Assembly: GCA_046497075.1 (NCBI GenBank) | Contig: JAWOGF010000038.1 | Coordinates: 1,306-65,305 of the forward strand | Source of the DNA: Candidatus Saliniplasma sp. | Lineage (GTDB): Archaea > Thermoplasmatota > Thermoplasmata > Halarchaeoplasmatales > Halarchaeoplasmataceae | Reading direction: 5' to 3' | Length of the DNA stretch: 64,000 nucleotides | Shown here: one piece after another, positions 1-64,000 of the stretch | Layout: the number at the start of each line of letters is the position of its first letter | Numbering within the stretch: position 1 is the first letter of the stretch | Translations under genes and position numbers: made by a program | Notes under the pieces: model-generated | Databases searched by the model: none | What the model was told of the DNA's origin: nothing | The model's input: the letters and a program-made list of their open reading frames with translations, nothing else

Positions 1-73
1 TCGGCAAACCAGAATTCACCCCCTAACTAAGATCTTATTTACTCTTATAAAATAAAAAATTCAAAAAAAGGTT

Positions 74-241
74 TTATCCTCTTGTCATTTTAGATCCGCA
101 TTCGGGGCAGGTCTTCTCATAACATGGAACTCCTCTCTGGTGCTCTTCCTCATGGCCGCAGTTAGGACAAACACAGTTCCCTCCTGGACCAAGACCTTTT
201 CCTCCGGGTTGTCTACCCCGACCACCTTGACCTCTAGGCAT
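74..241 (-). CDS. Small CxxC zinc-ribbon protein, 55 aa, of the Gly/Arg-rich MPRGQGG...CVCPNCG...CPECG type. It is not in the ORF track.
   Basis: Reverse-strand translation gives MPRGQGGRGRQPGGKGLGPGGNCVCPNCGHEEEHQRGVPCYEKTCPECGSKMTRG. A GGAGGTGA Shine-Dalgarno-like motif sits directly upstream of the ATG at 241..239. Both CxxC pairs are intact. Small proteins of this type commonly sit next to NifX-like / MinD-ferredoxin genes. Confidence 0.5.
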   Translation of the reverse strand: MPRGQGGRGRQPGGKGLGPGGNCVCPNCGHEEEHQRGVPCYEKTCPECGSKMTRG

Positions 242-261
242 ATCTTCTCACCTCCTTTAGA

Positions 262-954
262 TTATATCTTTACAGTGAATCCCGCACCACACTTTCTGTA
301 CGACTCAGGATACCTATCTTCAATTTTTTTAGCTAAAACAGTACAGTGGCATGGAACCAACAATGGTATATTTTTAGATCTATACAACTCTGCTATCAAT
401 TTTAAATCGTCAAACCCATGATAGCCACCGATAAGGCCTTTGACTTTACCGACTTTAGATGCTTCTTTGATTATCTTTCCTACACCAGGATGACCACATC
501 CCGTCAATACGTAAATACCGTCATCCCCCTCCACGAGAAGTGACTGCTCTTTTACAGCCCTACCTAGCTCCCCAGTAGAATACACCCCCTCAGTTATCTC
601 CGTTCTATCCTTAACAGGTATTATTTCCCCGACTAAATCGAATTTTTTATCGATCCTGTCAACTAGAGAGTCGATAACATAAATTTTGATGTCCTGGTCT
701 TCAAAAGCAGACAAACCACCAAAATGATCCCAGTGTCTATGTGATATGACTATTAGATTTATATCCTTTTTATCTATCCCCAATTGTTCCATATTCTGTG
801 TTAAGATATTTTTATCTTGTCCCACATCAAATAATATCTTTTCTTCCCCGTTTTCAATATAGATAGATAAGCCCCAATCAGGGTATAACCCCTCGTTCAA
901 TGTGCGGCTATCATATAGGATCTTGATGGTTTTTTCTACGCCTTCATTTTTCAT
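262..954 (-). CDS. MBL-fold metallo-hydrolase
   Basis: HRHWDHFGG metal-binding motif. Paralog of the 3896..4552 gene. Confidence 0.7.
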   Translation of the reverse strand: MKNEGVEKTIKILYDSRTLNEGLYPDWGLSIYIENGEEKILFDVGQDKNILTQNMEQLGIDKKDINLIVISHRHWDHFGGLSAFEDQDIKIYVIDSLVDRIDKKFDLVGEIIPVKDRTEITEGVYSTGELGRAVKEQSLLVEGDDGIYVLTGCGHPGVGKIIKEASKVGKVKGLIGGYHGFDDLKLIAELYRSKNIPLLVPCHCTVLAKKIEDRYPESYRKCGAGFTVKI

Positions 955-1146
955 CCTATGTATCTCCTACCTGTACTACTCATATGTGTAAAAGTATAAA
1001 AAGGTGTCGTTTTTCAGACCGATTATATGATAGAGATAACATCTCAAACAGTCCGATCTATCACATCCGCTGCCAATTGATCGTTAAAAAGCCAATGTTT
1101 CGGCTTACCAAAAAATTAAATACGTTCCTTTTATCTACACATATGT

Positions 1147-1995
1147 GTGAACATCATGAAGACATATCTTGACTGCATACCTTGTTTTCTAAGACAGGCA
1201 CTTGAAGCTGCTAGGATGGTAAGCGATGATGAGGATGTCCATAGAAGAGTTATGAACAAAGTATTGGATGAACTAAAAAATAGTTCGCTAGATGATAAAA
1301 AACCCCCGGATATAGCTGATAGAGTACACTATATGGTCAGAAAGGCAGCCGGAGGTGTGGATCCGTATGAAGATCTAAAAAGAGAACAAAATGACTCTGC
1401 ATTAGACATCTATCCACGTTTAAAAGATATAGTCGCCCGATCGGATAACAGATTGTACACTGCAGTCAAACTAACAATAGCCGGAAACATCATAGATATA
1501 GGTCCTGGTCATAAAATTGATATCGAGAAGACCGTTGAAGAGGTATTGGAGAAGGAATTGGTCATAGATAATTACGATAATTTTAGAAGATCAATAGAAA
1601 GCGGGAAAGATATATTCATTTTAGCCGATAATGCCGGTGAGATCGTTTTCGATAAGGTCCTCTTAGAAGAGACGACGGAAAAGAACATCACATTTTTTGT
1701 GAAGAGCGGTCCGATACTTAACGATGCCATGGAAAAGGATGCCAGGTATGTTGGTATCGATGAGTTAGCTGAGGTTGACGTGGTGAGCAACGGTATGCCA
1801 AGCTCCGCACCAAAGAGAGATTCTGAAGAGTTCATAGAAAGGATGAGCGAGGCGGATATGATAATCAGTAAAGGCCAGGGCAATTACGAGGCTCTGAGCG
1901 AAGTAGATACGAACATATTCTTTCTACTCCAGGCTAAATGTCCTGTTATCGCAGACGATATCGGTGTAGATGTAGGTGACCTGATATTGAAATGA
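1147..1995 (+). CDS. DUF89 / ARMT1-like (damage-control phosphatase family) protein
   Basis: N-terminal YLDCIPCFLRQALEAAR motif typical of DUF89; length 282 aa. Confidence 0.65.
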   Translation: MNIMKTYLDCIPCFLRQALEAARMVSDDEDVHRRVMNKVLDELKNSSLDDKKPPDIADRVHYMVRKAAGGVDPYEDLKREQNDSALDIYPRLKDIVARSDNRLYTAVKLTIAGNIIDIGPGHKIDIEKTVEEVLEKELVIDNYDNFRRSIESGKDIFILADNAGEIVFDKVLLEETTEKNITFFVKSGPILNDAMEKDARYVGIDELAEVDVVSNGMPSSAPKRDSEEFIERMSEADMIISKGQGNYEALSEVDTNIFFLLQAKCPVIADDIGVDVGDLILK

Positions 1996-2064
1996 GAACT
2001 CTCAAACAGTAGATCTTATCGTACGTGGGTAAGTACAAGTACAACAATCAACAATCCGCGACTT

Positions 2065-3894
2065 TCATCTCAAAACATCCCGCCATATATGAGACCATAT
2101 ATCTTTGATCGTCGAGGTAGTTTCATTTTGAGCATACTCGACTACCGTCTTCTTTTCCATCTGGGCTTCTGTGAAAACCGTATCATAAGGGATCTCTCCT
2201 AGAACCTCTATATCTCTCTCTTCAGCTATTTCCCGTATACGCCCTGTCATATCTTCGTTAAGGTCCGCTTTGTTTACAATTATTCCCGATTCTATACCAA
2301 AATGGTCTGCCACATCTAATACCCGCCCCATATCATGTATACCAGATACAGTAGGTTCTGTAACTACGAGTGCGTAATCGGAACCGGTTATAGAGGCTAT
2401 CACGGGACAGCCAGTACCAGGTGCGCCGTCTACCAATGAGAGTCCAGTTTTTTCTCCACCTATCTTTTCAGCGTTATCTCGAACGAGGGTGACTAATCTA
2501 CCTGTATTTTCTTCGGCTATACCGAGCTTTGCATGGGACATATCCCCGAACCTGGTCTCAGAGATGAACCATTCGCCGTTGATCGCATCTTCCAGCTCGA
2601 CTGCATCTTCAGGACATACGATATCACATACACCGCAGCCCTCACACTCAAGGGGGTCTATACTGTAAACCACGTTTTCGTCCTTTTCTTCCTTATAGAT
2701 AGCGTCGAACCTGCATTCTTCATAACACATCCCACAGGATGTACACTTCCCTTGTATTATTGTAGCTTCCGAGCCCCCGCTAAAGAGTCCACTTCCTTTG
2801 ACGTCTGGTTCCGTGAGCAGGTGAAGATCGGCAGCGTCAACATCACAATCAGATAGTACTGGGTTTTCAGCAAGGGCCGCAAAAGATGCCATCAGGGACG
2901 TTTTACCCGTTCCTCCTTTACCGCTTATTACGACTAACTCTTTACGGTTGTCTGATGTCTTAGAGGTAGGTAATTGACTCAAGTCGTTGGATTTTATCTT
3001 TTTTCCTCGCTTTTTTACGTCCTTAACAAACTTTACGTCTCGTTCTTCGGTACTAACCTCTAAAATTTTTTCAGTTAATCTTTTGAATAGGTCTCTATAT
3101 TCCTCGAGGCTGTCAACGATTATTTCACCTCTCGAATAGGCTTCAGCGATACTTCTATCGTCCGGGATCTCCCCGATCACCTCCAGATCTTCTTTTTTAC
3201 AGTACTCCTTTAAACTGTCATCCCTGTACTCTGCTCTATTGACCATCACTACGGGCTCTACTCCAATACCCCTGCACATATCTACTGCCAATTTAAGATC
3301 ATTGAGTCCGAAAGGCGTAGGATCTGTTACAAGGATGGCTAGATCGGCTCCAGCTATACTCTCTACAGCAGGACAGGCTGTACCTGGAGGAGCATCTATA
3401 ATATTAATTCCACCTTTAGCCTCGCTTTTTACCGCGTTGATCAATCTAGGAGACATACCTCCTTCACCGGTTTCAAGTGAAGCATACGTGACGTCGACCC
3501 CATCTGAATGACCTTTTTTTAACTCACCTATCTTCTTTTCCCTTTCGATTATAGCATCGGTTGGACAGACTATGGTGCAAGCACCGCATACGTGGCACAA
3601 CTGGGGGAAAAACAGTACTTCGTCATTCACTACCGCTATAGCATTATAACTGCACGCCTCGGCACATTTACCGCAAGTGATGCACTTATCTTCGTCTACA
3701 CCATCTGGAGATGTAAGTGTTATCTCCTTTTTTTGCGATATGCTGGGTTTTAAAAACAGATGTCCATCCGGTTCTTCTACATCACAGTCCAAATAGGTTA
3801 CCTCTCTATCCATCGACGCCAGTGTTCTAGCTAGGTTCGTTGCGATCAAGGTCTTTCCAGTTCCGCCTTTTCCACTTGCTATAACTATATCCAA
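2065..3894 (-). CDS. Tandem-fused MinD/ParA-family P-loop ATPase with inserted 4Fe-4S ferredoxin domains (two MinD-ferredoxin modules in one 609-aa protein)
   Basis: Two GKGGTGKT Walker A motifs (residues ~8 and ~325). Two sets of CxxCxxCxxxCP ferredoxin clusters. Confidence 0.8.
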   Translation of the reverse strand: MDIVIASGKGGTGKTLIATNLARTLASMDREVTYLDCDVEEPDGHLFLKPSISQKKEITLTSPDGVDEDKCITCGKCAEACSYNAIAVVNDEVLFFPQLCHVCGACTIVCPTDAIIEREKKIGELKKGHSDGVDVTYASLETGEGGMSPRLINAVKSEAKGGINIIDAPPGTACPAVESIAGADLAILVTDPTPFGLNDLKLAVDMCRGIGVEPVVMVNRAEYRDDSLKEYCKKEDLEVIGEIPDDRSIAEAYSRGEIIVDSLEEYRDLFKRLTEKILEVSTEERDVKFVKDVKKRGKKIKSNDLSQLPTSKTSDNRKELVVISGKGGTGKTSLMASFAALAENPVLSDCDVDAADLHLLTEPDVKGSGLFSGGSEATIIQGKCTSCGMCYEECRFDAIYKEEKDENVVYSIDPLECEGCGVCDIVCPEDAVELEDAINGEWFISETRFGDMSHAKLGIAEENTGRLVTLVRDNAEKIGGEKTGLSLVDGAPGTGCPVIASITGSDYALVVTEPTVSGIHDMGRVLDVADHFGIESGIIVNKADLNEDMTGRIREIAEERDIEVLGEIPYDTVFTEAQMEKKTVVEYAQNETTSTIKDIWSHIWRDVLR

Positions 3895-3895
3895 A

Positions 3896-4552
3896 TCATT
3901 CTCCTCCTATATCCAATTCTAATCCTGCAAAACAATCCATCGATCTACTAGGATATTTATCCTTGATCCTATCTTTGTATTCGGTGCAGTGACAGGGAAC
4001 TATGAAAGATATATTTTTCAAAGCATCTAAATCCTTGAATCCATGGAATCCCCCTATGACACCTTTTATATCACCATATCTTGAGGCTTCATCCACGATC
4101 CTTGCAAGCCCAGGATGGGCGCAACCTGTTAATAAAATATATCCATCATCCACTTCTATCATCAAGGATTGTTCTTTTATAGATTTGCCGATCTCTCCGG
4201 TAGTGAAGATCTGGTGGGATATTTTCCGCTTCCCTGATACCTCAACCAGACTTCCATATCCCCTAACCTCTTTTTTGAATTGAGTTGAAAAGGACTCCGG
4301 AACGTAGACTTCCATAGATCTATCTAAAATCGAAAATAGGCCACCTGTGTGATCGTGATGTTCGTGGGAGAGAACGATCTTTTTCACTTTACTAACATCT
4401 ACATCCATCTTCTCGATGTTCCTCTTCAATAGATCTCCGTTATCACCAGTATCGAAAAGGATATTTTCTTCTGCTTCGATAAGAGCAGAGAACCCCCAAT
4501 CCGATTCTAGGTCCCTTTTTGCCTCATTATCATACAATACCTTTATCTTCAT
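3896..4552 (-). CDS. MBL-fold metallo-hydrolase. The true start is probably the MKIKVLYDN Met rather than the track's 4600.
   Basis: HEHHDHTGG motif. Paralog of 262..954, with a shared architecture (..LYD..DWGFS..E...ILFD.G..). Confidence 0.7.
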   Translation of the reverse strand: MKIKVLYDNEAKRDLESDWGFSALIEAEENILFDTGDNGDLLKRNIEKMDVDVSKVKKIVLSHEHHDHTGGLFSILDRSMEVYVPESFSTQFKKEVRGYGSLVEVSGKRKISHQIFTTGEIGKSIKEQSLMIEVDDGYILLTGCAHPGLARIVDEASRYGDIKGVIGGFHGFKDLDALKNISFIVPCHCTEYKDRIKDKYPSRSMDCFAGLELDIGGE

Positions 4553-4562
4553 CTTCACTAAA

Positions 4563-5972
4563 TCATCCTTCGATCGGCATGAACGCCTTCTCTGATGCAT
4601 TTACAATTTGATATGCTACCGGGGAAGCAGTCACGGCGGGATGTGTTCCAAGTTGGAAAGTAGCTATATCATCAGCGGTCATCTTTTTCTGAATACAGGC
4701 ACTTATCGTGTTAACGGCCTCACCAGTACTAGGCCCACCTCTTACCTGCCCACCTAATAGCTCTCCATTCCTACTGTTGAAAACTAATTTAACTTTCATT
4801 TTGTGCATACCCGGCATACCTGCAGGATGGCGGTTTGCAGCTTCGGCCTTTCCGACTTTCACTTCAAAACCTTCTTTCCGTGCGGTCTCAGCATCCATAC
4901 CTGCCTTTCCAAATACCGTATCACCTATTATTGTAGAAAACACACCTATGGCACCTGAGTTTTCTCTTATAGTCGAAAAAAGATTAGCACCCACTATCCT
5001 TGCTTCTGTGGTTGCCACCGAAGCAAGCCATAGACCTGTCGTTTTACCGGTAAAGAACGATTTTTTCTTCGTGCAGTCCCCGCAGGCGAATATATCGGGA
5101 TCATTCGTTCTCATATTAGAATCCACAATTATTCCATTTTCTTCGACTTCAAGCCCTGCATTCTCCGCTAGGTCCGTATTCGGTGTAACACCGATCGCTA
5201 AAATCAATGCATCTGCCGGTAATTCCTCTCCATTAGAAAGTTTGATCTTCTCGACCTTTTCGTTTCCAGATATTTCGGTTAATTTCTTTTCAGTGATAAC
5301 ATCCACTCCCCTATCTCTCAGTTTCTCCTCAGCTTCCTTGCAGTATTCTTCATCGAATGCCCGCATAAGACAGTGAGGCATCATCTCTATTATCGTCACA
5401 TTGATATCTCTGTTCTTATTGCATTCATCGGCAAATTCCACTCCAATGAAACCTCCTCCTAGGATAACAAGATCATCGATATCCCCCATTGTTTCCAATA
5501 TGTCGTTCATATGATCTAAATCTTTCTTTATAGAGAATACATTTTTCTTTTCTATGCCCGCGATCGGAGGCGTCAGTGGTTGGGATCCAGTAGCGATAAC
5601 CAGCTTTTTATAAGCAAATTCGTTCTCACCGGTCATTTTTACGACTCTTTCGTTCCTATCTATATCCTCGACTCTATCTATGACCAAATCGATACCGTTA
5701 TTTTCTAAAACTGAGTCAGGTATGAGATTATTCTCCGGCTTATCTACTGTTCCAAATATATATGGTATTCCACATGGGATAAGGACTTGCTCTTCTTTTC
5801 TAATCAGCAATATGTTCTTATCTGGGTAATGTCTCCTTGCAGTTATACCTGTAGTTATTCCCGCAGCACTTCCACCTATAATTATAACATCATATTCTTT
5901 CAATTTAATTCCCCCATCTAATTTTGATAAAATCGATGGTTCAAGGATAATGCTTTCCTTGATCACAAGCAT
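4563..5972 (-). CDS. FAD-dependent pyridine nucleotide-disulfide oxidoreductase (NADH oxidase / CoA-disulfide reductase family)
   Basis: DVIIIGGSAAG FAD-binding site, LIPCGIPY redox-active Cys motif, second dinucleotide site VILGGGFIG, C-terminal dimerisation domain. Confidence 0.75.
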   Translation of the reverse strand: MLVIKESIILEPSILSKLDGGIKLKEYDVIIIGGSAAGITTGITARRHYPDKNILLIRKEEQVLIPCGIPYIFGTVDKPENNLIPDSVLENNGIDLVIDRVEDIDRNERVVKMTGENEFAYKKLVIATGSQPLTPPIAGIEKKNVFSIKKDLDHMNDILETMGDIDDLVILGGGFIGVEFADECNKNRDINVTIIEMMPHCLMRAFDEEYCKEAEEKLRDRGVDVITEKKLTEISGNEKVEKIKLSNGEELPADALILAIGVTPNTDLAENAGLEVEENGIIVDSNMRTNDPDIFACGDCTKKKSFFTGKTTGLWLASVATTEARIVGANLFSTIRENSGAIGVFSTIIGDTVFGKAGMDAETARKEGFEVKVGKAEAANRHPAGMPGMHKMKVKLVFNSRNGELLGGQVRGGPSTGEAVNTISACIQKKMTADDIATFQLGTHPAVTASPVAYQIVNASEKAFMPIEG

Positions 5973-6306
5973 CCGAGACTGAAGTTTTCTGCAACCTTTC
6001 TTTTTCCCACAACTCGATGGATTCTTCTACTGTCCCTTCAGCTCCAGTGTAGACCTCAACGCCCAATTTTTCGAATAAACTCACTGCTCTTTTTCCTAAA
6101 TTACTGCATATCATAACATCAACACCTTTATTAGCTAGCAAGTCTGGAGGATTTCCTTTTCCACCTTTATGTCTACTGTTGTTTGATATGACTTCTACAT
6201 CTTCCCTTTCTGGATCATATATCGTAAAGGTAGGACAGCGTCCAAAATGTTCACCGACCTTTTCATCAAATCCATCTTTTCCCATGGTAGGCAAGGCTAT
6301 CTTCAT
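5941..6306 (-). CDS. Dinitrogenase FeMo-cofactor biosynthesis (NifX/NifB C-terminal) domain protein
   Basis: FGRCPTFTIYD motif; 121 aa. Confidence 0.75.
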   Translation of the reverse strand: MKIALPTMGKDGFDEKVGEHFGRCPTFTIYDPEREDVEVISNNSRHKGGKGNPPDLLANKGVDVMICSNLGKRAVSLFEKLGVEVYTGAEGTVEESIELWEKERLQKTSVSDACDQGKHYP

Positions 6307-6674
6307 CTATTTCTTCCTCCACCAAAATGGCCTTTCACAGTTTTTTCATCTAACTCTTCTAACTCTCCATCCTTTAGTTTATCCACTGCGTCCGATATTT
6401 TACCAGAAGCCTTGTACACCTTTATCCCGGCAGAATTCAATGTTTGGTGTGCATTTGGGCCAACGTTCGATGTTATTACTGCATCCACACCTTTTTCCGA
6501 AAGTGACTGGACCACCTGTGGACCAACGCCATGGGACTTATCCGTATGTTCATTTTCGATGGTTTTAAAATCCATCTCGTCGGTATCAACCATTATAAAA
6601 TAAGGGCATCTACCGAATCTGTCATCTATCTTTGATCCTTCACCCTGACCGCTTGCAGATATCGCTACCTTCAT
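6303..6674 (-). CDS. Dinitrogenase FeMo-cofactor biosynthesis (NifX-like) domain protein, paralog
   Basis: FGRCPYFIMVD motif; 123 aa; overlaps the previous gene by 4 bp. Confidence 0.75.
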   Translation of the reverse strand: MKVAISASGQGEGSKIDDRFGRCPYFIMVDTDEMDFKTIENEHTDKSHGVGPQVVQSLSEKGVDAVITSNVGPNAHQTLNSAGIKVYKASGKISDAVDKLKDGELEELDEKTVKGHFGGGRNR

Positions 6675-6854
6675 ATTTTTTCACCTATTTTTATCTTTTA
6701 CTATATGTCCAAATGGAATTGATATGGTTGAACTCCTGATTGATAAAAGAAAATGCTCTGAAGAGACCTGAACAAATTCCATCTCCTTCATATATATTAC
6801 ACAAATGTGAAGATTTATAAATAGTTTTTGCCACCCAAATAAGATTCGGCATAC

Positions 6855-6872
6855 AAAATGGTTTACCATTTT
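6855..6872. promoter_or_regulatory. 8-2-8 inverted repeat AAAATGGTttACCATTTT, a candidate operator in the divergent promoter region
   Basis: Perfect 8-bp arms read directly from the sequence. It lies about 70 bp upstream of the DtxR-family gene at 6944 and about 180 bp upstream of the NifX-like operon start at 6674. Confidence 0.3.
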
Positions 6873-6943
6873 TTACTGATGGTGAGTATGAATTATCAAA
6901 AACATCCGAAAGATTTTAGACTTGCCGAAAATATGACGGGTCT

Positions 6944-7381
6944 ATGCTTAGGAAAAGAGAAGAGGAGTATATCGAAGCTATCTATGATGTGGTAAAAGAT
7001 AAAGGATACGCCAAGGTAAAAGATATCGCCGAGAGTTTAGAAGTCGGTTTATCGTCTGTCACCGAGATGTTCCAGAAATTGGACAAAAAAGGATACATCG
7101 ATTACAAGAAATACAGTGGAGTGACCTTGACAGATAAAGGCGAAGAAAAATCTATAGAACTCTCAGAAAAGCATAAAGTCCTGAAGGATTTTTTTATTAT
7201 TTTAGGATTGGATGAAGAGATCGCAGATGATGACGCGTGTAAGATCGAACATGTGGCAAGAAGAGAGACCATAGAAAGGTTGACTAAATTCGTTGATTTC
7301 ATTCAAGATCAGAAAGAACCTAAATGGCTTGAGAACTTCAAAAATTATTATGAAAAAGGCGATTTTGAAGAAGGTCAGTGA
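6944..7381 (+). CDS. DtxR/MntR-family metal-dependent transcriptional repressor (no SH3 domain)
   Basis: N-terminal HTH (YAKVKDIAESLEVGLSSVTEM), dimerisation/metal-binding region, 145 aa. Confidence 0.8.
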   Translation: MLRKREEEYIEAIYDVVKDKGYAKVKDIAESLEVGLSSVTEMFQKLDKKGYIDYKKYSGVTLTDKGEEKSIELSEKHKVLKDFFIILGLDEEIADDDACKIEHVARRETIERLTKFVDFIQDQKEPKWLENFKNYYEKGDFEEGQ

Positions 7382-7668
7382 ACTTTTAATCGATAAAAGT
7401 ATAGATTAGCTTTTCATAAAAGTAATGATGGTTAGAAAAGGAAGGGGGGATAACCTGAAAGATATTTATGAAATAACTTTGACTAAAGAGATGGTTAGAA
7501 CCCTAGACCTCGCAAAAAGGTCTGCTGTATCCGCCCTATAGTTCCTAAAATCATCTGCACCCATTTTGATTAAATTCTTCAGATCTCAACTATACTTTCT
7601 ATATATATCACTAAATACAGTTTTTAAAAGCAAAGAGTTTTTACTCTACCTATCTTATCTTCATTTAC

Positions 7669-8622
7669 ATGCAAAATAGGATCGCCTACGGACCTGTCCC
7701 TTCGAGAAGATTGGGTCAGAGTTTAGGCATAAACAACATCCCACCAAAGATCTGCACGTATTCATGCATTTACTGTCAATTGGGTAGGACCCTCAATATC
7801 CAGGTAGAGAGGGGAGAATTCTACACCGTGGATAAGGTAGTTGAAAGTGTAAAAAAGAAGGTGGATAACGCAGTGATTAATGATGAAAACATCGATTATC
7901 TTACCTTCGTACCCGACGGTGAACCTACTTTAGACATCCATCTAGGTGAAGAAATTGAAGCGGTTAAAGAACATGGATACAAGATCGCTGTTATTTCAAA
8001 TGCTTCTTTGATAGGAGACGAAAAGGTTAGAGAAGAACTCTACAAAGCGGATTGGGTATCGTTGAAGATGGATGCGATATCATCTGAGGTCTGGAAGAGG
8101 GTGAACAGACCTCACAAAAATCTAGACCTAGATAGCATAGTTGAAGGTATCTATGAATTCGTTGATGATTATTCCGGTGAATTGAACACTGAAACGATGC
8201 TGTTGAAAGGTTTAAATGATGATACTGAGGAGTTGAAAAAGATAGCTGAGAAGATATCCAAGATAGGTGCGGACAAAAGCTATATCTCCATACCCACACG
8301 ACCACCTGCTGAAAACTGGGTGGAACCTGCCAGTGAGGAAAAGATAACGGAAACGTATCACATATTCAAAGAAACAGGGATAGACGTTGAATATATCATC
8401 GGCTATGAAGGAGACACATTCGCATCATCGGGAGATGTAAAAGAGGACCTTTTGAGCATAACCTCCGTTCATCCTATGAGAAAGAGACAGGTAGAAAAAT
8501 TGCTGTCGAAGTCCGATGACAACTGGAGTTCTGTATATGAGCTGATCGATGATAAAAAATTGATAGAAACAGAATTTAAAGGAGAAAAATTCTATATGAG
8601 AAAATTGGATTGTACGAAATAA
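7669..8622 (+). CDS. Radical SAM protein
   Basis: CTYSCIYC (CxxxCxxC) at residues ~30-37, preceded by GPVPSRRLGQSLGIN. Confidence 0.8.
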   Translation: MQNRIAYGPVPSRRLGQSLGINNIPPKICTYSCIYCQLGRTLNIQVERGEFYTVDKVVESVKKKVDNAVINDENIDYLTFVPDGEPTLDIHLGEEIEAVKEHGYKIAVISNASLIGDEKVREELYKADWVSLKMDAISSEVWKRVNRPHKNLDLDSIVEGIYEFVDDYSGELNTETMLLKGLNDDTEELKKIAEKISKIGADKSYISIPTRPPAENWVEPASEEKITETYHIFKETGIDVEYIIGYEGDTFASSGDVKEDLLSITSVHPMRKRQVEKLLSKSDDNWSSVYELIDDKKLIETEFKGEKFYMRKLDCTK

Positions 8623-8634
8623 CCAGGTTAAAGG

Positions 8635-9234
8635 ATGTCGATTGAAATTGAAAGATGGGAAAGGAAAAAGGGAGCTGGATCTATTCAACGGGCGGGAATA
8701 GATCAAGGAGATACATTACTGGATTTCGGTTCTGGATACGGACATTACTCCATTCCAGGAGCCACAGTTGTAGATAAGAGCGGGACGGTTTATGCAGCTG
8801 ATATAAGGGGGGAACCACTTTCCAAAACGATAGAAAAGACGTCAAAGCACGGATTGACGAATATCAAAAATATCAATACCCCCGAGAGAGAACCTTTAAG
8901 ATTTGAATTCCCGTCCATCGATGACGTTTTTCTCTTTGACATACTCCATTATTTTGAGAAAGATAAAAGGAAAAAACGTTACAGGGAACTCTATAGAGTT
9001 CTAAAACCAGGAGGAAAACTCTTTGTTTATCCGAAACACACTGAGGATGATTTTCCTATGGGTGAACTCAAAGGTTTGAAAAAAGAGGAGGTAGTAGAAG
9101 AGGTATGTGAAGAATGGCTGTCGTTAGACGAAAAAATCTGTAGAAAGACAGCCCATGGCGAAGAGGTTTCGCTTGGAGTTATATTTAAATTTATGAAAAC
9201 AGATGATTTATCTGTGTCAGAGGGGGGGACATGA
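8635..9234 (+). CDS. Class I SAM-dependent methyltransferase
   Basis: LLDFGSGYGHYS motif I and LKPGGKLFV motif. Confidence 0.65.
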   Translation: MSIEIERWERKKGAGSIQRAGIDQGDTLLDFGSGYGHYSIPGATVVDKSGTVYAADIRGEPLSKTIEKTSKHGLTNIKNINTPEREPLRFEFPSIDDVFLFDILHYFEKDKRKKRYRELYRVLKPGGKLFVYPKHTEDDFPMGELKGLKKEEVVEEVCEEWLSLDEKICRKTAHGEEVSLGVIFKFMKTDDLSVSEGGT

Positions 9235-9863
9235 ATTCCAAAATAAGACCCTTCGATGAGAAAAGTGAGCGTTACGAAAACTGGTTCGATAGGAATCCAG
9301 CAGTGTATAAATCAGAGTTGATGGCTGTTGGAAAACTACTATCGAAAGAAGGAAAAGGAATAGAGATCGGCGTGGGAAGCGGAAGGTTCTCCGAACCACT
9401 CTCTATCTTCATAGGGATTGACCCGTCCAAAGAGATGCTGCAGATCGCTAAGAAAAGAGGTATTCGAGTGATAAGGGGCATGGGAGAATATCTCCCACTT
9501 AAATGCTCAGAGTTCGATTTCGTGCTCATAGTCACCACGATATGTTTCTTCGACGATGTCAAGCTTGCATTGAGAGAGGCCTATAGGATATTGAAGCAAG
9601 GAGGAAAAATAATCATCGGTTTTATAGATAAGGATAGCCAGGTAGGACAAGAATACCAAAGAAAAAAAGAGAAAAATGTTTTCTATAAAGATGCAAAGTT
9701 TTACTCTGTAAACGAGGGGGTAGAACTGTTAAGAGAAACTGGTTTTTCAAACTTCAAATACACGCAAACAATATTCGATAGATTAGATTCTATTGATGCA
9801 GTAGAAAAGCCTAAGGAAGGATATGGGGAAGGTTCTTTCGTTGTGATCAAAGGAAAAAAATAA
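9231..9863 (+). CDS. Class I SAM-dependent methyltransferase (Methyltransf_11-like)
   Basis: GIEIGVGSGRFS and LKQGGKIIIG motifs; overlaps the previous gene by 4 bp. Confidence 0.7.
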   Translation: MNSKIRPFDEKSERYENWFDRNPAVYKSELMAVGKLLSKEGKGIEIGVGSGRFSEPLSIFIGIDPSKEMLQIAKKRGIRVIRGMGEYLPLKCSEFDFVLIVTTICFFDDVKLALREAYRILKQGGKIIIGFIDKDSQVGQEYQRKKEKNVFYKDAKFYSVNEGVELLRETGFSNFKYTQTIFDRLDSIDAVEKPKEGYGEGSFVVIKGKK

Positions 9864-10050
9864 GCTAGAAATCCGATAGTTTAAATAGAGAACACTTAGC
9901 CGATGAGGTTAGATCGACGGTTCTCAAGCCCAACATTAACAACTAACGCTAACGATAATCTATAAATAGTATTTGTAATACTACAGTATTCAACTATAAT
10001 ATTATAACCAGGAAAAAACGGAAACGTCAAAAAACATAAGATCGGTGTGA

Positions 10051-11856
10051 TTGATGCAAAAATCTAGTATATCCAAGAGAGCAGGGAAAAATTCAAACAC
10101 CCAGATGATACCAACTTTGATGAGATTGGGGGGTTATACAAAGAGGCACTGGATCAAGATCATAGGGGTAATGGTGGCTGTTTTCATATCCACAGCACTC
10201 GGTTTGATACCTCCATGGCTGATCAGATATGGTATAGACAATTACATACTTGAAGGGAATATCGAACGTCTTTGGATCATCGCCCTAGCCATGGTGGGTA
10301 CGGCTTTACTGAAAGGCGTTTTTGATTACGTAAAAAGCTATATCTCGGAATATATCGCCCAGAACATCATACACGATATAAGAGTGAAGCTGTATGAGCA
10401 CATGAATAAACTATCTTTTTCATTCTACGATGAATCTAGAACGGGAGACTTGATGGCCCGTATAACCACAGATACAGATACACTCCACCGTTTCCTAGGC
10501 AGGGTCAGCACCTTTGTTTCTGAGAATATTTTAACGATCATAGGTATCATGATAATAATGTTGTTTTGGGACTACCGATTAGGGATCCTCTATATCTTGA
10601 TATTACCCCTCATGGTTTTCGGCATGTACATGTATTCTTCTAGAGTTAGACCTATGTTCAGGAAGGTCAGGAAGAACTTTGCAAAACTTACACATCTGGT
10701 TAAAGAAAACTTCGTAGGTATGGATGTCATCAAACTTTTCGGGAAAGAAGAGGAGGAAAAGAACAGATTCGATAAACATAACCAGGACTACGTAGATATA
10801 AACATCAAAGCTTCAAAGGTTTCTGCTCTCTGGATGCCCTACGTTCATTTTCTGATTGGGGTTAGTACCGCGTTGGTGGTTTGGTACGGTGGTCGATTGG
10901 TCGTCCAGGGTGATATCTCTCTGGGAATGCTAGCAGGTTTCCTAAGCTATATAGCTATGCTTACCCGACCAGTTAGGCAGACAGGTATGATGATTAATTT
11001 TACCAACCAGGCTACCGCTGCAGCTGAGAGAATCTTTGAGGTATTGGATAAAAAACCAGACGTTAAAGATGATCCTGACGCATATGAGATGCCTTCCGTT
11101 AAAGGAAGAGTTGAATTCAAAGATGTGGATTTTTCATATAAAAAGGGAAAACAGGTCCTGAATGATATGAATATAGATGTTGAACCAGGCCAGACCATCG
11201 CCATAGTAGGTCCCACAGGAGCTGGTAAGAGTACACTACTGCACCTGATACCCCGTTTTTATGATATCGATGATGGACAGATAATGATAGACGGTCATGA
11301 TATCCAAAAAGTGACTATCGACAGTCTGCGAAAACAGGTTGGAATCGTTCTACAGCATACATTCCTTTTTGGCGCATCTATTAAAGAGAATATATCCTAT
11401 GGTAGACCGGATGCAGATATAGAAGATATCAAGAGATGTGCTGAGATAGCACAGATACATGATTTTATAGAATCATTACCACTCGGATATGAAACGCCTA
11501 TCGGTGAAAGAGGCGTTGACATCTCAGGAGGACAGAAGCAGAGACTGGCGATGGCGAGAGTATTGCTGACCGATCCAAATCTACTCATCTTCGATGAGCC
11601 TACTTCCAGCGTGGATGCTGAAACAGAATCCAAGATGCAGAAGGCTATGGAAGAGGTGATCAAAGATAGAACCACATTCGTTATAGCCCATAGATTATGG
11701 ACCGTTCAAAATGCAGACAAGATACTGGTACTGAAAGATGGTGAGATCGTCGAGAAAGGTAAACATGCGGAACTGATAGAGAGAAAGGATGGTTTCTATA
11801 GGAGTATCTATCACCAGGTGTTGAAAGATGAGAGTGAGGGAGGTGGATCTAGATGA
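10051..11856 (+). CDS. ABC exporter, fused permease-ATPase (MsbA-like half transporter)
   Basis: Six-TM N-terminal domain; Walker A GPTGAGKST; signature ISGGQKQRLAMAR; Walker B LLIFDEPTS. Confidence 0.9.
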   Translation: MMQKSSISKRAGKNSNTQMIPTLMRLGGYTKRHWIKIIGVMVAVFISTALGLIPPWLIRYGIDNYILEGNIERLWIIALAMVGTALLKGVFDYVKSYISEYIAQNIIHDIRVKLYEHMNKLSFSFYDESRTGDLMARITTDTDTLHRFLGRVSTFVSENILTIIGIMIIMLFWDYRLGILYILILPLMVFGMYMYSSRVRPMFRKVRKNFAKLTHLVKENFVGMDVIKLFGKEEEEKNRFDKHNQDYVDINIKASKVSALWMPYVHFLIGVSTALVVWYGGRLVVQGDISLGMLAGFLSYIAMLTRPVRQTGMMINFTNQATAAAERIFEVLDKKPDVKDDPDAYEMPSVKGRVEFKDVDFSYKKGKQVLNDMNIDVEPGQTIAIVGPTGAGKSTLLHLIPRFYDIDDGQIMIDGHDIQKVTIDSLRKQVGIVLQHTFLFGASIKENISYGRPDADIEDIKRCAEIAQIHDFIESLPLGYETPIGERGVDISGGQKQRLAMARVLLTDPNLLIFDEPTSSVDAETESKMQKAMEEVIKDRTTFVIAHRLWTVQNADKILVLKDGEIVEKGKHAELIERKDGFYRSIYHQVLKDESEGGGSR

Positions 11857-13643
11857 GAGGTGGCTTCGGTAGAAGGATCCGTTCAGATAGTGAAGAAGAT
11901 TTTTCTATCAAGAAGTTGGATAAAAGAGCTTTGAAGTTTTTATTCAGATATCTAAAAGAGCACAAAAAGATGCTTTTTTTATCAATCTCAGCGATGATCC
12001 TGATGATTTTAGCTAGTCTAGCAGGACCATTTTTGATAAAGATAGCTATAGATGAATATATCATGAAAGGTGATATGGAGGGTTTAACGTTCATATCCAT
12101 CCTCATGATACTGGCATACGGTGCGTACTGGCTGTTTTCGTATTTTCAAACATATCTTTCTAACTACATAGGCCATACCATAGTCGGAGATATCCGTGAA
12201 GATCTCTATGAACACCTACAAAATCTATCTATCGACTTTTTCAGGAAACATGACACAGGAGATGTTATGGCCCGTGTCACCCACGATGTCAATGCTTTAT
12301 CCGAGCTAGTCTCTACGGGATTCGTGCATCTTTTGAGTGACCTTTTCACACTCGTAGGTATAATCATCGTAATGCTCTATCTGGATTACAGATTGGCTCT
12401 AGTAAGCATTATAACAATACCTTTCATATTCTTCGTGGTTTATTTCTTGGGTAAAAAAATGCGTTCAGCATACAGAGATGTTAGAGAAAGATTGGCTGAA
12501 CTGAACGCAGATGTAGAGCAGAATCTTTCCGGGATAAGGCTGATCCAGGCCTTGAACAGAGAGTCCAAAAACGAAGGAGAATTCAGTAAACTCAGCTGGA
12601 AGAATTTAAAAGCCAATCTTAAAGCGGCCTCATACTTCTCTCTGCTGTTCCCGATAATGACTTTGAGTAAAGTTCTTGGGGAGGCACTGGTACTTGGATA
12701 CGGTGGATGGGGGATCGTTCAGGGTACAGTGACTCTTGGAGTGTTGATAGCCTTTATGGATTACGTACGCAGATTCTTCGGACCTCTAGCCGATATGAGC
12801 CAGGTGTTTAATACTTATCAGTCTGCAGGGGCTTCTTTAGACCGCATATACGAGTACATGTCTATTGAAACGTCTATTAAAGAGTCGGATGAACCAAAAT
12901 CACCTGAAGGTGAAATAGAAGGTAAAGTAGATTTCGAAGATGTAGACTTCAGCTATGGGGAGGAAAGGATCATCGATGATCTGAACCTTCATATCGAATC
13001 AGGAGAAAACTTCGCACTTGTTGGATCCACTGGTGCAGGTAAAACAACGCTCGCGAACTTACTGACAAGACTATACGATGTGGATGAAGGGAAGATAAAG
13101 ATAGATGGTATCGATATAAGAGATTATTCGACTAAAGAACTTCGAAAGATCATATCCATCGTACCACAAAATGTGTTCCTCTTTGATACTTCGATAAAAG
13201 AAAACATTCGTTTTGGAAAACCAGAAGCTACTATAGAAGAGATAAAAAAGATCACAAAAGAGATAAATGCACACGACTTCATCGAAGGCCTTCCTCGAGG
13301 ATACGAAACCAGAGTTGGAGAAGAAGGTGTTAAACTTTCAGGAGGGCAGAAACAGCTCGTTTCTTTTGCTAGAGCGATGCTGGCAGGTCCTAAGATACTG
13401 ATACTCGATGAGGCCACATCTAGCGTTGACGCATATACCGAGGTCCTGATACAGAATGCGATGGACAAACTACTCAAAGGACGGACGGTTTTTATGATAG
13501 CACATCGGTTTGCTACTCTTAATAAAGCAGATAGAATTGGGGTTTTAGAGAATGGTAAACTGATAGATACTGGTACTCATGAAGAACTGATGGAGCGAAA
13601 CGATACTTACAGGAGATTATATGAGAAACAGAGCGGGGGATAG
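11853..13643 (+). CDS. ABC exporter, fused permease-ATPase. It is the probable heterodimer partner of the gene at 10051..11856.
   Basis: GSTGAGKTT, LSGGQKQLVSFARA, ILILDEATS; 4-bp overlap with the upstream gene. Confidence 0.9.
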   Translation: MRGGFGRRIRSDSEEDFSIKKLDKRALKFLFRYLKEHKKMLFLSISAMILMILASLAGPFLIKIAIDEYIMKGDMEGLTFISILMILAYGAYWLFSYFQTYLSNYIGHTIVGDIREDLYEHLQNLSIDFFRKHDTGDVMARVTHDVNALSELVSTGFVHLLSDLFTLVGIIIVMLYLDYRLALVSIITIPFIFFVVYFLGKKMRSAYRDVRERLAELNADVEQNLSGIRLIQALNRESKNEGEFSKLSWKNLKANLKAASYFSLLFPIMTLSKVLGEALVLGYGGWGIVQGTVTLGVLIAFMDYVRRFFGPLADMSQVFNTYQSAGASLDRIYEYMSIETSIKESDEPKSPEGEIEGKVDFEDVDFSYGEERIIDDLNLHIESGENFALVGSTGAGKTTLANLLTRLYDVDEGKIKIDGIDIRDYSTKELRKIISIVPQNVFLFDTSIKENIRFGKPEATIEEIKKITKEINAHDFIEGLPRGYETRVGEEGVKLSGGQKQLVSFARAMLAGPKILILDEATSSVDAYTEVLIQNAMDKLLKGRTVFMIAHRFATLNKADRIGVLENGKLIDTGTHEELMERNDTYRRLYEKQSGG

Positions 13644-13716
13644 ACAGTCCCAAATGAAAAACTACTAATAATAGGATATTATTAAAGTGAATCACTGAAA
13701 TATTAGAGGCGTTAAC

Positions 13717-14010
13717 ATGACTATTGAAGAAATTAAAGAGGATAAAAATAAGATAGTAGGAAAGGCGGTCGAAAAGGACAAGAAGTTCATGGAGATGACA
13801 GTCGATATAATCACTGACTATTTTGAGAAGAATCCAGAGGGTTGTTCTTCCGGTAAGATGTGCCCAGAAGCACTAGTTGCTGAATGCACAGGGATGCCCT
13901 TCATAACGGAAACAAGGATCAAGCAAGTTTTGGATATAATGTACCACGAAGGATATCTCGAAAGGGAGATACCTGAAGGCACTGGAACTCCACACTACTC
14001 ACTCAAATAA
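13717..14010 (+). CDS. Hypothetical small protein (97 aa) with a CxxGxxC pair
   Basis: ORF in an operon-like position. No family recognised. Confidence 0.35.
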   Translation: MTIEEIKEDKNKIVGKAVEKDKKFMEMTVDIITDYFEKNPEGCSSGKMCPEALVAECTGMPFITETRIKQVLDIMYHEGYLEREIPEGTGTPHYSLK

Positions 14011-14021
14011 AGAGGCTTCAC

Positions 14022-14378
14022 ATGTGTTCAGATCCCAATTGTTCAAATCAGCCTCCAACGACTGAAAAGCCTAAAACCGAATTAGGAAAACGTATACAAG
14101 AACTCCAAGGTCTCGCTAAAGCCCTACACTGCCCCACCCGGTGGGACATAATTGATATCATCGGAACTGGGACAGCCAAAACCAAAGAGATAAAGAAGGG
14201 GTTGAAAGAACGGGGATACGATATCACACAATCCGGATTATACTACCATCTTTCCGAGTTGAGAGAAGCTAGTTTAATCGAAGTAGAAGAATTTTTGGAA
14301 GAGGGGCAGGGTGCGCCCGAAAAAGTCTGGAAGTTGTCTAAAAAGAAGATAGGGATCGAACTTGTCTTTGGGGAGTAA
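14022..14378 (+). CDS. ArsR/SmtB-family HTH transcriptional regulator
   Basis: ALHCPTRWDIIDII resembles the ArsR ALadPtRlrIL motif. Confidence 0.6.
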   Translation: MCSDPNCSNQPPTTEKPKTELGKRIQELQGLAKALHCPTRWDIIDIIGTGTAKTKEIKKGLKERGYDITQSGLYYHLSELREASLIEVEEFLEEGQGAPEKVWKLSKKKIGIELVFGE

Positions 14379-15303
14379 TCCTATGACTATATCCGTAGAA
14401 GCCAGCGGTCTCAGTAAAACCTTCGGTGATGTCGAAGCGGTAAAAGATGTTAGTTTCAACGTCGAGAAGGGAGAATTCTTCGGATTCTTAGGTCCGAACG
14501 GCGCCGGTAAAACCACGACCATCAGGATGCTGACCGGGCTGATAACTCCTGATTCGGGTGAAGCTTTCATCGAGGGAGTAGATCCACATAAATATCCGAT
14601 CCATGCGAAGATGAACATGGGTGTGATCCCGGAATTCGGTAACATCTACGAGGATTTGACTGCGGAGGAGAACCTGCACCTGGCTGGAAAATTCTACGGG
14701 ATGTCAAAAAAAGAACGAGAGGAAAGGACCCGTGAGATATTGAAGATGATGAAACTAGAAGACCGGGCCAAAGACATACTTCAAAATTTTTCAAAAGGGA
14801 TGAAACAACGCGTCAATATAGGTTGTGCCATAATACATGAACCTCCTGTACTTTTCTTGGATGAACCGACCTCTGGCCTCGATGTTCAAAGTAAGAGGTT
14901 GGTCGTAGATATAATTCAAAAGATGAAGAGAAGAGGAACCACCATATTCCTGACCACCCACAACATACAGGAGGCGAACGAACTCTGTGAAAGGGTGGGT
15001 ATAATAAATAAGGGAAAACTGGTCGCTATCGACAGTCCAGAGAAGTTAAGGAATACATTCGATAAGACACAATCTATCGAGGTCTCGCTGGAAGGGGATC
15101 TTGATAAGGATGTGCTGCAGAACGATCATGTGAACAAGATAGAAAAATCCGGCGATAAGTTCACGATCTTTACGGATGATCCGGATATCACTGTGAAAAA
15201 GTTAGTAAAACTAACTGATGAAGAAGATATACAGATAATATCTCTTAGTACACGCGGACCGAGTTTAGAAGAAGCCTTCGTAAGGTTGACGGGGGATAAA
15301 TGA
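14362..15303 (+). CDS. ABC-2 type transporter ATP-binding protein
   Basis: GPNGAGKTT, FSKGMKQRVNIGCAI, LFLDEPTSGLD. Confidence 0.9.
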   Translation: MSLGSNPMTISVEASGLSKTFGDVEAVKDVSFNVEKGEFFGFLGPNGAGKTTTIRMLTGLITPDSGEAFIEGVDPHKYPIHAKMNMGVIPEFGNIYEDLTAEENLHLAGKFYGMSKKEREERTREILKMMKLEDRAKDILQNFSKGMKQRVNIGCAIIHEPPVLFLDEPTSGLDVQSKRLVVDIIQKMKRRGTTIFLTTHNIQEANELCERVGIINKGKLVAIDSPEKLRNTFDKTQSIEVSLEGDLDKDVLQNDHVNKIEKSGDKFTIFTDDPDITVKKLVKLTDEEDIQIISLSTRGPSLEEAFVRLTGDK

Positions 15304-16049
15304 TGAGATATTCAGAATTCCTAAGGGGCGTCCTGACCACAGCTGAAAAGGATATCAAGATATACTACAAGAAACCACCCGTGATAATATTCGGTCTGCT
15401 GTTCCCGTTCCTGATGTTTTTAGCGTTCTACATGGGTAGGGAGGTCGATCTAGCCCTATTCTTCCCTGGATTCCTGGCTATGACGCTGTTCTTCACTTCT
15501 TCTTCCGTGGGACCTTTGGTAACGCCGTGGGAAAGACAAGCGGGAACTTATGAAAGATTACTTTCCTATCCGGTCAACATAAAAGCGGTTTTGATGGGGG
15601 ACATACTGGCAGGGTCTTTGTTCGGGATATCCATATCAACGGTCGTACTGATAAGCAGTTCCTTTTTCATACAGATTCAGGTCGTGAGCATTCCGATGCT
15701 GATACTTTCGGTGTTGCTTGGAGCTGTGGCTTTCTCGACTCTCGGTGTCCTCATATCCGCCCCGGCAACCACTTCACCATCGTCCATAATGATGCTCTCC
15801 AGTCTGATCAGATTTCCTCTCATCTTCATCAGCGGTATATTCATACCTCTGTCACAGATGGAGGGAGCCATGAGATACATGTCCTATCTCTCACCTTTGA
15901 CTTATCTGGTGGATTCGTTCCATGCCGGTATAGGTGGGAACAATGTATTACCGATCTGGATGGGGTCGACCGCACTTATCACCATCAGCGTGATCTTCTA
16001 CCTTTTAGCTGTTAAAATACATCATCAGAACATGACCAAAGGACTGTGA
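15300..16049 (+). CDS. ABC-2 type transporter permease
   Basis: Six predicted TM segments; 4-bp overlap with the ATPase gene. Confidence 0.8.
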   Translation: MMRYSEFLRGVLTTAEKDIKIYYKKPPVIIFGLLFPFLMFLAFYMGREVDLALFFPGFLAMTLFFTSSSVGPLVTPWERQAGTYERLLSYPVNIKAVLMGDILAGSLFGISISTVVLISSSFFIQIQVVSIPMLILSVLLGAVAFSTLGVLISAPATTSPSSIMMLSSLIRFPLIFISGIFIPLSQMEGAMRYMSYLSPLTYLVDSFHAGIGGNNVLPIWMGSTALITISVIFYLLAVKIHHQNMTKGL

Positions 16050-16096
16050 ATGAGATTCATATACTATAAAATTATCAGAACTAACTCGTCTTGAAT

Positions 16097-16190
16097 AGTT
16101 AACGTATATTCGTAAAACACGTTAATCACAGTTAACGTATTTTTAGTAGTACACACTAATCATAGTTAATATATTTACAATAGTCAAAGC
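16097..16190. repeat. Three tandem imperfect ~33-bp repeats (AGTTAACGTAT..ACAC..) in an intergenic region
   Basis: AGTTAACGTATATTCGTAAAACAC, AGTTAACGTATTTTTAGTAGTACACAC and AGTTAATATATTTACAATAGTC begin at 16097, 16130 and 16164. Confidence 0.45.
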
Positions 16191-16195
16191 ACATT

Positions 16196-16324
16196 TTACT
16201 CTATTTTCTTAACGCTCACAGCTTTAAAACCACGTTCTCTCTGCTCACTATCGAATTCTACTCTATCTCCTTTATCCAGTGCCATCCTTTTCAACGGATC
16301 GAAGATTTTCACAGTTCCTTTCAT
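16196..16324 (-). CDS. Possible small ORF (42 aa) MKGTVKIFDPLKRMALDKGDRVEFDSEQRERGFKAVSVKKIE. It is not in the ORF track.
   Basis: ATG preceded by GAGGGACC (RBS-like) and an AT-rich TATA-like stretch. The start MKGTVKIF is reminiscent of cold-shock / OB-fold N-termini, but homology is unproven. Confidence 0.25.
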   Translation of the reverse strand: MKGTVKIFDPLKRMALDKGDRVEFDSEQRERGFKAVSVKKIE

Positions 16325-16437
16325 AGGTCCCTCGTCCTTTTTGTTTTGTATAACTAGAAAGCAGTATATTTTATTATCGAAGCGTTCTTTATTAATAATC
16401 CAAAAGTAATAAATAATATTATTTTATAAAAAAATGC

Positions 16438-16932
16438 ATGAAGGGAGGAGAAAATAAAGATCCTCATACTTCGGACTTTAAACACGCTGGGTTTTATTCT
16501 AGATATCTAGCTTTCAGGATCGATGCTATGGTAAGCGGAATTTTTATCACTCTACCGATACTGTTTTTATCTTTAGCTCATCTTGATGAAACTTATCAAC
16601 TGATAATCGGAGTAATAGTAGCGCTTTTCATTCCACAAATCCTATATTATACCATCCTTGAAGCAAAGTGGAACACCGCAGGTAAAAGTTTTGCAGGGAT
16701 CAAAGTAGTAGATAGGAACGGGGATCAAATCACTTTCAAACAAGCTTTTATCCGGAACTTGGAAAAACTTATCTGGGTCATACCAGTAATCGGTCAGATA
16801 TACGCCTATCTAAGTAGTCAAGCTATAAAATGGGATGATCAACGTTTTGGAGATGGTTGGGCAGATACTTATGTAATCAAAAAGAAAGAAATAAGAAGGG
16901 AACAGTACAGGCCGAGAAGAAGTAATTATTGA
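16438..16932 (+). CDS. RDD-family membrane protein
   Basis: SRYLAFRIDAMVSGIF plus two or three TM helices. Confidence 0.5.
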   Translation: MKGGENKDPHTSDFKHAGFYSRYLAFRIDAMVSGIFITLPILFLSLAHLDETYQLIIGVIVALFIPQILYYTILEAKWNTAGKSFAGIKVVDRNGDQITFKQAFIRNLEKLIWVIPVIGQIYAYLSSQAIKWDDQRFGDGWADTYVIKKKEIRREQYRPRRSNY

Positions 16933-16979
16933 CGTGCCCCACTAAAAGGATTAACTCGTGAAACTCTTCCGTAGGACCT

Positions 16980-17546
16980 TTGGTAACGCCGTGGGAAAGA
17001 CAAGCGGGAACTTATGAAAGATTACTTTCTTACCCAGTCAACATAAAAGCGGTTTTGATGAGAGATCTACTGGCGGGGTCATTGTTCGGGATATCCATCT
17101 CAACTGTCGTACTGGTGAGCAGTTCCTTTTTCATACAGCTTCAATTGTCAACCATTCCGATGCTGGTACTTTCGGTGTTGCTTGGAGCAGTGGCTTTCTC
17201 AACTCTCGGTGTCCTCATATCAGCAACAACTGCCACTTCACCTTCATCCATAATGATGCTCTCCAGTCTGATAAGGTTCCCTCTCATATTCATCAGCGGT
17301 CTATTCATACCTCTGTTAGAGATGGAGGGAGCCATGAGATACATAGCCTCTGAAACTGACGAGGAAGAAACTGACAGATTCTTGAACGGTAGGGAAGCAT
17401 ACTTCAACGATAATATAGAGGGTTACGGATCCGAAGATGATGGAGGACTGCCGTTAAGCATTTCAACAATAACAATATTAGCTGTAGCTACTGTGGTACT
17501 CATATCTTTGACCGTCCTGGTCTGGTACGGCAGAAAGAAGAGATGA
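16980..17546 (+). pseudogene. Partial duplicate of the ABC-2 permease gene (C-terminal ~125 codons) fused to a novel acidic/TM tail. Truncated paralog or pseudogene.
   Basis: DNA 16965..17345 is about 90% identical to 15495..15880 (for example ccgtgggacctttggtaacgccgtgggaaagacaagcgggaacttatgaaagattac). The protein matches VTPWERQAGTYERLLSYPVNIKAVLM...MEGAMRY and then diverges. Confidence 0.6.
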
Positions 17547-17779
17547 AAGTTGAAATCAAACAACGGTGATAAAAGGAACTCAAGTGAGCGAAGATAAGTA
17601 TATAGCTGTTGGTTATGTTAACTGTCCGAGATATAATGATATACAGGTGGTCGGATTCCATGGACTTGAGGGTGCTTGGAATCTCCTAACGAGTTCACTA
17701 CTAGTTTTAAATGAAGATAAGTAGTTTACCAGTATCTGTATCTTGGAGTGGCCAAAGAGAGGATTAAGCGGTTTTATAT

Positions 17780-18247
17780 TCAAGACTCCTCCTTTTTCTT
17801 CTTGATGGTCCTGGGACATTCCTCGATTTCACCTGTTTCATAATAATCTCTAAACCGTTCTAGCCACAGCGGTTTCTCGTGCCGATCGATAAATTCTACG
17901 AAGGATGTCAGTCTGTCCATAGTTTCATTCTTGACCACATGCTCTATCTCGCAGGCTTCTTTATCAGCTACATCTTCATCGAGTCCTAGGATCATCAGAA
18001 ATTCTTTCAATGTTTCATGTTTTTTAGACAGCTTGATAGCTATCTTCTCTCCTTTTTCAGTGAGTGTCACACCACTGTACTTTTCATAGTTGACATAACC
18101 TCGGCCATCCAATTTTTTGAACATCTCTGAGACTGTAGATAACCCTAAATCGAGTTCTTGGGAAACGTCTTTCACCCTTGCATATCCCTTCTGATTAGAT
18201 ATATCGTATATCACTTCTAGATACTCCTCATATCTTTTAGATACCAT
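17780..18247 (-). CDS. DtxR/MntR-family metal-dependent repressor, paralog of 6944..7381
   Basis: About 60% identity to the other copy (YARVKDVSQELDLGLSTVSEMFKKLDGRGYVNYEKYSGVTLTEKGE). Confidence 0.8.
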   Translation of the reverse strand: MVSKRYEEYLEVIYDISNQKGYARVKDVSQELDLGLSTVSEMFKKLDGRGYVNYEKYSGVTLTEKGEKIAIKLSKKHETLKEFLMILGLDEDVADKEACEIEHVVKNETMDRLTSFVEFIDRHEKPLWLERFRDYYETGEIEECPRTIKKKKEES

Positions 18248-18303
18248 TTTTCACACCGAGTCGGTTTTTTTGTAAATATTAATCTATGTACTTCGAACAT
18301 CAT

Positions 18304-18762
18304 TTATATCTGAATTCTAGGTATGAACATACCAGTATTTTTCTTATATCTCTCATATTTTTCTTTATAAATTTCACTCATCTGTTTCTCTTCTATCTTG
18401 CTTATTGAGTACCATATAGGTAAGAATGCGACCATTATAACAAACCACAACCATGAGAAAAAGATTAATCCCAATCCGGTTAAGAATATGTAGATTGCGG
18501 TATACATAGGATGCCTGGCGTATTTGAAAGGTCCCTCTGTCAACAATGTTTTGTCAAAGAATGCCTTTCTCATGTAGTACGCGATATAGGGCCAAAGAGT
18601 CATCCCTATTACAGTTAAAAAACCTCCAAGTATAAGTAGAAATAAGTTATCGTTAAAATCCATGAAAGTACCTGTTATCTGCCAAGAAAAAACCAGTATA
18701 CTGAACATCGTCATCCATGACGCCCTTGGTAAGATCTCTATGGATAGATTTTTCATATCCAT
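18304..18762 (-). CDS. Membrane methyltransferase of the ICMT/PEMT (isoprenylcysteine carboxyl methyltransferase-like) family
   Basis: ARHPMYTAIYIFLTGLGL motif region; four TM helices. Confidence 0.55.
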   Translation of the reverse strand: MDMKNLSIEILPRASWMTMFSILVFSWQITGTFMDFNDNLFLLILGGFLTVIGMTLWPYIAYYMRKAFFDKTLLTEGPFKYARHPMYTAIYIFLTGLGLIFFSWLWFVIMVAFLPIWYSISKIEEKQMSEIYKEKYERYKKNTGMFIPRIQI

Positions 18763-18763
18763 A

Positions 18764-19009
18764 TTACAACTCCCCCTCTTTCTCTGTCACTTTATAAACC
18801 TTGAAAGAGATGTTCGAAGAGTTACACCCTATTGGGCAGCTACTGCATTTACTGCCACAGTTTACTTCTTTAAGATATCCTTGATATTTGAGAGATTCAA
18901 CGATCGCTCTTACCGTACCTATCCCCATATCGAGTTCCTGACTTATCTCTGATAGGGATTTCCCCTCTTTGATTCTTGTAAGGATCGATCTTCTCTTACT
19001 CATCTTCAT
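18764..19009 (-). CDS. FeoC-like small regulator (wHTH plus C-terminal Cys cluster)
   Basis: LSEISQELDMGIGTVRAIVESLKYQGYL HTH followed by CGSKCSSCPIGC. Located at the 3' end of the feo operon. Confidence 0.5.
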   Translation of the reverse strand: MKMSKRRSILTRIKEGKSLSEISQELDMGIGTVRAIVESLKYQGYLKEVNCGSKCSSCPIGCNSSNISFKVYKVTEKEGEL

Positions 19010-19493
19010 CTACCTTCAATGTGTCTTTATCATTTTCTCTTGCTAGATCCCCTTTCAGTTGATGGATCCTCACATAGTAAAGTACTACCAGTGAAAATGG
19101 AAGTACAAATAATGAGGGAGGATACGGTCCAGAGTAAGAAGCTGTGAACCCGGCCCATGTTTTGAACCAACTGCCGTCACCACCAGGTATCGATCCCAGG
19201 AAAGTGCTGATAAGGTACATCCCAGCTAAAACCCAAATCATCATACTGGCCATCACCATCTTAGCCTGCTGATGGATTTCCTTGAAATTTTTCACGCTGT
19301 ATATGTAAAACCCACCTGCAAAGAACAGTATCAGTCCCTTCCAAAGCAGGAAGTCACCTGTTATTATCATCGGACCTATTTCTACAGGTATTCCCAGTAA
19401 CCCTGAGACGATCTCAACTATTCCAAGGACTAGAACTGCTGCACCGAATATCCCAAAGTAGATGCTGCCGAACCTATACTTTTCTTCTTTCAT
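18996..19493 (-). CDS. Hypothetical membrane protein (4 TM)
   Basis: Hydrophobic helices. Sits between the feoB membrane gene and the feoC-like gene. Confidence 0.4.
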   Translation of the reverse strand: MKEEKYRFGSIYFGIFGAAVLVLGIVEIVSGLLGIPVEIGPMIITGDFLLWKGLILFFAGGFYIYSVKNFKEIHQQAKMVMASMMIWVLAGMYLISTFLGSIPGGDGSWFKTWAGFTASYSGPYPPSLFVLPFSLVVLYYVRIHQLKGDLARENDKDTLKVDEDE

Positions 19494-19494
19494 A

Positions 19495-20730
19495 CTATGC
19501 GACCCCCATTATATGCCAAAGAAAGTTTAATAAACCGCCCCAGATGAATAGAACAAAGATCAGGGTGAGCAGACCGCCACCTAGATTTTCGATGATACCT
19601 CTTATCCCTCCTTCCTTCCCCTCTTTGATTATCATGGCAAAGGTGGCGATGCAGGGGAAGTAAAGGTTTATGAGGACCACAGAGCTTATCAACTGATATT
19701 TACTCATCTCTATAGCTGAAAGCTGTGCTACTGCCAAGTCCTTCCTCAGGAAACCTGCTATGAGAGGTCCAACTGTTTCCTTAGGTATACCGAACCAACC
19801 GGTCAATAGAGGACTCATGGTATTAGCTAACACATCTATCACTCCACCCAGGTATAGTATATTCACCATTCCAACACCCAGTAAAACGAACGGAATAGCT
19901 ACTGTAAAGAAGCCTTTTACCCTTATCCACAATTTTTTTGAAACATTTCTCATGGTTGGCATCCTGTAGGGTGGTATGTCGATAAGGATCTCTGGCGACT
20001 TCCCAGGTATTATTTTATGTAAGATGAATCCAAAAATGAAGAATCCAGCGAATAGATACAACAGTATATAACCGGTATACTCTGGTATAAGCGAAAGCAT
20101 GACACCTAACTGTGCACCACAGGGTATGAAGATCGCTAATAGTATCATCATCATAAAGCGCTGTTTTTTAGTTTGTAGAGATCTCGTAGCGGCGACTCCC
20201 GGTACGTTGCACCCTAATGAAAGTATCATCGGGACTATTGCAAAACCGTGGAGTCCTATCTTATGCAGGAATGTATCAATGAGCACCGCCAATCTAGGTA
20301 GGTATCCACTGTCTTCAAGAACTATCAAGTAAAGGTAGAAAGCAGTAATGGCTGGGAGGACTATCCCAACTGCCACGAAAAGACCAGAAGTGAGCATCCC
20401 GAAAGCTTCGAATGAATTGGTTGCTCCCGGTTCACCTACCAGGATGTAGTAAAACCAGCTCCCCTCACCTGGAAAAGCTTTTTGTAACCAAGGGAGCCAG
20501 TGGTTATCAAAAATTTTAATAAGAAAACCATCAGTGAAGAAACCTGCGAATGCACTGAAGAAAGCCCAGAAACCATAAAGAGCAGTTAACGCGATGGGGA
20601 TGCCCGTCAAAGGTTTTACTGTGAGTTCAGCGATTGCATCTTTTAGTGTAGTTTTCCTTTCACCATAACTGATAGTTTGGCCGGCAATCTCATCTATCAA
20701 CTCCCATCTTTCATCGATATCCAACTTCAT
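19495..20730 (-). CDS. feoB: Ferrous iron transporter FeoB, membrane (gate/nucleoside-recognition) portion. FeoB is split.
   Basis: Polytopic membrane protein that immediately follows a separate FeoB GTPase gene. Confidence 0.8.
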   Translation of the reverse strand: MKLDIDERWELIDEIAGQTISYGERKTTLKDAIAELTVKPLTGIPIALTALYGFWAFFSAFAGFFTDGFLIKIFDNHWLPWLQKAFPGEGSWFYYILVGEPGATNSFEAFGMLTSGLFVAVGIVLPAITAFYLYLIVLEDSGYLPRLAVLIDTFLHKIGLHGFAIVPMILSLGCNVPGVAATRSLQTKKQRFMMMILLAIFIPCGAQLGVMLSLIPEYTGYILLYLFAGFFIFGFILHKIIPGKSPEILIDIPPYRMPTMRNVSKKLWIRVKGFFTVAIPFVLLGVGMVNILYLGGVIDVLANTMSPLLTGWFGIPKETVGPLIAGFLRKDLAVAQLSAIEMSKYQLISSVVLINLYFPCIATFAMIIKEGKEGGIRGIIENLGGGLLTLIFVLFIWGGLLNFLWHIMGVA

Positions 20731-21257
20731 TTACCGCTCACCTTAGCTCTTCTTTTTATCCTACTAACGTCCACTGGTTTAGCTTCCTTGATCCTGGAAG
20801 CTAGTTCTTTTATCCCCGCTCCACTGATAGCTATAGTTGTGACTATCGGAACGCCGAGTAACTTCCTCAACCTTTCTAAATCTATATCTATCTCCTTATC
20901 CTCTGCAACATCCCACATATTAAGCGCGATTATAACTGGATAACCCTTTTCGATGATCTCTAAAGCAAGATAAAGACCTCTCTCCAATTTAGTTGAATCT
21001 ATTACACAGATCACGACGGAATCCTTATTCTCTTCAAGCATCCTGACTGCTACTTCCTCAGCCTTATCCTTGGGTTCCAATGAGAAAGTACCCGGAACAT
21101 CTATCAACTCCACTTCTTCATCGTCTAACTGCATATATCCCTGAGTATAATCAACCGTTGTGCCAGGGTAGTTGGATTCAGTGACATTTGCCCCAGTCAA
21201 ACGATTAAAGACAACACTCTTACCCACGTTAGGATGTCCCATAAGCAGTAATTTCAC
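20727..21257 (-). CDS. feoB: FeoB N-terminal GTPase domain protein
   Basis: MGHPNVGKSVVFNRLTG G1 motif, DVPG G3 motif, NMWD G4 motif. Confidence 0.85.
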   Translation of the reverse strand: MKLLLMGHPNVGKSVVFNRLTGANVTESNYPGTTVDYTQGYMQLDDEEVELIDVPGTFSLEPKDKAEEVAVRMLEENKDSVVICVIDSTKLERGLYLALEIIEKGYPVIIALNMWDVAEDKEIDIDLERLRKLLGVPIVTTIAISGAGIKELASRIKEAKPVDVSRIKRRAKVSGK

Positions 21258-21481
21258 TCTTCCACCTCAACTTGGATCCTGTCAGCAATACCCACCCCCA
21301 TAGAGGTAGTGGAGCCTTCTACCTTCACTACGACGGGACCCTTTATCGGCTGCCGAGTCATAAAAACTATATTTTTACCTACTCGGATCCCCATCCCAGC
21401 AACTTTATTCCTGAGTTCTTGAACTATATCTACAACCGTTCCTTTTTCACCATAATCCATAGAAGTAAGCCTTTTCTTCAT
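21254..21481 (-). CDS. feoA: FeoA family protein
   Basis: 75 aa SH3-like protein; G-TVVDIV...G-GIRVG pattern. Confidence 0.75.
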   Translation of the reverse strand: MKKRLTSMDYGEKGTVVDIVQELRNKVAGMGIRVGKNIVFMTRQPIKGPVVVKVEGSTTSMGVGIADRIQVEVEE

Positions 21482-21485
21482 CTTA

Positions 21486-21704
21486 TCATATCCTTCTAAC
21501 CCTTATCTTAGCAGCCATGCCCCTACCAATGGATACAGTGTTTCTATTCACTTCTAAAGTGATTCGGCCATGAGATGATATGATCCTTACGATACAATTT
21601 TCAGTGATCCCTTTTAGGGCGAGTTTCTGTTTAAAACCTCTCCCACCATGGATGTTAACGATCATTGCGAGCTCCCCTGGACTTAACTGGGCTAGTTTCA
21701 TCAT
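21486..21704 (-). CDS. feoA: FeoA family protein (second copy)
   Basis: 72 aa, LSPGELAMIVNI...LALKGITENCIVRI. Confidence 0.75.
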   Translation of the reverse strand: MMKLAQLSPGELAMIVNIHGGRGFKQKLALKGITENCIVRIISSHGRITLEVNRNTVSIGRGMAAKIRVRRI

Positions 21705-21984
21705 TTATCACTTCTTGACGATATCCATCTTTGGTATACCATATTAGTTACGGTAAACCGAATATTTAAGTCTTATATAAGGATTAGGGTTGTATGGGCT
21801 TCATCCCGAAATCTAGCCTTACCTTCCATACCGGCTTATTTTCTGGAAGGGAGTCATTACCCAAAAATTTTTGAAAATGATGCTTTTATTTAGAACATTA
21901 AAAGATATATTTTAATATGAACCAAAATACTTTTATTACATCTCTTTATGTACGAGCATCTTCTTTGCAGAGGATGTTGAAAAT

Positions 21985-24678
21985 ATGAGATATGGGAAGG
22001 TAATGGCGATAGGACTGATAAGTGTACTGTTAGTTAGTGGAGTTGGAATGACGTTAGGTTATTCGAGAGATGTTGAAATCGATAGTTCAACTGCTGATCT
22101 ATTTTCTGGAGGGAGTGGAACTGAAAGCGATCCATACCAAATAAGTAATGTTACGCAGCTGCAGAATATGAATAAAGATTTAGATGCTCATTATGAGTTG
22201 ATTGAAGATATAGATGCGAGTGTGACTAAGGATTGGAACAATGGAAGTGGATTTATGCCAGTGGGTAAAGACGACGATGAAAGGTTTTCTGGAAGTTTAG
22301 ATGGTAAGGGATATAATATCAGAGGATTATACATCAACCGACCAAGTAGTGATTATGTAGGCCTGTTTGGAAGCCTGGGAGGAGTCACTGTTGATTCCTC
22401 AGTAGAAAGAACATGTATCGTTGATTCGAACATAAGTGGAAACAGGAATGTCGGACTACTAGTGGGAGAAAACTTTTACGGTAATGTCAAAAATTCATGT
22501 GCCCAGGGAAACGTAAGTGGAAACGAAAAGGTAGGAGGACTTATAGGGATTAATCATGGCGAAGTCAATAATTCTTACACAATAGGACATATGAGTGGAG
22601 ATGACAATACTGGTGGGCTCGTTGGATATAATGGTGGCACGGTCAATAACTCGTATGCTATGGGAAACGTGAGCGGGGACTCTATTGTAGGCGGACTTGT
22701 TGGTTGGAACCACGGTAGTATGGTCAACAACTCATATGCTATGGGAAACGTGAGTGGTGAGAGAGAAATCGGCGGACTCGTTGGAGACGGAGGCACCGTC
22801 AAAAATTCATATGCTAGAGTAAACATGAGTGGAAACTATGAAGTCGGCGGACTCGTTGGAGACGGATGCACTGTCAAGAATTCACATTATAATATCGACG
22901 AAGTCATAATCAATGGTGGGCATCGAATCACTATAGGAAGTCTCTTTCAACAGCAGTATCAGGATTGGATGTCTAGCAACAAAAGACTAGAGATCTCAGA
23001 TTATAGCGATACATTAGTAAAATCGGGCGAATATTACGAAATAAGCGGAGTAGAGGGAATAAAAGATATATTAGGATTTGCTGGGGAAAAACAATACAAG
23101 TTCTGCCTTAAAGATGACATAGATCTTTCTAGTGAACCTGGACTGTACATACCCTACTTCGCTGCTGAGTTTGACGGGAACGGTTACACAATCAAAAATC
23201 TTCATTTGAACTGGTCTGCTGGTTCAAATCTTGGATTTTTCGGTTATTTACCTTCCTCTGCTTATTTATTTGATACTAGTCTAGCTAGGGCAAATGTAAG
23301 AGGAACTACACACATCGGGGGTCTCGTTGGATTTAACGATGAAGGCATGGTCAATAATTCATATGCCACGGGAGGAGTTGTAAAAAGCTCGATCACATGT
23401 GTCGGTGGTCTAATAGGTTTAAACCATGGTACGGTCAAGTATTCATATACAACTGGAGAAGTAAATGGAAATAGCTCTGTCGGCGGACTCGTTGGAGAGA
23501 ATTGGGGCTCGGTTAACAATTCCTATGCTGATGGAAACGTAAAGGGAAATATGTGCGTTGGCACTCTCGTAGGGATGAATGTAAACAAAATTGAAAGATC
23601 CTATGCAAGAGGAAATGTAAATGGAAATAGCTCTGTCGGCGGGTTAGCAGGACTAAATTGGGCAGGTACAGTTAGAAATTCTTATGCTACGGCAAATGTG
23701 AACGGAAACAACACTATCGGTGGGCTTTTAGGAGGGAACATCAGGGAGGGTAGGATCAAAAACTCATATGCTACAGGGAACGTGAGCGGAAACGAAAGGG
23801 TAGGAGGACTCGTTGGAGATAACAGTGCCACGGTCAATAACTCATTATGGGACATAAATACCACGAGCCAATCTTCAAGTAATGGCGGAACGGGGAAGAC
23901 TACCACAGAGATGAAGGACATCGATACATTCACTGATACATCGACTGAAGGCTTAGAACAAGCCTGGGATTTCGTCGAGGTTCCAAATGATGATGATGGC
24001 ACCAAAGACATCTGGAAAATCGATGAAGATGTCAACGATGGCTATCCATTTTTGGTCTGTGATAGAAACACAACTCCTCCAACAGCGGATGCAGGAGAAG
24101 ACAAAACAGTAGGTATAGATGAAGACTTGACTTTCGATGGCTCTTCTTCAACAGATAACGTGAATATCACAGACTATACATGGACGATAGAAGGAGATGA
24201 GTATGAAGGAGAATCTGTTACTCACTCGTTCAGTGAAGTAGGTACCTATGAAGTTGAACTAACTGTAACGTATTCATCAGGTAACTCTGATAGTGATTCG
24301 ATAACGGTGACAGTTGAAGATGATGTACCTCCAACAGTATCTGTAGATATCTACGGTGATCTAGTTGAAGGTGAAGAGATAACAGTCGATGCTTCAGAAT
24401 CAGCTGATAACGTGGGTATCGAAAGTATTGAGTGTGAATTCGGCGACGGTACGACGGCTACTGGTGCAAACGTTACACATACTTACGAAGAAGCCGGTGA
24501 TTATACAGTAAACGTAACAGTGACTGACGAAGCAGGTAACATTGATGAATATCAAGAGACTATAACTGTTGAAGAAGAAAGTGATGGTGATAACGACACT
24601 CCTGGATTTACATTGATGATACTGCTATTCAGCTTATCGTTAGTGGCGATATACAGATATAGAAAGAAGAAAAGATAA
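21985..24678 (+). CDS. Secreted surface protein with N-terminal signal peptide, about 20 GLUG-motif repeats, two PKD domains and a PGF-CTERM archaeosortase sorting tail
   Basis: Reiterated VGGLVGxNxGxVNNSYAxGNVSG units, TYEVELTVT / DYTVNVTVTD PKD signatures, and a C-terminal PGFTLMILLFSLSLVAIYRYRKKKR. Confidence 0.85.
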   Translation: MRYGKVMAIGLISVLLVSGVGMTLGYSRDVEIDSSTADLFSGGSGTESDPYQISNVTQLQNMNKDLDAHYELIEDIDASVTKDWNNGSGFMPVGKDDDERFSGSLDGKGYNIRGLYINRPSSDYVGLFGSLGGVTVDSSVERTCIVDSNISGNRNVGLLVGENFYGNVKNSCAQGNVSGNEKVGGLIGINHGEVNNSYTIGHMSGDDNTGGLVGYNGGTVNNSYAMGNVSGDSIVGGLVGWNHGSMVNNSYAMGNVSGEREIGGLVGDGGTVKNSYARVNMSGNYEVGGLVGDGCTVKNSHYNIDEVIINGGHRITIGSLFQQQYQDWMSSNKRLEISDYSDTLVKSGEYYEISGVEGIKDILGFAGEKQYKFCLKDDIDLSSEPGLYIPYFAAEFDGNGYTIKNLHLNWSAGSNLGFFGYLPSSAYLFDTSLARANVRGTTHIGGLVGFNDEGMVNNSYATGGVVKSSITCVGGLIGLNHGTVKYSYTTGEVNGNSSVGGLVGENWGSVNNSYADGNVKGNMCVGTLVGMNVNKIERSYARGNVNGNSSVGGLAGLNWAGTVRNSYATANVNGNNTIGGLLGGNIREGRIKNSYATGNVSGNERVGGLVGDNSATVNNSLWDINTTSQSSSNGGTGKTTTEMKDIDTFTDTSTEGLEQAWDFVEVPNDDDGTKDIWKIDEDVNDGYPFLVCDRNTTPPTADAGEDKTVGIDEDLTFDGSSSTDNVNITDYTWTIEGDEYEGESVTHSFSEVGTYEVELTVTYSSGNSDSDSITVTVEDDVPPTVSVDIYGDLVEGEEITVDASESADNVGIESIECEFGDGTTATGANVTHTYEEAGDYTVNVTVTDEAGNIDEYQETITVEEESDGDNDTPGFTLMILLFSLSLVAIYRYRKKKR
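22380..23850. repeat. Tandem ~72-75-bp coding repeats (GLUG units) inside the surface-protein gene
   Basis: ggactcgttgga...aattcatatgct recurs more than 15 times. The three-base periodicity is preserved, which is why antisense ORFs persist. Confidence 0.8.
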
Positions 24679-24933
24679 CCCAACAACCTTTCCTTTATTT
24701 TTACATTTTTCTTTAAATTTGGGCAAATTTATGGTATGTCTACTTAAAATAAAGATCATAGGCTTCATCCCAAAATAAAAAAGATTTAAGAAGAAGCTCG
24801 GTTAAGTAAATATTCGAAAAGTTAAATTGATATAGATCAAATTCAATTAACGTATTGCGGTTTCTACTGGAAAATCGAAGGGTTTTCCATCGATCTACAG
24901 AGTTCTGACGAATTCTGTATAATTTCGCAATAG

Positions 24934-24973
24934 GGTGAACCTGTGGTCACTCCCAAGGTATCCACAGGTTCAC
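24934..24973. other. Perfect 13-bp inverted repeat GGTGAACCTGTGG-N14-CCACAGGTTCACC (stable hairpin) in a 670-bp intergenic region
   Basis: Read directly from the sequence. A GCC-cttc-GGC tetraloop-like hairpin lies 20 nt downstream. Confidence 0.5.
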
Positions 24974-25352
24974 TCCTAACTCTTCTGCCCTTCGGCTCTA
25001 CTGGAATTTCAAAGAAATTGGTGGGTAAGGATAAGAGTTCCCTCCTACGCCACCCCCTAAACCAGTTCCAACTGTAAATAGAAGTACTTATGTTTATATG
25101 ACACCAACAAACACCGAGGAATTTAATGGAAGCATGGGTGCAATGCTTATCCTATTACTGTTATTTTTTCCCCTAGCTATATTATATTTCAAAGAATAGA
25201 ACAGTTCGTATGTGTAGAAGATGTGCAACCGAGTTGAAAGGCATGTCTATGCAATGTCATGGATGCGGAGCTATTGTAAGATAAAGAAATCATCAACCAT
25301 TAGATATCAATATCTCTAAATATAATCCTAAGATGGTACAGTGATCACCTGG

Positions 25353-26336
25353 TCATAACATCTCTGCTCTTAGTTCAGTATCTGATTTAGGCGATAGATA
25401 ACATAGAGGGATATCGAAGACCGTTTTAGCACCTGCCGCTCCTTCTTTACTCAAACGGTTCACGGCCCGTGCATAAGCTACCAAGACACTAGCAGTGAAT
25501 TCAGGATTACTTTCCAGATCTAAACCGAATTCATAGGTTTGATTCTTTTCTTTATCGAAACCTGTTCTTCCACTTCTAATCACAAAACCGCCGTGCGGCA
25601 TCTCGGAATGATCCCTGTTCAATTCTTTCTTTGTCACAAAATTTACGTTCGTTTCATAATGTTCAAAGTAATTTGGCATACTCTTGATCTCGTCTTCGAT
25701 CCTAGCTTTGTCAGCACCATCCTCCACGACCACATAACACTCTCGTCTGTGCCCATCGGATGCCGTTAGATCAGGGTTTTCACCATCTCTCACCCTATCG
25801 ATAGTCTCTTCGATAGGGATCGTGTATTGAACGGCATCTTTTACTCCTTCGATACGCCGAAGTGCATCTGAGTGGCCCTGACTGACACCAGAACCCCAGA
25901 ATGTATAGTCACGTCCTTCGGGTAAGATAGCTCCGGCTAACATCCTGTTCATCGAAAAAAGACCAGGGTCCCAACCTATTGATACTGCACTCAGCGTACC
26001 GTTTTCCTTGGCGACCCGATTCATCTCCTCATAATAGTCAGGTATCCTCTCGTGATTATCATAGCTGTCTACGGTGTTGAACATGCTGGCGAACTTTGGG
26101 CCCTGGACGGGGAGATCGGTAGCGGATCCACCGCACAGCAGCATCACATCGATCTTCGATATGTAGTCTTCGGCTTGATCGACATTCACTACATCAACGT
26201 CCTCACTCTTTACCTTAAGAGCCTTAGGATCCCTTCTAGTAAATATTCCAACGAGTTCTATGTCGGGATTTTGCCTTATCGCTGCTTTAACTCCTTTACC
26301 TAGATTTCCATATCCTACTATTCCTGCTTTCATCAT
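25353..26336 (-). CDS. ddh: meso-Diaminopimelate D-dehydrogenase
   Basis: Near-collinear similarity to Corynebacterium Ddh (GIVGYGNLG, MLLCGGSATD, VSIGWDPG, FWGSGVSQGHSDALRRIEGV, MPHGGFV, NPEFTAS). Confidence 0.9.
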   Translation of the reverse strand: MMKAGIVGYGNLGKGVKAAIRQNPDIELVGIFTRRDPKALKVKSEDVDVVNVDQAEDYISKIDVMLLCGGSATDLPVQGPKFASMFNTVDSYDNHERIPDYYEEMNRVAKENGTLSAVSIGWDPGLFSMNRMLAGAILPEGRDYTFWGSGVSQGHSDALRRIEGVKDAVQYTIPIEETIDRVRDGENPDLTASDGHRRECYVVVEDGADKARIEDEIKSMPNYFEHYETNVNFVTKKELNRDHSEMPHGGFVIRSGRTGFDKEKNQTYEFGLDLESNPEFTASVLVAYARAVNRLSKEGAAGAKTVFDIPLCYLSPKSDTELRAEML

Positions 26337-26350
26337 TTTTCACCTCTTAA

Positions 26351-27658
26351 TTAAAAACTCTGTTTCCTTTCAAGATCTTTCATACTCTCAGCCTCCCTGA
26401 TCAAGGTGTCTTCACCTCTATTCACCAAAACCTCAGGAGGTCTTAATTTAGAATTATAATTTGATGTCATAGTAAAGCCGTATGCTCCCGCATTGAGGAT
26501 CGCTAGTAGATCGCCTTCTTCGACCTTTGGTAACTTCCTTTCTTTCCCCAAAAAGTCGGACGACTCACACAACGGCCCCATCACATCATACTCCTCAAGT
26601 TCATCCTCATTTCCATACATCTTTTTGGTGTGTGCTATGGGGTGGTATGCATCATACATAGCGGGTCTGATCAAGGTATGTAGTCCCGCATCTACTCCTA
26701 TGAGACGTTTATTAACAGTATCTTTTAGCGCGTTGACTTCAGTGAGGATGATCCCTGCGTCACCCATTATGTACCTACCGGGTTCCATACAGAAGTAGGG
26801 CTTTCCGAGTTCATGTTCTGCTAATTTGTCTTTGAAAATTCCAAGGACGTCCCGGGAAAATTTTTCGAGGTCCATCTCACTTTCGTCCGGTGTGTAAGGT
26901 ATACCGATACCACCACCGATATCGATGAACTCGAATTCTATACCCAACTCTTCATGGATCCTGCCGGCTATATCCACTATCTTTTCCGCCGCCTGTCGAT
27001 GATGATCTGTTTTTAACATGCCTGAACCGATGTGTGTATGTATCCCGAATCTTTTTACACCACTTTCTAGCGCTTTCTTGTAAGCATCGATGATCTTACT
27101 TTCAAGTACACCGAACTTCGAATCCTTTCCAGCGGTTATAAGATGACGATGAGCACCTCCTCCTTTCTGCAGATTAACTCGGAAGGAGATCAGCTCGGGT
27201 ATCTTCTTTTCGAGCACCCGATCTAACATGGATAAAGAATTTACATTGATCCTCACACCAGACTCCAATAAAGAATCGAGTTCATCGTCTCTAAGATTCA
27301 TACCCGTGAACAGTATCTCGTCTGCATCGAAGCCCGCTTCCTTCGCCAAGTAGATCTCACCAACACTGACCGTATCTACTCTTGCCCCTTCATCCTTCAA
27401 TATCCGCAAGATCGAGATATTGGTGTTCGATTTAGCTGAAAAATAGAGATTCACCTTTTCATATCTATCTGTCAGGGAATCATATAATCTCCGGTAATTG
27501 TCCCTGATCCTCGATTCGCTGTATACGTATACGGGGGTCCCGTATTTTTCAACGATGTCCTCAGCAGTGATTCCTTCGATCTCAAAACGTCCATCTTTTC
27601 CAGAATATATATCTAGTATTTTCATATCCATAATTCCACCGTTCATAGGTACATTCAT
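26351..27658 (-). CDS. lysA: Diaminopimelate decarboxylase
   Basis: PLP-dependent orn/DAP/arg decarboxylase fold (FSAKSNTN, GGGIGIPY, ESSDFLG). Confidence 0.9.
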   Translation of the reverse strand: MNVPMNGGIMDMKILDIYSGKDGRFEIEGITAEDIVEKYGTPVYVYSESRIRDNYRRLYDSLTDRYEKVNLYFSAKSNTNISILRILKDEGARVDTVSVGEIYLAKEAGFDADEILFTGMNLRDDELDSLLESGVRINVNSLSMLDRVLEKKIPELISFRVNLQKGGGAHRHLITAGKDSKFGVLESKIIDAYKKALESGVKRFGIHTHIGSGMLKTDHHRQAAEKIVDIAGRIHEELGIEFEFIDIGGGIGIPYTPDESEMDLEKFSRDVLGIFKDKLAEHELGKPYFCMEPGRYIMGDAGIILTEVNALKDTVNKRLIGVDAGLHTLIRPAMYDAYHPIAHTKKMYGNEDELEEYDVMGPLCESSDFLGKERKLPKVEEGDLLAILNAGAYGFTMTSNYNSKLRPPEVLVNRGEDTLIREAESMKDLERKQSF

Positions 27659-28707
27659 ATGTATCCCCTCTCGGCTAGGAGTTCCGCATGCAGTATACCT
27701 GAGCCGGCGGCCCCCCTTATCGTGTTATGCCCTAAACAGAGATATTTCAACGAGTGGATCGGATCACTTCTAACCCGCCCTACAGTAACACTCATTCCAT
27801 CACCGGCATCTCTATCCAATCTCGGTTGAGGACGGTTTTCTTCATCCCTAACCAATATCGGATCACTTGGGGCTGAAGGAAGTTCCGATATCTGTCCCTG
27901 CCCTTTGAAACTTTTAAAGGCCTCTAACGCTTCGTCCCTGGAGATCCGTTCTCCTAAGTTCAACCAAACCGTTTCAAGATGACCGTCCTTTACATCAACC
28001 CGGTTACAACTGGCACTTATATCCGCATCTAAATATTCTATCCGTTCACCACGGATTTCTCCCAGAATTTTGAGGGGTTCAGATTCTAGTTTATCTTCCT
28101 CTCCAGCTATGTACGGCATTACATTATCGACTATATCCAGTGATGCTACACCCGGATATCCAGCCCCGCTTAGTGCCTGCATCGTAGTTACTACCACGTC
28201 CGATAGACCAAATCTCATCAGAGGTTTGAGGGTCATGGTGAGTTGGATGGTCGAACAGTTGGGATCAGTCGAGATGAAACCAGACCGTTCTTTGTCATCC
28301 CTTTGTTTATCTATCAACCTGAGATGTTCCGGATTCACTTCGGGTATTATCAACGGGACATCGGGGGCCATCCTATGTGCGCTGGCTTTACTTATCACCG
28401 GCAGTTCTTCTGCAAACTCAATTTCCACAGGGCCGGCTACACCTCCGGGAAGGGCTGAGAATATAAAATCCACATCAGCCGTCTTTTTCACATCCTTTAA
28501 AGAGGTAGAAACGACCTCTAGGTCTTTTACCACTTCGGGCATATCCGAACTCAGTTTCCAGCTGCATACGTCACTGAATCTATTTCCCGCTGATCTCTCC
28601 GAAGCCGCTAGTGCGCTTACATCGAACCACGGATGTTCTTCTAGTAATTCTATATATCGCTGGCCTACCGCTCCTGTCGCTCCTAATATCGCTGCTTCAT
28701 ATCTCAA
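27655..28707 (-). CDS. asd: Aspartate-semialdehyde dehydrogenase
   Basis: ILGATGAVGQ NAD site and the SGAGY / CNRV active-site region. Confidence 0.9.
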   Translation of the reverse strand: MRYEAAILGATGAVGQRYIELLEEHPWFDVSALAASERSAGNRFSDVCSWKLSSDMPEVVKDLEVVSTSLKDVKKTADVDFIFSALPGGVAGPVEIEFAEELPVISKASAHRMAPDVPLIIPEVNPEHLRLIDKQRDDKERSGFISTDPNCSTIQLTMTLKPLMRFGLSDVVVTTMQALSGAGYPGVASLDIVDNVMPYIAGEEDKLESEPLKILGEIRGERIEYLDADISASCNRVDVKDGHLETVWLNLGERISRDEALEAFKSFKGQGQISELPSAPSDPILVRDEENRPQPRLDRDAGDGMSVTVGRVRSDPIHSLKYLCLGHNTIRGAAGSGILHAELLAERGYI

Positions 28708-29935
28708 CTAAATCACCTTTTTCTTCTTTTTTAAAAGTCATACCTTTCGACCCTTTCACAAACATTTGTTCGATTATACTGATAGCATCTTTCATGTATA
28801 CATCATCGAGATAGATATTGATGGTCGCTTTACTCGTTGTGACCTCGATGATATTGATATCCCTTGATGAAAGCATCTTAGTGATCCTAGCCACCCATCC
28901 AGGGTGATCAACGAACCTGGGATGAGTGACCTCTAAAAGACAAACATCCTCCCTATGTGTTATAGCTTTGAAAGAATCCAAATTTCGATGCAGATATCGA
29001 ACGATATCCTCTCCGTCGAAACCGCCAAATATCGTGATCGATTTTTCACCACTGCTGATACCGCTTACTTCAACGTCCCCTCTTTGGTTTAACACGGCGA
29101 ATATGGAATTTAGATTGTAAGGGTTCAAATCACATATGACCGTCACGGCAGAAAGGTCGTTCTGTTCATTTAAAATATTACACGAAGAAAACTCACCGCA
29201 AACCTCAGTACCACCTTCACTCAGGTCATCCGAAGAAAAGGGTACGATCCTTAACACTTGACCAGGTAGTTTGTATCTCAATCCCTGGTATCTAACTATC
29301 TCAGCACCACCGTGGGCAAGTGCGAACAATTCTTCGATATGGATCTCACTCACGAACCGGCTACCCTCGATAAGATCGGGATCACCTGTTAGAAGGCCTT
29401 CGGTTTCCTTAACCAGTATAACTTCGTCAGCTCCGATGCAGTTTCCCGCTACTAGAGCAGTTGTGTCACTACCTCCTCTACCCAGGGTGGTGGTGTTTCC
29501 TTCGGTATCTTTTCCCAAGAAGCCGCAGATCACCGGTATATCTTCACTGAGAGACGGTACAACATTCTTTTCGAAGGCCCCCCTGGACTGTTCTAGATCC
29601 GGTTCAGCTGCAGTATAACGGTTATCCGTGAATATGGGCCAGTCTTCTTGACTTGGAACTAAGTACCTAGATCGTTCTCCTAGATCCTTCAAAGCAGATG
29701 AAAATACCCTAGCACTCGTCCGTTCTCCCATGGAAACGATCTCGGCATAATCTTTTTCACAAACATCCATCTGATCTGATAGTTCTACCAATTTATCAGT
29801 GGTCGTACCCATGGCCGAGACAACTACGATTATTTCATCAAAACCCGATCGTACGACTTTTTCAGCAGCCTCTTTGATCCTACGACCGTTGGCAAGATCA
29901 GCCCCGCCAAATTTAATAACGGCACGTTCAGTCAT
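28697..29935 (-). CDS. lysC: Aspartate kinase
   Basis: VIKFGGADL start, GRGGSDTT, C-terminal ACT region. Confidence 0.9.
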   Translation of the reverse strand: MTERAVIKFGGADLANGRRIKEAAEKVVRSGFDEIIVVVSAMGTTTDKLVELSDQMDVCEKDYAEIVSMGERTSARVFSSALKDLGERSRYLVPSQEDWPIFTDNRYTAAEPDLEQSRGAFEKNVVPSLSEDIPVICGFLGKDTEGNTTTLGRGGSDTTALVAGNCIGADEVILVKETEGLLTGDPDLIEGSRFVSEIHIEELFALAHGGAEIVRYQGLRYKLPGQVLRIVPFSSDDLSEGGTEVCGEFSSCNILNEQNDLSAVTVICDLNPYNLNSIFAVLNQRGDVEVSGISSGEKSITIFGGFDGEDIVRYLHRNLDSFKAITHREDVCLLEVTHPRFVDHPGWVARITKMLSSRDINIIEVTTSKATINIYLDDVYMKDAISIIEQMFVKGSKGMTFKKEEKGDLVEI

Positions 29936-30740
29936 ACCCTACACCTTTCAAACTCGTAAGAACGTCGTCCATGGAAAATATCCCTGTTTTATCCTGTCTG
30001 ATAGCCCATTCAGCGGCGTGCAGCGCTCCCTGTGCGAAAACTTCACGGGAGAATGAACAGTGTTGGATCTTGATCATCTCGTTTTGACCCGCAATTATCA
30101 GATCGTGTATCCCAGGTATCCCACCGGCCCTAACGGACAAAACCTCCGCTTCATTTTGTTCTCTAGGTGAATACCCCTCTCTACCTGTAACAGTCTCAGT
30201 ATATCCTCTTAAATCTGAAACTAATTCAACCAATCTAGCAGCCGTCCCACTTGGAGAGTCATCTTTTTCATTGTGATGCGCCTCTATTACGCTGAAATCG
30301 TAGTCCTCGGGCAAGATATCGCAAGACTTTACTAATCGATAAAGTAAATTAACTCCCAACGAAAAATTTGGGGCGATAACCGCTGTTACTTCATCGGATA
30401 TACTCTCTTCGATAAACGCCATCTGCTCTGGACTGTACCCGGTGGTACCGATCACCGCTGGAGTTCCAGTGCCTGCCACCTTCGGTAAATTAGATACTTC
30501 CGCCTGGGGCGAGGTGAAACTGATATAGATATCTGCTTCACTGCACATCTCGGATATATTAGAAGGAGGGTTTATCTCGACTTCAGAGGTACCTATCCCC
30601 TCTTCAGCCAAAGTTTTCCCTATCGATCCGTGACTTTCAGATTCGATCGCACCTACCACTTCGTGTCCTTCCGCCTCGGCCTCCTGTATCACCGCTTTTC
30701 CCATCTTACCTAAAGCACCGGCTACACATATGTTAATCAT
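29928..30740 (-). CDS. dapB: 4-Hydroxy-tetrahydrodipicolinate reductase
   Basis: MINICVAGALGKMG N-terminus; EAHHNEKDDSPSGTA catalytic region. Confidence 0.9.
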   Translation of the reverse strand: MINICVAGALGKMGKAVIQEAEAEGHEVVGAIESESHGSIGKTLAEEGIGTSEVEINPPSNISEMCSEADIYISFTSPQAEVSNLPKVAGTGTPAVIGTTGYSPEQMAFIEESISDEVTAVIAPNFSLGVNLLYRLVKSCDILPEDYDFSVIEAHHNEKDDSPSGTAARLVELVSDLRGYTETVTGREGYSPREQNEAEVLSVRAGGIPGIHDLIIAGQNEMIKIQHCSFSREVFAQGALHAAEWAIRQDKTGIFSMDDVLTSLKGVGYD

Positions 30741-31770
30741 AACAAAGACCCCGACAGTAACTATCGTCGTACAGTCTCTCGTCTAGGTCCACGGAGAAGA
30801 AATCTTCTATGGGCTCCAAAATCTCCGGGTTTTCACTGTAAACCTGCCTAACTCTCTCTAACACCTTTTCGAGCCCCTTAGCTGTCATCTTCCCGAGAGG
30901 GGGTCTGCAAGGTCCCGCAGGCATGCCCAGGATATTCATCAGGGTTTTGTAAGGAAGTGGATTTCTTGCACGACATACCACCTCGCCGTATGGTGTTTCC
31001 TCTTTTGTGGTCACCGTAACCATCCCGATAAGGGGGTCTAGTGCTTCTCTGAGTTCTGAGGCCCTATCTATATCACCGGAATGTACTGCTTCTATCATCT
31101 CCTGCACCGAACCTGGAACTACGTTTGAAGCTACAGATATAGCTCCACTAGCTGATATATCTTCAGATGCCATCATCTCAAATGTTTTGCCATCATCTCC
31201 AGATAATATATGGAAATCTTGGCCGCATAGTTCTTTCGTGAGTTCCATGTTTTTCAGATCGCCGGTTGCCTCTTTGACCGCCCGAACATTATCATATTCT
31301 GAGGCTAGGATTGCTAGGTCTTGGGGGTATAATTGGGTACCGCTCCTACCCGGTATAACGTACGGTATTATCTGTAGGTCCGAGAATCTCTCAGCGATGG
31401 GGGCGATGTACTCTTTCCTTATCTCCAAAGAACTAGGCCCGTTGTAATACGGATCCACCAAAAGAACGGCTTCCACTCCGATATCATCTGCATGAGCAGT
31501 TGCTTCAATAGCTTTCTTGGAACAGTTACTTCCCGTTCCTCCGATGGTCCCACATTTACTATCTGTATGCTCGTTGACGAACTCTATCACTTCATTGTGC
31601 TCTTTCCAATCCAGTGTTCCGCTTTCTCCTGTTGTACCCATGGCTAAGATCCCATTGACTCCGTTCTCTATTTGGAACTCGATAAGCTTACTAAGTTTAT
31701 TGTAATCGACATTACGATTATCGTCCATAGGCGTTATCAGGGCTGTACTGCATCCTTCGTATATATCCAT
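30733..31770 (-). CDS. dapA: 4-Hydroxy-tetrahydrodipicolinate synthase, with a ~50-aa C-terminal extension containing CRGLC
   Basis: ALITPM...GILAMGTTGESGTL DapA family signature; 345 aa versus the usual ~295. Confidence 0.85.
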   Translation of the reverse strand: MDIYEGCSTALITPMDDNRNVDYNKLSKLIEFQIENGVNGILAMGTTGESGTLDWKEHNEVIEFVNEHTDSKCGTIGGTGSNCSKKAIEATAHADDIGVEAVLLVDPYYNGPSSLEIRKEYIAPIAERFSDLQIIPYVIPGRSGTQLYPQDLAILASEYDNVRAVKEATGDLKNMELTKELCGQDFHILSGDDGKTFEMMASEDISASGAISVASNVVPGSVQEMIEAVHSGDIDRASELREALDPLIGMVTVTTKEETPYGEVVCRARNPLPYKTLMNILGMPAGPCRPPLGKMTAKGLEKVLERVRQVYSENPEILEPIEDFFSVDLDERLYDDSYCRGLCYD

Positions 31771-32096
31771 AATACCACTGTTTTCCGTGTATAGTAAACA
31801 TCTATAAATAATTTACTAAATAAAAGTACGTTATTCGTAATAGAAATTATAATATCGTAATTTTCGGGGCATGATTCCCTATACAGATTTATTGGCCGGA
31901 ATATGTGAAATCAGTGAGCAGACTTTGGACATATTGAAGGATCATGCTGGGGATAGTTACTATAAGGGGGTATTACGTACAAAGTTAGAGTTTGGTGTCC
32001 GTGATCCTGTTCCTGCCCCAAACCTAAAAAACCGTGGATAAGGTGTAAGGAATCTCAGAGAGGTATAAAAAGAATGAAAGAAAGGGTAATACTCTC

Positions 32097-33590
32097 TCAG
32101 CCCAAGAATCCCCTTAGATTAGCCGCCCTCTGTATTTGATCACAAGTGAAGTCGTAATTCCCTTTTTTCAATGCCTCCACTACCTGATCAGTGATCTCTT
32201 TGTGTTGTTTATCGGTGTTCACCTGGATTCCGGTATGTTCTATCGATCTCTTCAGTTCTTCTGGTATAAAGGGACAGTCTGGATTATAGAACTTCAGTGC
32301 AGTCCTCAGATCGTCGTCGAAATTGATATATATGTCTCGGAGATAATCCAAATCTCTTTCATTTAAAGCGTTCAAACCGAGGATTTCAGGAGGTAATCCG
32401 ATAGAATAAAGGGCAGCGGTAAAAGTGATAGCCCTGGGAAGTGTTATTCCCCCCATATCTCGTGAATAACCGAACAAGCCCACATGGAGTTTTCTCTTCC
32501 TTCTATTAGGAACATATTTTGCAATCCTATTGATAACGGATTCCAATGACGGTATCTGTTTTTGATATTCACGAGAATACCTATCGATGATCTCAAAACT
32601 CCTTTCTTCGTCTATGTTCTGTGGAGGACTAGTACTTCTTCTTTTTAGCTTCCTTATCCCCTCCCTAACCTCTTCAGGGGAATTATCGTATTTGAAGGCC
32701 GATTGGATCGTAAAGGTATGTACGCTTGGATAGTCTTCCACGATTTTTTCAACCGTCTGTGGTCTAAGATTTCCTCTAAAAGGTGCAGACCCTACACCTA
32801 GAATGGGGTACATATCGACCCCCGTATCTTCGGATAGTTTTTGTATCCGCCCTAGAGCTATCTTGTTTAAAAGTATCGCAGTGATATTTCCATAATTCAT
32901 AGCGGTATCCGACCTCGCTAGAAACACTCTCTGATGTTCAATATTCTTGCCTTTCAAATACTCTTTTGTGATATGATATACGTTCAGCATATTTTCCCGG
33001 TCCTCAAGCAGTGGTATAACGTTGACCAAGTCTGGTTTGAATTCACCTATCCATTCATTGATCTTCATACCACTCCCTTCAAAGGATTTTGTTTCCTTCC
33101 CTATCACAAAATCTCTGTAATATTTGTATATCCTATCCAGGCTGGCAGCGGAAGTCGTCATGGGAAGGATCACCTCGAATATCGGAGGTTTATCGTCACC
33201 ATAAAACAGTTTCGAGGTATCGAAGGACCTAGGAATACTCTCTAAAGTTTCGATGAGTATCTTTGCCTCCGCCTTTTCGATCGCCGGGTTTGGTACTCTC
33301 AAAGTGATTGAAACATCCTCTCCGATCCTATTTTCCCTAAAATAATCCTGGTATCTTGTGAGCAGCTTTTTCACTACATAACTATCAGCTTCTTTCCCTT
33401 CACAATCCCACATCTGCTCATCAGCCCCAAGATGTGAGAATGCGTAATACGCTTCTTTTATCTCATCTTCACCACCGATCTCAGAGTTCTCAGCAAAGAA
33501 GGGGATATGTACATTATCCGGGTGTTGAGTACTCATACACTTTGGTATCTTCATCTTTCCACAATCCTGTAGGTAATGATGTAAGTTCAA
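32097..33590 (-). CDS. ppcA: Archaeal-type phosphoenolpyruvate carboxylase
   Basis: N-terminal KIPKCMSTQHPDN signature of the archaeal PEPC family; ~490 aa. Confidence 0.85.
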   Translation of the reverse strand: MNLHHYLQDCGKMKIPKCMSTQHPDNVHIPFFAENSEIGGEDEIKEAYYAFSHLGADEQMWDCEGKEADSYVVKKLLTRYQDYFRENRIGEDVSITLRVPNPAIEKAEAKILIETLESIPRSFDTSKLFYGDDKPPIFEVILPMTTSAASLDRIYKYYRDFVIGKETKSFEGSGMKINEWIGEFKPDLVNVIPLLEDRENMLNVYHITKEYLKGKNIEHQRVFLARSDTAMNYGNITAILLNKIALGRIQKLSEDTGVDMYPILGVGSAPFRGNLRPQTVEKIVEDYPSVHTFTIQSAFKYDNSPEEVREGIRKLKRRSTSPPQNIDEERSFEIIDRYSREYQKQIPSLESVINRIAKYVPNRRKRKLHVGLFGYSRDMGGITLPRAITFTAALYSIGLPPEILGLNALNERDLDYLRDIYINFDDDLRTALKFYNPDCPFIPEELKRSIEHTGIQVNTDKQHKEITDQVVEALKKGNYDFTCDQIQRAANLRGFLG

Positions 33591-33842
33591 TATAAAATCT
33601 TAGTACCGTCTATCGTATCCTAGGGAGTACATATTATTTTTATAGTACTCTTCACTACGGCTTTCGTTCACATGCGTTATCAAATCCGTTTTGGATATTT
33701 TGTACATATTCATGTTGCCACCGATCATGTTGCATTTATCCGACGTATAAAAAATTTTCCCACTACTTATACGAACATCGTATGTATATTACTTATTACG
33801 TAAAATAGTAAAATTTAAACCTCTTCGACCTATTTTATCTGC

Positions 33843-34238
33843 ATGGATGAAATCGATAGGGATATCTTGGACATATTGAGGGAAAATTCTAGAGCTAATT
33901 ACATCGATATCGCAGATAAGGTCGGTCTGACCGAGGGCGCGATAAGAAAGAGGGTGAAGAAGCTGAAAGAAAGTGGGGTGATAAAGAGATTTACGATAGA
34001 GGTCAGTGCAGAGGTGGAAGGTTTGGTGATCATAAAATCTGATCCGGCCCAAACTAAAGAAGCAGCAAAAAAGGTAAAGGAGCACGCTGAAAAAGTCTAT
34101 GAATTATCAGGGGAATATGACATCATAGCTCTGATACATTCCTATGATATATCAGATCTGAATGAAAAGGTAGACAAGATAAGAGAAACACCCGGTATAT
34201 CATACACATCTACTCTCATCAAATTAAAAGAACATTGA
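33843..34238 (+). CDS. Lrp/AsnC-family transcriptional regulator
   Basis: N-terminal HTH (DRDILDILRENSRANYIDIADKVGLTEGAIRKRVKKL) plus a C-terminal RAM domain. Confidence 0.8.
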   Translation: MDEIDRDILDILRENSRANYIDIADKVGLTEGAIRKRVKKLKESGVIKRFTIEVSAEVEGLVIIKSDPAQTKEAAKKVKEHAEKVYELSGEYDIIALIHSYDISDLNEKVDKIRETPGISYTSTLIKLKEH

Positions 34239-34257
34239 TATCCAAGAGATCAGTCAT

Positions 34258-34788
34258 TTAAAGTAGATCCGCGGGGGTAACGATCTTCCAGCTATTGTCT
34301 TCGTCCTTGATCATAACGGCGTTGTACTTCTTTTCTTTTAACAATTCTACGACTACAGATTTAGGACTTTTAGCAGGTAATATCGGGAAGGAATGTTTCA
34401 TGATCTCTTCCACTTCCTTGTTCCTATCTTCATCGACTATGTCGATACTCAAAACCATCCCTACATAGTCATCACCTTCTTTGACAGGGATCTGAGAATA
34501 GTCGTTCTCTAACATCAGTTTAACAGCTTTACTCACCGGGTCTCCTACCTCAACCGATATTATATCATCCTGAGCAAAATCCTTAGCGTATTCGTTTTTC
34601 CTATTCTCCTGTAAAACATCGTATATCTTCTTGATTGATTCGTAATTGGGAACGTTCTCTTTCCTCTCTAACTTAGCTATCAAAGATTGGGAAACTCCGG
34701 CTCTATCCGCTAGTTTTTTCTGGGACCAACCTAATTCCTGTCTTCTTGATCTAATCTCTTTCACCAACTTATCGAAATCCATCAACAT
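34258..34788 (-). CDS. XRE-type HTH regulator fused to a CBS-domain pair
   Basis: LGWSQKKLADRAGVSQSLIAKLE HTH; CBS-like C-terminal region. Confidence 0.65.
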   Translation of the reverse strand: MLMDFDKLVKEIRSRRQELGWSQKKLADRAGVSQSLIAKLERKENVPNYESIKKIYDVLQENRKNEYAKDFAQDDIISVEVGDPVSKAVKLMLENDYSQIPVKEGDDYVGMVLSIDIVDEDRNKEVEEIMKHSFPILPAKSPKSVVVELLKEKKYNAVMIKDEDNSWKIVTPADLL

Positions 34789-35096
34789 CGTATCCAGCTC
34801 TTTGATCTTTTGGAGTTAAGGATTCAATGTTGTATTAACCTTTTCGTAAAATCTAGGAAAAAGCGGTGAGATCACAGATAATTAAAAATTATTCGAATAA
34901 TAATCAATTTCGTATTATTCTAATCGTACAAAATTAATAAAAATGACAATATTTATATAATAGCTTGTTTTATCACCGGATAACATGACCACTACAATCA
35001 CCATGGAAAACGAATTCGCTAGGGATACGATGAATTATAGAAGGGGGGATCGATTTATGCCCCTCCCGGGCACATGAAAATAGTTATAATATTATA

Positions 35097-36281
35097 GTGG
35101 TGAAAATTGGTGGTTCTTGTTTAAAGGATGGATATTCTTTAGGAACCTCTCTAGAGAAAGTAGAGAAATGCTTAGATGATGGGTATCATCCCATACTGGT
35201 TTTATCTGCACTAAATGGACTTACAGATGATCTGATCGATATTGTAAATTTTAATATCGATGATGATCCCAGTACTTCAGACTCGATACTTTCCGAAGGA
35301 GAAATGCTCAGTAGTAGGATCTTCAAGAAGATATTGAAGCATAAGGGCCGTGACTCCAAGATCATCGACGTGAATGAAAAACATTTTCCGATCATAACAT
35401 ACGAAAAAGACGGCAATATCGAGGTTGATCTTGAAAGAACCAGATCTGAGTTGGAAAAGAAACTAAAACCATTGATCAATAAAGGAGTTATACCTATAAT
35501 ACCTGGCTTTCTTGGAAAAACAAAAGAAGGAAAGATCACAACCCTCGGCAGAGGTGGGTCCGACACAACGTCTGTTTTGATAGGTTCACTGCTGAACGCA
35601 TCTGAAGTGGTTTTATTAAAGGATGTGCCGGGTATATTACGGTGTGATCCAAATTTCAGAACATCTGATAAGATAATAGAAAACATTAGCGTACATAGAG
35701 CCGTCGAACTGGGATTGAACGGTGGAGATGTGATAAATCCTGAGGCTCTAAAGTATAAGAGCAAAGATACTGATGTAAGGATAGTTGATTACGATAATGA
35801 TGATTTTCTGAGCTGCGGTACGAAAATAACCGGCAGTATAGATGTAATAACACAAGCGAATATATATGGTACAAAAGCATTGGTCTCTCTGGTCTCGCAT
35901 TCAGACGATAAAGATGTTGATAGATACAAAGAGATAGCTAGTAAGTGGTTAACAGAACCATGTTGTAGTTTTAGGTCTGATAACTCATATTCATTTTGTC
36001 TAGAGGAGGAGGAGCTCGACGATAATTTATGTCTACTCTATGATATCATGAGAGAGGAAGACGAAAGCTTCGCAGTAGGTTACAAAACAGATATCTCCTT
36101 GATCGAGATAAAGTCGAATTACCTGCCAAGCTTTTCAGACATCTTTTACCAGATCCTTCATGAATTGAATAAGAATTCTGTAAGGATACTGAATTCTAAA
36201 TTTGAATCAAACGAACTATATATAGTTATTAAAAATAACAATATCGAGAAAATAAAAACCATTTTAGAGGTGATAAAATGA
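35097..36281 (+). CDS. Aspartate kinase-like amino-acid kinase, second copy and divergent. Probably has an alternative (non-ATG) start codon.
   Basis: VKIGGSCL start, GRGGSDTT, same domain order as lysC, directly upstream of a second asd. Confidence 0.65.
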   Translation: MVKIGGSCLKDGYSLGTSLEKVEKCLDDGYHPILVLSALNGLTDDLIDIVNFNIDDDPSTSDSILSEGEMLSSRIFKKILKHKGRDSKIIDVNEKHFPIITYEKDGNIEVDLERTRSELEKKLKPLINKGVIPIIPGFLGKTKEGKITTLGRGGSDTTSVLIGSLLNASEVVLLKDVPGILRCDPNFRTSDKIIENISVHRAVELGLNGGDVINPEALKYKSKDTDVRIVDYDNDDFLSCGTKITGSIDVITQANIYGTKALVSLVSHSDDKDVDRYKEIASKWLTEPCCSFRSDNSYSFCLEEEELDDNLCLLYDIMREEDESFAVGYKTDISLIEIKSNYLPSFSDIFYQILHELNKNSVRILNSKFESNELYIVIKNNNIEKIKTILEVIK

Positions 36282-37330
36282 AAGTTGGAATCATAGGAGC
36301 TACTGGTTTAGTAGGACAAAGGTTCGTACAACTGCTTAACAACCATCCGTATTTCGAAATATCTGAACTGGTAGCTAGCGAAGAATCAGTAAACAAAGCT
36401 TATGAAGATGCAGTAGAGAATAAGATAAAAAGGATACCGAAAGAGGTTAAAGGAAAAAATGTAAGCGCAGTTGACGACGATCTCGATTGTCAGGTGGTCT
36501 TCTCTGCATTACCTTCTAGAGTAGCGGGAGAAGCAGAAAGATCGCTGGTCGAACGGGGGCATGTGGTTTTGACCAACGCCAGTTCGCACAGGATGGAAGA
36601 GGGTGTCCCTTTAGTCATCCCTGAGGTAAATCCAGATCATGTACAGTTAGTAGAAAGATGGGTCGAAGAGAAAGATCAGGGTTTTATCGTAGCCAATCCA
36701 AATTGTTCTACCATCCAATTGGCACTTGCCCTAAAACCCATCTACGATAGGTTCTGTATCGATAAGGTGAACGTAGTAACACTCCAGGCCCTCTCAGGTG
36801 CAGGGTACGGAGGAGTCGCAGCCTTAGAAGCTGCGGATAACGTGATACCTTATATCCCAGGAGAAGAGGAAAAGATAGAGAAAGAGATGCTTAAGATATT
36901 TGGGAAACTGGATGATGATGGAATAGAAAGGGATGATCTAACGGTCAGTGCTTCATGCAACAGGGTAAATGTGAGTGACGGGCATCTTGAAAGCGTCTCT
37001 ATCGAAACCAGTGAAAAACCCGAACTATCGGAATTGAAAGGATGTTTGAAAGACTTCAAAGGCGTTCCTCAAGAATTAAATTTACCGAGTGCTCCGAAAA
37101 GACCGGTCGTACTGTGTAAAGGAAAGGATCGACCTCAACCCCGGGTAGATTTAGAGGACAATCACTCGATGTCTGTATATGTGGGAAGGGTAAGAAAAGA
37201 TAGTATACTGGATTACAAATTTACAGTTCTAGGACATAACACTATAAGAGGAGCAGCCGGAGCCAGTGTGTTGAACGCCGAACTGCTGCATTCAAGAGGC
37301 TATCTTGGAAGAGGTGAAATAGATGAGTGA
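36278..37330 (+). CDS. asd: Aspartate-semialdehyde dehydrogenase (second copy)
   Basis: IIGATGLVGQ, SGAGYGG, CNRVNV; ~55% identity to 27655..28707. Confidence 0.9.
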   Translation: MKVGIIGATGLVGQRFVQLLNNHPYFEISELVASEESVNKAYEDAVENKIKRIPKEVKGKNVSAVDDDLDCQVVFSALPSRVAGEAERSLVERGHVVLTNASSHRMEEGVPLVIPEVNPDHVQLVERWVEEKDQGFIVANPNCSTIQLALALKPIYDRFCIDKVNVVTLQALSGAGYGGVAALEAADNVIPYIPGEEEKIEKEMLKIFGKLDDDGIERDDLTVSASCNRVNVSDGHLESVSIETSEKPELSELKGCLKDFKGVPQELNLPSAPKRPVVLCKGKDRPQPRVDLEDNHSMSVYVGRVRKDSILDYKFTVLGHNTIRGAAGASVLNAELLHSRGYLGRGEIDE

Positions 37331-38594
37331 TGATAAATACAACTTTGATACACATTCGATACACTCCGAAGATCATGACGATGATTCAGTTTCATGCACC
37401 ACACCGATACACTCTACAGCTTCATATCTTTTCAAAGATACTGAAGAAGCTGCAGACCTGTTTTCATTAGAGAAGACCGGTGATATATATTCAAGGATAT
37501 CAAACCCTACAACACGTGTATTTGAAGATAGGATAACGAACCTTGAAGGCGGTGTCGGAGCCGTCGCTACTTCTTCCGGCATGGCAGCTATCAATCTGAT
37601 AATCTCCTCTCTGGCGGATAAAGGTGACAATATTGTTTCGTCCTCTAAACTATACGGCGGAACTTTCACTCTGTTCACTCAAAGGTTGCCAGAGTACGGT
37701 ATAGAAGTCAGGATGGCTGACAAAGAAAAAGATATCGTTAATAAAATAGATGAGGATACCAAATGTATTCATTTTGAAACTATCGGTAATCCCTCGCTAG
37801 AGGTTCCCGACTTTGAAAGAATATCACAGATCGCACATGAAAATGGGTTGCCTTTAGTTGTAGATAATACTTTCGCCACCCCCTACTTATGCAAACCTAT
37901 CGAGCACGGTGCTGATATCGTTTGGCACAGCACTACAAAATGGATCAACGGTCACGGTAATGCCATCGGCGGAATAGTGATAGACTCGGGTAACTTCGAT
38001 TGGAAAAAAGCCAAATTTGAACAGTTCTACAAGGAGGATGACTCTTACCATGGTCTGTCATTTTATGAACAATTCAAAGAGAGAGCCTTCATCGAATACT
38101 GCAGATGTAAAGGTCTTAGAGATTTTGGAGCATGTCCTAGTCCTTTCAACAGTTTCCTAAATCTGATTGGTTTAGAAACCCTCTCTTTGAGGATGGATAA
38201 ACACTGCAGTAACGCAGAGAAATTGGCTAGATTTTTGAAGGGGCATGAGAAAGTAAACTGGGTAAGTTACCCCGGACTGGAGGATCATACATTTCACAGC
38301 ACAGCGAGCAGATATCTTAAAAATGGTTACGGGGCCGTCCTTACCTTCGGTCTCGATGGGGGATACAAAGCCGGTAAGAAATTGATAGAAGAAGTCGAAC
38401 TTATCAGTTTCAGTGCTAATCTAGGAGATACAAAATCATTGATAATTCATCCTTCAAGTACTATCCATCGACAATTGAATGAAGAAGAAAAAAAGAGATC
38501 GGGAGTTACTGATGATCTGATCAGATTCAGCGTGGGTATCGAAGACCCGATAGATATCAAGAAGGATCTCAAGAGAGCTTTAAATAAGATATGA
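37323..38594 (+). CDS. metY: O-acetylhomoserine sulfhydrylase (PLP-dependent Cys/Met metabolism family)
   Basis: HSTTKWINGHG PLP-lysine region. Confidence 0.8.
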   Translation: MSDDKYNFDTHSIHSEDHDDDSVSCTTPIHSTASYLFKDTEEAADLFSLEKTGDIYSRISNPTTRVFEDRITNLEGGVGAVATSSGMAAINLIISSLADKGDNIVSSSKLYGGTFTLFTQRLPEYGIEVRMADKEKDIVNKIDEDTKCIHFETIGNPSLEVPDFERISQIAHENGLPLVVDNTFATPYLCKPIEHGADIVWHSTTKWINGHGNAIGGIVIDSGNFDWKKAKFEQFYKEDDSYHGLSFYEQFKERAFIEYCRCKGLRDFGACPSPFNSFLNLIGLETLSLRMDKHCSNAEKLARFLKGHEKVNWVSYPGLEDHTFHSTASRYLKNGYGAVLTFGLDGGYKAGKKLIEEVELISFSANLGDTKSLIIHPSSTIHRQLNEEEKKRSGVTDDLIRFSVGIEDPIDIKKDLKRALNKI

Positions 38595-38678
38595 GGTGAT
38601 AATATTATTACAAAGTACATAAAAAAAATCGATGTTGACAGTTTCGAACTAGAAGGTGGTAAAAACATACCCCTGACT

Positions 38679-39719
38679 TTGGCTTACGAAACATATGGCA
38701 ATCTGAATAACGCTAGGAACAATGTAGTTTTGATCTGTCATTCTCTCACACACAGCTCACATGTAGCAAAACACTGTGAAGATGATAAAAAAGGATGGTG
38801 GGGAGATATGGTAGGTCCGGGGAAATACATTGATACAAACAAATATTTTGTAATCTGTATCAATATACCGGGGAGCTGCTATGGTTCGACCGGTCCTTCT
38901 TCTATCAACCCTGATACCGGTGAGGAGTACGGATTAGATTTTCCCAAGATATCCATCAGAGATATGGTAAGATCTCAAAAACTCGTCATCGATAAATTGC
39001 ATATAAATCAGATAAAATCTGTTATAGGTGCAAGTATAGGAGGACAGCAGACCTTAGAGTGGTCTAAGAGATATCCTTCCTTGGTAAAGAGTATCGTACC
39101 CATCGCTACGGGAGCGAGGGTTTCTCCATTGATGCTGGGTTTTGGTTGTATATCTCAGAACGCCATAAGGTCGGATCCATATTGGAATGGAGGTTCGTAT
39201 TATGGTACAAAACATACACCCAAATTCGGGTTAAAGATCGCCAGGCAAATCGGACATCTCACTTATCTTTCAAGGGACAGTATCGAAGAAAAATTTGGTA
39301 GAGAAAAGGTCGAAGAGCAAAAAAACAATGAGACCAACGACTTCAAGATAGAGAGTTATCTAGATTATCAGGGAGAAAAATTCATAGATAGGTTCGATCC
39401 GAATTCTTACCTGTATATCACGGATGCAATGCACAGATATGACCTTTCAAAGGGTTATTCAAATGATATAGAAGCGGTTGAAAATTTTAATGGACTGGCA
39501 AATATAATCTCCATCGATTCTGATTGGCATTTCACAGTTGACGAATCTGAGTACCTGTCAAATGTATTTGAAGAAGCGGGAAATTTCGTTATCCACGATG
39601 TTATAAAAAGTAAATATGGTCATGACGCCTTCCTGATAGAAACAGATAAGTTGGGTAGAAAAATAGAACTGTTTTTAAGATACATGTTCAAAGGAGAGTT
39701 TGTGACTGACATAAATTAA
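38679..39719 (+). CDS. metX: Homoserine O-acetyltransferase
   Basis: LICHSLTHSSHVA N-terminal motif, alpha/beta-hydrolase GASIGG nucleophile elbow. Confidence 0.85.
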   Translation: MAYETYGNLNNARNNVVLICHSLTHSSHVAKHCEDDKKGWWGDMVGPGKYIDTNKYFVICINIPGSCYGSTGPSSINPDTGEEYGLDFPKISIRDMVRSQKLVIDKLHINQIKSVIGASIGGQQTLEWSKRYPSLVKSIVPIATGARVSPLMLGFGCISQNAIRSDPYWNGGSYYGTKHTPKFGLKIARQIGHLTYLSRDSIEEKFGREKVEEQKNNETNDFKIESYLDYQGEKFIDRFDPNSYLYITDAMHRYDLSKGYSNDIEAVENFNGLANIISIDSDWHFTVDESEYLSNVFEEAGNFVIHDVIKSKYGHDAFLIETDKLGRKIELFLRYMFKGEFVTDIN

Positions 39720-39751
39720 AACTGATATATAATAAGTTATAGGTGTAAACA

Positions 39752-40705
39752 ATGATCCATAAGAATCTCAAAGAAGATCTAGAAAAGGAAAATAAAGTGA
39801 TCACTCTAGAGGCCCCCTCGTACAGGGGATCAGATTTAAAGAATTACTTTGAGCGCCTCTCTAGTTTAGGTATTTTTGACCGAGTTACCTACATGAATAT
39901 ATGCAATAACCCGATAGGAAAAGTTCACATCGACCCGTTACCGATCTCATATAACTTGGTCGAGAACTATTCTATTTCGCCGATAGCGCATCTCACATGT
40001 AAGAATTCAACATTGAGTTCGATCCAAAGGTGGCTTTTAGGGGCGGACAGCTTGGGGATAAATAACTTACTTGTGGTTTCAGGCGATCACGGTATCGGGG
40101 ACTACAAAGAGGAACATACACCCAAGTACATGAACTCATTAAAGATGATAGAGGGTATCAAGAAATACCTAAACCAGGGATTTTTGATGCCCGATTACTC
40201 AAAATCAGCTTCTGATGATCCGAATAGCCAGTATGAGAAATACATAGATAATCCTACAGAATTTACAGTAGGAGGGGTAGTGATCCCAGGTAGAGAAGGG
40301 GAGATCAGATATACGAAAAGAAAGATCGAGGCGGGAGTTGATTTTTTACAAACACAGATCACATATGATAAAGAGAAGATCTCAAAGTTCATAAAAAGAC
40401 TTGTTGAAGAAGTAGAGAGCTGTCCACCGATATTGGTAAGTATACGACCAGTTTCATCCTTTGAGGAGATCAGTTATATACATGAAAACATACCGGAAGT
40501 TCATGTTCCAGAGAAGGTAAGAGAAAAGGTTAGAAATGAGGGAGATGTAGATTCAGCTGCCGTGAAAATAGCTGTGGATACTTTCACTTACATCAGAGAT
40601 TCCTTAAAAGATGACTCGTCCGAGGTGAATCTAGGTATACATATCATCCCTGGAAACAACTATAAGTTAGCTAAGAAAGTCATCGACGAGTTTGAGGAAA
40701 TATGA
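39752..40705 (+). CDS. Methylenetetrahydrofolate reductase-like (MetF family) protein
   Basis: LLVVSGDHG and FLQTQITYD resemble the MTHFR LRGD / TQ motifs. It is placed in the met cluster. Confidence 0.45.
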   Translation: MIHKNLKEDLEKENKVITLEAPSYRGSDLKNYFERLSSLGIFDRVTYMNICNNPIGKVHIDPLPISYNLVENYSISPIAHLTCKNSTLSSIQRWLLGADSLGINNLLVVSGDHGIGDYKEEHTPKYMNSLKMIEGIKKYLNQGFLMPDYSKSASDDPNSQYEKYIDNPTEFTVGGVVIPGREGEIRYTKRKIEAGVDFLQTQITYDKEKISKFIKRLVEEVESCPPILVSIRPVSSFEEISYIHENIPEVHVPEKVREKVRNEGDVDSAAVKIAVDTFTYIRDSLKDDSSEVNLGIHIIPGNNYKLAKKVIDEFEEI

Positions 40706-41009
40706 AAAGATCCAATATCTGGTCTAGCAATGACTTCGCTGGAAATACAGGGTATCGTGATGTTCGTGATGTGAGCGCTGGGAAATAAAAATACCGACCT
40801 ATGTACAATGAAGCATCTTAGGTGTTAAGATCACTATCAATACACTGACCCTTCAACCTACTTCCCAGAAGTTCACAGTTTTATAAACTCCATGACTCTA
40901 CTCGTGATCTGATGTTCAACGGAAAAATTGAGTTACTATGTATTTGGCTTGATGAGGCTGTAACAAGAATACCAAAGATAATTAATATATTACATTTTTT
41001 AGAGTTACT

Positions 41010-42560
41010 ATGATGTTTGTAAAAATTAAAAACATTCTAGCAATTACCATGGTGATACTACTAGTTTCGAGTGTTCTGATCGTCAGTCTTGCCTCTTCAA
41101 CGAGTACCGAATCAGACCTAGAAGTTCAAAACGTTGACCCGGCCCGTAGACGTGTAGATTTCGGTACGTTCGAATACGGTGAGGATGAACTCGGTTTATA
41201 TATATCGATGGTTAAAGACAAGACACCGACATGGACATTCTATGGTGATGGTGAACTCTTAGAAAAGATCGAAACGGGTTATGTGGATTTTGACTGGAGC
41301 GACTATGGAGATTTCGATAAAAGAGAGTTCGTGGTGGAGATAGAAGAATACTCAGATGTTACAAAAATAGATTGGTCTTATAAAAGCCTAGTTGGGGATA
41401 TCCCCTCTGAACTGGGAAAACTCTCGAATCTAGAACGATTGTATCTTAGAGCTAATGATTTAGATGGAGGGATACCGTCAGAATTAGGTGATCTTAATAA
41501 CCTGGAATATCTAGACTTACGAGAAAACCAGTTGTCTGGAGAGATACCACCGGAGCTAGGGAGACTCTCGAACATAGAACGGTTTTATCTAACTGACAAC
41601 GGGCTATCTGGAGAGATACCACCAGAACTGGGAGATCTTTCGAACGTTAGAAGTTTCTATCTAGATTCCAACAGATTGGAGGGGAAGATACCGCCGGAAC
41701 TGGGAGATCTTTCGAATATTGAATACTTAGATCTGCGCTTTAATGAACTGTCAGGGAAGATACCACCAGAACTAGGACGGCTTTCAGACCTCCAATGGTT
41801 TAAATTATGCTCTAACCATCTCGTTGATGAGATACCACCAGAACTCGTTGGGCTCTCCAGCCTCGAATGGTTCCGTCTGAGTGATAACGAAATTTCTGGA
41901 GATATACCTAATTGGCTGGGAGAACTCTCAAAGCTTGAATGGATAGATTTGAACGGCAATGAGCTGTCGGGTGAGATCCCACATGAAATAGGTGACCTCG
42001 ATAAGCTTAAAAAGTTAGATCTAGGTTCCAACAGATTGTCTGGAGAGATACCGCCGGAACTGGGGGGCCTCTCAGATCTTAAATTGTTAAACCTAAATTC
42101 GAACGAGTTATCGGGAGAGATCCCTTCTGAACTGTCTAGTCTTACTGATCTAGAAAGGGTAGAACTGCAGGACAATAAATTTAATCATTACGGAATCGAC
42201 GCTTTTTCAACTCAACCGAACCTCGGTGATTATAAAGATGTTTTTGATGTTTTAAACATCTCAGAAAATGATCTATCATCCGAAGATATTGACAATATTT
42301 TATCCGATCTAGTCGAAAGTTTAAAACTAGAGGATAAAATTGAGGCTGAAGTATATCTAACCGGAAACTCTGTTCCTTCTTCCGATGGTATGGAAAATAA
42401 GCAGATCCTTGAAGAGGAAGGTTGGAACGTTGAGGTAGATGAAGAAGAAAAAGATGAGGTAGATGAAAAGGATGGTATACCAGGATTTACCCTACCTATC
42501 TTCCTAATCGTAGCAATCATCGTGACGGCAGTCCACCAAAAGAAGAGGGATAGACAATAG
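41010..42560 (+). CDS. Secreted leucine-rich-repeat protein (about 13 plant-type 24-aa LRRs) with a PGF-CTERM sorting tail
   Basis: LSGEIPPELGxLSNLExLxL repeats (72-bp DNA periodicity across 41400..42180); C-terminal PGFTLPIFLIVAIIVTAVHQKKRDRQ. Confidence 0.8.
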   Translation: MMFVKIKNILAITMVILLVSSVLIVSLASSTSTESDLEVQNVDPARRRVDFGTFEYGEDELGLYISMVKDKTPTWTFYGDGELLEKIETGYVDFDWSDYGDFDKREFVVEIEEYSDVTKIDWSYKSLVGDIPSELGKLSNLERLYLRANDLDGGIPSELGDLNNLEYLDLRENQLSGEIPPELGRLSNIERFYLTDNGLSGEIPPELGDLSNVRSFYLDSNRLEGKIPPELGDLSNIEYLDLRFNELSGKIPPELGRLSDLQWFKLCSNHLVDEIPPELVGLSSLEWFRLSDNEISGDIPNWLGELSKLEWIDLNGNELSGEIPHEIGDLDKLKKLDLGSNRLSGEIPPELGGLSDLKLLNLNSNELSGEIPSELSSLTDLERVELQDNKFNHYGIDAFSTQPNLGDYKDVFDVLNISENDLSSEDIDNILSDLVESLKLEDKIEAEVYLTGNSVPSSDGMENKQILEEEGWNVEVDEEEKDEVDEKDGIPGFTLPIFLIVAIIVTAVHQKKRDRQ

Positions 42561-42715
42561 TAAGGCTTTCTAGGATGGCTGCCGGCTCATAACCCCTCAT
42601 ACCGATATGTAATGATATGGTCCGTTATTTGATGGTTGATCCTATTTATACTCCCCGTTTTTTTCAATGGCAACTGGAAATATTTAAAAAGGGTTGTGGT
42701 ATTACATAAGGCTGT

Positions 42716-43498
42716 ATGAAGGCCAAAGGAAGTGGAGTGCATATAGTTACTGGTGGTTTTGAGTACGACAGGATCCTTAAACCGATGTTGAACAGATATC
42801 CCGTCGATAGATTGGTTTTACTGAGGTCAAAATCTTCACCCTACAGGGATTCTAAAGACTTAGCTAAACAATTCATCGAAAAACTACAGGAGAACCCTAT
42901 CGATATCAATATCCATCGTGTGAATATATACGATTTCGACGATGTGTATTCTAAAGTTTTGAAGATCTTGAAAAACCAATCACATCACAATAAAAAGATA
43001 TACATGAACATCTCGTCCGCACCCAAACTCACTCTGGTAGCCATGATGAGTGCCGCCTTCATGATGAAAAACGAGGCTGATATAGAGATATTTTACGTAT
43101 CCCCTGATGATTACCTAATCCCCAAGATCATCGATAGGCTGGCGGATGTCGAAAATAATGTAGAAGAGTTGAGGGAACTCAGGGAACAATTTTTAGAGAA
43201 TGGGACAGCTATGGGTTTGAAAAATTACGAAGAAATCCCCATCTTCCCGGTAAAGAATATTACCGACAGGGATCGATACATACTCGAAGTGTTGAAATCC
43301 AGTGACGGGGTAGACTCGATAAAGGAACTGGTTCTTAAGGTCAATAGATCAAGAAAAAAGCGTATCGAAAGGTCCAGCGTACAGTACAGGTTAGAAAAAT
43401 TGAAAGAGAACGGCCTGGTTTATACTGAAAGGCATAACAAGAAACTCAGGATATCCTTGACGAGGGTTGGGGATATCTACCTGAAAGGTGATGAGTAG
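42716..43498 (+). CDS. DUF6293/HFX_2341-like putative transcriptional regulator (N-terminal alpha/beta domain plus a C-terminal winged helix)
   Basis: VHIVTGGFEYDRIL...DRLVLL...NISSAPK pattern; C-terminal SSVQYRLEKLKENGLVYTER wHTH. Confidence 0.45.
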   Translation: MKAKGSGVHIVTGGFEYDRILKPMLNRYPVDRLVLLRSKSSPYRDSKDLAKQFIEKLQENPIDINIHRVNIYDFDDVYSKVLKILKNQSHHNKKIYMNISSAPKLTLVAMMSAAFMMKNEADIEIFYVSPDDYLIPKIIDRLADVENNVEELRELREQFLENGTAMGLKNYEEIPIFPVKNITDRDRYILEVLKSSDGVDSIKELVLKVNRSRKKRIERSSVQYRLEKLKENGLVYTERHNKKLRISLTRVGDIYLKGDE

Positions 43499-43624
43499 AT
43501 AGTTTATCAACATAACGACCAGCCGGGCTGTGGAAATGATCTAAGTGTGAAAAGCGAAATACTTGAGGGTTCAAAAATTCACATATAAAATAAACTTTGA
43601 AACCATTCAACAGGTTGGCTCTTT

Positions 43625-44572
43625 CTAATCCTCATCGAATTTGCCGAGGATCATATAAATTTTGGCAGTTATCAGTGTTACGGATATAGTCAGAGCAAAA
43701 AGTATCAGAGTCCATCTTAGGTCTTCCATCATAGTGTAGTCTATGAGCATGATCAGTCCCAGTATAAGCATTATTGAGCCTCCGACTAGTTTTATGATCC
43801 GTCCTTCCTTTTTACCAAAATCGAATCTCTTCATCTGCAGAGCAGCACTGAAGTATATGATCATCTCTATGGAAAGATATATGAGAATATATAATATCAA
43901 AAAAGCTATGTACACCGGAGTTTCAAGTGCTCTCTCCGCCACGATCTGAGACCATATAACTGGAAATCCCGCTGTACAAGGAAGTTCGACCAGTGCTATT
44001 CCTGCAGCCATAGCGGTAGTTGCTACTATCAGAGTTAAAGAATCCTCCTTTTTCATCAATCCTCGTACTTTCTTGTATATCCCAGGTTTGTATCTGTCGG
44101 GTATAGTGAACGATATACCTTTCTTGAACCAGAAGAAATCTTTGATACTCACGGAAGCAAAAATTATCGCTATAACAGCAACTATCATCCTTATCCAAAA
44201 GAGGTGAGCAATAAAATGAAATATAGTGAGGGCACCGGCGATAAAGAGTCCGTAAACTAAGGCTGTAACTATCAAAAAAGTAAGACCTACCATGATGACA
44301 TCCTTTTTTCCAGAGTATAGTACTATCCCAAGTAGGAAAGACAGGACCCAGATAGAACAAGGGTTGAGCCCATCTACAAAGGCTATAAGGACTGTTAAGA
44401 CTACCAGCGGATAGGCATCACCTCTTACTTCGCCGACTATAGGTAGATCATAAGTATCGTTCGGTTCGGATCCTGTAGACCCTTCGACTAATGATATCCC
44501 GGATAGTAGGATCACCGCGATAAGAAGTGCTATCAAGATCGTTTTCCTTTTTATTTGAATTTTTTTTATCAT
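43625..44572 (-). CDS. CcdA/DsbD-like thiol-disulfide transporter membrane protein
   Basis: DGLNPCS in TM1 and LPCTAGFP in a later TM helix; ~8 TM segments. Confidence 0.45.
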   Translation of the reverse strand: MIKKIQIKRKTILIALLIAVILLSGISLVEGSTGSEPNDTYDLPIVGEVRGDAYPLVVLTVLIAFVDGLNPCSIWVLSFLLGIVLYSGKKDVIMVGLTFLIVTALVYGLFIAGALTIFHFIAHLFWIRMIVAVIAIIFASVSIKDFFWFKKGISFTIPDRYKPGIYKKVRGLMKKEDSLTLIVATTAMAAGIALVELPCTAGFPVIWSQIVAERALETPVYIAFLILYILIYLSIEMIIYFSAALQMKRFDFGKKEGRIIKLVGGSIMLILGLIMLIDYTMMEDLRWTLILFALTISVTLITAKIYMILGKFDED

Positions 44573-44617
44573 GATTAATCGTTTTAAATCGAACTTGCAT
44601 ATTTAGCCCATTCAAAT

Positions 44618-45100
44618 TTAATTGTTTGACAGCTTTTCTCCCGGGCTAGAGCATTGATCAGATTCCATACAACTTTCGATAGCATCTTCCATTTCCTGCC
44701 TATACCCTTCGTCAAAACTTACCCAGTACTCATCACCGATGAAAGTAGTTGGAACACTGGCTATGGGCACATCGTAGATTTCGACCAGTTTTTGAAACAC
44801 CTTTCTGTCTTCGGTATTGCCATAGATATCAAACTTCTTCACTTCGATATCGTCATCTTCTTCCAATTCATCAATATATTGCCGTTGTTTCTCACAGATC
44901 GGGCAATCCTCGTCCCAAAACCAATATACCGTCACTTTATCTGGATCGTCTTCTATACCTGTTCCAATATCTTCATCATCCTCGGGTACACTAGACTGCA
45001 GGGTATAGATAACAGATCCGATGATAACGATCACGATTCCCAGTGCTAGGACATTTTTGATGATCTTTTTATCCATTATACTTGATTCACTTTTCTTCAT
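44618..45100 (-). CDS. Membrane-anchored thioredoxin-fold protein (CPIC active site)
   Basis: N-terminal TM anchor; WFWDEDCPICEKQ CxxC motif; acidic extracytoplasmic domain. Confidence 0.6.
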   Translation of the reverse strand: MKKSESSIMDKKIIKNVLALGIVIVIIGSVIYTLQSSVPEDDEDIGTGIEDDPDKVTVYWFWDEDCPICEKQRQYIDELEEDDDIEVKKFDIYGNTEDRKVFQKLVEIYDVPIASVPTTFIGDEYWVSFDEGYRQEMEDAIESCMESDQCSSPGEKLSNN

Positions 45101-47576
45101 CTACAGACTTCTCTCCCCTCTTAGTTTTCATCCAAGTTACAATCATGATCACGGTTAAGATAATGGCTATCAGTATCACAAACGTCGTTATATTGTTTTG
45201 CGTAGGTGAATCTTCGTCAGCGTCGGTCGCTTCGGTCAGGGGATAATCGTCTACAAACCCTTCTCCTCTATATGGGGTGACCCAGATATCTCCATCAGCG
45301 ACTTTTCCAGCATCCGGATATTCCTTATCGTAATCGGACCAGTAATTACCCCCGATGGGGTAACCATTATCCCATTGGTTATCGCCGTGATCTCTAGCCT
45401 GAACTAGATTTTTTATAAAGTTATTATGGTAAATAGTGTTGTCATTACTTCGAAGATCTAGTGATATACCTGGATTATTGTTGTAAAGGGTATTATTATT
45501 GATGAGATTTGATCGAGATGATCGGAGAGATATCCCCGCGTTGATATTAGAATTGGCTGTATTCTTTCCTAGGGCATTATTTTTGGAACTTGAAAGATGT
45601 ATTCCATGTTCTCCGTTCCTAGATGCAGTATTTTCCTTAATTATATTGTTATCTGAGTTTTTGAGTGAGATACCGCACCAATCGTTCCCTGAGACGTTGT
45701 TAGATGTTATGGTGTTTTTCGACGAAAAGCCGAGTTGTACACCGACCGATCCTTGACTAAGGTCTTGATCTTTTACTTTTATATTCTCACACCCGACCAA
45801 GATTATCTGACCCGCATCTGATGGAACACTTTGATTATGATTATCCGTCCAATAGTAGACCGGCCTGCCGTTAACTGTATTGGTTGTACTTATCGAATGT
45901 GAATCCCAGTACTCTAACAGGTCGCCCCAGATAATGATCCCGTTTTCGGTCATCTCATTTTCTTCTAAAGAGTGTTCTTTGGAGTCTGAAAATATTACCC
46001 CGCCCCAGTCGTTGTTAGATAGTGAGTTTTTTTCGACCGCATTTCCAGTTGAGTTGGAGAATGAGACCCCGTAGCCGAAGTTGTTTGTTATGGAGTTTTC
46101 TGCAAGATGATTTTTATTTGACTTTGAAAGATGTATCCCGTGGTACTCATTCTCCGTGATGATGTTATTTGAGACGGTGTTTTCATTTGACCCTTTAACG
46201 TGGATACCGTCTTCTAGGTTTTGTGAGACGGTGTTATCAATTACTGAGTTTTGGTTTGAGGACTCTAGTCGGATCCCATGACGGCTGTTCGAGTTGATAT
46301 CATTATCTAAGATATCGTTGTTTTGGGAATTGTATAGATAGATACCGTAAAGGCCGTTTGTTAATTCATTCCTTTCGATATCGTTGTTGGATGAAAACCC
46401 CATTAGGATCCCTGCAGAGCTACTACTGACTTCGAGATCTTCGACGACCATGTCTTTACAGTCGGCCAATATCACTTGTCCGGCATCAGATGGGACCGTA
46501 CCTCCTCTTTCGCTGTGGTAATAGTAAATGGGTTTTCCCTCAACAGAGTTATCCGTAGAGATCGTGTGGGTGTCCCAATGAGCTAATTTTTCACCTGTTA
46601 TGAACACTCCATTCCCTTCAAAGATATTATCTTCGATCAGCTGATTTTTAGAGTCTGATATGTAAACGCCATATTCATTATGTAAGAGTTCGTTGCTTGT
46701 AACATTATTTTCTTCTATCGAGCCCGCAAAACTGATACCATAATCGTTTTTTTCTGCAGTATTTTCTTCAACCAAATTAGAGTTCGATTCATAAAGCTGT
46801 ATACCTACAGTGTTGTTAAACCCGGTATTATATTTGATGATATTATCATAAGAATTTATTAGGCTTATACCGAAATCGTTTTTCTCTGCATAGTTATCAA
46901 CAACGTTGTTATCGCTACTGGAATCGTAAAGGTAGATGCCCCGGTAATTGTCCAAAAGTTGATTTTCTTCGATGTCGTTGTTGAAGGAGTTTTCGATACG
47001 GATCGAGTAGACACTGTTGTTCTGTAAGATATTGTTGGAAATCTCGGTGTTCTTCGAGTCTTTGAGCCAGATCCCCTTTTTTTCATGACGTTCCAGTATA
47101 TTATCAGTAATCATTCCATTCTCGACGTTGTTCAGGTATAGACCGGTGTTTGAAAAGTATGGCTTTTCCATTCCTGACGCGTTATATATATAACAATCTC
47201 TTACGACAAAGTGGTCTGACACATTGCCTATGTATATGCCATAGCCGTATCCCCCTGCATCTATATCATATCCTTCGATCATCCAGGGGTCGTCAATATA
47301 TCCACTCCCTGCCCAATCCTGTTCTACAAAATCCTGGTCGTTATCTATCCGTATAGGCCCATGTTCGATGTAATCATCAGATGTAAGTTGTTCTACATGG
47401 GTAGAAAGATGAACTTTTTCTTCGACCCCGTCATCATGATCGATAGCCATACCCGAAATAAGTAAGATAAGACATACGGTAGCCCATACTATTATCTTAT
47501 TTTTAATCTTCACCATATATTGCACACCATACCCCGATAAAAAATTTCGGTATATATAGTTTATGTATCTATACAA
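45087..47576 (-). CDS. Large secreted right-handed parallel beta-helix repeat protein (NosD/CASH-like; two repeat blocks) with a C-terminal TM anchor
   Basis: Signal peptide; more than 25 iterations of NNxIxxNxxxGIxLxxSxxN 22-aa units; C-terminal TFVILIAIILTVIMIVTW anchor. Confidence 0.8.
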   Translation of the reverse strand: MYRYINYIYRNFLSGYGVQYMVKIKNKIIVWATVCLILLISGMAIDHDDGVEEKVHLSTHVEQLTSDDYIEHGPIRIDNDQDFVEQDWAGSGYIDDPWMIEGYDIDAGGYGYGIYIGNVSDHFVVRDCYIYNASGMEKPYFSNTGLYLNNVENGMITDNILERHEKKGIWLKDSKNTEISNNILQNNSVYSIRIENSFNNDIEENQLLDNYRGIYLYDSSSDNNVVDNYAEKNDFGISLINSYDNIIKYNTGFNNTVGIQLYESNSNLVEENTAEKNDYGISFAGSIEENNVTSNELLHNEYGVYISDSKNQLIEDNIFEGNGVFITGEKLAHWDTHTISTDNSVEGKPIYYYHSERGGTVPSDAGQVILADCKDMVVEDLEVSSSSAGILMGFSSNNDIERNELTNGLYGIYLYNSQNNDILDNDINSNSRHGIRLESSNQNSVIDNTVSQNLEDGIHVKGSNENTVSNNIITENEYHGIHLSKSNKNHLAENSITNNFGYGVSFSNSTGNAVEKNSLSNNDWGGVIFSDSKEHSLEENEMTENGIIIWGDLLEYWDSHSISTTNTVNGRPVYYWTDNHNQSVPSDAGQIILVGCENIKVKDQDLSQGSVGVQLGFSSKNTITSNNVSGNDWCGISLKNSDNNIIKENTASRNGEHGIHLSSSKNNALGKNTANSNINAGISLRSSRSNLINNNTLYNNNPGISLDLRSNDNTIYHNNFIKNLVQARDHGDNQWDNGYPIGGNYWSDYDKEYPDAGKVADGDIWVTPYRGEGFVDDYPLTEATDADEDSPTQNNITTFVILIAIILTVIMIVTWMKTKRGEKSVDEEK

Positions 47577-47680
47577 CCATATATATTTAAAGAAAAGACT
47601 CTAGACACCTAAGAAATCCTAAGAAATTTTTCTAGAAAAATATATATACTATCCTTAATTTACACCGCTCGGGATTGAAC

Positions 47681-48166
47681 ATGGAAAAAGGGACAATAAA
47701 GGTGACAACCTGCATAGTGATTTCCTTGATCATGATAGCTGGATTTTCTATCATGTTTGAAAGCACTGCAGAGGGTCCGGAAGGATATGAGGCTGAAGGA
47801 GAGGACGACATCTACACTACATTCGTCGAGAAAGATGCTGTAGAGGAGGAAGAGCCCACTTCGTACAACCTTACGGAAGGAGAGTTAGAAGAGATCGAGG
47901 AACTGATGGTAGAAGCATTGGGATTAGAAGACGGTCCGAAGCTCGAGTCGGAGATCGACCTCATGGAATGGTTCGCCGAGATGGACGAGGATGACTGGAG
48001 CGATCTGACCGAGTACACGAGCGAGACAGATGATGACACGGGATGCGGATCAGCTGGGTACGATGGCAGAGACGGACCGAGAGAGCGAGGGGAAGAAGAG
48101 CTGATGAGTCCCCCGCCGATGCAACCCAACGGCGGCGGTACATACGAGCCTGGCACCACACTCTGA
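47681..48166 (+). CDS. Membrane-anchored hyper-acidic protein ending in the EELMSPPPMQPNGGG leader-like motif (founder gene of the Cys-rich-peptide cassette)
   Basis: ATG at 47681 (the track's 47675 is a TTG). One N-terminal TM helix, then a domain that is more than 35% Asp/Glu. The C-terminus carries repeat copy R1 and stops 8 codons later. Confidence 0.55.
   Translation: MEKGTIKVTTCIVISLIMIAGFSIMFESTAEGPEGYEAEGEDDIYTTFVEKDAVEEEEPTSYNLTEGELEEIEELMVEALGLEDGPKLESEIDLMEWFAEMDEDDWSDLTEYTSETDDDTGCGSAGYDGRDGPRERGEEELMSPPPMQPNGGGTYEPGTTL
48095..48139. repeat. Repeat R1 (~45 bp) encoding EELMSPPPMQPNGGG
   Basis: gaagagctgatgagtcccccgccgatgcaacccaacggcggcggt. Near-identical copies occur at 48214..48252 and 48909..48957. 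Confidence 0.85.
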
Positions 48167-48211
48167 TGCCTGGCTGCGTAATACTCGTCAAGTTCTGCAG
48201 AAGATGTCTCA

Positions 48212-48586
48212 ATGGTGAGTTCGCCGCCGATGCAACCCAACGGCGGCGGTGGCTGGAGTGACACTTGTCCATACGGAGTATATTTAACTTACGATGAATG
48301 TTTACAAAATAATGGATGGGATGAGGAATATTGTTCTTGTGTCTGTGATTACAGCGGCAGTTGTGGCGGCCTATGTGAATTAACTGATGAATATTGGGAT
48401 TGTGTAGATGAACAAACAAGCCATCCTGTTTATTATGCGAGTATAATTATAGGTTGTGGAGTTGGTTGTATAGTGACAGATCCTGGATGGCCGTTATGTG
48501 TTAAAGGATGCATAATAGGTGCTTCTGTTGCACCGGTAGCCGTGTACACAGGCTGTTTATTTGTTGAAGGTGCTTATGAATGTTAA
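48212..48586 (+). CDS. Cysteine-rich peptide A precursor. It has an MVSSPPMQPNGGGG leader-like N-terminus and a 110-aa core with 17 Cys and a hydrophobic Gly/Cys-rich C-terminal half.
   Basis: Carries repeat R2 at its 5' end. The core begins WSDTCPYG...DEC, paralogous to peptide B. It is in the same frame as the upstream gene, separated from it by two in-frame stops. Confidence 0.55.
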   Translation: MVSSPPMQPNGGGGWSDTCPYGVYLTYDECLQNNGWDEEYCSCVCDYSGSCGGLCELTDEYWDCVDEQTSHPVYYASIIIGCGVGCIVTDPGWPLCVKGCIIGASVAPVAVYTGCLFVEGAYEC

Positions 48587-48792
48587 AACTTGAACGACAT
48601 ATACAAAAACTAATAGTGTCTTTTATAATATCCATACACCATATTAGCTTGTATATTCTAGTTAGAATTGATGTATTATCTATGCCTAGAAACTGGAGAT
48701 ATACCTTTCTACCTTTATATGTTGGTTTTACTGTAATCGCCATTATTACGTTCTATCAGGGAATCTCAGGATTCAATCAAAAAGACATATAA
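48580..48792 (+). CDS. 2-TM microprotein (70 aa), putative cognate immunity/partner protein of peptide A
   Basis: Its ATG overlaps the peptide A stop (gaATGTTAAaa), indicating translational coupling. It has two hydrophobic helices. Confidence 0.5.
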   Translation: MLKLERHIQKLIVSFIISIHHISLYILVRIDVLSMPRNWRYTFLPLYVGFTVIAIITFYQGISGFNQKDI

Positions 48793-48818
48793 TGATCGGA
48801 TAACGAGGTGAGAACGAA

Positions 48819-49166
48819 GTGTCCAGTGTATTTAGTATGAGCAGATACACATACGTGCAGAAAACTCCGACGGATGACAAATGCATGCAAGATGAGTTAG
48901 ATGAGATCGAAGAGCTGATGAGTTCGCCACCGATGCAACCCAACGGCGGCGGTGGTGGTAGTGTAGGCGACACTTGCCCTGATGAATGGAGTTACGATAG
49001 CTGGGATGAGTGTAGGTGGTACCATGATGTTGATACATGTGCAGACCTTTGTTTTGGTGAGTATGAAGAAGCTGGTATGAGTTGTGAGGCCAAAGTAGGC
49101 CTTCTTTGTGCAGATGTACGTATGCGCAAAACGAAGTATGTGGATAATATAGGATGTGTGGTGTGA
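48819..49166 (+). CDS. Cysteine-rich peptide B precursor (GTG start). It has a 47-aa acidic leader ending DELDEIEELMSSPPMQPNGGGGG and a 68-aa core with 9 Cys.
   Basis: GAGGTGA RBS 7 nt upstream. Carries repeat R3. The core SVGDTCPDEWSYDSWDECRWYHDVDTC aligns with peptide A (DTCP...DEC...C). Confidence 0.55.
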   Translation: MSSVFSMSRYTYVQKTPTDDKCMQDELDEIEELMSSPPMQPNGGGGGSVGDTCPDEWSYDSWDECRWYHDVDTCADLCFGEYEEAGMSCEAKVGLLCADVRMRKTKYVDNIGCVV

Positions 49167-49167
49167 T

Positions 49168-49362
49168 ATGAAGATATCAAAAAGAACAAAGTTTCTTGCG
49201 ATATTTATATTTGGTTGGAATATAGGTATTTTTATTGCCTCATCGATATCCCACCGAGATTTACATTTTCCACTATCAATGATGATTGGTGGAACCATTG
49301 GCGCTGTGATAATGTATATATTAGGTGTAGATAAAATGATAAAAAAACATAAAAATGATTGA
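49168..49362 (+). CDS. 2-TM microprotein (64 aa), putative immunity/partner protein of peptide B
   Basis: Its ATG lies 1 nt after the peptide B TGA. Basic N-terminus plus two TM helices (FLAIFIFGWNIGIFIASSI, LSMMIGGTIGAVIMYILGV). Confidence 0.5.
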   Translation: MKISKRTKFLAIFIFGWNIGIFIASSISHRDLHFPLSMMIGGTIGAVIMYILGVDKMIKKHKND

Positions 49363-49399
49363 TATACAGATTTTAAAAACAATGATATAAAAATAATAT

Positions 49400-49960
49400 A
49401 AATGAAGCATCTGATAGAAAGTGAAGTCGTTAATACCGTGCAGAACGAATATGATGATGAGAACATGCTGTAAGGTCTGATGATAAAACTTACAGCTACG
49501 ACAAAATAAGAAGAACATGCTCACCGATCATCCTATAAGCATCGAAGTGAACGGTACAAAATATTAGTACTTATACAATTGCCAAGGCAGCGTTACTGAA
49601 CTGATCAACTCAGATGAAGAAGTAGTCAATCAATACAGATACACCCCATTCGGCAGTCCCAGATTGAAAGTAGAAAGCGTGTACAACCCATATCAGTACA
49701 CCGGAAGAAGATTGGACGAGGAATCCTGTCAGTACTACCACCGAGCTAGGATGTACTCGCCTACGGAGAACGAGTTCATCAGCAGCGATTTTTCGGGATT
49801 CTTATGGACTCCCAGTAGATCCCATGGGATTAGAAGAGGGACCGAACATGTACACTTACGCAGGGAACGATCTGGCGAATCACAGGGATCCAAGCGGGTG
49901 TATGTATGTTTCCTTGAACTTGAGCTGTTCTGTCAAATCTCCGATATCACTAAATTCTTG
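49400..49960 (+). pseudogene. Decayed RHS/YD-repeat C-terminal core fragment (frameshifted, multiple stops)
   Basis: Frame 1 gives NPYQYTGRRLDEESCQYYHRARMYSPTENEFISSD (compare YRYTGRxxDxETGLYYYRARYYDPxxGRFISxD). After a frameshift it continues SYGLPVDPMGLEEGPNMYTYAGNDLANHRDPSG, the DPxGL...NxYxYxxNxPxxxxDPxG Rhs core end. Upstream are YD-like remnants (VVNTVQNEYDDENML) interrupted by stops. There is no N-terminal Rhs body. Confidence 0.55.
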
Positions 49961-50014
49961 AAAGTTGACAGACTCCATAAAACGAAAACATAAACTATAA
50001 TTGTTATTTGTATT

Positions 50015-50734
50015 ATGGAGGTGAGCATGTCTGAAACAGACGTATCACCATCTTTGATGATATTGGAAGTGATCGGCGTTACCATCATGGCCTTGCTCCT
50101 ATCTTTGGCGATGGGTGTCGTTTTTATCGTGTCATTGGTTGTGTTGGGATATGGAGTCGATTCAACTTTCGCACTCGGCGGCGCTACAGTTTTTGGTCAA
50201 GTGGGATTCCTGATAGTAGCATATATCTACATACGTCGTCGGAAAGTGACTGTCCCATTTGAGGCACCATCTCGATCAGATCTGTTTCACATCGGAGGAG
50301 GGATAGTTATCGCGCTGGCTACTGCAATTGGATTTTCCCAGTTGCTGTTATACTTCGATCTTATGCCGGAATCCGTTCTCGAAGAGATCGCTGAGACCAG
50401 TCCGATATTTTTGATAGTTCTAGCGATACTGTCTGTAGTACTAATTGCCCCGGCTGAGGAGCTTTTATTCAGAGGGGCCATCCAAGGCAAACTCCGTGAA
50501 CATTTTACTCCAATCCCTGCGATCACAACTGCAAGCCTTTTATTTGGTTCCCTCCATTTTCTCAACTACGGTGGAGATATCCTTCCAATAATACTGTCGA
50601 CATTACTTATCGTCGTCATCGGTGGGATAATGGGTTGGTTGTATGAACGTACGAACAACATCGTGGTTCCGATCCTGGTTCACGGGATATACAATTTCGT
50701 ATTACTGGTGCCCAACTATTTTGAGATGGTATAG
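50015..50734 (+). CDS. CPBP-family intramembrane metalloprotease (CAAX protease / Abi self-immunity family)
   Basis: EELLFRG, FGSLHF and HGIYN motifs in the correct order; 6-7 TM helices. Confidence 0.8.
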   Translation: MEVSMSETDVSPSLMILEVIGVTIMALLLSLAMGVVFIVSLVVLGYGVDSTFALGGATVFGQVGFLIVAYIYIRRRKVTVPFEAPSRSDLFHIGGGIVIALATAIGFSQLLLYFDLMPESVLEEIAETSPIFLIVLAILSVVLIAPAEELLFRGAIQGKLREHFTPIPAITTASLLFGSLHFLNYGGDILPIILSTLLIVVIGGIMGWLYERTNNIVVPILVHGIYNFVLLVPNYFEMV

Positions 50735-50834
50735 GTGTAAATACAGAAAGGAATTTACAGATAAGTATTCAGGTGGTTCACAAAATCAATAAATATACGA
50801 TAATCATCTTTCGTTCTAGAGGTTAGAGAGGAAT

Positions 50835-52310
50835 ATGGATGGAAAAACCCTTGCAGATTTTGCTGTAGAGTATGGTCAATCTTTAGAGGCTGATTATGTA
50901 GAAGCTAGGTTCGTAACCTCCATGAACGAGAACTATTTTGCTAGGAATGGTAAGTTTTTAAGTATTCAGGAAAAACCCATCAGAGGGTTAGGTATAAGGG
51001 TTCTTGTGGACGGATGTGTCGGTTTCGGATCTGTGGATGTTTTGACCAAAGATGAGGTCAAAGATAGGATCGAATCGATCTCTAAGATGGCAGGACTTAG
51101 TAAAAGAGAAATACCTATCGAATTTTCAAAAGAGAAAACAGTTCAAGACAATTGGATCGCCCCGGTTGAAGTTCCTTTCGAGGATATATCTAGGGAAGAG
51201 AAACAAGATTATGTAAAACGTTTAGATAAAAGGGTCAAAGAAGCAGGTTCTAAAAAATTTTCGTTCAGGAACAGGATAAAGAACAGGATATTCTTCCTCC
51301 ACACAAACTCCATGGATAAGTACATAGTCAACTCGGAGGGTTCTAAAATAAAATCCGACGAATCGTTCATATCACTATTTACTATACTTAACGCGAAGGT
51401 CAAAGATTCTAGTGAGCAGAGGATGTTAGGTTTAGGTGGAAGTGCGGGATGGGAATGGCTCAAAGAGGAAAACGTGCATGACTTAGTAGGCAGGGAAAGT
51501 GAAAAACTTGTCAAAACCGTAGAAAATGCCCAGAATATCCCTTTCAACGAAGATATTGACGTGGTAGTGGGACCCGAAGTCTCCGGGATAATGGCACATG
51601 AGAATGTAGGACATCCCAGTGAGGGCGATAGGATAATCGGTCGAGAAGAGGCACAGGCGGGAGGATCATTTTACGATGAATTTTTTGGTATCGATAACAA
51701 AGATCCAGTAGATCTAAACCAGTCTGAGATCAAATTGGGAAGCGAAGATGTGTCAGTCATAGACGATCCTACTATCGATCAAAGTCCGGGTTTCTATATC
51801 TACGACGACGAATGCGTCGAAGCCCGAAGTAGATACCTGATCAAGAACGGGCGGTTGAACGAACTCCTTCTTAACCGTGAGTTCGCTTCTAGATTCGGTA
51901 CCCGTTCCAACGGTGCTGCTCGTTCCTCCTCATATAGTAGAGAACCCATTCCAAGGATGTCGAACACTTTCTTTGAACCCGGAGACCACACTAAAGAAGA
52001 GCTAGTAGAAGATATCGAAAAGGGTCTGCTTATCGAGAGTTTCACCGAGTGGAACATAGATGATAGACGGTACCACAGTAAATACGTAGGATTGGAAGCA
52101 TATCTAATACGGAACGGAGAGGTCACTGACCAGATGGTCAAGCGCCCCGCACTAGAACTTACAACTCCAGCACTCCTAAAAAGCATAGAGGGTGTTTCAA
52201 AAGACTACGAATCCAGGATGAACTTCTGCGGTAAGAGCGATCCCATGCAGCCGGTGAGCGTTTCCACTGGGGGACCTTATCTGAGGATCAGAAACGTGAG
52301 GGTGGGGTGA
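50835..52310 (+). CDS. tldD: TldD-family metalloprotease (peptidase U62)
   Basis: HENVGHPSEGD (HExxxH...E) zinc site; ~490 aa. Confidence 0.8.
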   Translation: MDGKTLADFAVEYGQSLEADYVEARFVTSMNENYFARNGKFLSIQEKPIRGLGIRVLVDGCVGFGSVDVLTKDEVKDRIESISKMAGLSKREIPIEFSKEKTVQDNWIAPVEVPFEDISREEKQDYVKRLDKRVKEAGSKKFSFRNRIKNRIFFLHTNSMDKYIVNSEGSKIKSDESFISLFTILNAKVKDSSEQRMLGLGGSAGWEWLKEENVHDLVGRESEKLVKTVENAQNIPFNEDIDVVVGPEVSGIMAHENVGHPSEGDRIIGREEAQAGGSFYDEFFGIDNKDPVDLNQSEIKLGSEDVSVIDDPTIDQSPGFYIYDDECVEARSRYLIKNGRLNELLLNREFASRFGTRSNGAARSSSYSREPIPRMSNTFFEPGDHTKEELVEDIEKGLLIESFTEWNIDDRRYHSKYVGLEAYLIRNGEVTDQMVKRPALELTTPALLKSIEGVSKDYESRMNFCGKSDPMQPVSVSTGGPYLRIRNVRVG

Positions 52311-53770
52311 TAGTTATGGTAGGAGAAATTTTTGATGAGGAATTGTTGCAGGTCGGAGTTGAAACCGCTTTGAAGGCGGGAGCCGATGAAGCCATAGTTA
52401 AACTGGTAGATCAGAAAAAACATCAGATCAGATTTTCAAATTCTTCTATCGATGTGAATAAAGAATGGAGCAGTTACTACATAGATGTATTATTCACTAA
52501 AAAACCACGCCTTTCTCTAACGGGAAAGATCAACACACTCACAATCCAGGACCCGGATCCAGAGAAAATAAGAAAGAACGTTCCAAAACACGTCAGTCTT
52601 CTGGATCATTTACCGAAGAACAAGCTATACTGGGGTATGGACGATCGATCTTATAGCTCTTATCGTTCTTTGAATATATATGATGATAGGGTAGAGGGTT
52701 TTCATGAAAAAGGGCCAGATCTAGTAAGGAAGACTATCGATTCAGCTCTACAGAGTGGAGCTGACGGTGTTTCAGGTGTACTGCACTCAGCAGCTACCAA
52801 GACCGGTGTTCTAACCAGTTATGGGAACGGAGGAACGTACAGGTCTTCTTTTTGTCGAGGAACTGTCAGGGCATTTCATCGAGAGGGCGGTAGTGGACAA
52901 GGTTTGATAGTAGCTAGAGATCTTTCTGGCATAGATGAAAGGTTTCGAAAAGGTGGTGGGAAAGCAGGGAGATTGGCCAAGAAGAGTGCAGGGGCTGAAG
53001 AGGGAAAACCTGGGACTTATGATGTGATAATGGCTCCGACCGTAGGTGCTAATATCTTTGGTAATCTTCTCAATGGGACCAATCCTATAATGATGATAGC
53101 CGGTATGAGCCCTCTTAAAGGTAAGATGAACGACAAGATCGGCCCTGAAAATTTGACTGTTATCGAAGACCCCATTTTAGATGAAGGACTGAACAGCAGA
53201 CCATTCGACGATGAGGGCACTCCTTCAGAAAAAACTGAACTCATCAGAGATGGAGAACTCACCGGATTGATCCATAACACTTCTACAGCTAAATTATGGA
53301 AGTTTATAAGTATGCTAAAACTCAGATTCTGGAGAAGGCCAAAGACTACATCGAACTCAAGCTTAACACAACTTGGGATGACCGGTACAGAAGAGGATCC
53401 TAGAACACTTATGCCGACTCCTTCAAACTATCGATTCACCCCTGGATCATACAGCTTGGATGAACTCATCTCGACCTCTTCCAGACCGACGATTTTACTT
53501 ACGTCCAACTGGTATACCAGGTTCACCAATATGAGCGAGGGAGAGTTCTCTACTGTTCCTAGAGACGCTGTATTTTTAGTTCAAAATGGAGAGATAAAGA
53601 AACCGATAAGGAATCTTCGGTTGAAAGGCAACCTTTTAGAGATGTTAAAAAATATAGAGGGGATAGGGAAGGGATCGAAGCAGATCCGATGGTGGGAAGT
53701 CAACACACCCACTTTCATCCCACATATCAAGATAAAGCACTGTAAGTTCACCAAGGCTAAAGCAAGATAG
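52307..53770 (+). CDS. pmbA: PmbA/TldE-family protein (TldD partner)
   Basis: U62-family fold without HExxxH; 4-bp overlap with tldD. Confidence 0.75.
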   Translation: MIVMVGEIFDEELLQVGVETALKAGADEAIVKLVDQKKHQIRFSNSSIDVNKEWSSYYIDVLFTKKPRLSLTGKINTLTIQDPDPEKIRKNVPKHVSLLDHLPKNKLYWGMDDRSYSSYRSLNIYDDRVEGFHEKGPDLVRKTIDSALQSGADGVSGVLHSAATKTGVLTSYGNGGTYRSSFCRGTVRAFHREGGSGQGLIVARDLSGIDERFRKGGGKAGRLAKKSAGAEEGKPGTYDVIMAPTVGANIFGNLLNGTNPIMMIAGMSPLKGKMNDKIGPENLTVIEDPILDEGLNSRPFDDEGTPSEKTELIRDGELTGLIHNTSTAKLWKFISMLKLRFWRRPKTTSNSSLTQLGMTGTEEDPRTLMPTPSNYRFTPGSYSLDELISTSSRPTILLTSNWYTRFTNMSEGEFSTVPRDAVFLVQNGEIKKPIRNLRLKGNLLEMLKNIEGIGKGSKQIRWWEVNTPTFIPHIKIKHCKFTKAKAR

Positions 53771-53805
53771 ATGATATTTTAGGACGAGGTGAGGCATTTA
53801 TTCTA

Positions 53806-56754
53806 TCAATCGAATCTCAACGCTTCCGCCGGTGAGACCTTACTAGCCTTATGGGCACTCGGTATAGCGGTTAGCAGCATAGCGACATATGCTATCACAC
53901 CTATCGTCAAGATCGAAATCCACGGTATGGAGAATTCCCAGCCCATAGGTTTGAACCCGTCGTACCACAGCAGCCATCCGATAGCTATACCCAAGCTAGA
54001 ACCCAACACTATACCAACAATAGTTATGAAAGAGTTCTCTATCAAGAAGGCGTACCTGATCATCTTCCTTTTGAACCCGATAGCTCTCATCATACCGATC
54101 TCCAACCGCCGTTCGTGTACCGCCCTTAAACTAATAATACCCAAACCAGCGATCCCAACAACTAGACCTAGCCCCATATAACCTGAAAACAGGTCGAAGA
54201 ACATGTAGGTAGCACTCATAGCATCTCTGATGATCGTTTCGATGACTACGGTCCTGAACCCGTACTGGATGAACTCTCTGTTAAGATCACGGCCAAGCTC
54301 ATCGGCATCTACGTTCTCTTCAACGCTGAAGAAAAATAGAGAGTTAGAAGTGATATTGAATTCATTTCTTACAGTTCCTTTGGACATGAAATACCCGCTG
54401 ATCGCATTTTGGTCCATGAAGCCAACGACTTTTTTTTCACGTACTTCATCTTCATGGTCGATGAACTTAACAGTCGATCCCAACTCGATAGTCTCGCCTC
54501 CCGGCGGTCCGTATTGATCAGAGGGGGCGTTTGTTATGACCAGCGAGGAATTCGACAAAACAGCATCCCATACTTCATCGTTGGACTCATATTCATCGAG
54601 ATAGTCAGAGAACCCAAATGTATTATTGCCAACGAAATTATCATCTATACCTATAGCGGATTTCCTACCTATCTCACCATCATTATCTCTCATACGTATA
54701 TTACCGCGGTAAGCCGAGTCGATATGGTTAAAATCCTCAATATCTAAGTTTTCATTGTTAATTATCTCGCTGTGCATGTCATCGATATATTTATCCTGAC
54801 CTGTCATACCCATGATCTCATACCCGCCGGATTCTTCTTCGATCATCCTATCTATGTTAGTATCGAAGATACCGACGATCATCCCCATGACTGTTATTGC
54901 GAAGATGATCAGAGCGAAGATGAAGATAGTCATACCGGTTCTGAACTTCTCTTTTAATGGGTGGGAAATGGCTGATAGAACTACCGCTTTGAAGCCAGTA
55001 TCCGACCTGCACAACCTTTCCATCCCACCTGTTAATAGATGACCGTTCAGCATTACTATGAGTACTCCTGCGGTTACCATGAATAGACCAGAAAGTATGA
55101 ACATCTCTAATCCAGAGGTGTATCCCTCGAAGAATTCTAATGTGTCCAGTGGAACGAGCCACCAGACCAGCAAGAACACCCCTACACCAGTATAAGCGGC
55201 TCTATCTCCCACCCATCTTCTAGCGACCGTTCCGATACCGATTATTATGAGAGAAATGCCAGTTACGGGTAACCAAAACTGATCCACACCTGTTCCCATT
55301 ATCGTTAAAAGAACTCCAAGGATCAACCCCGCGATGGCCATGTAAAAGACCTTTTTGTTTTTCTTAGATACGGGTGGTTCAGGTATATCTCTGATAGCTC
55401 TAACGATATTCAATTTAGATATCCGGGTAACTGAAAAGAATATCGTGCCCATTGTCAACAAAAATCCGGCAGCGAAGGCCAATATCATGCTTTCTGGGGT
55501 GAAAGTAAAATATCCAAGGAGCGATACATCCCCGCCGAATGTAGCGAATATATCTTCGAGTAAGAAGAATATAACATAAGTTAAACCAGCACCGACAAAA
55601 ACACCTACGAAGGAGGCCGCACCAGCATATATCATACCTTCGTAAGAGAATACCCTACGAAGGTGTCCTCTTTTCATACCTATCGCCCTGCTCATACCCA
55701 TCTCGGATTTCCTCTCCTCCCCCAGCATAACGAATATGTTAACCGCTAAGATGATACCGGCGATTATAGAGAAGGTACCAAAAATTAAGAAAATATCAGT
55801 GAACTGCGATATGTTATCTTTAAAATCCTGCAGTACCTGGTTCTTGTTCCCTTTAGCCTCTAATACGTTATACTCGGGATCTTCCTGCAGAAGATTCTCG
55901 ATATCCTCAAATATCTGATCGCTGTATTCAATACCGCTTTCTACACCACCTATAGAAGTGACTCTGATGTAGTTTACTTGATTTGGAAGGCTGAAGGCCG
56001 TTTGAGCATCAGATAAAGACATGATGATCTTATTGCTTCCACGGAAAGCCGCTCTTCCCTCGTTATCGATCACCTCTTTTACTGTATAGGTCATATCGTT
56101 TACTCCATTACCCCCCTCCTCCTGAGATTCTACTGTAAACAATAGTAACTCATCACCTTTCTCAGCCTCTAATTCTTCTGCTAATCGTGTATCTATAAAT
56201 ATCTCTTTTTCTCCAAGCTCAGGTTCGAAACTCTCACCATCTTTGTAAAAACGTCCAAAAGCCTCACCGTCATCAAGATCCATCCCGATAACACGGGTAC
56301 TCGGTTGAGACAGTCTTGCATCTGGATTTAATACCGGTAGAGAGCCGTGAACTTCACCACTCACTTCATCTACATTATCGATATCAGATATATCTGAACT
56401 GAGATTTTTATAAGTGCTGTGCTGTATAGGAACATAATTTCCCTCTACTGTTGTATTGTATACGGTTACGTCCGTCTGCTGCCACTCGCTGTAGATCTCA
56501 TCCTCAACCATATTGTCCATGGTATCTCCGACACCGAAAGAAGATGAAATGATAGCAGTGGCAATCATCAATCCTAAAATCACTATGACTGTATTGGTCT
56601 TCCTGCGGAATATGTTCCTACATCCGATCCTAAATAGAATTTTATGTCTATAAGCATCGAAAAGGACTATACCAACAACTACTGCGATGATACCCAGTAG
56701 AAGGACGATCATGCCTTCACCCCTCCTTAATCTGGTCCCGCTGGACAACTCCAC
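53806..56754 (-). CDS. ABC transporter permease with two FtsX-like modules (MacB/FtsX family, 982 aa, large extracytoplasmic domains)
   Basis: Two repeats of a TM-large loop-3TM architecture; located downstream of a MacB/LolD-type ATPase with a 38-bp overlap. Confidence 0.8.
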   Translation of the reverse strand: MELSSGTRLRRGEGMIVLLLGIIAVVVGIVLFDAYRHKILFRIGCRNIFRRKTNTVIVILGLMIATAIISSSFGVGDTMDNMVEDEIYSEWQQTDVTVYNTTVEGNYVPIQHSTYKNLSSDISDIDNVDEVSGEVHGSLPVLNPDARLSQPSTRVIGMDLDDGEAFGRFYKDGESFEPELGEKEIFIDTRLAEELEAEKGDELLLFTVESQEEGGNGVNDMTYTVKEVIDNEGRAAFRGSNKIIMSLSDAQTAFSLPNQVNYIRVTSIGGVESGIEYSDQIFEDIENLLQEDPEYNVLEAKGNKNQVLQDFKDNISQFTDIFLIFGTFSIIAGIILAVNIFVMLGEERKSEMGMSRAIGMKRGHLRRVFSYEGMIYAGAASFVGVFVGAGLTYVIFFLLEDIFATFGGDVSLLGYFTFTPESMILAFAAGFLLTMGTIFFSVTRISKLNIVRAIRDIPEPPVSKKNKKVFYMAIAGLILGVLLTIMGTGVDQFWLPVTGISLIIIGIGTVARRWVGDRAAYTGVGVFLLVWWLVPLDTLEFFEGYTSGLEMFILSGLFMVTAGVLIVMLNGHLLTGGMERLCRSDTGFKAVVLSAISHPLKEKFRTGMTIFIFALIIFAITVMGMIVGIFDTNIDRMIEEESGGYEIMGMTGQDKYIDDMHSEIINNENLDIEDFNHIDSAYRGNIRMRDNDGEIGRKSAIGIDDNFVGNNTFGFSDYLDEYESNDEVWDAVLSNSSLVITNAPSDQYGPPGGETIELGSTVKFIDHEDEVREKKVVGFMDQNAISGYFMSKGTVRNEFNITSNSLFFFSVEENVDADELGRDLNREFIQYGFRTVVIETIIRDAMSATYMFFDLFSGYMGLGLVVGIAGLGIISLRAVHERRLEIGMMRAIGFKRKMIRYAFLIENSFITIVGIVLGSSLGIAIGWLLWYDGFKPMGWEFSIPWISILTIGVIAYVAMLLTAIPSAHKASKVSPAEALRFD

Positions 56755-57421
56755 TTTCCATGTGAAGTACCCTTTCTGCCCTATCAGCTACTCTGTTCTC
56801 ATGGGTCACTAGGACCATAGTATGTCCGTTTTTATCGTTCAAGTCGCAGAGTATGTCCATGATCTTATCCGAAGTTTCAGTGTCGAGGTCACCGGTGGGT
56901 TCATCGGCCCAGATCATATCAGGCTCGTTGACTATGGCTCTAGCGATGGTTACACGCTGTCTTTCCCCTCCTGATAATGCTGAAGGTCTGTGAGTATATC
57001 TATGCCCTAAACCCACCATATCCAGGGCTTTTTCCGCTTTTTCTCTAGCACCTTTTGATTTTCCCGCTAGAAGTAAAGGCAGCTCGACATTTTCCACAGC
57101 TGAAAGTACTGGTAATAAATTATAGAATTGGAAGACAAAGCCCATGTTCATAGCCCTCATCTCGGTCTTTTCATTATCAGATAGTGAACTGAGATCCTTT
57201 CCTTTCAACCATACTTTGCCTTTGGATATATCATCAAGACCGGATAAGCAGTTCAACAATGTAGTCTTCCCACATCCAGAAGGCCCCATAATAGCGACCA
57301 TCTCACCTTTTTTGATAGAAAGGTCGACACCACGTAAAGCGTGGACCTTCACTTTTCCTTCATAGAACTTGTGTAATTTCTTTGATCTTATCATTCCGGT
57401 CTTCATAGTCTCCGCTTCCAT
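56717..57421 (-). CDS. ABC transporter ATP-binding protein (MacB/LolD-type)
   Basis: GPSGCGKTT, LSGGERQRVTIARA, IWADEPTGDLD. Confidence 0.9.
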   Translation of the reverse strand: MEAETMKTGMIRSKKLHKFYEGKVKVHALRGVDLSIKKGEMVAIMGPSGCGKTTLLNCLSGLDDISKGKVWLKGKDLSSLSDNEKTEMRAMNMGFVFQFYNLLPVLSAVENVELPLLLAGKSKGAREKAEKALDMVGLGHRYTHRPSALSGGERQRVTIARAIVNEPDMIWADEPTGDLDTETSDKIMDILCDLNDKNGHTMVLVTHENRVADRAERVLHMESGVVQRDQIKEG

Positions 57422-57444
57422 AACGCCGGTAAGATTATGACCTT

Positions 57445-57452
57445 TATAAATA
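57445..57452 (-). promoter_or_regulatory. TATA-like box TTTATAAA about 25 nt upstream of the ABC ATPase start. Just upstream is a direct repeat ATTGTTACA-N10-ATTGTTACA (57505..57532).
   Basis: Read from the sequence; the spacing fits archaeal TATA/BRE promoters. Confidence 0.35.
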
Positions 57453-57570
57453 TATTTGTTTTAAGTTTTAGTAAATAGAACAGATCTACATATATTATAT
57501 ATTAAATTGTTACAAGCCTTTTAGATTGTTACATCCATCTGCCAGATCTATCAATCTAAATTTCAGGATT

Positions 57571-60500
57571 TCAGGAGTTTTCGGCCTTTTTCAATTCTAT
57601 ATCGAACCTCGTTCCACCGAGTTTAGAATCCTTGACTGTAACCTTACCTCCATATCTATTAAGCAGAAGTTCAACTAGGTACAGACCGAGTCCGGTACCC
57701 CGTTCCATATCAGAAGTGTACCCCTTACTGAATATATCGTCTTTTTTCTCGTCGGGTATACCTATACCATCGTCTTCGATCTTACAAACCACCCGATCAT
57801 CCGATTCTTCACATGTTATCTTTATCAAACTTCCCTCAGAAAATTTGATAGAGTTCTCTATGATGTTCGAGAAGACCTCTTTTAATAGTGAACCACCTTG
57901 CACATCACTGATATCATCAGGGATGTTTACGGTGAGCTCAAAACCTTTCTCTTCAGATACGTCTTTTAGATCGTTAACAGTTTCGTTTATCATTGGTCGA
58001 ATATCCAATTTTTTAATATCCTCCTCTTTTGTCCGCCTCAACACTCTGACTTTATCGATAAGTTCTATACTCCCGATTATCCCTTTTTTTGCTCTCTGCA
58101 GGTAATCTTCGGCCTTTTCAGGTAGATCAAAATCCGCTTCTAGAAGATATATATATCCCTGGATGATCTGGATCTTGTTACCCACGTCATGTCTGAGAAG
58201 AGTGTGTAGAAACTGTTCCCTCTCGCTCATCTCTACCCTTTTAAGAGCTTCTGTAATGTGATTGATCAACAATTCAGCCAATTCGAGATCTTCTTCATCG
58301 AATTGATTTGGTTCTTTGGATACTGCCTGAAATATCCCACCTTTGCCGATCGGTACACTTATGGCCGATCTATATTCATCTTTAACTGGTTTTGAATCAC
58401 CATTTTGCTTTAAATCATCTACTATGTAGGAACTCTGTTCCCGGTAAGTCTTTTTATCCAAACCCCCATCTTCTATGGGTCTGTCCAGGGAACCATTTAC
58501 TGGCACATTTGAGGAGACGGCTTTTGTTACAAATTTGTCACCTTCTACAGCATCGAAAACACAGATATCGAAGTCCAATATATTTTCAGCAGCTTCGATA
58601 CCCAGTGAGTATACCTCATCTTTTGTTTGACACAACTCGATTCTAGCTGCCACATCGTGTAGTTTTTTTATCCTGTTTTTCTTTTCCTGTACTATTTTTT
58701 CTCTTTTGAGCCTATCTAGGGCTTCTTTAAGATGGGATATGAATAATTTAGCTATCTCTAGATCAGATTCGTCAAAATATCCCACTGTTTTAGATAGTGC
58801 CTGGAAAACGCCATAATCTCCGATTGGGATCGTTATACCAGATCTGTATTTTTTTGATTTAGGTTCAACACTCTCAAAATCCCGTATATCCTCTATCAGA
58901 AACGCTTTTTTCTCGCTGAAAGATAGACCTACGACTCCCTTGTTGATATCCACAGTATCACCGATCTCTTCTTGAATATTAGATGTGCTCGCTTTAACGA
59001 TCCCTTTTCCATCCTCCTCTATCAAAATACCAGCCACATCGAATTTGAATATTTCGTCGACAGCGGAGATAGCTATCTGAAACACATCCTCTTCAGTTTT
59101 GCAGTTCTGGAGTTTCGAAGAGAGGTCGTATAGGGCTTTTATATCTTTTTGACTTTCTTTCAACTCATCCTTGATATTTCTCCGCTGGGTGATATCTCTG
59201 ATGTTGCACTGAACAACTTTATCGCCACCTGCTTCGTATGTGTTGCTAACAAATTCTACGGGTACTTCCTCACCTCTGTTAGTTTTTAAAGGCAGATCTT
59301 CGTAACGGATATAACCTTCATCTACGAGTTCTTGGAATCTCTTCTTATTTTCAGCGATGCCTTTGAAGGTTCCGATCTCCCAGAGTTTTTTTCCCTTGAG
59401 CTCGTCTATAGAGTAACCTAAATGCTCTAGGATGTAGGGATTAGCGTCTTTGATCTTACCGGAGTTCGCATCGATTATGAGCATACCGTCCTGTGCTGTC
59501 TCGAAAAGACGCCTGTATCTTTCTTCACTTTCCTCTATCCTTTTTTCAGCCATTATCTTTTCCCTAGCGAAGGCTAGATCGCTGCTGACCTCTTTCAGTA
59601 ATTCGATCTCTTCTTCGGTAACTTCTTGCTCTCCTGGTAAACAGGCGGAAAGAATACCGTTCACTTTTCCGTTTTTGACCATAGGAACGATTATAGACTT
59701 ATGTTCTTCATCATATTCACAGTACTCACAGTTTTCACACTGACTATTTACATCATCTATCACCTTTGTCTCACGAGTTTGGATTGCTTCTCGAACACAG
59801 GTGGGATTTTCTTCATCTGCTTCTCCATAGAATGTTTCATTCCATCTATCTCTTGTGTGATCCCCGCAGTGAGCTACAGGTACTATCTTATCATCTTCTC
59901 GCTTTATAGCTATAGATACGTCGAGGTACTGCCTAATATCCAACATTGTTTCACATGTTTTCTGGAGAAGTTCTGTGAGATCATCCTCCTGAACTATCAA
60001 TTGATTGATCTGACGGATGGCGCTCCTCAATGAATACATCTCTCTAGCGAGTTCTTCGGCTTTCTTTTTCTCTGTGATATCCGACGTTATACCGAATATT
60101 TCCTGGACTTTTCCGTCATCATCTTTTAAAGAGAATATTGCATTACGGAGGACCCTTTTCTCACCACCTTTCGTTTTGATCGTGACTTTCAACCACCTAT
60201 CCTTTATATCATCGGGATCTACCCCTTTCATTTTTTTCTTACACTCTTCGGTAAGAAAATCCCTTGAATTCTTTCCTATCATTTCTTCAGGACTATATCC
60301 GTGGATATCCGCAAACGATCGGTTTACAAAAGTGAACTTTCCAGATGGTTCTCGAATATAAAAACCCTCTTCGGATTTTTCGAATATATGGGCAAGAAGT
60401 TTGTTTTTCCTTCTCAAAGAAATCCTAGTCCTATGGTGCTCCGTTTCTTGTAAGATCGCATCGGATAACACCCCGTATTGACTCCCCGGATCGCCACCTT

Positions 60501-60819
60501 TCTGGATGTACCTATTAGCGCCTAGATTCAGCGCTTTTATAGCCACTTCCTCCCTGCCCCTACCTGTGAACATTATGAACGGGATATCACTGTTTCTTTC
60601 TTTTCTAATTTCCTCTAAGAACTCTAAGCCATCGATGTCGGGCATCTGATAATCGGAAATTATCACGTCAAAATCATTCTCATCTAGTAGGTCTAATGCT
60701 TGTGAAGCAGACAGAGATGTGGTTATATCGAATCTTTTTTCCTCCCTCTCTAGAAATATCTCACCCTGGTCAAGGATATCGGATTCATCGTCTACGAACA
60801 AAATTCTGATGTTTTTCAT
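57571..60819 (-). CDS. Hybrid sensor histidine kinase (N-terminal receiver, PAS, multiple GAF domains, HisKA, HATPase_c)
   Basis: REC motif DDESDIL...DVIISDYQMPDIDGLEF, LRHDVGNKIQ H-box, and GTGLGLYLV G2 box. Confidence 0.85.
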   Translation of the reverse strand: MKNIRILFVDDESDILDQGEIFLEREEKRFDITTSLSASQALDLLDENDFDVIISDYQMPDIDGLEFLEEIRKERNSDIPFIMFTGRGREEVAIKALNLGANRYIQKGGDPGSQYGVLSDAILQETEHHRTRISLRRKNKLLAHIFEKSEEGFYIREPSGKFTFVNRSFADIHGYSPEEMIGKNSRDFLTEECKKKMKGVDPDDIKDRWLKVTIKTKGGEKRVLRNAIFSLKDDDGKVQEIFGITSDITEKKKAEELAREMYSLRSAIRQINQLIVQEDDLTELLQKTCETMLDIRQYLDVSIAIKREDDKIVPVAHCGDHTRDRWNETFYGEADEENPTCVREAIQTRETKVIDDVNSQCENCEYCEYDEEHKSIIVPMVKNGKVNGILSACLPGEQEVTEEEIELLKEVSSDLAFAREKIMAEKRIEESEERYRRLFETAQDGMLIIDANSGKIKDANPYILEHLGYSIDELKGKKLWEIGTFKGIAENKKRFQELVDEGYIRYEDLPLKTNRGEEVPVEFVSNTYEAGGDKVVQCNIRDITQRRNIKDELKESQKDIKALYDLSSKLQNCKTEEDVFQIAISAVDEIFKFDVAGILIEEDGKGIVKASTSNIQEEIGDTVDINKGVVGLSFSEKKAFLIEDIRDFESVEPKSKKYRSGITIPIGDYGVFQALSKTVGYFDESDLEIAKLFISHLKEALDRLKREKIVQEKKNRIKKLHDVAARIELCQTKDEVYSLGIEAAENILDFDICVFDAVEGDKFVTKAVSSNVPVNGSLDRPIEDGGLDKKTYREQSSYIVDDLKQNGDSKPVKDEYRSAISVPIGKGGIFQAVSKEPNQFDEEDLELAELLINHITEALKRVEMSEREQFLHTLLRHDVGNKIQIIQGYIYLLEADFDLPEKAEDYLQRAKKGIIGSIELIDKVRVLRRTKEEDIKKLDIRPMINETVNDLKDVSEEKGFELTVNIPDDISDVQGGSLLKEVFSNIIENSIKFSEGSLIKITCEESDDRVVCKIEDDGIGIPDEKKDDIFSKGYTSDMERGTGLGLYLVELLLNRYGGKVTVKDSKLGGTRFDIELKKAENS

Positions 60820-61097
60820 TCTCGAACCGCTCTAAATTCCATTTAATCTCTTCTAAGTATAACTAGTTTATGGAAATTTCTCAAATAAGTCGATGATCTG
60901 CTTTTTTCAGTCAAATAACGTATCTTTCCCCACTGATTTTGGAATCCTTCACTTCGACCTTCCCACTGTATCTTTTTTTCAGCAAAAAGCTTTCATATAT
61001 ACACCAAAGATACCCGAGTAGACCACTATTTTTCCACGTTTTTACCGTACTTTTCACGATCCTTAAAAACTATACGACCTCACACAAATTAGATTGA

Positions 61098-61530
<433 letters not shown>

Positions 61531-61563
61531 AACCACGTTATGATCATCAAGGTGATCTCCTCC

Positions 61564-61899
61564 ATGGAAGGAAAGAAGAAACATTTTGAAGGACTAGATA
61601 ACGTGTTCAAACTGCATGGACTGATAAACTATCAGGAAGGAGCGGTGGTCAGCAGGACTTTATTGGACAAGGATTCCAGTACACTAACAGTGTTCGCATT
61701 CGACGAAGGCCAGAGGTTGAGCGAGCATACCGCACCCCACGACGCACTTGTACAGGTTTTGGATGGTAAAGGGAGGATAACTATCGAAGGGGAAAAACAT
61801 GAAGTTAGGAAAGGTGAAAGTATAACCATGCCAGCTGATATACCTCATGCAGTTGAAGCACTGACAAAATTCAAGATGTTCTTGATCATGATCAAATAG
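61564..61899 (+). CDS. Cupin-domain protein. The probable start is MEGKKK; the track's 61489 start is likely 5' UTR.
   Basis: SEHTAPHDALVQVLDGKG...HEV.KGE cupin motifs. Confidence 0.6.
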   Translation: MEGKKKHFEGLDNVFKLHGLINYQEGAVVSRTLLDKDSSTLTVFAFDEGQRLSEHTAPHDALVQVLDGKGRITIEGEKHEVRKGESITMPADIPHAVEALTKFKMFLIMIK

Positions 61900-61916
61900 C
61901 TGATAGGTGAATAAGA

Positions 61917-62726
61917 TTGAAAAATAAAACGAAAAATAACATAGAAAGTCGTTGGGACGATCTATTGAACTGGTACTCAGACGAGGAAATATCCAAAGTA
62001 ACGGTGGCTTTTTCCGGAGGCAAGGACAGCACTCTAGTTTTAGATTCAGCCTCTGAGGTCCTTCAGGATGTCATCGCTGTCATAATAGATGCTGAAATAT
62101 TTCCGGATAGCGAGATCAAACTTGCAGAGAAAGCAGTGAAACAGTTCGGTGTACCTTATAAGATAATCGAAACTACTAAACTGGATGATCAAAATTTCAA
62201 AAGGAATCCAGCGGATAGATGCTATCACTGTAAAGAGATGCTGTTCTCATCAATTAAGGAAAAATTAGGAGACGATCGGACGATCTTAGAGGGAACTAAC
62301 GCCTCTGAAGTTCATGGTCATCGTCCGGGATTGAAAGCTGTCAAATCCCATGCCCGGGCCCCACTGTTAGAGGTGGGTTTGGAAGAGGAAGAGATAAGAA
62401 AATTACTGCGATGGAGGGGAAAAGAGGTATGGGATAGACCGTCCTACGCCTGTTTAGCAAGCCGTTTTCCCGAAGGAAGTGTTCTAACCGAAGAAAAATT
62501 GAAAAAAGTCGAAAAGATCGAAGATGAACTCCACGAGATGGGTATCGATCAACTCCGGGTTAGAGATTTTGAAGATACCGCTCGGATCGAGGTTTGGCCG
62601 GAAGAGATGCAGGTGATTTTAAAGAACAGGAAAATAATAATCGAGCTTCTAAAACAAGAAGGCTACGAGAACATTTTCTTAGACTTACAGGGGTACAGAA
62701 CCGGGTCTATTTCCCCGGATGAGTAG
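61917..62726 (+). CDS. PP-loop ATP pyrophosphatase of the LarE/TIGR00268 family
   Basis: AFSGGKDST PP-loop and a CYHCK motif. Confidence 0.65.
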   Translation: MKNKTKNNIESRWDDLLNWYSDEEISKVTVAFSGGKDSTLVLDSASEVLQDVIAVIIDAEIFPDSEIKLAEKAVKQFGVPYKIIETTKLDDQNFKRNPADRCYHCKEMLFSSIKEKLGDDRTILEGTNASEVHGHRPGLKAVKSHARAPLLEVGLEEEEIRKLLRWRGKEVWDRPSYACLASRFPEGSVLTEEKLKKVEKIEDELHEMGIDQLRVRDFEDTARIEVWPEEMQVILKNRKIIIELLKQEGYENIFLDLQGYRTGSISPDE

Positions 62727-62795
62727 AAAATATAACACAGAAATTTTATATCTTATGATGATACCTATTTTTAAGTAGATCAAGGTCGGGATAAT

Positions 62796-63977
62796 TTGGA
62801 TTTGAGTCATCATCGAAAAGATTTCCCACTGCTGGACGAGATAATTTATTTCGATAACGCCTGCATGACGTTGAAACCTTATCAGGTGATCGAAGCTGTG
62901 AATGAATACTATGAAAAGTATCCCGTATGCGGTGGTAGTAGGAGTCAGCATAGGCTTTCGAACATACTCGGTAGAAAAATCGAAGAAGGACGGGAAGCTC
63001 TCAAAGAACTCATCGGAGCTGAAAAGAAAGAACAGGTCGTTTTCACAAAGAACACCACCGAGGCCGTGAATCTTGTGGCTAAAGGGCTAGGACTGAGTAA
63101 AGGAGATACCGTTCTAACCACTGATAAAGAGCACAACAGCAATACCGTTCCATGGATTTTACTTAGAGATGATAAAGGAATAAAATTCGATAAGGTGAAA
63201 ACCAACGATGACGGAACCTTCAACATAGAAAATTTCAAAGAAAGTATGAACCAGTCCGTAGAACTGGTCTCCATGGTACACACATCAAATCTAGACGGTA
63301 CAACAACTCCTGCCAAAGAGATCAGTGAGATCGCACACGACTATGAAGCCCTTTTAATGCTCGATGGTGCTCAGAGCGTACCGCATAAACCTATTGATGT
63401 TCAAAAACTAGATGTTGACCTGTTAGCCTTTTCAGTTCATAAGATGCTTGGTCCAACAGGTGTAGGCGTACTTTACGGTAAAGAGGAAGTCTTAGAAAGA
63501 CTTACACCTTTATCCGCCGGTGGGGGAAGTGTCAAGGATTCAACATATGACACGATCACACTCAAACCCCATCCAGAAAAATTCGAAGGGGGTCTCCAGA
63601 ACTACTCGGCTTTATGTGGTATCAAACCTGCAGTAGATTACCTTTTGAACGTGGGGTTGAAGAATATAGAACAGCACGAGATAGAGTTGAATAGGTTAGC
63701 TACCGAACTATTAGAAGACAAAGTCGAAGTCATCGGTCCACATGATCCCAAAAAGAGGTCGGGGATATTCAACTTCAGAGTGAAAGTACTGGGCTGTCAT
63801 GAAATCACGGTTCTTTTAGAAGAAAAAGATATCCTTACACGTGGCGGTATGCACTGTGTTCACCCATGGCATAGAACCAGAGGAGAACTTGGGGGAACAA
63901 GAGCTTCTTTCTACTTTTACAATACAAAAGAGGAAGTAAAAAAATTCGCTAAAATATTTGATGACCTTCTAGGATGA
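62796..63977 (+). CDS. Cysteine desulfurase (class V aminotransferase, SufS/CsdA-like)
   Basis: SVHKMLGPTGVGVLY PLP-lysine region, a conserved Cys in MHCVH... near the C-terminus, 393 aa. Confidence 0.8.
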   Translation: MDLSHHRKDFPLLDEIIYFDNACMTLKPYQVIEAVNEYYEKYPVCGGSRSQHRLSNILGRKIEEGREALKELIGAEKKEQVVFTKNTTEAVNLVAKGLGLSKGDTVLTTDKEHNSNTVPWILLRDDKGIKFDKVKTNDDGTFNIENFKESMNQSVELVSMVHTSNLDGTTTPAKEISEIAHDYEALLMLDGAQSVPHKPIDVQKLDVDLLAFSVHKMLGPTGVGVLYGKEEVLERLTPLSAGGGSVKDSTYDTITLKPHPEKFEGGLQNYSALCGIKPAVDYLLNVGLKNIEQHEIELNRLATELLEDKVEVIGPHDPKKRSGIFNFRVKVLGCHEITVLLEEKDILTRGGMHCVHPWHRTRGELGGTRASFYFYNTKEEVKKFAKIFDDLLG

Positions 63978-64000
63978 GATCATCTCTTCCATTATCTTAC

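Follow-up and report, generated by a model that had tools for sequence, protein, structure and literature searches.

The locus described here raises the question of whether a cassette of small Cys-rich peptides and the genes surrounding it form a single functional unit. The window, by which we mean the whole stretch of 64,000 nucleotides that was analysed, comes from a soda-lake Candidatus Saliniplasma metagenome-assembled genome (Thermoplasmata). The original prediction saw an integrated archaeocin island in which Gly-Gly precursors are trimmed by TldD/PmbA or by a CPBP protease, with the CPBP protein also providing immunity, a MacB-like pump export, and a histidine kinase regulation. Most of the gene families that it listed are assigned as named by Pfam and NCBIfam profiles (CPBP, TldD, PmbA, FtsX/MacB, kinase, NosD, thioredoxin and Rhs); the exception is the 'CcdA-like' label.

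Table 1. Features of the locus, in window coordinates, with the evidence for each assignment
Feature	Position	Strand	Evidence or characteristics
2-Cys membrane protein (formerly 'CcdA-like')	43625..44572	-	~8 TM; TM and Cys counts
Membrane-anchored thioredoxin-fold protein, CPIC motif	44618..45100	-	Pfam Thioredoxin_2, Glutaredoxin
NosD/parallel beta-helix surface protein	45087..47576	-	Pfam NosD 5.4e-89; TIGR03804 repeats
pepA, 'main' toxin gene body	47675..48166	+	signal-peptide-like N-terminus, acidic constant region, junction
Junction repeat copy 1 (..LMSPPPMQPNGGG..)	48102..48149	+	repeat family D1
pepB, putative orphan toxin cassette beginning at junction	48212..48586	+	14-Cys domain, hydrophobic Gly-rich tail
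Junction repeat copy 2	48213..48260	+	repeat search
70-aa 2-TM protein, candidate cognate immunity for pepB	48580..48792	+	position, TM prediction
pepC, putative decayed toxin cassette	48819..49166	+	comparison with intact L073 2-517
Junction repeat copy 3	48916..48963	+	repeat search
68-aa 2-TM protein, candidate immunity for pepC-type toxin	49156..49362	+	94% identity to L073 gene
Rhs C-terminal core remnant, frameshifted (..YRYTPFG..YYHRARMYSP..DPMGLEEGPNMY..RDPSG)	49568..49958	+	TIGR03696
CPBP/Rce1-like intramembrane protease	50015..50734 (annotated start 50027)	+	E 2.6e-21
TldD	50835-52310	+	HENVGH motif
PmbA/TldE	52307-53770	+	no HExxxH; 4-nt overlap with tldD
Duplicated FtsX + MacB_PCD permease	53806-56754	-	Pfam/NCBIfam
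LolD/MacB-type ATPase	56717-57421	-	Pfam/NCBIfam
Soluble REC-PAS-GAF-PAS histidine kinase	57571..60819	-	Pfam/NCBIfam

The peptide cassette is present as originally reported, together with a 48-nt junction that a repeat search recovers three times and that encodes ..EELMSPPMQPNGGGG..; the second copy lies 111 nt (37 codons) beyond the first and shares its reading frame. The array in the window is partly decayed. Truncation of pepA 8 residues past the junction leaves it without a toxin domain; two full-length homologues, P0138 (291 aa) and P0134 (271 aa), display the complete architecture of this gene type. Relative to its intact version, pepC has lost part of the constant region between two EELM repeats as well as the hydrophobic tail. 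A single frameshift interrupts the Rhs cassette, and once 49568-49958 is joined across it, the sequence matches TIGR03696 (Rhs_assc_core) with E 3.7e-18 and 65.8 bits against a cutoff of 32.5. The decayed Rhs toxin core of the original prediction is therefore real, and it belongs to the toxin/immunity locus, where it appears to represent the 5' homology of an Rhs-type orphan cassette that no longer has its toxin part. Both candidate immunity genes of the array are intact.

The peptides belong to a tiny family, with 30 representatives among 1.84 billion in an exhaustive profile search, and all recovered family contigs derive from soda-lake or unnamed metagenome samples. The family domain is small and has 7-14 Cys ahead of a hydrophobic Gly/Ala-rich tail, and the tails are predicted as TM segments; the Cys-rich part has no Pfam match, and its AlphaFold model reaches a pLDDT of 46. 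Six distant members are Rhs C-terminal cores joined by the same P..NGGGG linker to the same domain. One of these, P0146, is nearly identical in its N-terminal part to the Rhs remnant of the window and then runs into the same toxin domain, ending in a tail homologous to that of pepB, and matches both elements of the array. Because the domain is fused to Rhs cores, the 'peptides' are best read as C-terminal modules (candidate toxins) of a polymorphic toxin system, a class whose hallmark is arrays of toxin-immunity cassettes that recombination joins to a constant 5' gene body (PMC3482391). Rhs proteins are able to carry pore-forming C-terminal toxins (PMC10684867), and the modules described here probably act on membranes.

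The Gly run, which had been taken for a Gly-Gly leader in need of a non-canonical protease, would accordingly be a linker and recombination site rather than a double-glycine leader, since the same linker precedes the same domain on self-cleaving Rhs cores and since near-identical strains diverge at it: L083 and L085 are 99.8% identical up to the linker SPP codons and unrelated past them. The same observations bear on the idea that the products are bacteriocin- or RiPP-type precursors with long acidic Gly-Gly leaders, exported and cleaved by a transporter encoded elsewhere, for instance by two MsbA-type ABC half-transporters at 10.0-13.6 kb. Most cassette copies indeed lack a signal peptide and have an acidic N-terminal part ending in GGGG ahead of a Cys-rich core, and ABC exporters are present in the window. 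We nevertheless consider such precursors very unlikely. A C39 peptidase domain, and with it a C39 peptidase-ABC transporter, is absent from the whole window, as the original prediction had stated, and some 40 kb separate the cassette from the sole radical SAM gene (7669-8622). Furthermore, the supposed leaders are 5' truncations of one constant region, differing arbitrarily in length as is the pattern of orphan cassettes, full-length members carry a Sec-type signal peptide, and the same domain forms the C-terminal extension of Rhs cores.

Eleven sequences yielded 22 modules, of which 20 have a complete tail; for 14 of these 20, the very next gene encodes a protein with 2-7 predicted TM segments. 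Identical tails keep an identical downstream TM protein despite differing upstream parts (modules 15/18, 6/20 and 0/14), as do module 17 and the partial first ORF of L066. For the two candidates in the window, the L073 gene that is 94% identical to the 68-aa protein sits directly after the intact pepC-type toxin, and the 70-aa protein weakly resembles (27%, E 1e-5) a 61-aa protein located 3' of P0146 in L082. Position and co-inheritance suggest that the multi-TM proteins following the tails are likely immunity proteins. This co-inheritance, with the Rhs fusions, bears out the earlier view that the region holds a toxin/immunity locus.

The variable proteins could instead be membrane-anchored surface or self-recognition proteins, with the tail as anchor, the small TM proteins as partners and the beta-helix protein in the complex. 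The predicted TM segments of the tails fit such a role, neither toxicity nor an enzymatic domain can be detected, the conserved neighbour is a surface protein, and archaea possess hypervariable surface modules of unknown function that are organised like polymorphic toxin systems (PMC8416519). This alternative seems unlikely to us: the same domain is fused to Rhs cores, which encapsulate and release toxins (PMC10684867), the strict one-to-one co-inheritance of tail and downstream TM protein typifies toxin-immunity pairs (PMC3482391), and TM genes are retained beside decayed cassettes in this genome.

Read as part of a polymorphic toxin system, the array opens with pepA, a constant 5' gene body made up of a Sec-type signal peptide, an acidic stretch and the P..NGGGG linker, which in intact relatives bears a variable C-terminal toxin. 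Each toxin tail would be followed by its own small multi-TM protein, likely for immunity. Further downstream would come orphan cassettes, presumably promoter-less, whose 5' homology differs in length and one of which is of the Rhs-core type now seen as a remnant. Homologous recombination at the linker would then bring new toxin/immunity pairs into the expressed gene.

Whether the genes to the right of the array serve the peptides is a separate matter. In this genome, none of the listed genes is more than 12 kb away from the cassette, but this co-localisation is no more than chance would give and is not conserved elsewhere. The original prediction had proposed a neighbourhood-conservation check in which finding the tldD/pmbA, CPBP and ABC genes so arranged in many genomes that lack the cassette would point to housekeeping synteny. 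In each of 20 related Thermoplasmata loci, TldD and PmbA are immediate neighbours, and none of these loci has the peptide motif or an adjacent CPBP gene; because this synteny exists without the cassette, the island model is largely refuted. E. coli TldD/E removes the microcin B17 leader, and tldD/E is found in almost all archaeal genomes (PMC5810440); here, tldD-pmbA (50835..53770) is a cytoplasmic housekeeping metalloprotease operon and not part of the toxin unit. The nearest relative (L001) is collinear with the window only from 62 nt upstream of tldD onward, which is 39 nt past the CPBP stop codon, and retains TldD-PmbA-FtsX-ABC without CPBP, cassette or large kinase. Only in this relative are the ABC ATPase and permease syntenic with tldD-pmbA, and they are outside the toxin unit. 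So is the kinase gene, which occupies a variable slot that holds a 200-aa PAS protein in L001. Additionally, neither TldD/PmbA nor the kinase shows a signal peptide or TM segment, which places them in the cytoplasm, in contrast to the full-length toxin with its signal peptide.

The CPBP gene begins ~55 nt downstream of the Rhs remnant, and its EExxxR, FxxxH and HxxxN motifs are intact, so that the protein is catalytically intact as judged by motifs; CPBP/Abi proteins serve as bacteriocin immunity proteins in Firmicutes (PMC8692603). However, its orthologues (65-68% identity) at four loci in other Saliniplasma and Natronoplasma genomes have unrelated neighbours, and the array encodes TM immunity candidates of its own. 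Conserved neighbourhood does not support membership of the toxin unit, and CPBP is best regarded as an adjacent gene. None of CPBP, TldD/PmbA, FtsX-ABC and kinase occurs on the 11 other contigs of the peptide family, whose flanks are different genes within the few kb visible on contigs of 1-7 kb. Thus none of the links by which these proteins were to serve the peptides is conserved, and we regard the integrated island as exceedingly improbable. The genes at 50.0-60.8 kb would simply happen to adjoin the array, as housekeeping or independently variable genes.

Among the neighbours, only the divergently oriented block to the left of the array is conserved together with the toxin gene. Window positions 43622-47815 are collinear with L083 5294-9377 through the 2-Cys protein, thioredoxin, beta-helix and signal-peptide toxin genes, and the outer flanks are unrelated on both sides. 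The beta-helix protein, which has TM segments at both termini, is encoded divergently from the main toxin gene and is 58% identical to an 811-aa counterpart in L083; the thioredoxin-fold protein is 59% identical to its orthologue there. These two genes are probably in one operon, as the thioredoxin-fold gene shares 14 nt with the 3' end of the NosD-like gene. The third protein was originally called 'CcdA-like', a label with no profile behind it: there is no Pfam, NCBIfam or PDB match even at E 10, and its AlphaFold model (pLDDT 47) is unusable. It has exactly two Cys, in NPC and LPCTAG motifs, and shares 71% identity with L083 5297-6532, in which the thioredoxin domain forms part of the same protein; together with the ~8 TM segments, these features make an accessory thiol-disulfide membrane component possible. 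A second species, in which this block is likewise collinear with the toxin gene, upholds its inclusion in the picture. As a possible accessory module, the divergent operon (43.6-47.6 kb) could fold or present disulfide-rich toxins outside the cell, and the link, drawn from two species (those of the window and of L083-85), could also reflect inherited gene order rather than function.

Three independent Logan assemblies contain 49082-53835 at 99.95-100% identity, a span that begins within pepC, takes in tm68, the Rhs remnant, CPBP and TldD, and reaches into PmbA. The pepA-pepB stretch falls outside this support, and a collapse of the assembly at the repeat might have produced its configuration. 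We read the locus as a mosaic rather than a single island, and the observation behind the original prediction is partly confirmed and its interpretation partly supported. We place at about 75% the probability of a joint reading in which 47.6-50.0 kb is a toxin/immunity array, the left block possibly its accessory module, and the right-hand genes bystanders.

Among known systems, class II bacteriocins and microcins, the analogy of the original prediction, which employ double-glycine leaders, CPBP/Abi immunity and peptidase ABC exporters, resemble this family in their small, Gly-rich, hydrophobic, secreted products encoded beside small membrane proteins and in the Gly-Gly run before the variable part. 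Here, in contrast, a C39 ABC transporter is missing, Rhs cores too are followed by the Gly run, conservation with the family does not extend to the adjacent CPBP gene, and the N-terminal parts, instead of being leaders of 15-25 aa, derive from a long constant region by truncation. Halocin C8, a Cys-rich archaeocin, is released from a precursor in which its immunity protein is encoded as well. It shares with the present locus a disulfide-rich, secreted haloarchaeal antimicrobial with dedicated immunity at the same locus, but no homology was detected (no Pfam match), the candidate immunity protein here is encoded by a separate TM gene, and the cassette architecture is polymorphic. The distribution of halocin C8 has been surveyed (10.64898/2026.07.27.741052).

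Tse5 of Pseudomonas aeruginosa, a Rhs toxin whose C-terminal fragment forms pores, is likened to the family by architecture and not by sequence similarity. Its immunity protein, Tsi5, is a small membrane protein. Both Tse5 and the family have a hydrophobic, probably membrane-inserting C-terminal module after a Rhs core, and Tse5 has a cognate immunity gene, tsi5 (PMC10684867); unlike Tse5, the toxins here carry an extra 7-14-Cys domain and are presumably delivered by Sec or another archaeal route rather than by a type VI secretion system. Rhs/YD-repeat polymorphic toxin systems with orphan toxin-immunity cassettes were described by Zhang et al. 2012 (PMC3482391), including archaeal systems in Methanosarcina acetivorans. 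Unlike these, the locus described here belongs to a haloalkaliphilic Thermoplasmata lineage, has no full-length Rhs gene in the window, uses as carrier mostly a signal peptide and acidic stretch of ~150 aa that contains no known domain and is not Rhs, bears a toxin domain that matches no Pfam or NCBIfam family, and has a possible link to a module of thioredoxin and 2-Cys membrane protein. Like them, it combines a constant 5' gene body bearing variable C-terminal toxin modules with toxin-immunity pairs arrayed downstream as orphan cassettes of partial 5' homology, exchange at a conserved junction and, in some members, a Rhs core (TIGR03696) before the toxin.

The toxin genes of the window belong to an array of the polymorphic-toxin kind, found here in an uncultured haloalkaliphilic Thermoplasmata lineage; the real unit covers 47.6-50.0 kb and possibly extends left to 43.6 kb. 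The original prediction had drawn a larger unit, an archaeocin-like island for peptide production, immunity and export spanning 47.6-60.8 kb, in which the genes to the right of the toxins would serve peptides bearing Gly-Gly leaders. Its gene assignments were largely correct: with the exception of one gene labelled "CcdA-like", the named families were confirmed by Pfam and NCBIfam profiles (see table), the Rhs toxin-core remnant is real (TIGR03696, 65.8 bits against a cutoff of 32.5), and a C39 transporter is absent from the whole 64 kb. The right-hand genes, in contrast, are not conservedly linked to the toxin array, and the production, immunity and export island is unsupported.

Features of the toxin array and of the genes on either side of it
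Feature	Position	Strand	Remarks	Assignment
"CcdA-like" 2-Cys membrane protein	43625-44572		~8 TM segments, exactly two Cys in hydrophobic motifs	
Thioredoxin-fold protein, membrane-anchored	44618-45100	-	CPIC	Pfam/NCBIfam
NosD/parallel beta-helix protein	45087-47576	-	TM segment at each end	Pfam/NCBIfam
pepA	47675-48166			
pepB	48212-48586			
Small TM gene	48580-48792		intact	
pepC	48819-49166			
Small TM gene (tm68)	49156-49362		intact; 68 aa, 2 TM segments	
Rhs remnant	49568-49958		E 3.7e-18 once joined across one frameshift	TIGR03696
CPBP/Rce1-like protein	50015-50734		EExxxR, FxxxH, HxxxN motifs intact; PF02517	Pfam/NCBIfam
TldD	50835-52310		HENVGH present	Pfam/NCBIfam
PmbA/TldE	52307-53770		without HExxxH; 4-nt overlap with tldD	Pfam/NCBIfam
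Duplicated FtsX + MacB_PCD permease	53806-56754	-		Pfam/NCBIfam
LolD/MacB-type ATPase	56717-57421	-		Pfam/NCBIfam
REC-PAS-GAF-PAS kinase	57571-60819	-	1082 aa, zero TM segments	Pfam/NCBIfam

Relatives of tldD were sought in 185,579 species genomes (one genome per species), yielding 64 loci with up to 10 kb of flanking sequence on each side. PmbA directly follows TldD in all 20 Thermoplasmata-level loci (60-84% identity), and in each of these 20, as in most of the 64 archaeal loci, the pair occurs without a cassette; when every reading frame was read, the peptide motifs were absent from all 64. A CPBP gene adjoins tldD in none of the 20 Thermoplasmata-level loci; L012 alone has one nearby, 8.7 kb away on the opposite strand. 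(The NosD-like match in L012, 1704 aa long, combines subtilisin and beta-helix parts and is not an orthologue.) The FtsX/ABC pair is found near tldD in only one of the 20, the nearest relative, L001. Thus the neighbourhood comparison, which the original prediction had itself proposed, uncovered no co-occurrence of these genes with the cassette. Genes for TldD/E are present in almost all archaeal genomes (PMC5810440), and TldD/PmbA and the kinase have neither signal peptides nor TM segments, two points that fit a housekeeping role. For TldD/TldE as a dedicated microcin-maturation protease, there is no linkage beyond this housekeeping distribution.

The L001 locus, whose TldD is 84% identical to that of the window, is collinear at the DNA level with positions 50773-57394 and 61561-64000 only, and its homology begins 39 nt past the CPBP stop codon. 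Upstream of tldD it has a 127-aa ORF where the window has CPBP, and a 200-aa PAS-domain protein (7916-8518 of L001) stands where the window has the hybrid kinase, indicating that different sensor proteins can occupy the position upstream of the ABC genes. No cassette motif occurs on the available L001 sequence (1.2 kb upstream of tldD and ~10 kb downstream). Orthologues of CPBP itself, 235 aa long and 50-70% identical, are numerous in Saliniplasma and Natronoplasma and extend to haloarchaea. Four orthologue loci that were fetched (65-68% identity) have unrelated neighbours (among them ferritin, a CARDB protein, an ECF transporter and cyanophycin synthetase) and no TldD gene, FtsX permease or cassette motif.

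Comparison from the side of the toxin genes gives the same picture. CPBP, TldD/E, FtsX-ABC and kinase genes are all missing from the 11 other contigs bearing toxin arrays (L065-L074, L082), which are short (1-7 kb) and limit the argument accordingly; they are likewise missing from the three contigs of a second soda-lake species (L083-L085). A C39 peptidase ABC transporter is also absent from the 11 array contigs. The proposal that CPBP is a bacteriocin-immunity gene is therefore unsupported, because its adjacency to a toxin gene is not conserved and the other array contigs lack it, and so is that of a MacB/FtsX exporter dedicated to the peptides, which is missing from all array contigs and whose copy in L001 has no cassette motif on the available sequence around it. 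Mis-assembly does not account for the order tm68, Rhs remnant, CPBP, TldD in the window, as three Logan contigs with an identical CPBP, assembled anew from the same strain, bear out the sequence from position 49082 onward, though they bring no further context. The CPBP, TldD/E and MacB-like pump families are each common, no other genome shows any of them linked to the peptides, and their combination here is a product of gene adjacency; a false lead is thereby removed.

The toxin family itself is small. Word-indexed searches recovered about 15 family proteins and an exhaustive profile search 30 representatives among 1.84 billion; all recovered family contigs came from soda-lake or unnamed metagenome samples, and viral contigs contained no relatives of the peptide family. 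The window itself belongs to a metagenome-assembled genome of Candidatus Saliniplasma, a Thermoplasmatota lineage of soda-saline lakes (PMC11332174). The same genome has a second locus of the family on a 42.9-kb contig (locus tags R6W73_02955-02975). On the 11 other contigs the peptide genes are arrayed, each with a small multi-TM gene after it, and the visible flanks of these arrays encode a DDAH/ADI-type enzyme and BioY (L066, L073). No homology to a known toxin was found in Pfam, and the AlphaFold model of pepB (pLDDT 46) was too poor for a fold search. Judged by sequence, the toxin domain is a novel one of restricted distribution, and neither it nor the small carrier matches any Pfam or NCBIfam family.

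Six family members (P0141, P0143, P0146, P0147, P0149, P0150) represent the intact C-terminal end of an Rhs core with its DPxG motif (..YYYRARMYSP..GRF.S.DP.GM.DGPNMY..RDPSG), joined by a P..NG(G/A)GG linker to the Cys-rich domain and hydrophobic tail seen in the peptides. The start of P0146 is nearly identical to the Rhs remnant of the window, and its tail is homologous to that of pepB. These distant Rhs-fused members indicate that the peptide domain is a C-terminal toxin-type module with two alternative carriers: the Rhs core, and a small carrier, exemplified by pepA, in which a signal-peptide-like N-terminus and ~100 aa of acidic sequence lead up to the linker. The small-carrier form is intact in P0138 (291 aa) and P0134 (271 aa). 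Over 32 nt, the constant region of pepA (47909-47940, ..ALGLEDGPK..) and the Rhs remnant (49815-49846, ..DPMGLEEGPN..) are 81% identical, a similarity that may point to an origin of the small carrier from an Rhs core end, or may be due to chance. The Rhs fragment of the window, frameshifted and ~130 aa long, is an orphan remnant; there is no YD-repeat ORF in the 64 kb, and the full-length YD-repeat shell that would precede the remnant is likewise missing.

Two family alignments (A1, A2) revealed a conserved N-terminal region and linker followed by unrelated tails. We catalogued 22 modules; the complete tails (n = 20) contain 0-14 Cys (7-14 when the 7-residue pepA stub is left out), mostly with a hydrophobic Gly/Ala-rich end, and for 14 of them the very next gene encodes a protein with 2-7 predicted TM segments. 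Where a tail recurs, it is accompanied by an identical downstream TM protein even though the upstream sequence differs, as in modules 15/18, 6/20 and 0/14; a further case pairs module 17 with the incomplete ORF that opens L066. At some loci, larger proteins of 220-310 aa, some multi-TM and some TPR-like, replace the small 2-TM proteins (L065 1378-2211, L073 915-1595, L074 656-2872); in L074 several TM genes stand in a row after one toxin and may be stacked immunity genes. Exchange of tails occurs at the linker: L083 and L085 are 99.8% identical over 6 kb and then become unrelated exactly at the linker SPP codons of the second cassette (L083 10995-11030; L085 5980-6015), a cassette swap visible to the codon.

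This organization also bears on the Gly-Gly leader that had been assigned to the peptides. The 5' homology of the cassettes varies arbitrarily in length, some having none and others all of the sequence beyond the signal peptide, and the N-terminal parts, 0 to about 160 aa long, are truncations of one constant region. A short conserved leader of ~15-25 aa that ends in GG is absent from the family, and the Gly run is also found after Rhs cores. The Gly run thus serves as linker and recombination site rather than as a double-glycine leader, and nothing in the data calls for a dedicated leader protease.

In the window the junction repeat, 48 nt long and encoding the linker, is present in three copies. 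pepA stops 8 residues past its linker, and pepB opens at the second linker copy, 111 nt further on and in frame with pepA (48102-48260); deleting these 111 nt from repeat to repeat restores a complete 266-aa protein that includes signal peptide and toxin domain. The 111-nt gap may reflect an intermediate of recombination, a switch or an error of assembly, and the stretch, in which a repeat-induced assembly error is possible, is not covered by independent assemblies. A 76-nt query that spans the sequence between junction copies 1 and 2 (48140-48215) has no homologue in the fetched loci. In pepC, part of the constant region is missing between two EELM repeats, and the hydrophobic tail is lost, whereas the corresponding intact gene of L073 has it. 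The Rhs cassette carries a frameshift and lacks any toxin part, and tm68 is 94% identical to its L073 counterpart. With losses in pepA, pepC and Rhs and with intact TM genes, the locus resembles a store of cassettes in partial decay whose candidate immunity genes are retained.

To the left of the toxins, the island fared better. The full-length toxin P0138 is encoded on L083-L085, from another soda-lake Thermoplasmata species, where a fusion of thioredoxin and the 2-Cys protein (411 aa, minus strand) and a beta-helix protein (811 aa, minus strand) are divergent from the toxin, a TM protein, an orphan cassette and a further TM protein. The L083 order is collinear with positions 43622-47815 of the window, with unrelated outer flanks on both sides, and amino-acid identity is 71% for the 2-Cys membrane protein, 59% for thioredoxin and 58% for the beta-helix protein. 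Of the wider island, therefore, the left block was borne out by collinearity with a toxin gene in a second species, and the right-hand genes were not. The "CcdA-like" label has no Pfam, NCBIfam or PDB match behind it (AlphaFold pLDDT 47), and its remaining basis is the ~8 TM segments, the two Cys and the fusion to a thioredoxin domain. The thioredoxin and 2-Cys multi-TM proteins are separate genes in the window and one fused ORF in L083 (5297-6532), a fusion that speaks for a thiol-disulfide function of the membrane protein. A redox pair outside the cytoplasm, beside secreted proteins with 7-14 Cys, would make a sensible functional link. Nevertheless, we regard a functional connection of the left block to the toxins as tentative, at somewhat less than even odds, since the arrangement comes from two species and inherited gene order could also explain it.

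Immediately to the left of the conserved block, the window encodes a leucine-rich-repeat surface protein anchored by a C-terminal TM segment (41010-42560) and an HFX_2341/Csa3-like regulator (42716-43498), neither of them conserved in L083. An 897-aa PKD and GLUG-motif surface protein (21985-24678) has a paralogue directly downstream of the toxin array in L083 (12520-13719). The remainder of the window encodes ordinary metabolism and transport; it contains no tRNA genes, and no compositional signature of a foreign island was seen. A promoter and terminator scan with bacterial models gave the same counts as shuffled sequence, as expected for an archaeon. The sole radical SAM gene of the window (7669-8622) is ~40 kb from the cassette and clusters with two methyltransferases and two MsbA-type ABC half-transporters without C39 (7669-13643, ~35 kb from the cassette), with no link to it seen. 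Aspartate kinase and aspartate-semialdehyde dehydrogenase occur in two sets (25353-31770 and 35097-38594), one set within a diaminopimelate/lysine operon and the other beside a Cys/Met PLP enzyme, as part of ordinary metabolism.

Three points suggest that the module may be a membrane-active toxin, for which the downstream TM proteins would be immunity proteins: its hydrophobic Gly/Ala-rich tail, its partners among membrane proteins and the precedent of pore-forming Rhs toxins (PMC10684867). The copy with a signal peptide would be the expressed, Sec-exported gene, and the thioredoxin and 2-Cys membrane pair could aid disulfide formation. Taken together, the left block, the signal-peptide toxin gene and its cassette array may constitute an undescribed archaeal toxin module, in which membrane-active, disulfide-rich toxins of a new family, their modules shared with Rhs carriers, are folded by a dedicated extracytoplasmic thiol-disulfide system, a reading to which we assign a probability of roughly 0.2. 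Under such an arrangement, the beta-helix protein would present or deliver the toxins at the cell surface, and the 111-nt in-frame interruption would represent a reversible on/off state or a cassette-exchange intermediate. If the thioredoxin/2-Cys module does serve the toxins, it would offer a way to study how secreted toxins rich in disulfides are folded and deployed by archaea under highly alkaline, saline conditions.

Little is known of conflict systems in this group, and we are aware of no report of polymorphic toxin systems in this archaeal lineage. The window adds a polymorphic toxin/immunity array from an uncultured member of the Thermoplasmata, with a toxin domain common to Rhs carriers and a small secreted carrier and a cassette exchange point seen between strains at the resolution of a single codon. 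Polymorphic toxin systems have been predicted in only a few archaeal lineages (PMC3482391), where they have not been characterized experimentally (PMC8416519). Variable toxin modules, paired genes and recombination at the junction are defining properties of polymorphic toxin loci (PMC3482391), and the array presents a constant N-terminal body with variable C-terminal modules, a co-inherited downstream gene, orphan cassettes and junction exchange.

Follow-up and report, generated by a model that had tools for sequence, protein, structure and literature searches.

A probable, partly decayed polymorphic-toxin (archaeocin) cassette array in Candidatus Saliniplasma (Thermoplasmatota)

A stretch of 64,000 nt (hereafter the window) from Candidatus Saliniplasma (Thermoplasmatota), an archaeon of salt lakes not yet in culture, was analysed, and the region described here is probably a partly decayed polymorphic-toxin (archaeocin) cassette array. 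It comprises an acidic carrier gene (gene 1), two genes for Cys-rich peptides (A and B), each followed by a gene for a small membrane protein (microproteins 1 and 2), and a fragment of an RHS core (Table 1). Three of these genes carry one repeat-encoded motif, as the first-pass annotation had described: a repeat search returned three copies of a 48-nt unit (75–100% identity), the 24-nt core of which, CCGATGCAACCCAACGGCGGCGGT, is present in exactly three copies across the 64 kb against 0 expected, and was matched in 0 of 100 dinucleotide-preserving shuffles. In translation the repeat reads EELMSPPPMQPNGGG at the C-terminal end of the acidic product of gene 1 (163 aa), MVSSPPMQPNGGGG at the start of peptide A and EELMSSPPMQPNGGGGG at residues 31–47 of peptide B. 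The 71-nt spacer between the first two copies had no match in any other family locus (blastn map, 20 related loci). The data source consisted of MAGs and short metagenome contigs only, so that assembly across repeats could affect the array structure; an assembly chimera at the repeat is unlikely, because two motif copies flank the unique spacer and both MAGs encode an identical peptide B protein, frameshifted tail included.

Table 1. Features of the cassette array, in window coordinates
Feature	Position	Strand	Basis
Gene 1, carrier	47675..48166	+	ORF; likely start ATG at 47681; 163 aa
Junction repeat copy 1, encodes LMSPPPMQPNGGG	48102..48149	+	Repeat search, shuffle test
Unique 71-nt spacer with two in-frame stop codons	48141..48211	+	blastn map vs related loci
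Peptide A, orphan cassette (putative)	48212..48586	+	ORF, 124 codons, intact
Junction repeat copy 2	48213..48260	+	Repeat search, shuffle test
Microprotein 1	48580..48792	+	ORF and hydropathy; 70 aa, two predicted TM segments
Cassette boundary, conserved 5' untranslated	48787..48818	+	SD-like GAGGTGA 48805-48811
Peptide B	48819..49166	+	DNA alignment with intact ortholog L004:41-517
Junction repeat copy 3	48916..48963	+	Repeat search, shuffle test
Junction of 106-nt deletion	49112..49113	+	DNA alignment, blastn map
Microprotein 2	49168..49362	+	64 aa, two TM segments (hydropathy)
RHS core C-terminal pseudogene	49400..49960	+	Three-frame reading; TIGR03696 Rhs_assc_core

Gene 1 encodes an N-terminal hydrophobic signal/anchor segment (residues 6–32 by hydropathy), followed by a strongly acidic stretch with a net charge of −39 and by the junction motif, and ends 8 codons past the motif (TYEPGTTL, stop). 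It is 100% identical to R6W73_03990 (NCBI) of a Ca. Saliniplasma MAG and 45% identical (E=6e-31) to residues 1–146 of the full-length relative P0020 (291 aa), which runs on into a Cys-rich cargo beyond the gene 1-like part. DNA homology of gene 1 to all other family leaders stops at 48139/48140 (blastn, related loci). From these alignments gene 1 appears to be a signal-bearing acidic carrier that breaks off immediately past the junction. Positions 47909-47940 and 49815-49846 agree at 26/32 nt, a match that exceeded all 500 codon shuffles, and protein comparisons of the acidic leader with the RHS core end gave no significant similarity. Derivation of the acidic leader from an RHS core end is treated as a lead and not as a claim.

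Peptide A opens with a Gly-run linker, followed by a helical hairpin with 4 Cys; an acidic linker joins this hairpin to a helical tail that is hydrophobic and rich in Cys and Gly. It lies in the frame of gene 1, as originally reported, with stop codons at 48164 and 48179 in between; in its sequence there is no leader and no obvious ribosome-binding site, and homology to relatives begins at 48212 (blastn, related loci). Its whole cargo is 39% identical (E=4e-23) to that of P0032, where the cargo follows an RHS-associated core, and peptide A is 43% identical to P0013. The ortholog in the sister MAG (P0037) has an identical cargo behind a different 46-aa leader, with its own start codon and SD-like site and without a signal peptide. 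By this comparison peptide A is probably an intact leaderless orphan toxin module, the own leader of which would have been lost in this genome. The AF2 model was all-helical (pLDDT 62.5). The tail had no match in Pfam, NCBIfam or PDB, and tblastn searches of plasmids with peptide A and with the halocin-like tail gave no match. The ATG of microprotein 1 overlaps the peptide A stop codon, and its slot is taken by a TM-protein gene in every other cassette of the related loci. Microprotein 1 has no detectable homolog (nor was any similarity detected to the 59-aa product encoded behind the peptide A-like toxin in L006) and is unannotated in the NCBI record, so that it is a candidate immunity protein for peptide A by position only.

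The boundary upstream of peptide B shows 82–89% identity at the same position in 7 non-redundant loci (L002, L003, L008, L011, L013, L015 and L016), and its SD-like site sits 7 nt before the GTG start codon. Peptide B consists of a short acidic leader, the junction motif and a 4-Cys hairpin. Compared with the intact ortholog in L004, a 106-nt frameshifting deletion has taken away most of the halocin C8-like tail, and ~10 residues of this domain remain. The intact ortholog (L004:41-514) matches NF040679 (E=6e-13) and TIGR04449 (25 bits, cut-off 24), the halocin C8 match covering residues 102–158; neither peptide A nor peptide B of the window matched these two models. The halocin C8 likeness initially seen in peptide A thus holds for the intact ortholog of peptide B and not for peptide A itself. 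Peptide B, earlier taken for a precursor with a 68-aa mature core, appears from the alignment to be the truncated remnant of a decayed halocin C8-like toxin gene; the identical truncated protein is present in a second MAG (P0001/P0036). Direct counting also corrected the Cys numbers, which are 14 in total for peptide A and 7 for the peptide B core (plus 1 in the leader) instead of 17 and 9. The reported absence of a Sec or Tat signal from both peptides was borne out, no N-terminal hydrophobic segment and no twin-arginine motif being seen in either.

Microprotein 2 starts at ATG 49168, 1 nt past the peptide B stop codon, a spacing caused by the frameshifting deletion; in the intact ortholog the gap between toxin and TM gene is 20 nt. 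Of the proposed coupling of each peptide to a two-helix microprotein, the two hydrophobic segments per protein stood, and the 1-nt spacing turned out to be a by-product of the deletion. Microprotein 2 shares 94% identity with the product of the gene that directly follows the intact toxin in L004 and L014, and an identical copy is found in the sister MAG (P0038). It is therefore a candidate immunity protein against the halocin C8-like toxin, kept though the toxin is dead.

The RHS fragment was read in three frames as ...YRYTPFGSPRLKVESVYNPYQYTGRRLDEE..YYHRARMYSP.. / ..DPMGLEEGPNMYTYAGNDLANHRDPSG and scored 34 bits with TIGR03696 (cut-off 32.5). Its frame is broken at least 3 times and it has no upstream repeats and no toxin tip, which marks it as a pseudogene fragment; the RHS part of P0032 is almost identical to it, and RHS-end orphans in L001 match it as well. 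The Gly run, 4-Cys domain and tail follow the end of an RHS core in six family matches (P0028, P0030, P0032–P0035), with TIGR03696 scores of 69–88 bits for P0028, P0032, P0033 and P0035 and scores below the 32.5-bit cut-off for P0034 (31.3) and P0030 (17.4). By eye, in unaligned sequences, the P0033 cargo resembles the P0008 cargo and the P0028 tail is near-identical to the P0004 tail. The RHS-end orphan L001:3698-4036 consists of PPNLVNGGGG and a cargo, and this cargo and the downstream 317-aa gene are each 79% identical to their counterparts in L016, where the cargo sits behind an acidic leader; the same cargo is thus found in two carrier architectures, on RHS core ends and on an acidic carrier. 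A full-length RHS protein with this cargo was not seen, all RHS-fused matches being fragments of at most 334 aa, and homologs inside one large surface protein, which the first-pass annotation had named as refuting evidence, were not found among the matches, which are all ≤334 aa. Because P-x-x-(N/D)-G-G-G-G, the 4-Cys domain and a tail occur together after RHS core ends, the Gly-run stretch would be part of the cargo module or a recombination junction, and the Gly-run motif is probably not the end of a leader. The occurrence of the module after either RHS core ends or signal/acidic carriers points to a polymorphic-toxin C-terminal module, and the likeness to orphan modules of polymorphic-toxin loci suggested at the outset proved the correct frame.

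A family profile was searched against 1.84 billion representative proteins and gave 31 matches, and all traced matches came from soda-lake samples. None of the five window ORFs matched Pfam or NCBIfam, Pfam searches of 20 family members returned noise only, the family profile found nothing among PDB sequences, and Foldseek of the P0008 model vs PDB gave only non-significant helical hairpins (E>6); AF2 confidence was modest (pLDDT 62–64). The best of the non-significant Foldseek matches were ATP synthase c subunits. Leader and core were thus rightly said to belong to no described family (no Pfam, NCBIfam or PDB match), and in the literature searched no description was found of this family, of Saliniplasma toxins or of inter-microbial weapons of halophilic Thermoplasmatota. 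A 20-member alignment showed an invariant N-G-G and four nearly invariant Cys (C-x(11-12)-C...C-x3-C) followed by no conservation, in line with the common DTCP...(D)EC...C...C scaffold previously noticed in peptides A and B. Behind near-identical leader and junction sequences ~20 distinct cargo tails were distinguished, which are hydrophobic and predicted helical and hold many extra Cys; only one of these tail types matches a known toxin domain. The N-parts of family members (35–130 aa) are themselves mosaic, and at least 4 N-terminal leader types are shuffled against cargos. Full-length forms with an acidic region and an N-terminal hydrophobic signal/anchor by hydropathy are P0019 (271 aa) and P0020 (291 aa); since full-length members bear this signal/anchor, export of leaderless peptides need not be assumed. 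Most of the family, peptide B included, has a start codon and an SD-like site of its own and no signal peptide, and such members would be either silent or cytoplasmic orphans or else users of a further export route.

Where tails are ≥79% identical, the downstream regions are 79–100% identical in 9/9 locus pairs, 3 of which represent the same stretch sampled twice (tails 100% identical), and the downstream match persists despite unrelated leaders (e.g. L004:1586 vs L005:2930); among pairs with dissimilar tails, 346/356 have no downstream match. Toxin tails thus co-vary with downstream membrane genes whatever the carrier. The pattern of a conserved N-part with variable Cys-rich cargo, which the first-pass annotation had proposed to seek in related genomes, is accordingly present there, with ~20 tails and a co-varying membrane gene. 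The related loci are composed of tandem toxin and TM-protein cassettes, orphan TM genes and RHS remnants, and orphan-cassette arrays keeping part of the constant region were found in the window and in L003, L004, L005, L008 and L011. Ten immunity candidates from related loci were scanned and none reached the Pfam gathering threshold except for one marginal TPR-family match. The neighbouring CPBP protease, TldD/PmbA pair and thioredoxin-like gene were considered as parts of the system and rejected, as no conserved association was seen in related loci.

In the cargo module, a flexible P-x-x-(N/D)-G-G-G-G linker leads into a helical hairpin of ~40 aa that bears the four conserved Cys; an acidic linker then connects to the hypervariable tail, which is made of two or three hydrophobic helices rich in Gly, Ala and Cys. 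The tail would be the presumed membrane-attacking toxin, with one tail type being halocin C8-like, and each cargo would move with its own downstream membrane-protein gene as presumed immunity protein. One cargo pool would be mounted in two ways, at the C-terminus of RHS proteins or on a small carrier that combines an N-terminal signal/anchor with a long acidic pro-region. As conserved junction, the ~48-nt stretch that codes for ELMSPPMQPNGGGG would be the site at which homologous recombination could swap cargo between carriers, leaving downstream orphans with only a carrier stub. Peptide A and microprotein 1 would represent an intact orphan toxin/immunity pair, and recombination of repeat copies 1 and 2 would delete 111 nt in frame and so place peptide A on gene 1. 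Peptide B has lost its halocin C8-like tail with the presumed immunity gene, microprotein 2, retained, and the RHS core remnant closes the array.

Several features agree with Rhs/CdiA polymorphic toxin loci (Zhang, Aravind et al. 2012; Koskiniemi et al. 2014): a carrier that is conserved up to a hypervariable toxin at its C-terminus, an immunity-type gene immediately downstream that co-varies with the toxin (the likeness being here one of co-variation, not of function), tandem orphan cassettes that keep a carrier stub as recombination handle, pseudogenised toxins with immunity genes retained, and, as in Rhs loci, cargo copies fused to RHS core ends together with an RHS remnant in the window. 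Unlike in those systems, the carrier in the window is not an RHS protein but a small one (271–291 aa at full length, with signal/anchor and acidic pro-region) that matches no family in Pfam or NCBIfam, the junction is ELMSPP-x-x-PNGGGG and not DPxGL or VENN, a 4-Cys helical hairpin lies between junction and toxin in all cargos, and no full-length RHS shell was seen. An archaeal survey of Rhs/CdiA polymorphic toxin loci is reportedly due to Makarova et al. (mBio, 2019). In Natrinema, the known immunity to halocin C8 is the N-terminal domain of the precursor itself. The system resembles halocin C8 (ProC8 of Natrinema) in that a small hydrophobic Cys-rich peptide forms the C-terminal part of a larger precursor, whereas immunity here would presumably come from a separate 64-aa two-TM protein, the host belongs to Thermoplasmatota and not Halobacteria, and in the window the domain is deleted from peptide B and unmatched in peptide A. 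The HalI-type immunity domain PF22862 had no Pfam match in 20 family members, and a twin-arginine N-terminus (Tat signal) was absent from all family member sequences read. RHS repeat-halocin C8 domain fusions are given as already known in Nitrolancea by Strock & Warnecke (2026), citing Makarova 2019.

The first-pass annotation had recognized a bacteriocin/immunity layout with a leader ending in Gly-Gly; toxin/immunity-type cassettes were supported, the cleavable leader was not, as the stretch also occurs after RHS cores. In the corresponding alternative the signal-less genes are free-standing bacteriocin precursors, the acidic leader of which is cleaved at the Gly run by an exporter/protease, with the microprotein as immunity protein and with class II, NHLP or Nif11 leaders with hypervariable cores as analogues. 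Like double-glycine class II and Nif11/NHLP families (e.g. prochlorosins), the genomes contain several paralogs with a common N-region ending in a Gly run and differing, Cys-rich cores; many members have their own start codon, conserved 5' UTR and SD-like site, the acidic helical leader (ELDEIEELM...) is joined to an invariant N-G-G-G, and halocin C8 is freed proteolytically from a larger precursor (Strock & Warnecke 2026). The alternative is nevertheless quite improbable, because the Gly-run and PP..N stretch is found after RHS core ends where there is no such leader, the N-parts vary from 35 to 130 aa and are mosaic, full-length forms bear a signal/anchor sequence, and no NHLP or Nif11 leader model matched. 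Nor was a C39-peptidase ABC transporter or tailoring enzyme seen in the window or in related loci, where the survey around the cassettes returned TM proteins only; the sole ABC exporters (10051-13643) are without a peptidase domain and 35 kb away, and the MacB/FtsX-type system at 53806-57421 is likewise without a C39 domain.

It is somewhat unlikely that the window locus yields no toxin at all and that selection keeps its orphan immunity genes against the toxins of neighbours, as could be read from the truncated gene 1, the frameshifted peptide B, the RHS core pseudogene, the lack of leader, signal or obvious RBS in peptide A, the perfect conservation of microprotein 2 between two MAGs despite the dead toxin, and runs of TM genes without toxins in related loci. 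Against this, the 124-codon ORF of peptide A is fully intact, with the cargo of the leader-bearing copy in the sister MAG, and one recombination between repeat copies would rebuild a full secreted precursor; such a relic is in any case compatible with the preferred reading as a polymorphic-toxin cassette array and not truly exclusive of it. A function other than as a weapon, with lineage-specific tail-anchored membrane proteins built of an acidic region in the cytoplasm, a 4-Cys domain that binds Zn and a TM hairpin at the C-terminus, and with the neighbouring TM proteins as partners, is highly improbable: fusion of the module to RHS core ends, the halocin C8 domain match, the co-variation of hypervariable tails with downstream genes, the orphans and pseudogenes, the signal-bearing full-length forms and the many additional Cys in the hydrophobic tails all speak against it, even if most family members are without a signal peptide, four conserved Cys could bind metal, and the tails look like TM hairpins (compare the non-significant ATP synthase c matches). 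Going beyond the cassette array, a self-contained archaeocin system is conceivable though unlikely, in which RHS-type tips were captured by the small signal/acidic carrier and cleavage near the Gly run would set them free as membrane-active peptides rich in disulfides, with the 4-Cys hairpin as a new pre-toxin/targeting domain and the two-TM proteins as a new class of immunity proteins against halocin C8-like peptides.

Inter-microbial weapons of archaea are poorly known. Polymorphic toxins with orphan cassettes are well established, and the result is therefore incremental rather than surprising: the locus would be a weapon locus of known kind built from previously undescribed parts, a lineage-specific variant. 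Together with ~30 relatives it defines a compact carrier, a junction motif and a 4-Cys pre-toxin domain without Pfam, NCBIfam or PDB match; the same presumed toxin/immunity modules move between RHS proteins and a small, putatively secreted carrier, and a halocin C8-like peptide is paired with a membrane protein of 64 aa, encoded separately, as likely antidote. The locus thereby offers a set of very small candidate toxin-antidote pairs that are directly testable, and a concrete example of a possible interconversion of RHS toxin tips and diffusible archaeocins. If the reading as a self-contained archaeocin system were true, it would document a path by which contact-dependent RHS toxins and diffusible archaeocins of halocin type are connected in evolution, and would be the first conflict system for Halarchaeoplasmatales.

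Five plus-strand ORFs were read in 47675–49362 (table), none of which was matched in Pfam and NCBIfam searches. As the first-pass annotation had stated, peptide A lies in frame with the acidic gene (gene 1) with two stops between them; its cysteine counts were too high, peptide A having 14 and the peptide B core 7. By hydropathy both paralogous peptides (A and B) are free of an N-terminal hydrophobic segment, and each small ORF has two hydrophobic segments. A 48-nt repeat was found by repeat search in three copies (48102, 48213 and 48916), its 24-nt core occurring exactly three times in 64 kb where none is expected by chance; in each of the three genes it encodes the motif (E)ELMS(S/P)PPMQPNGGG(G), as previously read.

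Features of the toxin array and its surroundings (window coordinates)
Feature	Position	Strand	Remarks
Leucine-rich-repeat protein and Csa3/HFX_2341-like Rossmann-domain protein	41010–43498	+	516 aa (leucine-rich-repeat protein); upstream of array
Thioredoxin/glutaredoxin-like protein and adjoining multi-TM protein	43625–45100	−	Membrane-anchored, CPIC motif; multi-TM protein 315 aa
NosD/parallel beta-helix repeat protein	45087–47576	−	829 aa, N-terminal signal, C-terminal TM anchor; divergent from array
Acidic protein (gene 1)	47675/47681–48166	+	163 aa, hydrophobic N-terminal segment
Antisense ORFs	47812–48419	−	150–152 aa, opposite acidic leader
Peptide A	48212–48586	+	
Microprotein 1	48580–48792	+	70-aa ORF, overlaps peptide A stop, two hydrophobic segments
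Peptide B	48819–49166	+	GTG start, GAGGTGA 7 nt upstream
Microprotein 2	49168 (ATG)–49362	+	64-aa ORF, two hydrophobic segments
RHS repeat-associated core C-terminus	49400–49960	+	Pseudogene, at least three frame breaks (TIGR03696, frame reading)
CPBP/Rce1-like intramembrane protease	50015–50734	+	Directly 3′ of array
TldD/PmbA metallopeptidase pair	50835–53770	+	After CPBP gene

R6W73_03990, from a MAG of Candidatus Saliniplasma (order Halarchaeoplasmatales, Thermoplasmata), has the same sequence as the acidic protein (100% identity). Word-indexed protein searches returned 4 and 11 relatives, all of at most 233 aa. The family is real and its distribution extremely narrow, since a family profile gave only 31 matches at E ≤ 1e-3 among 1.84 billion representative proteins, one MAG was positive among 185,579 species genomes, and a metagenome scan yielded 11 loci, all 11 from soda-lake sediments. 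In the family alignment four regions follow one another from N to C: a mosaic N-terminal part (four or more start types, among them a signal/anchor with a long acidic region); a well-conserved acidic stretch ending in the Gly run (DWSDLxEYTSETDDDxGCGSAGYDGxDGPRERGEEELMSPPxxPNGGGG); a segment of about 40 aa with four nearly invariant cysteines; and an acidic linker with a hydrophobic, Gly/Ala/Cys-rich tail of 50–70 aa that is unalignable between types. P0019 (271 aa) and P0020 (291 aa) are full-length forms that run from a signal/anchor through acidic region and motif to the cargo, and residues 1–146 of P0020 align with gene 1 (45% identity, E = 6e-31). Two AF2 models were of modest confidence (pLDDT 64 and 62.5) and agreed in predicting a disordered N-terminal part, a short helical hairpin and, C-terminal to it, two or three long helices; Foldseek gave no significant match in the PDB.

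Six profile matches (P0028, P0030 and P0032–P0035) open with an RHS core end, scored at 69–88 bits by TIGR03696 in P0028, P0032, P0033 and P0035, and assigned from the ...DPSG core-end motif in P0034 (31.3 bits) and P0030 (17.4 bits), which lie below the 32.5-bit cut-off. The order in these proteins is ...DPSG, 8–15 residues, P-x-x-(N/D)-G-G-G-G, the four-Cys segment and the tail. Peptide A and P0032 share 39% identity along the entire cargo (E = 4e-23); by eye, with no alignment made, the P0033 cargo resembles that of P0008 and the P0028 tail is near-identical to the P0004 tail. An RHS-end orphan (L001:3698-4036) likewise bears PPNLVNGGGG and a cargo. Because the Gly-run region is found both after RHS core ends and in the signal/acidic full-length forms, sequence comparison assigns it, as junction or as opening part, to a C-terminal toxin module that two different carriers share. 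The first-pass reading of the motif as the end of a bacteriocin leader was not demonstrable, the Gly-run region being common to RHS and acidic carriers; no C39 transporter or tailoring enzyme was found near the array, and membership of a double-glycine or RiPP leader family was rejected.

The RHS remnant that closes the array ends in ...RDPSG and a 21-residue stub, and the RHS part of P0032 is nearly identical to it. A 26/32-nt match joins 47909–47940 in the leader (VEALGLEDGPK) to 49815–49846 in the remnant (VDPMGLEEGPN); it exceeded all of 500 codon shuffles (maximum 24), and at the protein level the similarity of leader and RHS core end was not significant. This match may be a trace of an origin of the carrier from an RHS fragment.

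Among about 20 tail types one matched a known family, namely the intact peptide B ortholog L004:41-514 (identical in L014), whose residues 102–158 match the halocin C8 precursor-like model NF040679 (E = 6e-13) and which passes halocin_C8_dom TIGR04449 (25 bits, cut-off 24); the peptide A tail matched no known family. RHS proteins with a halocin C8 domain were reported earlier (Strock & Warnecke 2026, citing Makarova 2019). With the halocin C8 family the array has one cargo type in common; in contrast to the ProC8 family it has neither HalI domain nor Tat signal, and its window copies lack the C8 domain, so it is not a member. It works like the orphan-cassette loci of Rhs and CdiA.

In DNA alignment with L004, peptide B has a 106-nt frameshifting deletion at about 49112/49113 that takes out the greater part of the halocin-like tail; in the new frame the ORF stops 1 nt short of the ATG that follows. 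The sister MAG (GCA_046483025.1, locus tags R6V04_04060 to 04075) carries the same truncated protein and an identical microprotein 2; beside the intact toxin of L004 and L014 the counterpart of microprotein 2 is 94% identical. Similarity of gene 1 to all other leaders ends at 48139/40; 48141–48211 is unique in comparison with related loci, and peptide A similarity restarts at 48212. In P0037 of the sister MAG an identical peptide A cargo stands behind a different 46-aa leader, direct evidence that close strains exchange sequence upstream of the junction.

Downstream of each toxin gene in every related locus lies a different membrane-protein gene (59–317 aa); none of ten of these candidate immunity genes scanned reached the Pfam gathering threshold, save for one marginal TPR-family match. 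In an all-against-all comparison, nine pairs had tails of 79% identity or more (three of them the same stretch sampled twice), and in all nine the downstream regions were 79–100% identical, also with unrelated carriers and different carrier kinds (RHS or acidic leader), and 346 of 356 pairs with dissimilar tails had no downstream match. Microprotein 1, a candidate immunity protein for which no homolog was found, fits this pattern by position and topology only. Its ORF has no annotation at NCBI, where the locus tags pass directly from 03995 to 04000, and is absent from a 15-billion-protein collection. One immunity-candidate type of about 311–317 aa recurs (L005:656-1591, L011:2108-3043, L001:4131-5084, L016:423-1373), with a zinc-ribbon-like N-terminal CxxC...CxxC and many TM segments; the L011 copy is an orphan with no adjoining toxin.

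CPBP/Rce1-like proteases are often tied to bacteriocin immunity; association of the CPBP and TldD/PmbA genes with the array may be coincidental, since no such neighbours were seen in related loci. The CPIC protein and the 315-aa protein (LNPC and ELPCTAG motifs, no family match) may form a thiol-disulfide pair outside the cytoplasm; the genes for the very Cys-rich, putatively exported peptides lie 2.5 kb away. The antisense ORFs recur in every locus because the GA-rich strand that codes for the acidic leader is free of antisense stops, and they almost certainly do not represent genes.

No family model matched the carrier, the junction motif, the four-Cys domain or the small two-TM protein paired with a halocin C8-like peptide, and a literature search found no paper on any of them; all four appear to be undescribed so far. 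The array is probably a polymorphic-toxin array. Its cargo modules, most likely membrane-active helical peptides, would pass between RHS proteins and a small signal/anchor and acidic carrier through recombination at the conserved junction. If repeat copies 1 and 2 recombined, an in-frame 111-nt deletion would place peptide A on gene 1; orphan cassettes would build up downstream, and toxins would be lost before their immunity genes.

Follow-up and report, generated by a model that had tools for sequence, protein, structure and literature searches.

A codon-resolved junction repeat in a probable polymorphic-toxin array of a soda-lake archaeon

A short DNA repeat present in three copies in the window, the whole stretch of 64,000 nucleotides analysed here, is probably the conserved joint between an acidic leader and interchangeable Cys-rich toxin modules of an archaeal polymorphic-toxin array, which would exchange its cargo at this point. 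The window belongs to a Candidatus Saliniplasma MAG (Thermoplasmatota), a soda-lake archaeon from the uncultured halophilic order Halarchaeoplasmatales. The features of the locus are collected in Table 1; related contigs and loci are denoted by L and proteins by P.

A 24-nt core (CCGATGCAACCCAACGGCGGCGGT) was found at 48116, 48227 and 48930, these being its only exact copies in the window, all on the + strand, and the chance expectation is 0, the core being absent from 100 dinucleotide-preserving shuffles. Around the core, the repeats span 33-45 nt in pairwise alignments, with 42/45 identical positions between R1 and R3 (48095-48139 vs 48909-48953), 31/33 between R1 and R2 (48107-48139 vs 48218-48250) and 35/38 between R2 and R3 (48218-48255 vs 48921-48958). 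The self-alignment that the first-pass annotation had proposed as a check thereby confirmed its three near-identical copies, whose coordinates were right within a few bases, together with its claim that the differences are confined to the Ser/Pro codons (GTCCCCCGCCG / GTTCGCCGCCG / GTTCGCCACCG in R1, R2 and R3). The second repeat, said to link the acidic main gene and peptide B, was recovered as well (GAGTTAGAWGAGATCGARGARCTGATG; 47882-47908 vs 48894-48920, 24/27 identical, chance expectation 0), and the last 12 nt of its copy in the main gene (GAGGAACTGATG) recur 66 codons downstream at 48095-48106 (GAAGAGCTGATG). Upstream of R2, homology to other leaders extends only ~12 nt beyond the Pro codons. 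The spacer at 48140-48212 showed no similarity within the window or to any fetched locus, and the R1-spacer-R2 arrangement occurs in a single MAG contig only among the loci compared. No R1xR2 or R1xR3 recombinant version of exactly this locus was recovered among the fetched loci.

Table 1. Coordinates of the junction repeats, genes and gene remnants in the window
Feature	Position	Strand	Description
DsbD/CcdA-like membrane protein	43625-44572	-	in conserved block 43625..47576
Membrane-anchored thioredoxin-fold CPxC protein	44618-45100	-	in conserved block 43625..47576
NosD-like beta-helix surface protein	45087-47576	-	in conserved block 43625..47576
Main-type gene	47675..48166	+	hydrophobic signal peptide/anchor, acidic pro-region, junction motif, 8-residue tail (TYEPGTTL*)
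ELEEIEELM copy	47882..47908	+	inside main gene
R1	48095..48139	+	junction repeat closing main-gene leader; GAAGAGCTGATGAGTCCCCCGCCGATGCAACCCAACGGCGGCGGT = EELMSPPPMQPNGGG
R1-R2 spacer	48140..48212	+	unique; includes the 8-codon tail plus TGA and TAA as in-frame stops
Peptide A	48212..48586	+	orphan toxin module without leader or signal peptide
R2	48213..48252	+	junction repeat opening cassette A
Putative immunity A	48580..48792	+	70 aa, two hydrophobic segments; start overlaps peptide A stop
Peptide B	48819..49166	+	own GAGGTGA Shine-Dalgarno, GTG start, short leader, B-type Cys-rich N-subdomain
ELDEIEELM copy	48894..48920	+	in peptide B; directly abuts R3
R3	48909..48957	+	junction repeat within peptide B
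Putative immunity B	49168..49362	+	64 aa, two hydrophobic segments, intact; starts 1 nt past peptide B stop
Decayed RHS orphan cassette	49417..49961	+	YD-repeat and RHS-core remnants; no toxin domain left
CPBP/Abi (Rce1-like) intramembrane protease gene	50015..50734	+	PF02517, E = 2.6e-21; directly after RHS remnant

The repeat is in frame with the genes that carry it. R1, R2 and R3 share one codon register ((E)ELMSPPPMQPNGGG, VSSPPMQPNGGGG and EELMSSPPMQPNGGGG) and encode ..EELMS(P)PPMQPNGGG, the 3' end of the acidic pre-toxin leader. The variable columns of the leader end, compared across 13 family copies, fell on sense-frame codon positions 1, 2 and 3 in the numbers 1, 0 and 4; considering this third-position bias, the sense frame codes and the antisense-list ORFs (47812-48264(-), 47961-48419(-) and 48043-48261(+)) are by-products. 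As such, the first-pass annotation listed ORFs that exist and was right to call them spurious, but they stem from the whole stop-poor, purine-rich acidic coding region and not from the repeats alone. The codons of the repeat are rare in this genome (CCG 18%, CCC 19%, GGC 12%), and all three window copies use the same rare codons. Their identity therefore reflects shared descent or conversion rather than convergent codon choice.

Other roles for the repeat were also considered. An Rfam search of 44-52 kb gave no match, no tRNAs were found in the window and a tandem-repeat finder returned nothing relevant, and based on these negatives the riboswitch, CRISPR-like and integration-site readings were ruled out. 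The PP...GGG repeat is GC-rich, rich in rare codons and capable of forming a hairpin (CGCCGCCG-N11-CGGCGGCG). We dropped this hairpin as a selected RNA or DNA structure, since its folding energies of -16.0, -19.5 and -17.1 kcal/mol were not clearly below those of synonymous recodings (p = 0.2, 0.016 and 0.19) and any PP...GGG coding sequence tends to pair.

In its present form, the locus is a partly decayed snapshot, where the main gene is disarmed and stops 8 codons past R1, cassette A keeps its toxin and immunity gene intact with its leader lost, and cassette B keeps the immunity gene behind a toxin short of 66 leader codons and of its hydrophobic end. The main gene, which likely starts at ATG 47681, encodes a protein with an N-terminal hydrophobic part at about residues 1-32 (47675-47770; hydropathy peak at residues 6-32) and 46 Asp and Glu among 163 residues. 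The database protein P0001, annotated as Candidatus Saliniplasma sp., is its 100% identical product. Residues 1-149 align with the complete homologues P0021 (291 aa) and P0017 (271 aa), which carry signal peptide, acidic region, junction and toxin. Within the acidic pro-region, the segment 'ALGLEDGPK' resembles the RHS motif 'DPMGLEEGPN', in DNA also.

In peptide A, the junction motif is followed by an N-subdomain with 4 Cys (CPYGVYLTYDEC...C-x3-C) and then by a hydrophobic C-subdomain rich in Gly, Ala and Cys, with 14 Cys in total. The DNA of its N-subdomain is 90.6% identical to L002 3056-3204 (P0011 type) and its C-subdomain is of the P0009/P0026 type, P0026 being an RHS core with a C-terminal domain homologous to peptide A; by these alignments, peptide A itself appears to be a mosaic of the two types. 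The AlphaFold2 model of peptide A was all-helical and of low confidence (pLDDT 58.0), and the model of P0003 was likewise of low confidence (pLDDT 58.7). Putative immunity A matched the 61-aa ORF behind the A-type RHS toxin P0026 (L016) at 29% identity over 51 aa. The toxin and immunity ORFs are tightly coupled, overlapping in ATGTTAA in cassette A and lying 1 nt apart in cassette B.

The upstream region and N-terminus of peptide B (48787-48904) are conserved with L007 and L010. Full-length leaders with this N-terminus are present in L007/P0003/P0004, and independent short leaders similar to that of peptide B occur in P0010 and P0028. While the short leader had been read as a mosaic of two separated segments of the upstream gene, it would be better described as a full-length leader from which a deletion between direct repeats, two copies of GARGARCTGATG ('EELM'), took away 198 nt (66 codons). 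Relative to L011, peptide B has a 92-nt frameshifting deletion and no hydrophobic C-subdomain (L011 173-390 aligns with 48909-49125, and L011 483-875 with 49113-49503), and by this comparison it is probably a dead toxin. Putative immunity B is 93.8% identical to the ORF behind the intact B-type toxin in L011. The RHS cassette further downstream still encodes the remnant peptides ..VVNTVQNEYDDEN.., ..YRYTPFGSPRLKVESVYNPYQYTGRRLDEE..YYHRARMYSP.. and ..DPMGLEEGPNMYTYAGNDLANHRDPSG.., but it contains a stop codon and frameshifts and has lost a large internal part. The remnant matched TIGR03696 Rhs_assc_core with 34 bits against a cut-off of 32.5, was also matched by tblastn with P0026, P0030, P0032 and P0036, and has P0050 and P0053 as intact models.

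To see the locus in its intact form, one has to turn to the related contigs. Among 1.84 billion proteins, the family is represented by only 31, and its architecture was also found in independent assemblies from NCBI (MAGs), JGI (soda-lake sediment) and ENA, on at least 8 contigs from different projects. In these contigs, the leader is followed by a variable Cys-rich hydrophobic C-terminal domain and then by a co-varying small membrane protein, presumed to confer immunity. The boundary between the conserved leader and the highly variable C-terminal domains is sharp, as in polymorphic toxins. Consecutive cassettes number at least 4 in L002 and 2-4 each in L011, L012, L013 and L015, with a hydrophobic ORF after each, and the truncation points of the orphan leaders vary between cassettes. 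The result is an array of 5'-truncated orphan toxin/immunity cassettes sharing the junction of a main gene, represented in the window by the main gene, A and B.

The downstream gene co-varies with the toxin domain in five C-subdomain types, which agrees with its presumed immunity role. The INSCI type comes with a 243-aa ORF (L002 and L011), the WCH(T/S)E type with homologous ORFs of 172 aa and 185 aa (L002/L006/L013), the QCL type with ORFs of 224 aa and 228 aa (L013 and L007), the B type with a 64-aa ORF (L011 and the window), and the A type with small ORFs of two hydrophobic segments (the window and L016). The same Cys-rich toxins are also attached to RHS cores in P0026, P0030-P0032, P0034-P0036, P0038, P0041, P0044, P0045, P0047 and P0050, where the core ends in DPSG and a short linker ending in GGGG (PPNLxNGGGG in a subset) precedes the toxin. 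The acidic gene, peptide A and peptide B had no RHS match in Pfam or NCBIfam and thus carry no detectable Rhs/YD repeats, whereas their toxin-module relatives P0026, P0038 and P0045 do have a YD/RHS core ahead of the toxin. Pfam and NCBIfam returned nothing for the leader, toxins or immunity ORFs, the acidic gene and peptide B matching 0 Pfam families at E <= 1 and all homologues having a precomputed Pfam entry of '-', and a PDB sequence search gave only noise.

The position of the breakpoint was consistent among loci. All 17 of 17 blastn alignments of the main leader to other loci end at 48136-48140, and the toxin parts, unlike the leader, match subsets of loci only. Between the strain contigs L013 and L015, 6011 nt align at 99.78% identity, which is lost abruptly within the NSPP|xxxNGG codons of an orphan; beyond this point, a different toxin and immunity gene follow. 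Comparing strains, as the first-pass annotation had advised, also revealed different cargo behind the same leader: a stub in the window, a WCHTE-type toxin in L006 (97% leader identity) and an intact B-type toxin in L011 (94% leader identity). Conversely, one toxin/immunity pair sits behind leaders of different length. Within a lineage, the leaders of main gene and orphans differ little in DNA (83-97% identity; 93% between the L013 main gene and an L015 orphan), in contrast with only ~46% protein identity between lineages, a pattern of concerted evolution. Together, the shared leader, the homology stop, the L013/L015 break and the RHS-fused modules support the earlier proposal that the repeats were left by duplication or gene conversion where cassettes are shuffled, as in orphan-toxin loci. 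The system is not intact, the window locus being mostly decayed, and the analogy with pilin or antigen cassettes is not needed.

In the mechanism that we favour, a complete gene such as those of P0021 and P0017 encodes a Sec-type signal peptide, an acidic pro-region of ~110 aa, a PPxxPNGGG(G) junction predicted to be disordered, and a variable toxin. The repeats correspond to ..GPRERGEEELMSPP(P)MQPNGGG, the end of the pre-toxin leader in this small archaeal polymorphic-toxin family. The toxin combines a 4-Cys helical N-subdomain with a hydrophobic Gly/Ala/Cys-rich C-subdomain, which may insert into the target membrane, and the small polytopic membrane protein encoded directly downstream would be the immunity factor; composition and gene order are what suggest toxicity, immunity and secretion, and the precursor may be cleaved at the junction. 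In an orphan cassette, the leader is 5'-truncated, and the junction joins it to an alternative toxin that comes with its own immunity gene. Because only the leader and junction stay alike in DNA, cargo would be exchanged there by homologous recombination or gene conversion, which may still be going on. The partners in such an exchange would be main gene and orphans, different strains, and the leader platform and RHS proteins with the same modules. Crossing over between R1 and R2 would remove 111 nt, and toxin A would thereby be joined in frame to the secreted leader. Some orphans may be self-expressed, as suggested for B-type cassettes by their conserved upstream region and Shine-Dalgarno sequence. 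A more speculative extension, which we think improbable, treats the disarmed main gene, the 111-nt unit of R1, spacer and R2, and cassette B with its promoter as parts of one switch, by which recombination would turn the toxin ON or OFF and swap it. PP...GGG would then be kept as a DNA-level exchange signal moving modules between two unrelated platforms, the Sec acidic pro-protein and the RHS cage, and the acidic pro-region would derive from RHS and act as an intramolecular chaperone or neutraliser that is removed by cleavage at GGGG.

A conserved leader ahead of a variable Cys-rich part could also belong to bacteriocin- or RiPP-like precursors, where a leader with a Gly-Gly-type cleavage site serves one machine and hypervariable cores arise with no recombination at the junction, as in prochlorosins and class II bacteriocins. 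GGG(G) does close the leader just ahead of the Cys-rich core, the leader is highly conserved and the core hypervariable, and peptide-B-type genes have their own Shine-Dalgarno sequence and conserved upstream region. A TldD/PmbA protease pair, known to process microcin B17, lies just downstream in the window with the CPBP/Abi protein; however, this pair is not a conserved neighbour in L011, L013 and L017. Beside the locus in the window, there is no C39-peptidase ABC exporter, LanM/LanB, radical-SAM maturase or cyclodehydratase, the window ABC transporters (10051-13643; 53806-57421) have no C39 domain and no adjacent maturase, and the double-glycine-leader/bacteriocin models of Pfam and NCBIfam gave no match. 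Considering further that each core has its own co-varying membrane ORF, that the same cores are fused to RHS cores past the DPSG autocleavage motif, which is a polymorphic-toxin architecture, and that the strains break at the junction, this origin is unlikely. The two readings are not fully exclusive, since GGGG could also serve as a cleavage site in a polymorphic-toxin array.

The repeat might otherwise be a linker or protease site kept by purifying selection on the peptide in old paralogues, with no role in recombination and with mosaicism that is ordinary divergence. The motif is indeed conserved as protein in distant lineages with other codons (NSPPGQINGGGG, SPPNLPNGGGG and PPHLINGAGGG), and its hairpin is no stronger than the peptide predicts, by the p values given above. 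Such selection would not account for identical rare codons in all three window copies, for leaders homogenised within lineages and diverged between them, for two strains whose sequences, 99.8% identical up to the motif, abruptly become unalignable within it, or for a toxin/immunity pair behind various leader lengths and one leader ahead of various toxins, and we regard it as quite unlikely. The window being a MAG contig, the repeats might also have joined unrelated sequences during metagenome assembly, especially at R1, the 73-nt spacer and R2 and at the cut main gene. P0001, P0014 and P0020 are singletons from one contig only, and the spacer has no homologue. Against such a chimera, the core of 24 nt and the repeats of at most 45 nt are below usual k-mers and reads, so reads should by this reasoning span them, the multi-cassette architecture is shared by at least 8 contigs that different projects obtained independently, and both flanks of the window locus are collinear with L011, L004 and L012. 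An assembly origin is therefore very improbable, and the polymorphic-toxin array remains our preferred reading.

The surroundings of the array are partly conserved. The genes for the NosD-like, CPxC and DsbD/CcdA-like proteins adjoin the toxin island in L013-L015 and L017/L018 too, with 55-72% amino-acid identity, and the block may handle disulfides for the Cys-rich secreted toxins. Abi proteins have a known role in bacteriocin self-immunity, and by this analogy the CPBP/Abi gene is possibly a leftover immunity gene. Neither a full-length RHS gene nor a dedicated exporter was found within the window. A mobile-element origin was rejected, as P0009 had no tblastn match in plasmid and phage collections.

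The closest parallels are bacterial. Orphan rhs-CT/rhsI modules of Rhs systems have the same sharp junction to a variable C-terminal toxin, an immunity gene directly downstream, conserved-region pieces of variable length on the orphans, and recombination homology confined to these; in Enterobacteria, e.g. Salmonella Typhimurium, the orphan cassettes are reportedly subject to displacement by recombination. The same toxin modules sit on RHS cores in related archaea, and the locus itself holds an RHS orphan remnant. In contrast with Rhs, the repeat-bearing ORFs have no YD-repeat shell or RHS core and would rely on a signal peptide and a 110-aa acidic region for delivery, the junction is PPxxPNGGG rather than PxxxxDPxGL, the host is archaeal and homology is confined to very short tracts. 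MafB/MafI of Neisseria and CdiA-CT/CdiI share the Sec signal, conserved N-terminal region, polymorphic C-terminal toxin and adjacent immunity gene, and their orphan arrays hold promoter-less CT/immunity cassettes that share a pre-toxin motif (VENN in CDI). However, they have no sequence relationship with the archaeal family, where PT-VENN, PT-TG, PT-HINT, DUF1020 and other such Pfam models were unmatched, the full proteins are much smaller (~270-290 aa), and the toxins are of a Cys-rich membrane type instead of nucleases or deaminases.

For the hydrophobic C-subdomains and membrane immunity ORFs, the best functional analogue is Tse5, a pore-forming Rhs toxin from Pseudomonas aeruginosa whose hydrophobic C-terminal fragment enters membranes, depolarises cells and is neutralised by the immunity protein Tsi5 (PMC10684867). 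By composition, the archaeal modules may also form pores, although they have no detectable sequence similarity to Tse5 and add a disulfide-rich N-subdomain. The halocin C8 precursor ProC8 is composed of an N-terminal HalI immunity part and a C-terminal 76-aa, 10-Cys halocin. HalC8 domains are reported on RHS proteins too, by Makarova et al. 2019 as cited in a preprint (bioRxiv 10.64898/2026.07.27.741052). Halocin C8 resembles the present family as a secreted precursor of archaeal halophiles with a long N-terminal pro-part, a C-terminal Cys-rich hydrophobic peptide and an RHS association, whereas the presumed immunity factor in our family is a separate downstream membrane protein and the signal is Sec-like, not Tat. 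Homology with halocin C8 was rejected, as TIGR04449 was unmatched by 8 family members (NCBIfam, E <= 1) and hhalign against the mature HalC8 sequence gave a probability of 0.4%.

To our knowledge, archaeal polymorphic toxins are known almost only from computational surveys, and archaeal warfare is poorly documented. The present family is a compact and experimentally tractable example, its precursors measuring 270-290 aa, its toxins ~110 aa and its immunity proteins 60-240 aa. One set of Cys-rich membrane-type toxin modules is found on two delivery platforms, the Sec-signal acidic leader and the RHS core, and the exchange junction is mapped at codon resolution. It adds no new principle and extends the Rhs/CDI/Maf paradigm to a new lineage, as an archaeal counterpart of bacterial orphan toxin loci. 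The family could yield salt-active antimicrobial peptides and could mark strain-level diversity and kin discrimination in soda-lake sediments.

The 24-mer CCGATGCAACCCAACGGCGGCGGT occurs in exactly three plus-strand copies in 64 kb, and had no match in 100 dinucleotide-preserving shuffles, so the three-copy DNA repeat claimed in the first-pass annotation is real. The longer copies, R1 at the end of the main acidic gene's leader, R2 at the start of peptide A and R3 in peptide B, were identical at 42/45 (R1/R3, 48095-48139 versus 48909-48953), 31/33 (R1/R2) and 35/38 (R2/R3) positions, and all repeat copies are read in a single codon register. Among 13 family copies, the variable columns of the sense frame fell 1/0/4 at codon positions 1/2/3, that is, at third positions, and the three window copies have in common codons that this genome uses rarely (CCG 18%, CCC 19%, GGC 12%). 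A second repeat, GAGTTAGAWGAGATCGARGARCTGATG, was present as a 24/27 match where chance predicts none. That annotation, which had described it as 28 bp, had also read the leader of peptide B as a mosaic, for which a deletion is the better description: compared with the full-length leaders of locus L007 and the homologues P0003 and P0004, the leader of cassette B lacks 66 codons between two GARGARCTGATG ('EELM') repeats, and this deletion accounts for the second repeat. In P0010 and P0028 this central leader region has been deleted independently. Since Pro codons (CCN) can pair with Gly codons (GGN), the junction repeat (48095-48139, 48213-48252, 48909-48957) is able to form a hairpin whose loop is 11 nt and whose 8-bp GC stem is CGCCGCCG / CGGCGGCG; this hairpin was not significantly stronger than the folds of synonymous recodings. 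In a genome of ~41% GC, the end of the leader is GC-rich locally and carries rare codons, for which GC-biased gene conversion is one conceivable cause.

Features of the toxin island and its surroundings (window positions unless a locus is named)
Feature	Position	Strand	Remark
LRR protein and Rossmann-domain protein	41010-43498	+	516-aa leucine-rich-repeat protein; HFX_2341-like/Csa3-like; just upstream of DsbD-like gene
Three-gene block	43625-47576; L013 5297-9073; L017 11551-15487	- (window)	either side of island; 55-72% aa identity
Main acidic gene	47675-48166		R1 peptide ..EELMSPPPMQPNGGG
Second repeat	47882-47908; 48894-48920		
24-mer	48116; 48227; 48930	+	
Peptide A	48212-48586		R2 peptide VSSPPMQPNGGGG at start
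Peptide B	48819-49166		R3 peptide ..EIEELMSSPPMQPNGGGG
Decayed RHS orphan	49417-49961	+	TIGR03696, 34 bits (cut-off 32.5); YD-repeat and RHS-core remnants
CPBP/Abi (Rce1-like) intramembrane protease, then TldD/PmbA metalloprotease pair	50015-53770	+	

A hypothetical protein from a MAG of Candidatus Saliniplasma sp. matches the acidic gene product at 100% identity; these Thermoplasmatota of the order Halarchaeoplasmatales are halophiles of soda-saline lakes. A further locus of this MAG, on a contig of 42.9 kb, encodes P0005, P0007 and P0011. Related loci were collected by pattern scans with the motif codons, which gave L002 (a 5970-nt MAG contig) and the soda-lake sediment contigs L003-L007 and L010, and by look-up of homologues, which added L011-L019. 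The family is small, with 11 proteins by word-indexed search and 31 members by a profile search of the family alignment (A1) against 1.84 billion representatives; no Pfam or NCBIfam assignment was obtained for any member found, and neither the acidic gene nor peptide B matched a known pre-toxin domain family in Pfam. Identity with halocin C8 was rejected using NCBIfam models and hhalign against a HalC8 sequence. The record of L002 (JAWODZ010000081.1, 'MAG: bacterium isolate BLK5-2.bin.76') says only 'bacterium'. This contig carries at least four cassettes, and since their leaders are 83-96% DNA-identical to the Saliniplasma window, either an archaeal (Halarchaeoplasmatales) origin or mis-binning is very probable. 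The family is an undescribed, lineage-restricted archaeal polymorphic-toxin family that has modules in common with archaeal RHS proteins.

In all these loci the conserved acidic leader closes with the motif ..LGLEDGPKLESEIDLMEWFAEMDEDDWSDLTEYTSETDDDTGCGSAGYDGRDGPRERGEEELMSPP(P)MQPNGGG, and the alignments place a recombination breakpoint at this junction. When the window leader was compared with other loci, 17/17 blastn alignments ended at 48136-48140, the last base of GGCGGCGGT. L013 and L015, from two samples, are 99.78% identical over 6011 nt comprising the neighbouring genes, the main gene, its putative immunity gene and the leader of an orphan (a cassette without a signal peptide), and become unalignable within the orphan's codons NSPP|GQINGG versus NSPP|HLINGA, beyond which toxin and membrane ORF both differ. 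The comparison of strains for cargo variation proposed at first pass thus found it, with L013 and L015 split within the motif and two leaders joined to other toxins: that of L006, 97% identical to the leader of the window main gene, carries a WCHTE-type toxin, and that of L011 (94%) carries a B-type toxin that is intact and has behind it the same putative immunity B and downstream sequence as in the window. Saliniplasma-like leaders are 83-97% identical in DNA, and in the L013/L015 lineage the leaders of main gene and orphan are 93% identical, while leader proteins of different lineages are only about 46% identical; this homogenisation within lineages, with divergence between them, is concerted evolution. 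Extra breakpoints lie between the two subdomains of the toxin. In peptide A, the N-subdomain is of P0011 type (90.6% DNA identity to L002) and the C-subdomain of P0009/P0026 type, and L010 has its N-subdomain in common with peptide B (94%) before diverging.

The variable domain after the junction spans 100-130 aa in two parts. The N-subdomain has four conserved Cys (CP-x-G-x-Y-x2-Y-D-x-C ... C-x3-C), and only its predicted helices reached pLDDT 70-86 in AlphaFold2; the C-subdomain is hydrophobic and Gly/Ala/Cys-rich, with two long predicted helices. A small polytopic membrane ORF lies 3' of every such gene, in most cases so close that stop and start codons overlap or abut, and it tracks the toxin C-subdomain, not the N-subdomain or the leader. 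In L002 and L011 one and the same 243-aa ORF comes after INSCI-type toxins that differ in leader and N-subdomain; WCH(T/S)E-type toxins are followed by homologous 172-aa and 185-aa ORFs (L002, L006, L013); QCL-type toxins by 224-aa and 228-aa ORFs (L013, L007); the B-type toxin by a 64-aa ORF (93.8% identity between L011 and the window); and A-type toxins by small ORFs with two hydrophobic segments (window, L016). Considering this co-variation and the membrane nature of the ORFs, the pairs bear the signature of toxin and immunity, in which the target, or at least the neutralisation, would be located at the membrane.

A conserved hydrophobic, signal-peptide-type N-terminal segment opens three proteins, the window acidic gene product (MEKGTIKVTTCIVISLIMIAGFSIMF..), P0021 (MKKGITKITSCIVISLVILAGFTVMF..) and P0017. 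P0021 (291 aa) and P0017 (271 aa) run from the acidic region through the junction to a complete toxin and are 'main' genes of the family. The remaining members have variable starts within the leader and no signal peptide (MRVKQEKENRLFEAKDWSDL.., MLEAIKKVIGEHE..DWSDL.., MRSEQNEGDCMLGTDINYGCG.., VTSVFSMSRYTYVQ..). Orphan cassettes with variable leader starts are known behind Rhs, CDI and Maf genes, whose orphan CT/immunity cassettes resemble those of the present family, whereas the shell and core of Rhs proteins are both missing from acidic-leader proteins.

In the window, the main gene stops 8 codons past R1 (TYEPGTTL-stop), and the 73-nt spacer between R1 and R2, which includes this tail, has two in-frame stops and no homologue in the window or the collected loci. 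Homology of cassette A extends no more than about 12 nt 5' of the Pro codons; leader, signal peptide, visible Shine-Dalgarno and AT-rich promoter-like sequence are all absent upstream of it, and its toxin and putative immunity ORFs are intact. Cassette B has a conserved upstream region, GAGGTGA-N7-GTG and a VTSVFSMSRY-type N-terminus. Its toxin has a 92-nt deletion relative to L011, with the hydrophobic helices gone and the frame shifted, and putative immunity B is intact. The window thus holds a disarmed main gene, a module that is intact but silent, a module whose toxin is probably dead while its putative immunity gene is live, and the relic of an RHS orphan. Because R1, R2 and R3 share a codon register, a crossover of R1 with R2 (111 nt) or R3 (814 nt) would give an in-frame fusion of the secreted leader, in the first case with toxin A and in the second with the toxin B remnant. 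The 92-nt deletion (window 49095-49125 versus L011 375-495) has microhomology flanks, GGTGG.T.TAC, and the 66-codon leader deletion is flanked by the 12-nt repeats; these flanks suggest that both deletions were short-repeat-mediated and that the mechanism is active in the lineage.

Distant profile-search members and homologues of P0030 are RHS fragments, in which YD repeats precede the core ..YYYRARMYS..DPxGMxxGPNMYAYVxNNPVNxRDPSG, then a short linker ending in GGGG (PPNLxNGGGG in a subset) and the same Cys-rich toxin types (P0026, P0030-P0032, P0034-P0036, P0038, P0041, P0044, P0045, P0047, P0050). The toxin of P0026 is a homologue of peptide A, and the 61-aa ORF 3' of it in L016 is related to the putative immunity A of the window. 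A single Thermoplasmatota NCBI contig (152,588 nt) carries a large archaeal RHS orphan array of at least seven RHS-core and Cys-rich-toxin genes encoding 380-470 aa (P0038, P0045, P0047, P0048, P0050, P0053, P0057). Against the intact ~380-aa P0050 and P0053, the decayed window orphan is interrupted by a stop in frame, is frameshifted at least once and has lost a large internal part, and no toxin domain is left in it. As the same toxins occur on RHS cores and acidic leaders, the modules circulate between two delivery platforms. A 32-nt segment of the acidic leader (47909-47940, VEALGLEDGPK) is 81% DNA-identical to the RHS-core remnant (49815-49846, VDPMGLEEGPN, part of the conserved DPxGL..GPNxY motif), which by rough estimate arises by chance in 3 kb at about 1e-3; this match hints at descent of the leader from the C-terminal end of an RHS core, or at recombination with it. 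YD-repeat-like fragments (..SSVYDEENRLVNMNDVEYDDE.. and ..GEVVDKVWNEYRYVGNSV..) precede orphan leaders in L012 (1428-1570, the N-terminus of P0002, and 2736-2948) and P0005 and are fused directly to the acidic leader, suggesting that RHS genes and the acidic-leader platform recombined in the past.

Three proteins are encoded by the block that flanks the toxin island in three lineages: a surface protein with a NosD-like beta-helix, a thioredoxin-fold (CPxC) protein that is anchored in the membrane and has the motif CPIC, and a DsbD/CcdA-like membrane protein whose transmembrane motifs contain Cys. The block may serve disulfide handling for Cys-rich exported toxins, or be mere conserved synteny. 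The CPBP/Abi gene starts 54 nt past the RHS remnant; Abi proteins are bacteriocin-immunity factors and TldD/E processes microcin B17. TldD/PmbA genes were absent beside the island in L011, L013 and L017. LRR proteins, such as that encoded upstream, are uncommon in archaea.

Hypervariable cores behind a conserved leader with a GG site would also befit a RiPP- or class-II-bacteriocin-like precursor family. This reading is disfavoured, however, since the same toxins are fused to RHS, each cassette has a membrane ORF, and the window has no C39 exporter and no maturase beside the locus. Three observations contradict purifying selection with no recombination: the breakpoint between strains, mosaicism and concerted evolution. 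That the architecture as a whole is an assembly artefact is unlikely, because it recurs in many independent contigs; the R1-spacer-R2 arrangement is unique to the window contig, and we regard a chimera there as highly improbable. The reading of the locus as orphan-toxin cassette shuffling, put forward in the first-pass annotation, was supported by the junction breakpoints, the same leader with different cargo and the RHS fusions.

A mechanism can be proposed on the basis of the observed architecture, breakpoints, co-variation and RHS linkage. The precursor would be exported by Sec-type secretion, and, if the pro-parts of halocin C8 are a guide, its acidic pro-region may hold the hydrophobic toxin in a soluble or inactive state. 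The PPxxPNGGG(G) stretch, with pLDDT <50, could be a flexible linker or a processing site. The C-subdomain would insert into membranes like Tse5-CT, a hydrophobic Rhs toxin that does so (PMC10684867), and the downstream membrane protein would block it. Orphans would act as a store of immunity genes and as toxin-replacement donors via homologous recombination at leader or junction. Taken together, the principle is that of the Rhs, CDI and Maf orphan loci, already established, and the Saliniplasma locus is a concrete, experimentally approachable archaeal example in which the exchange junction is mapped to the codon.
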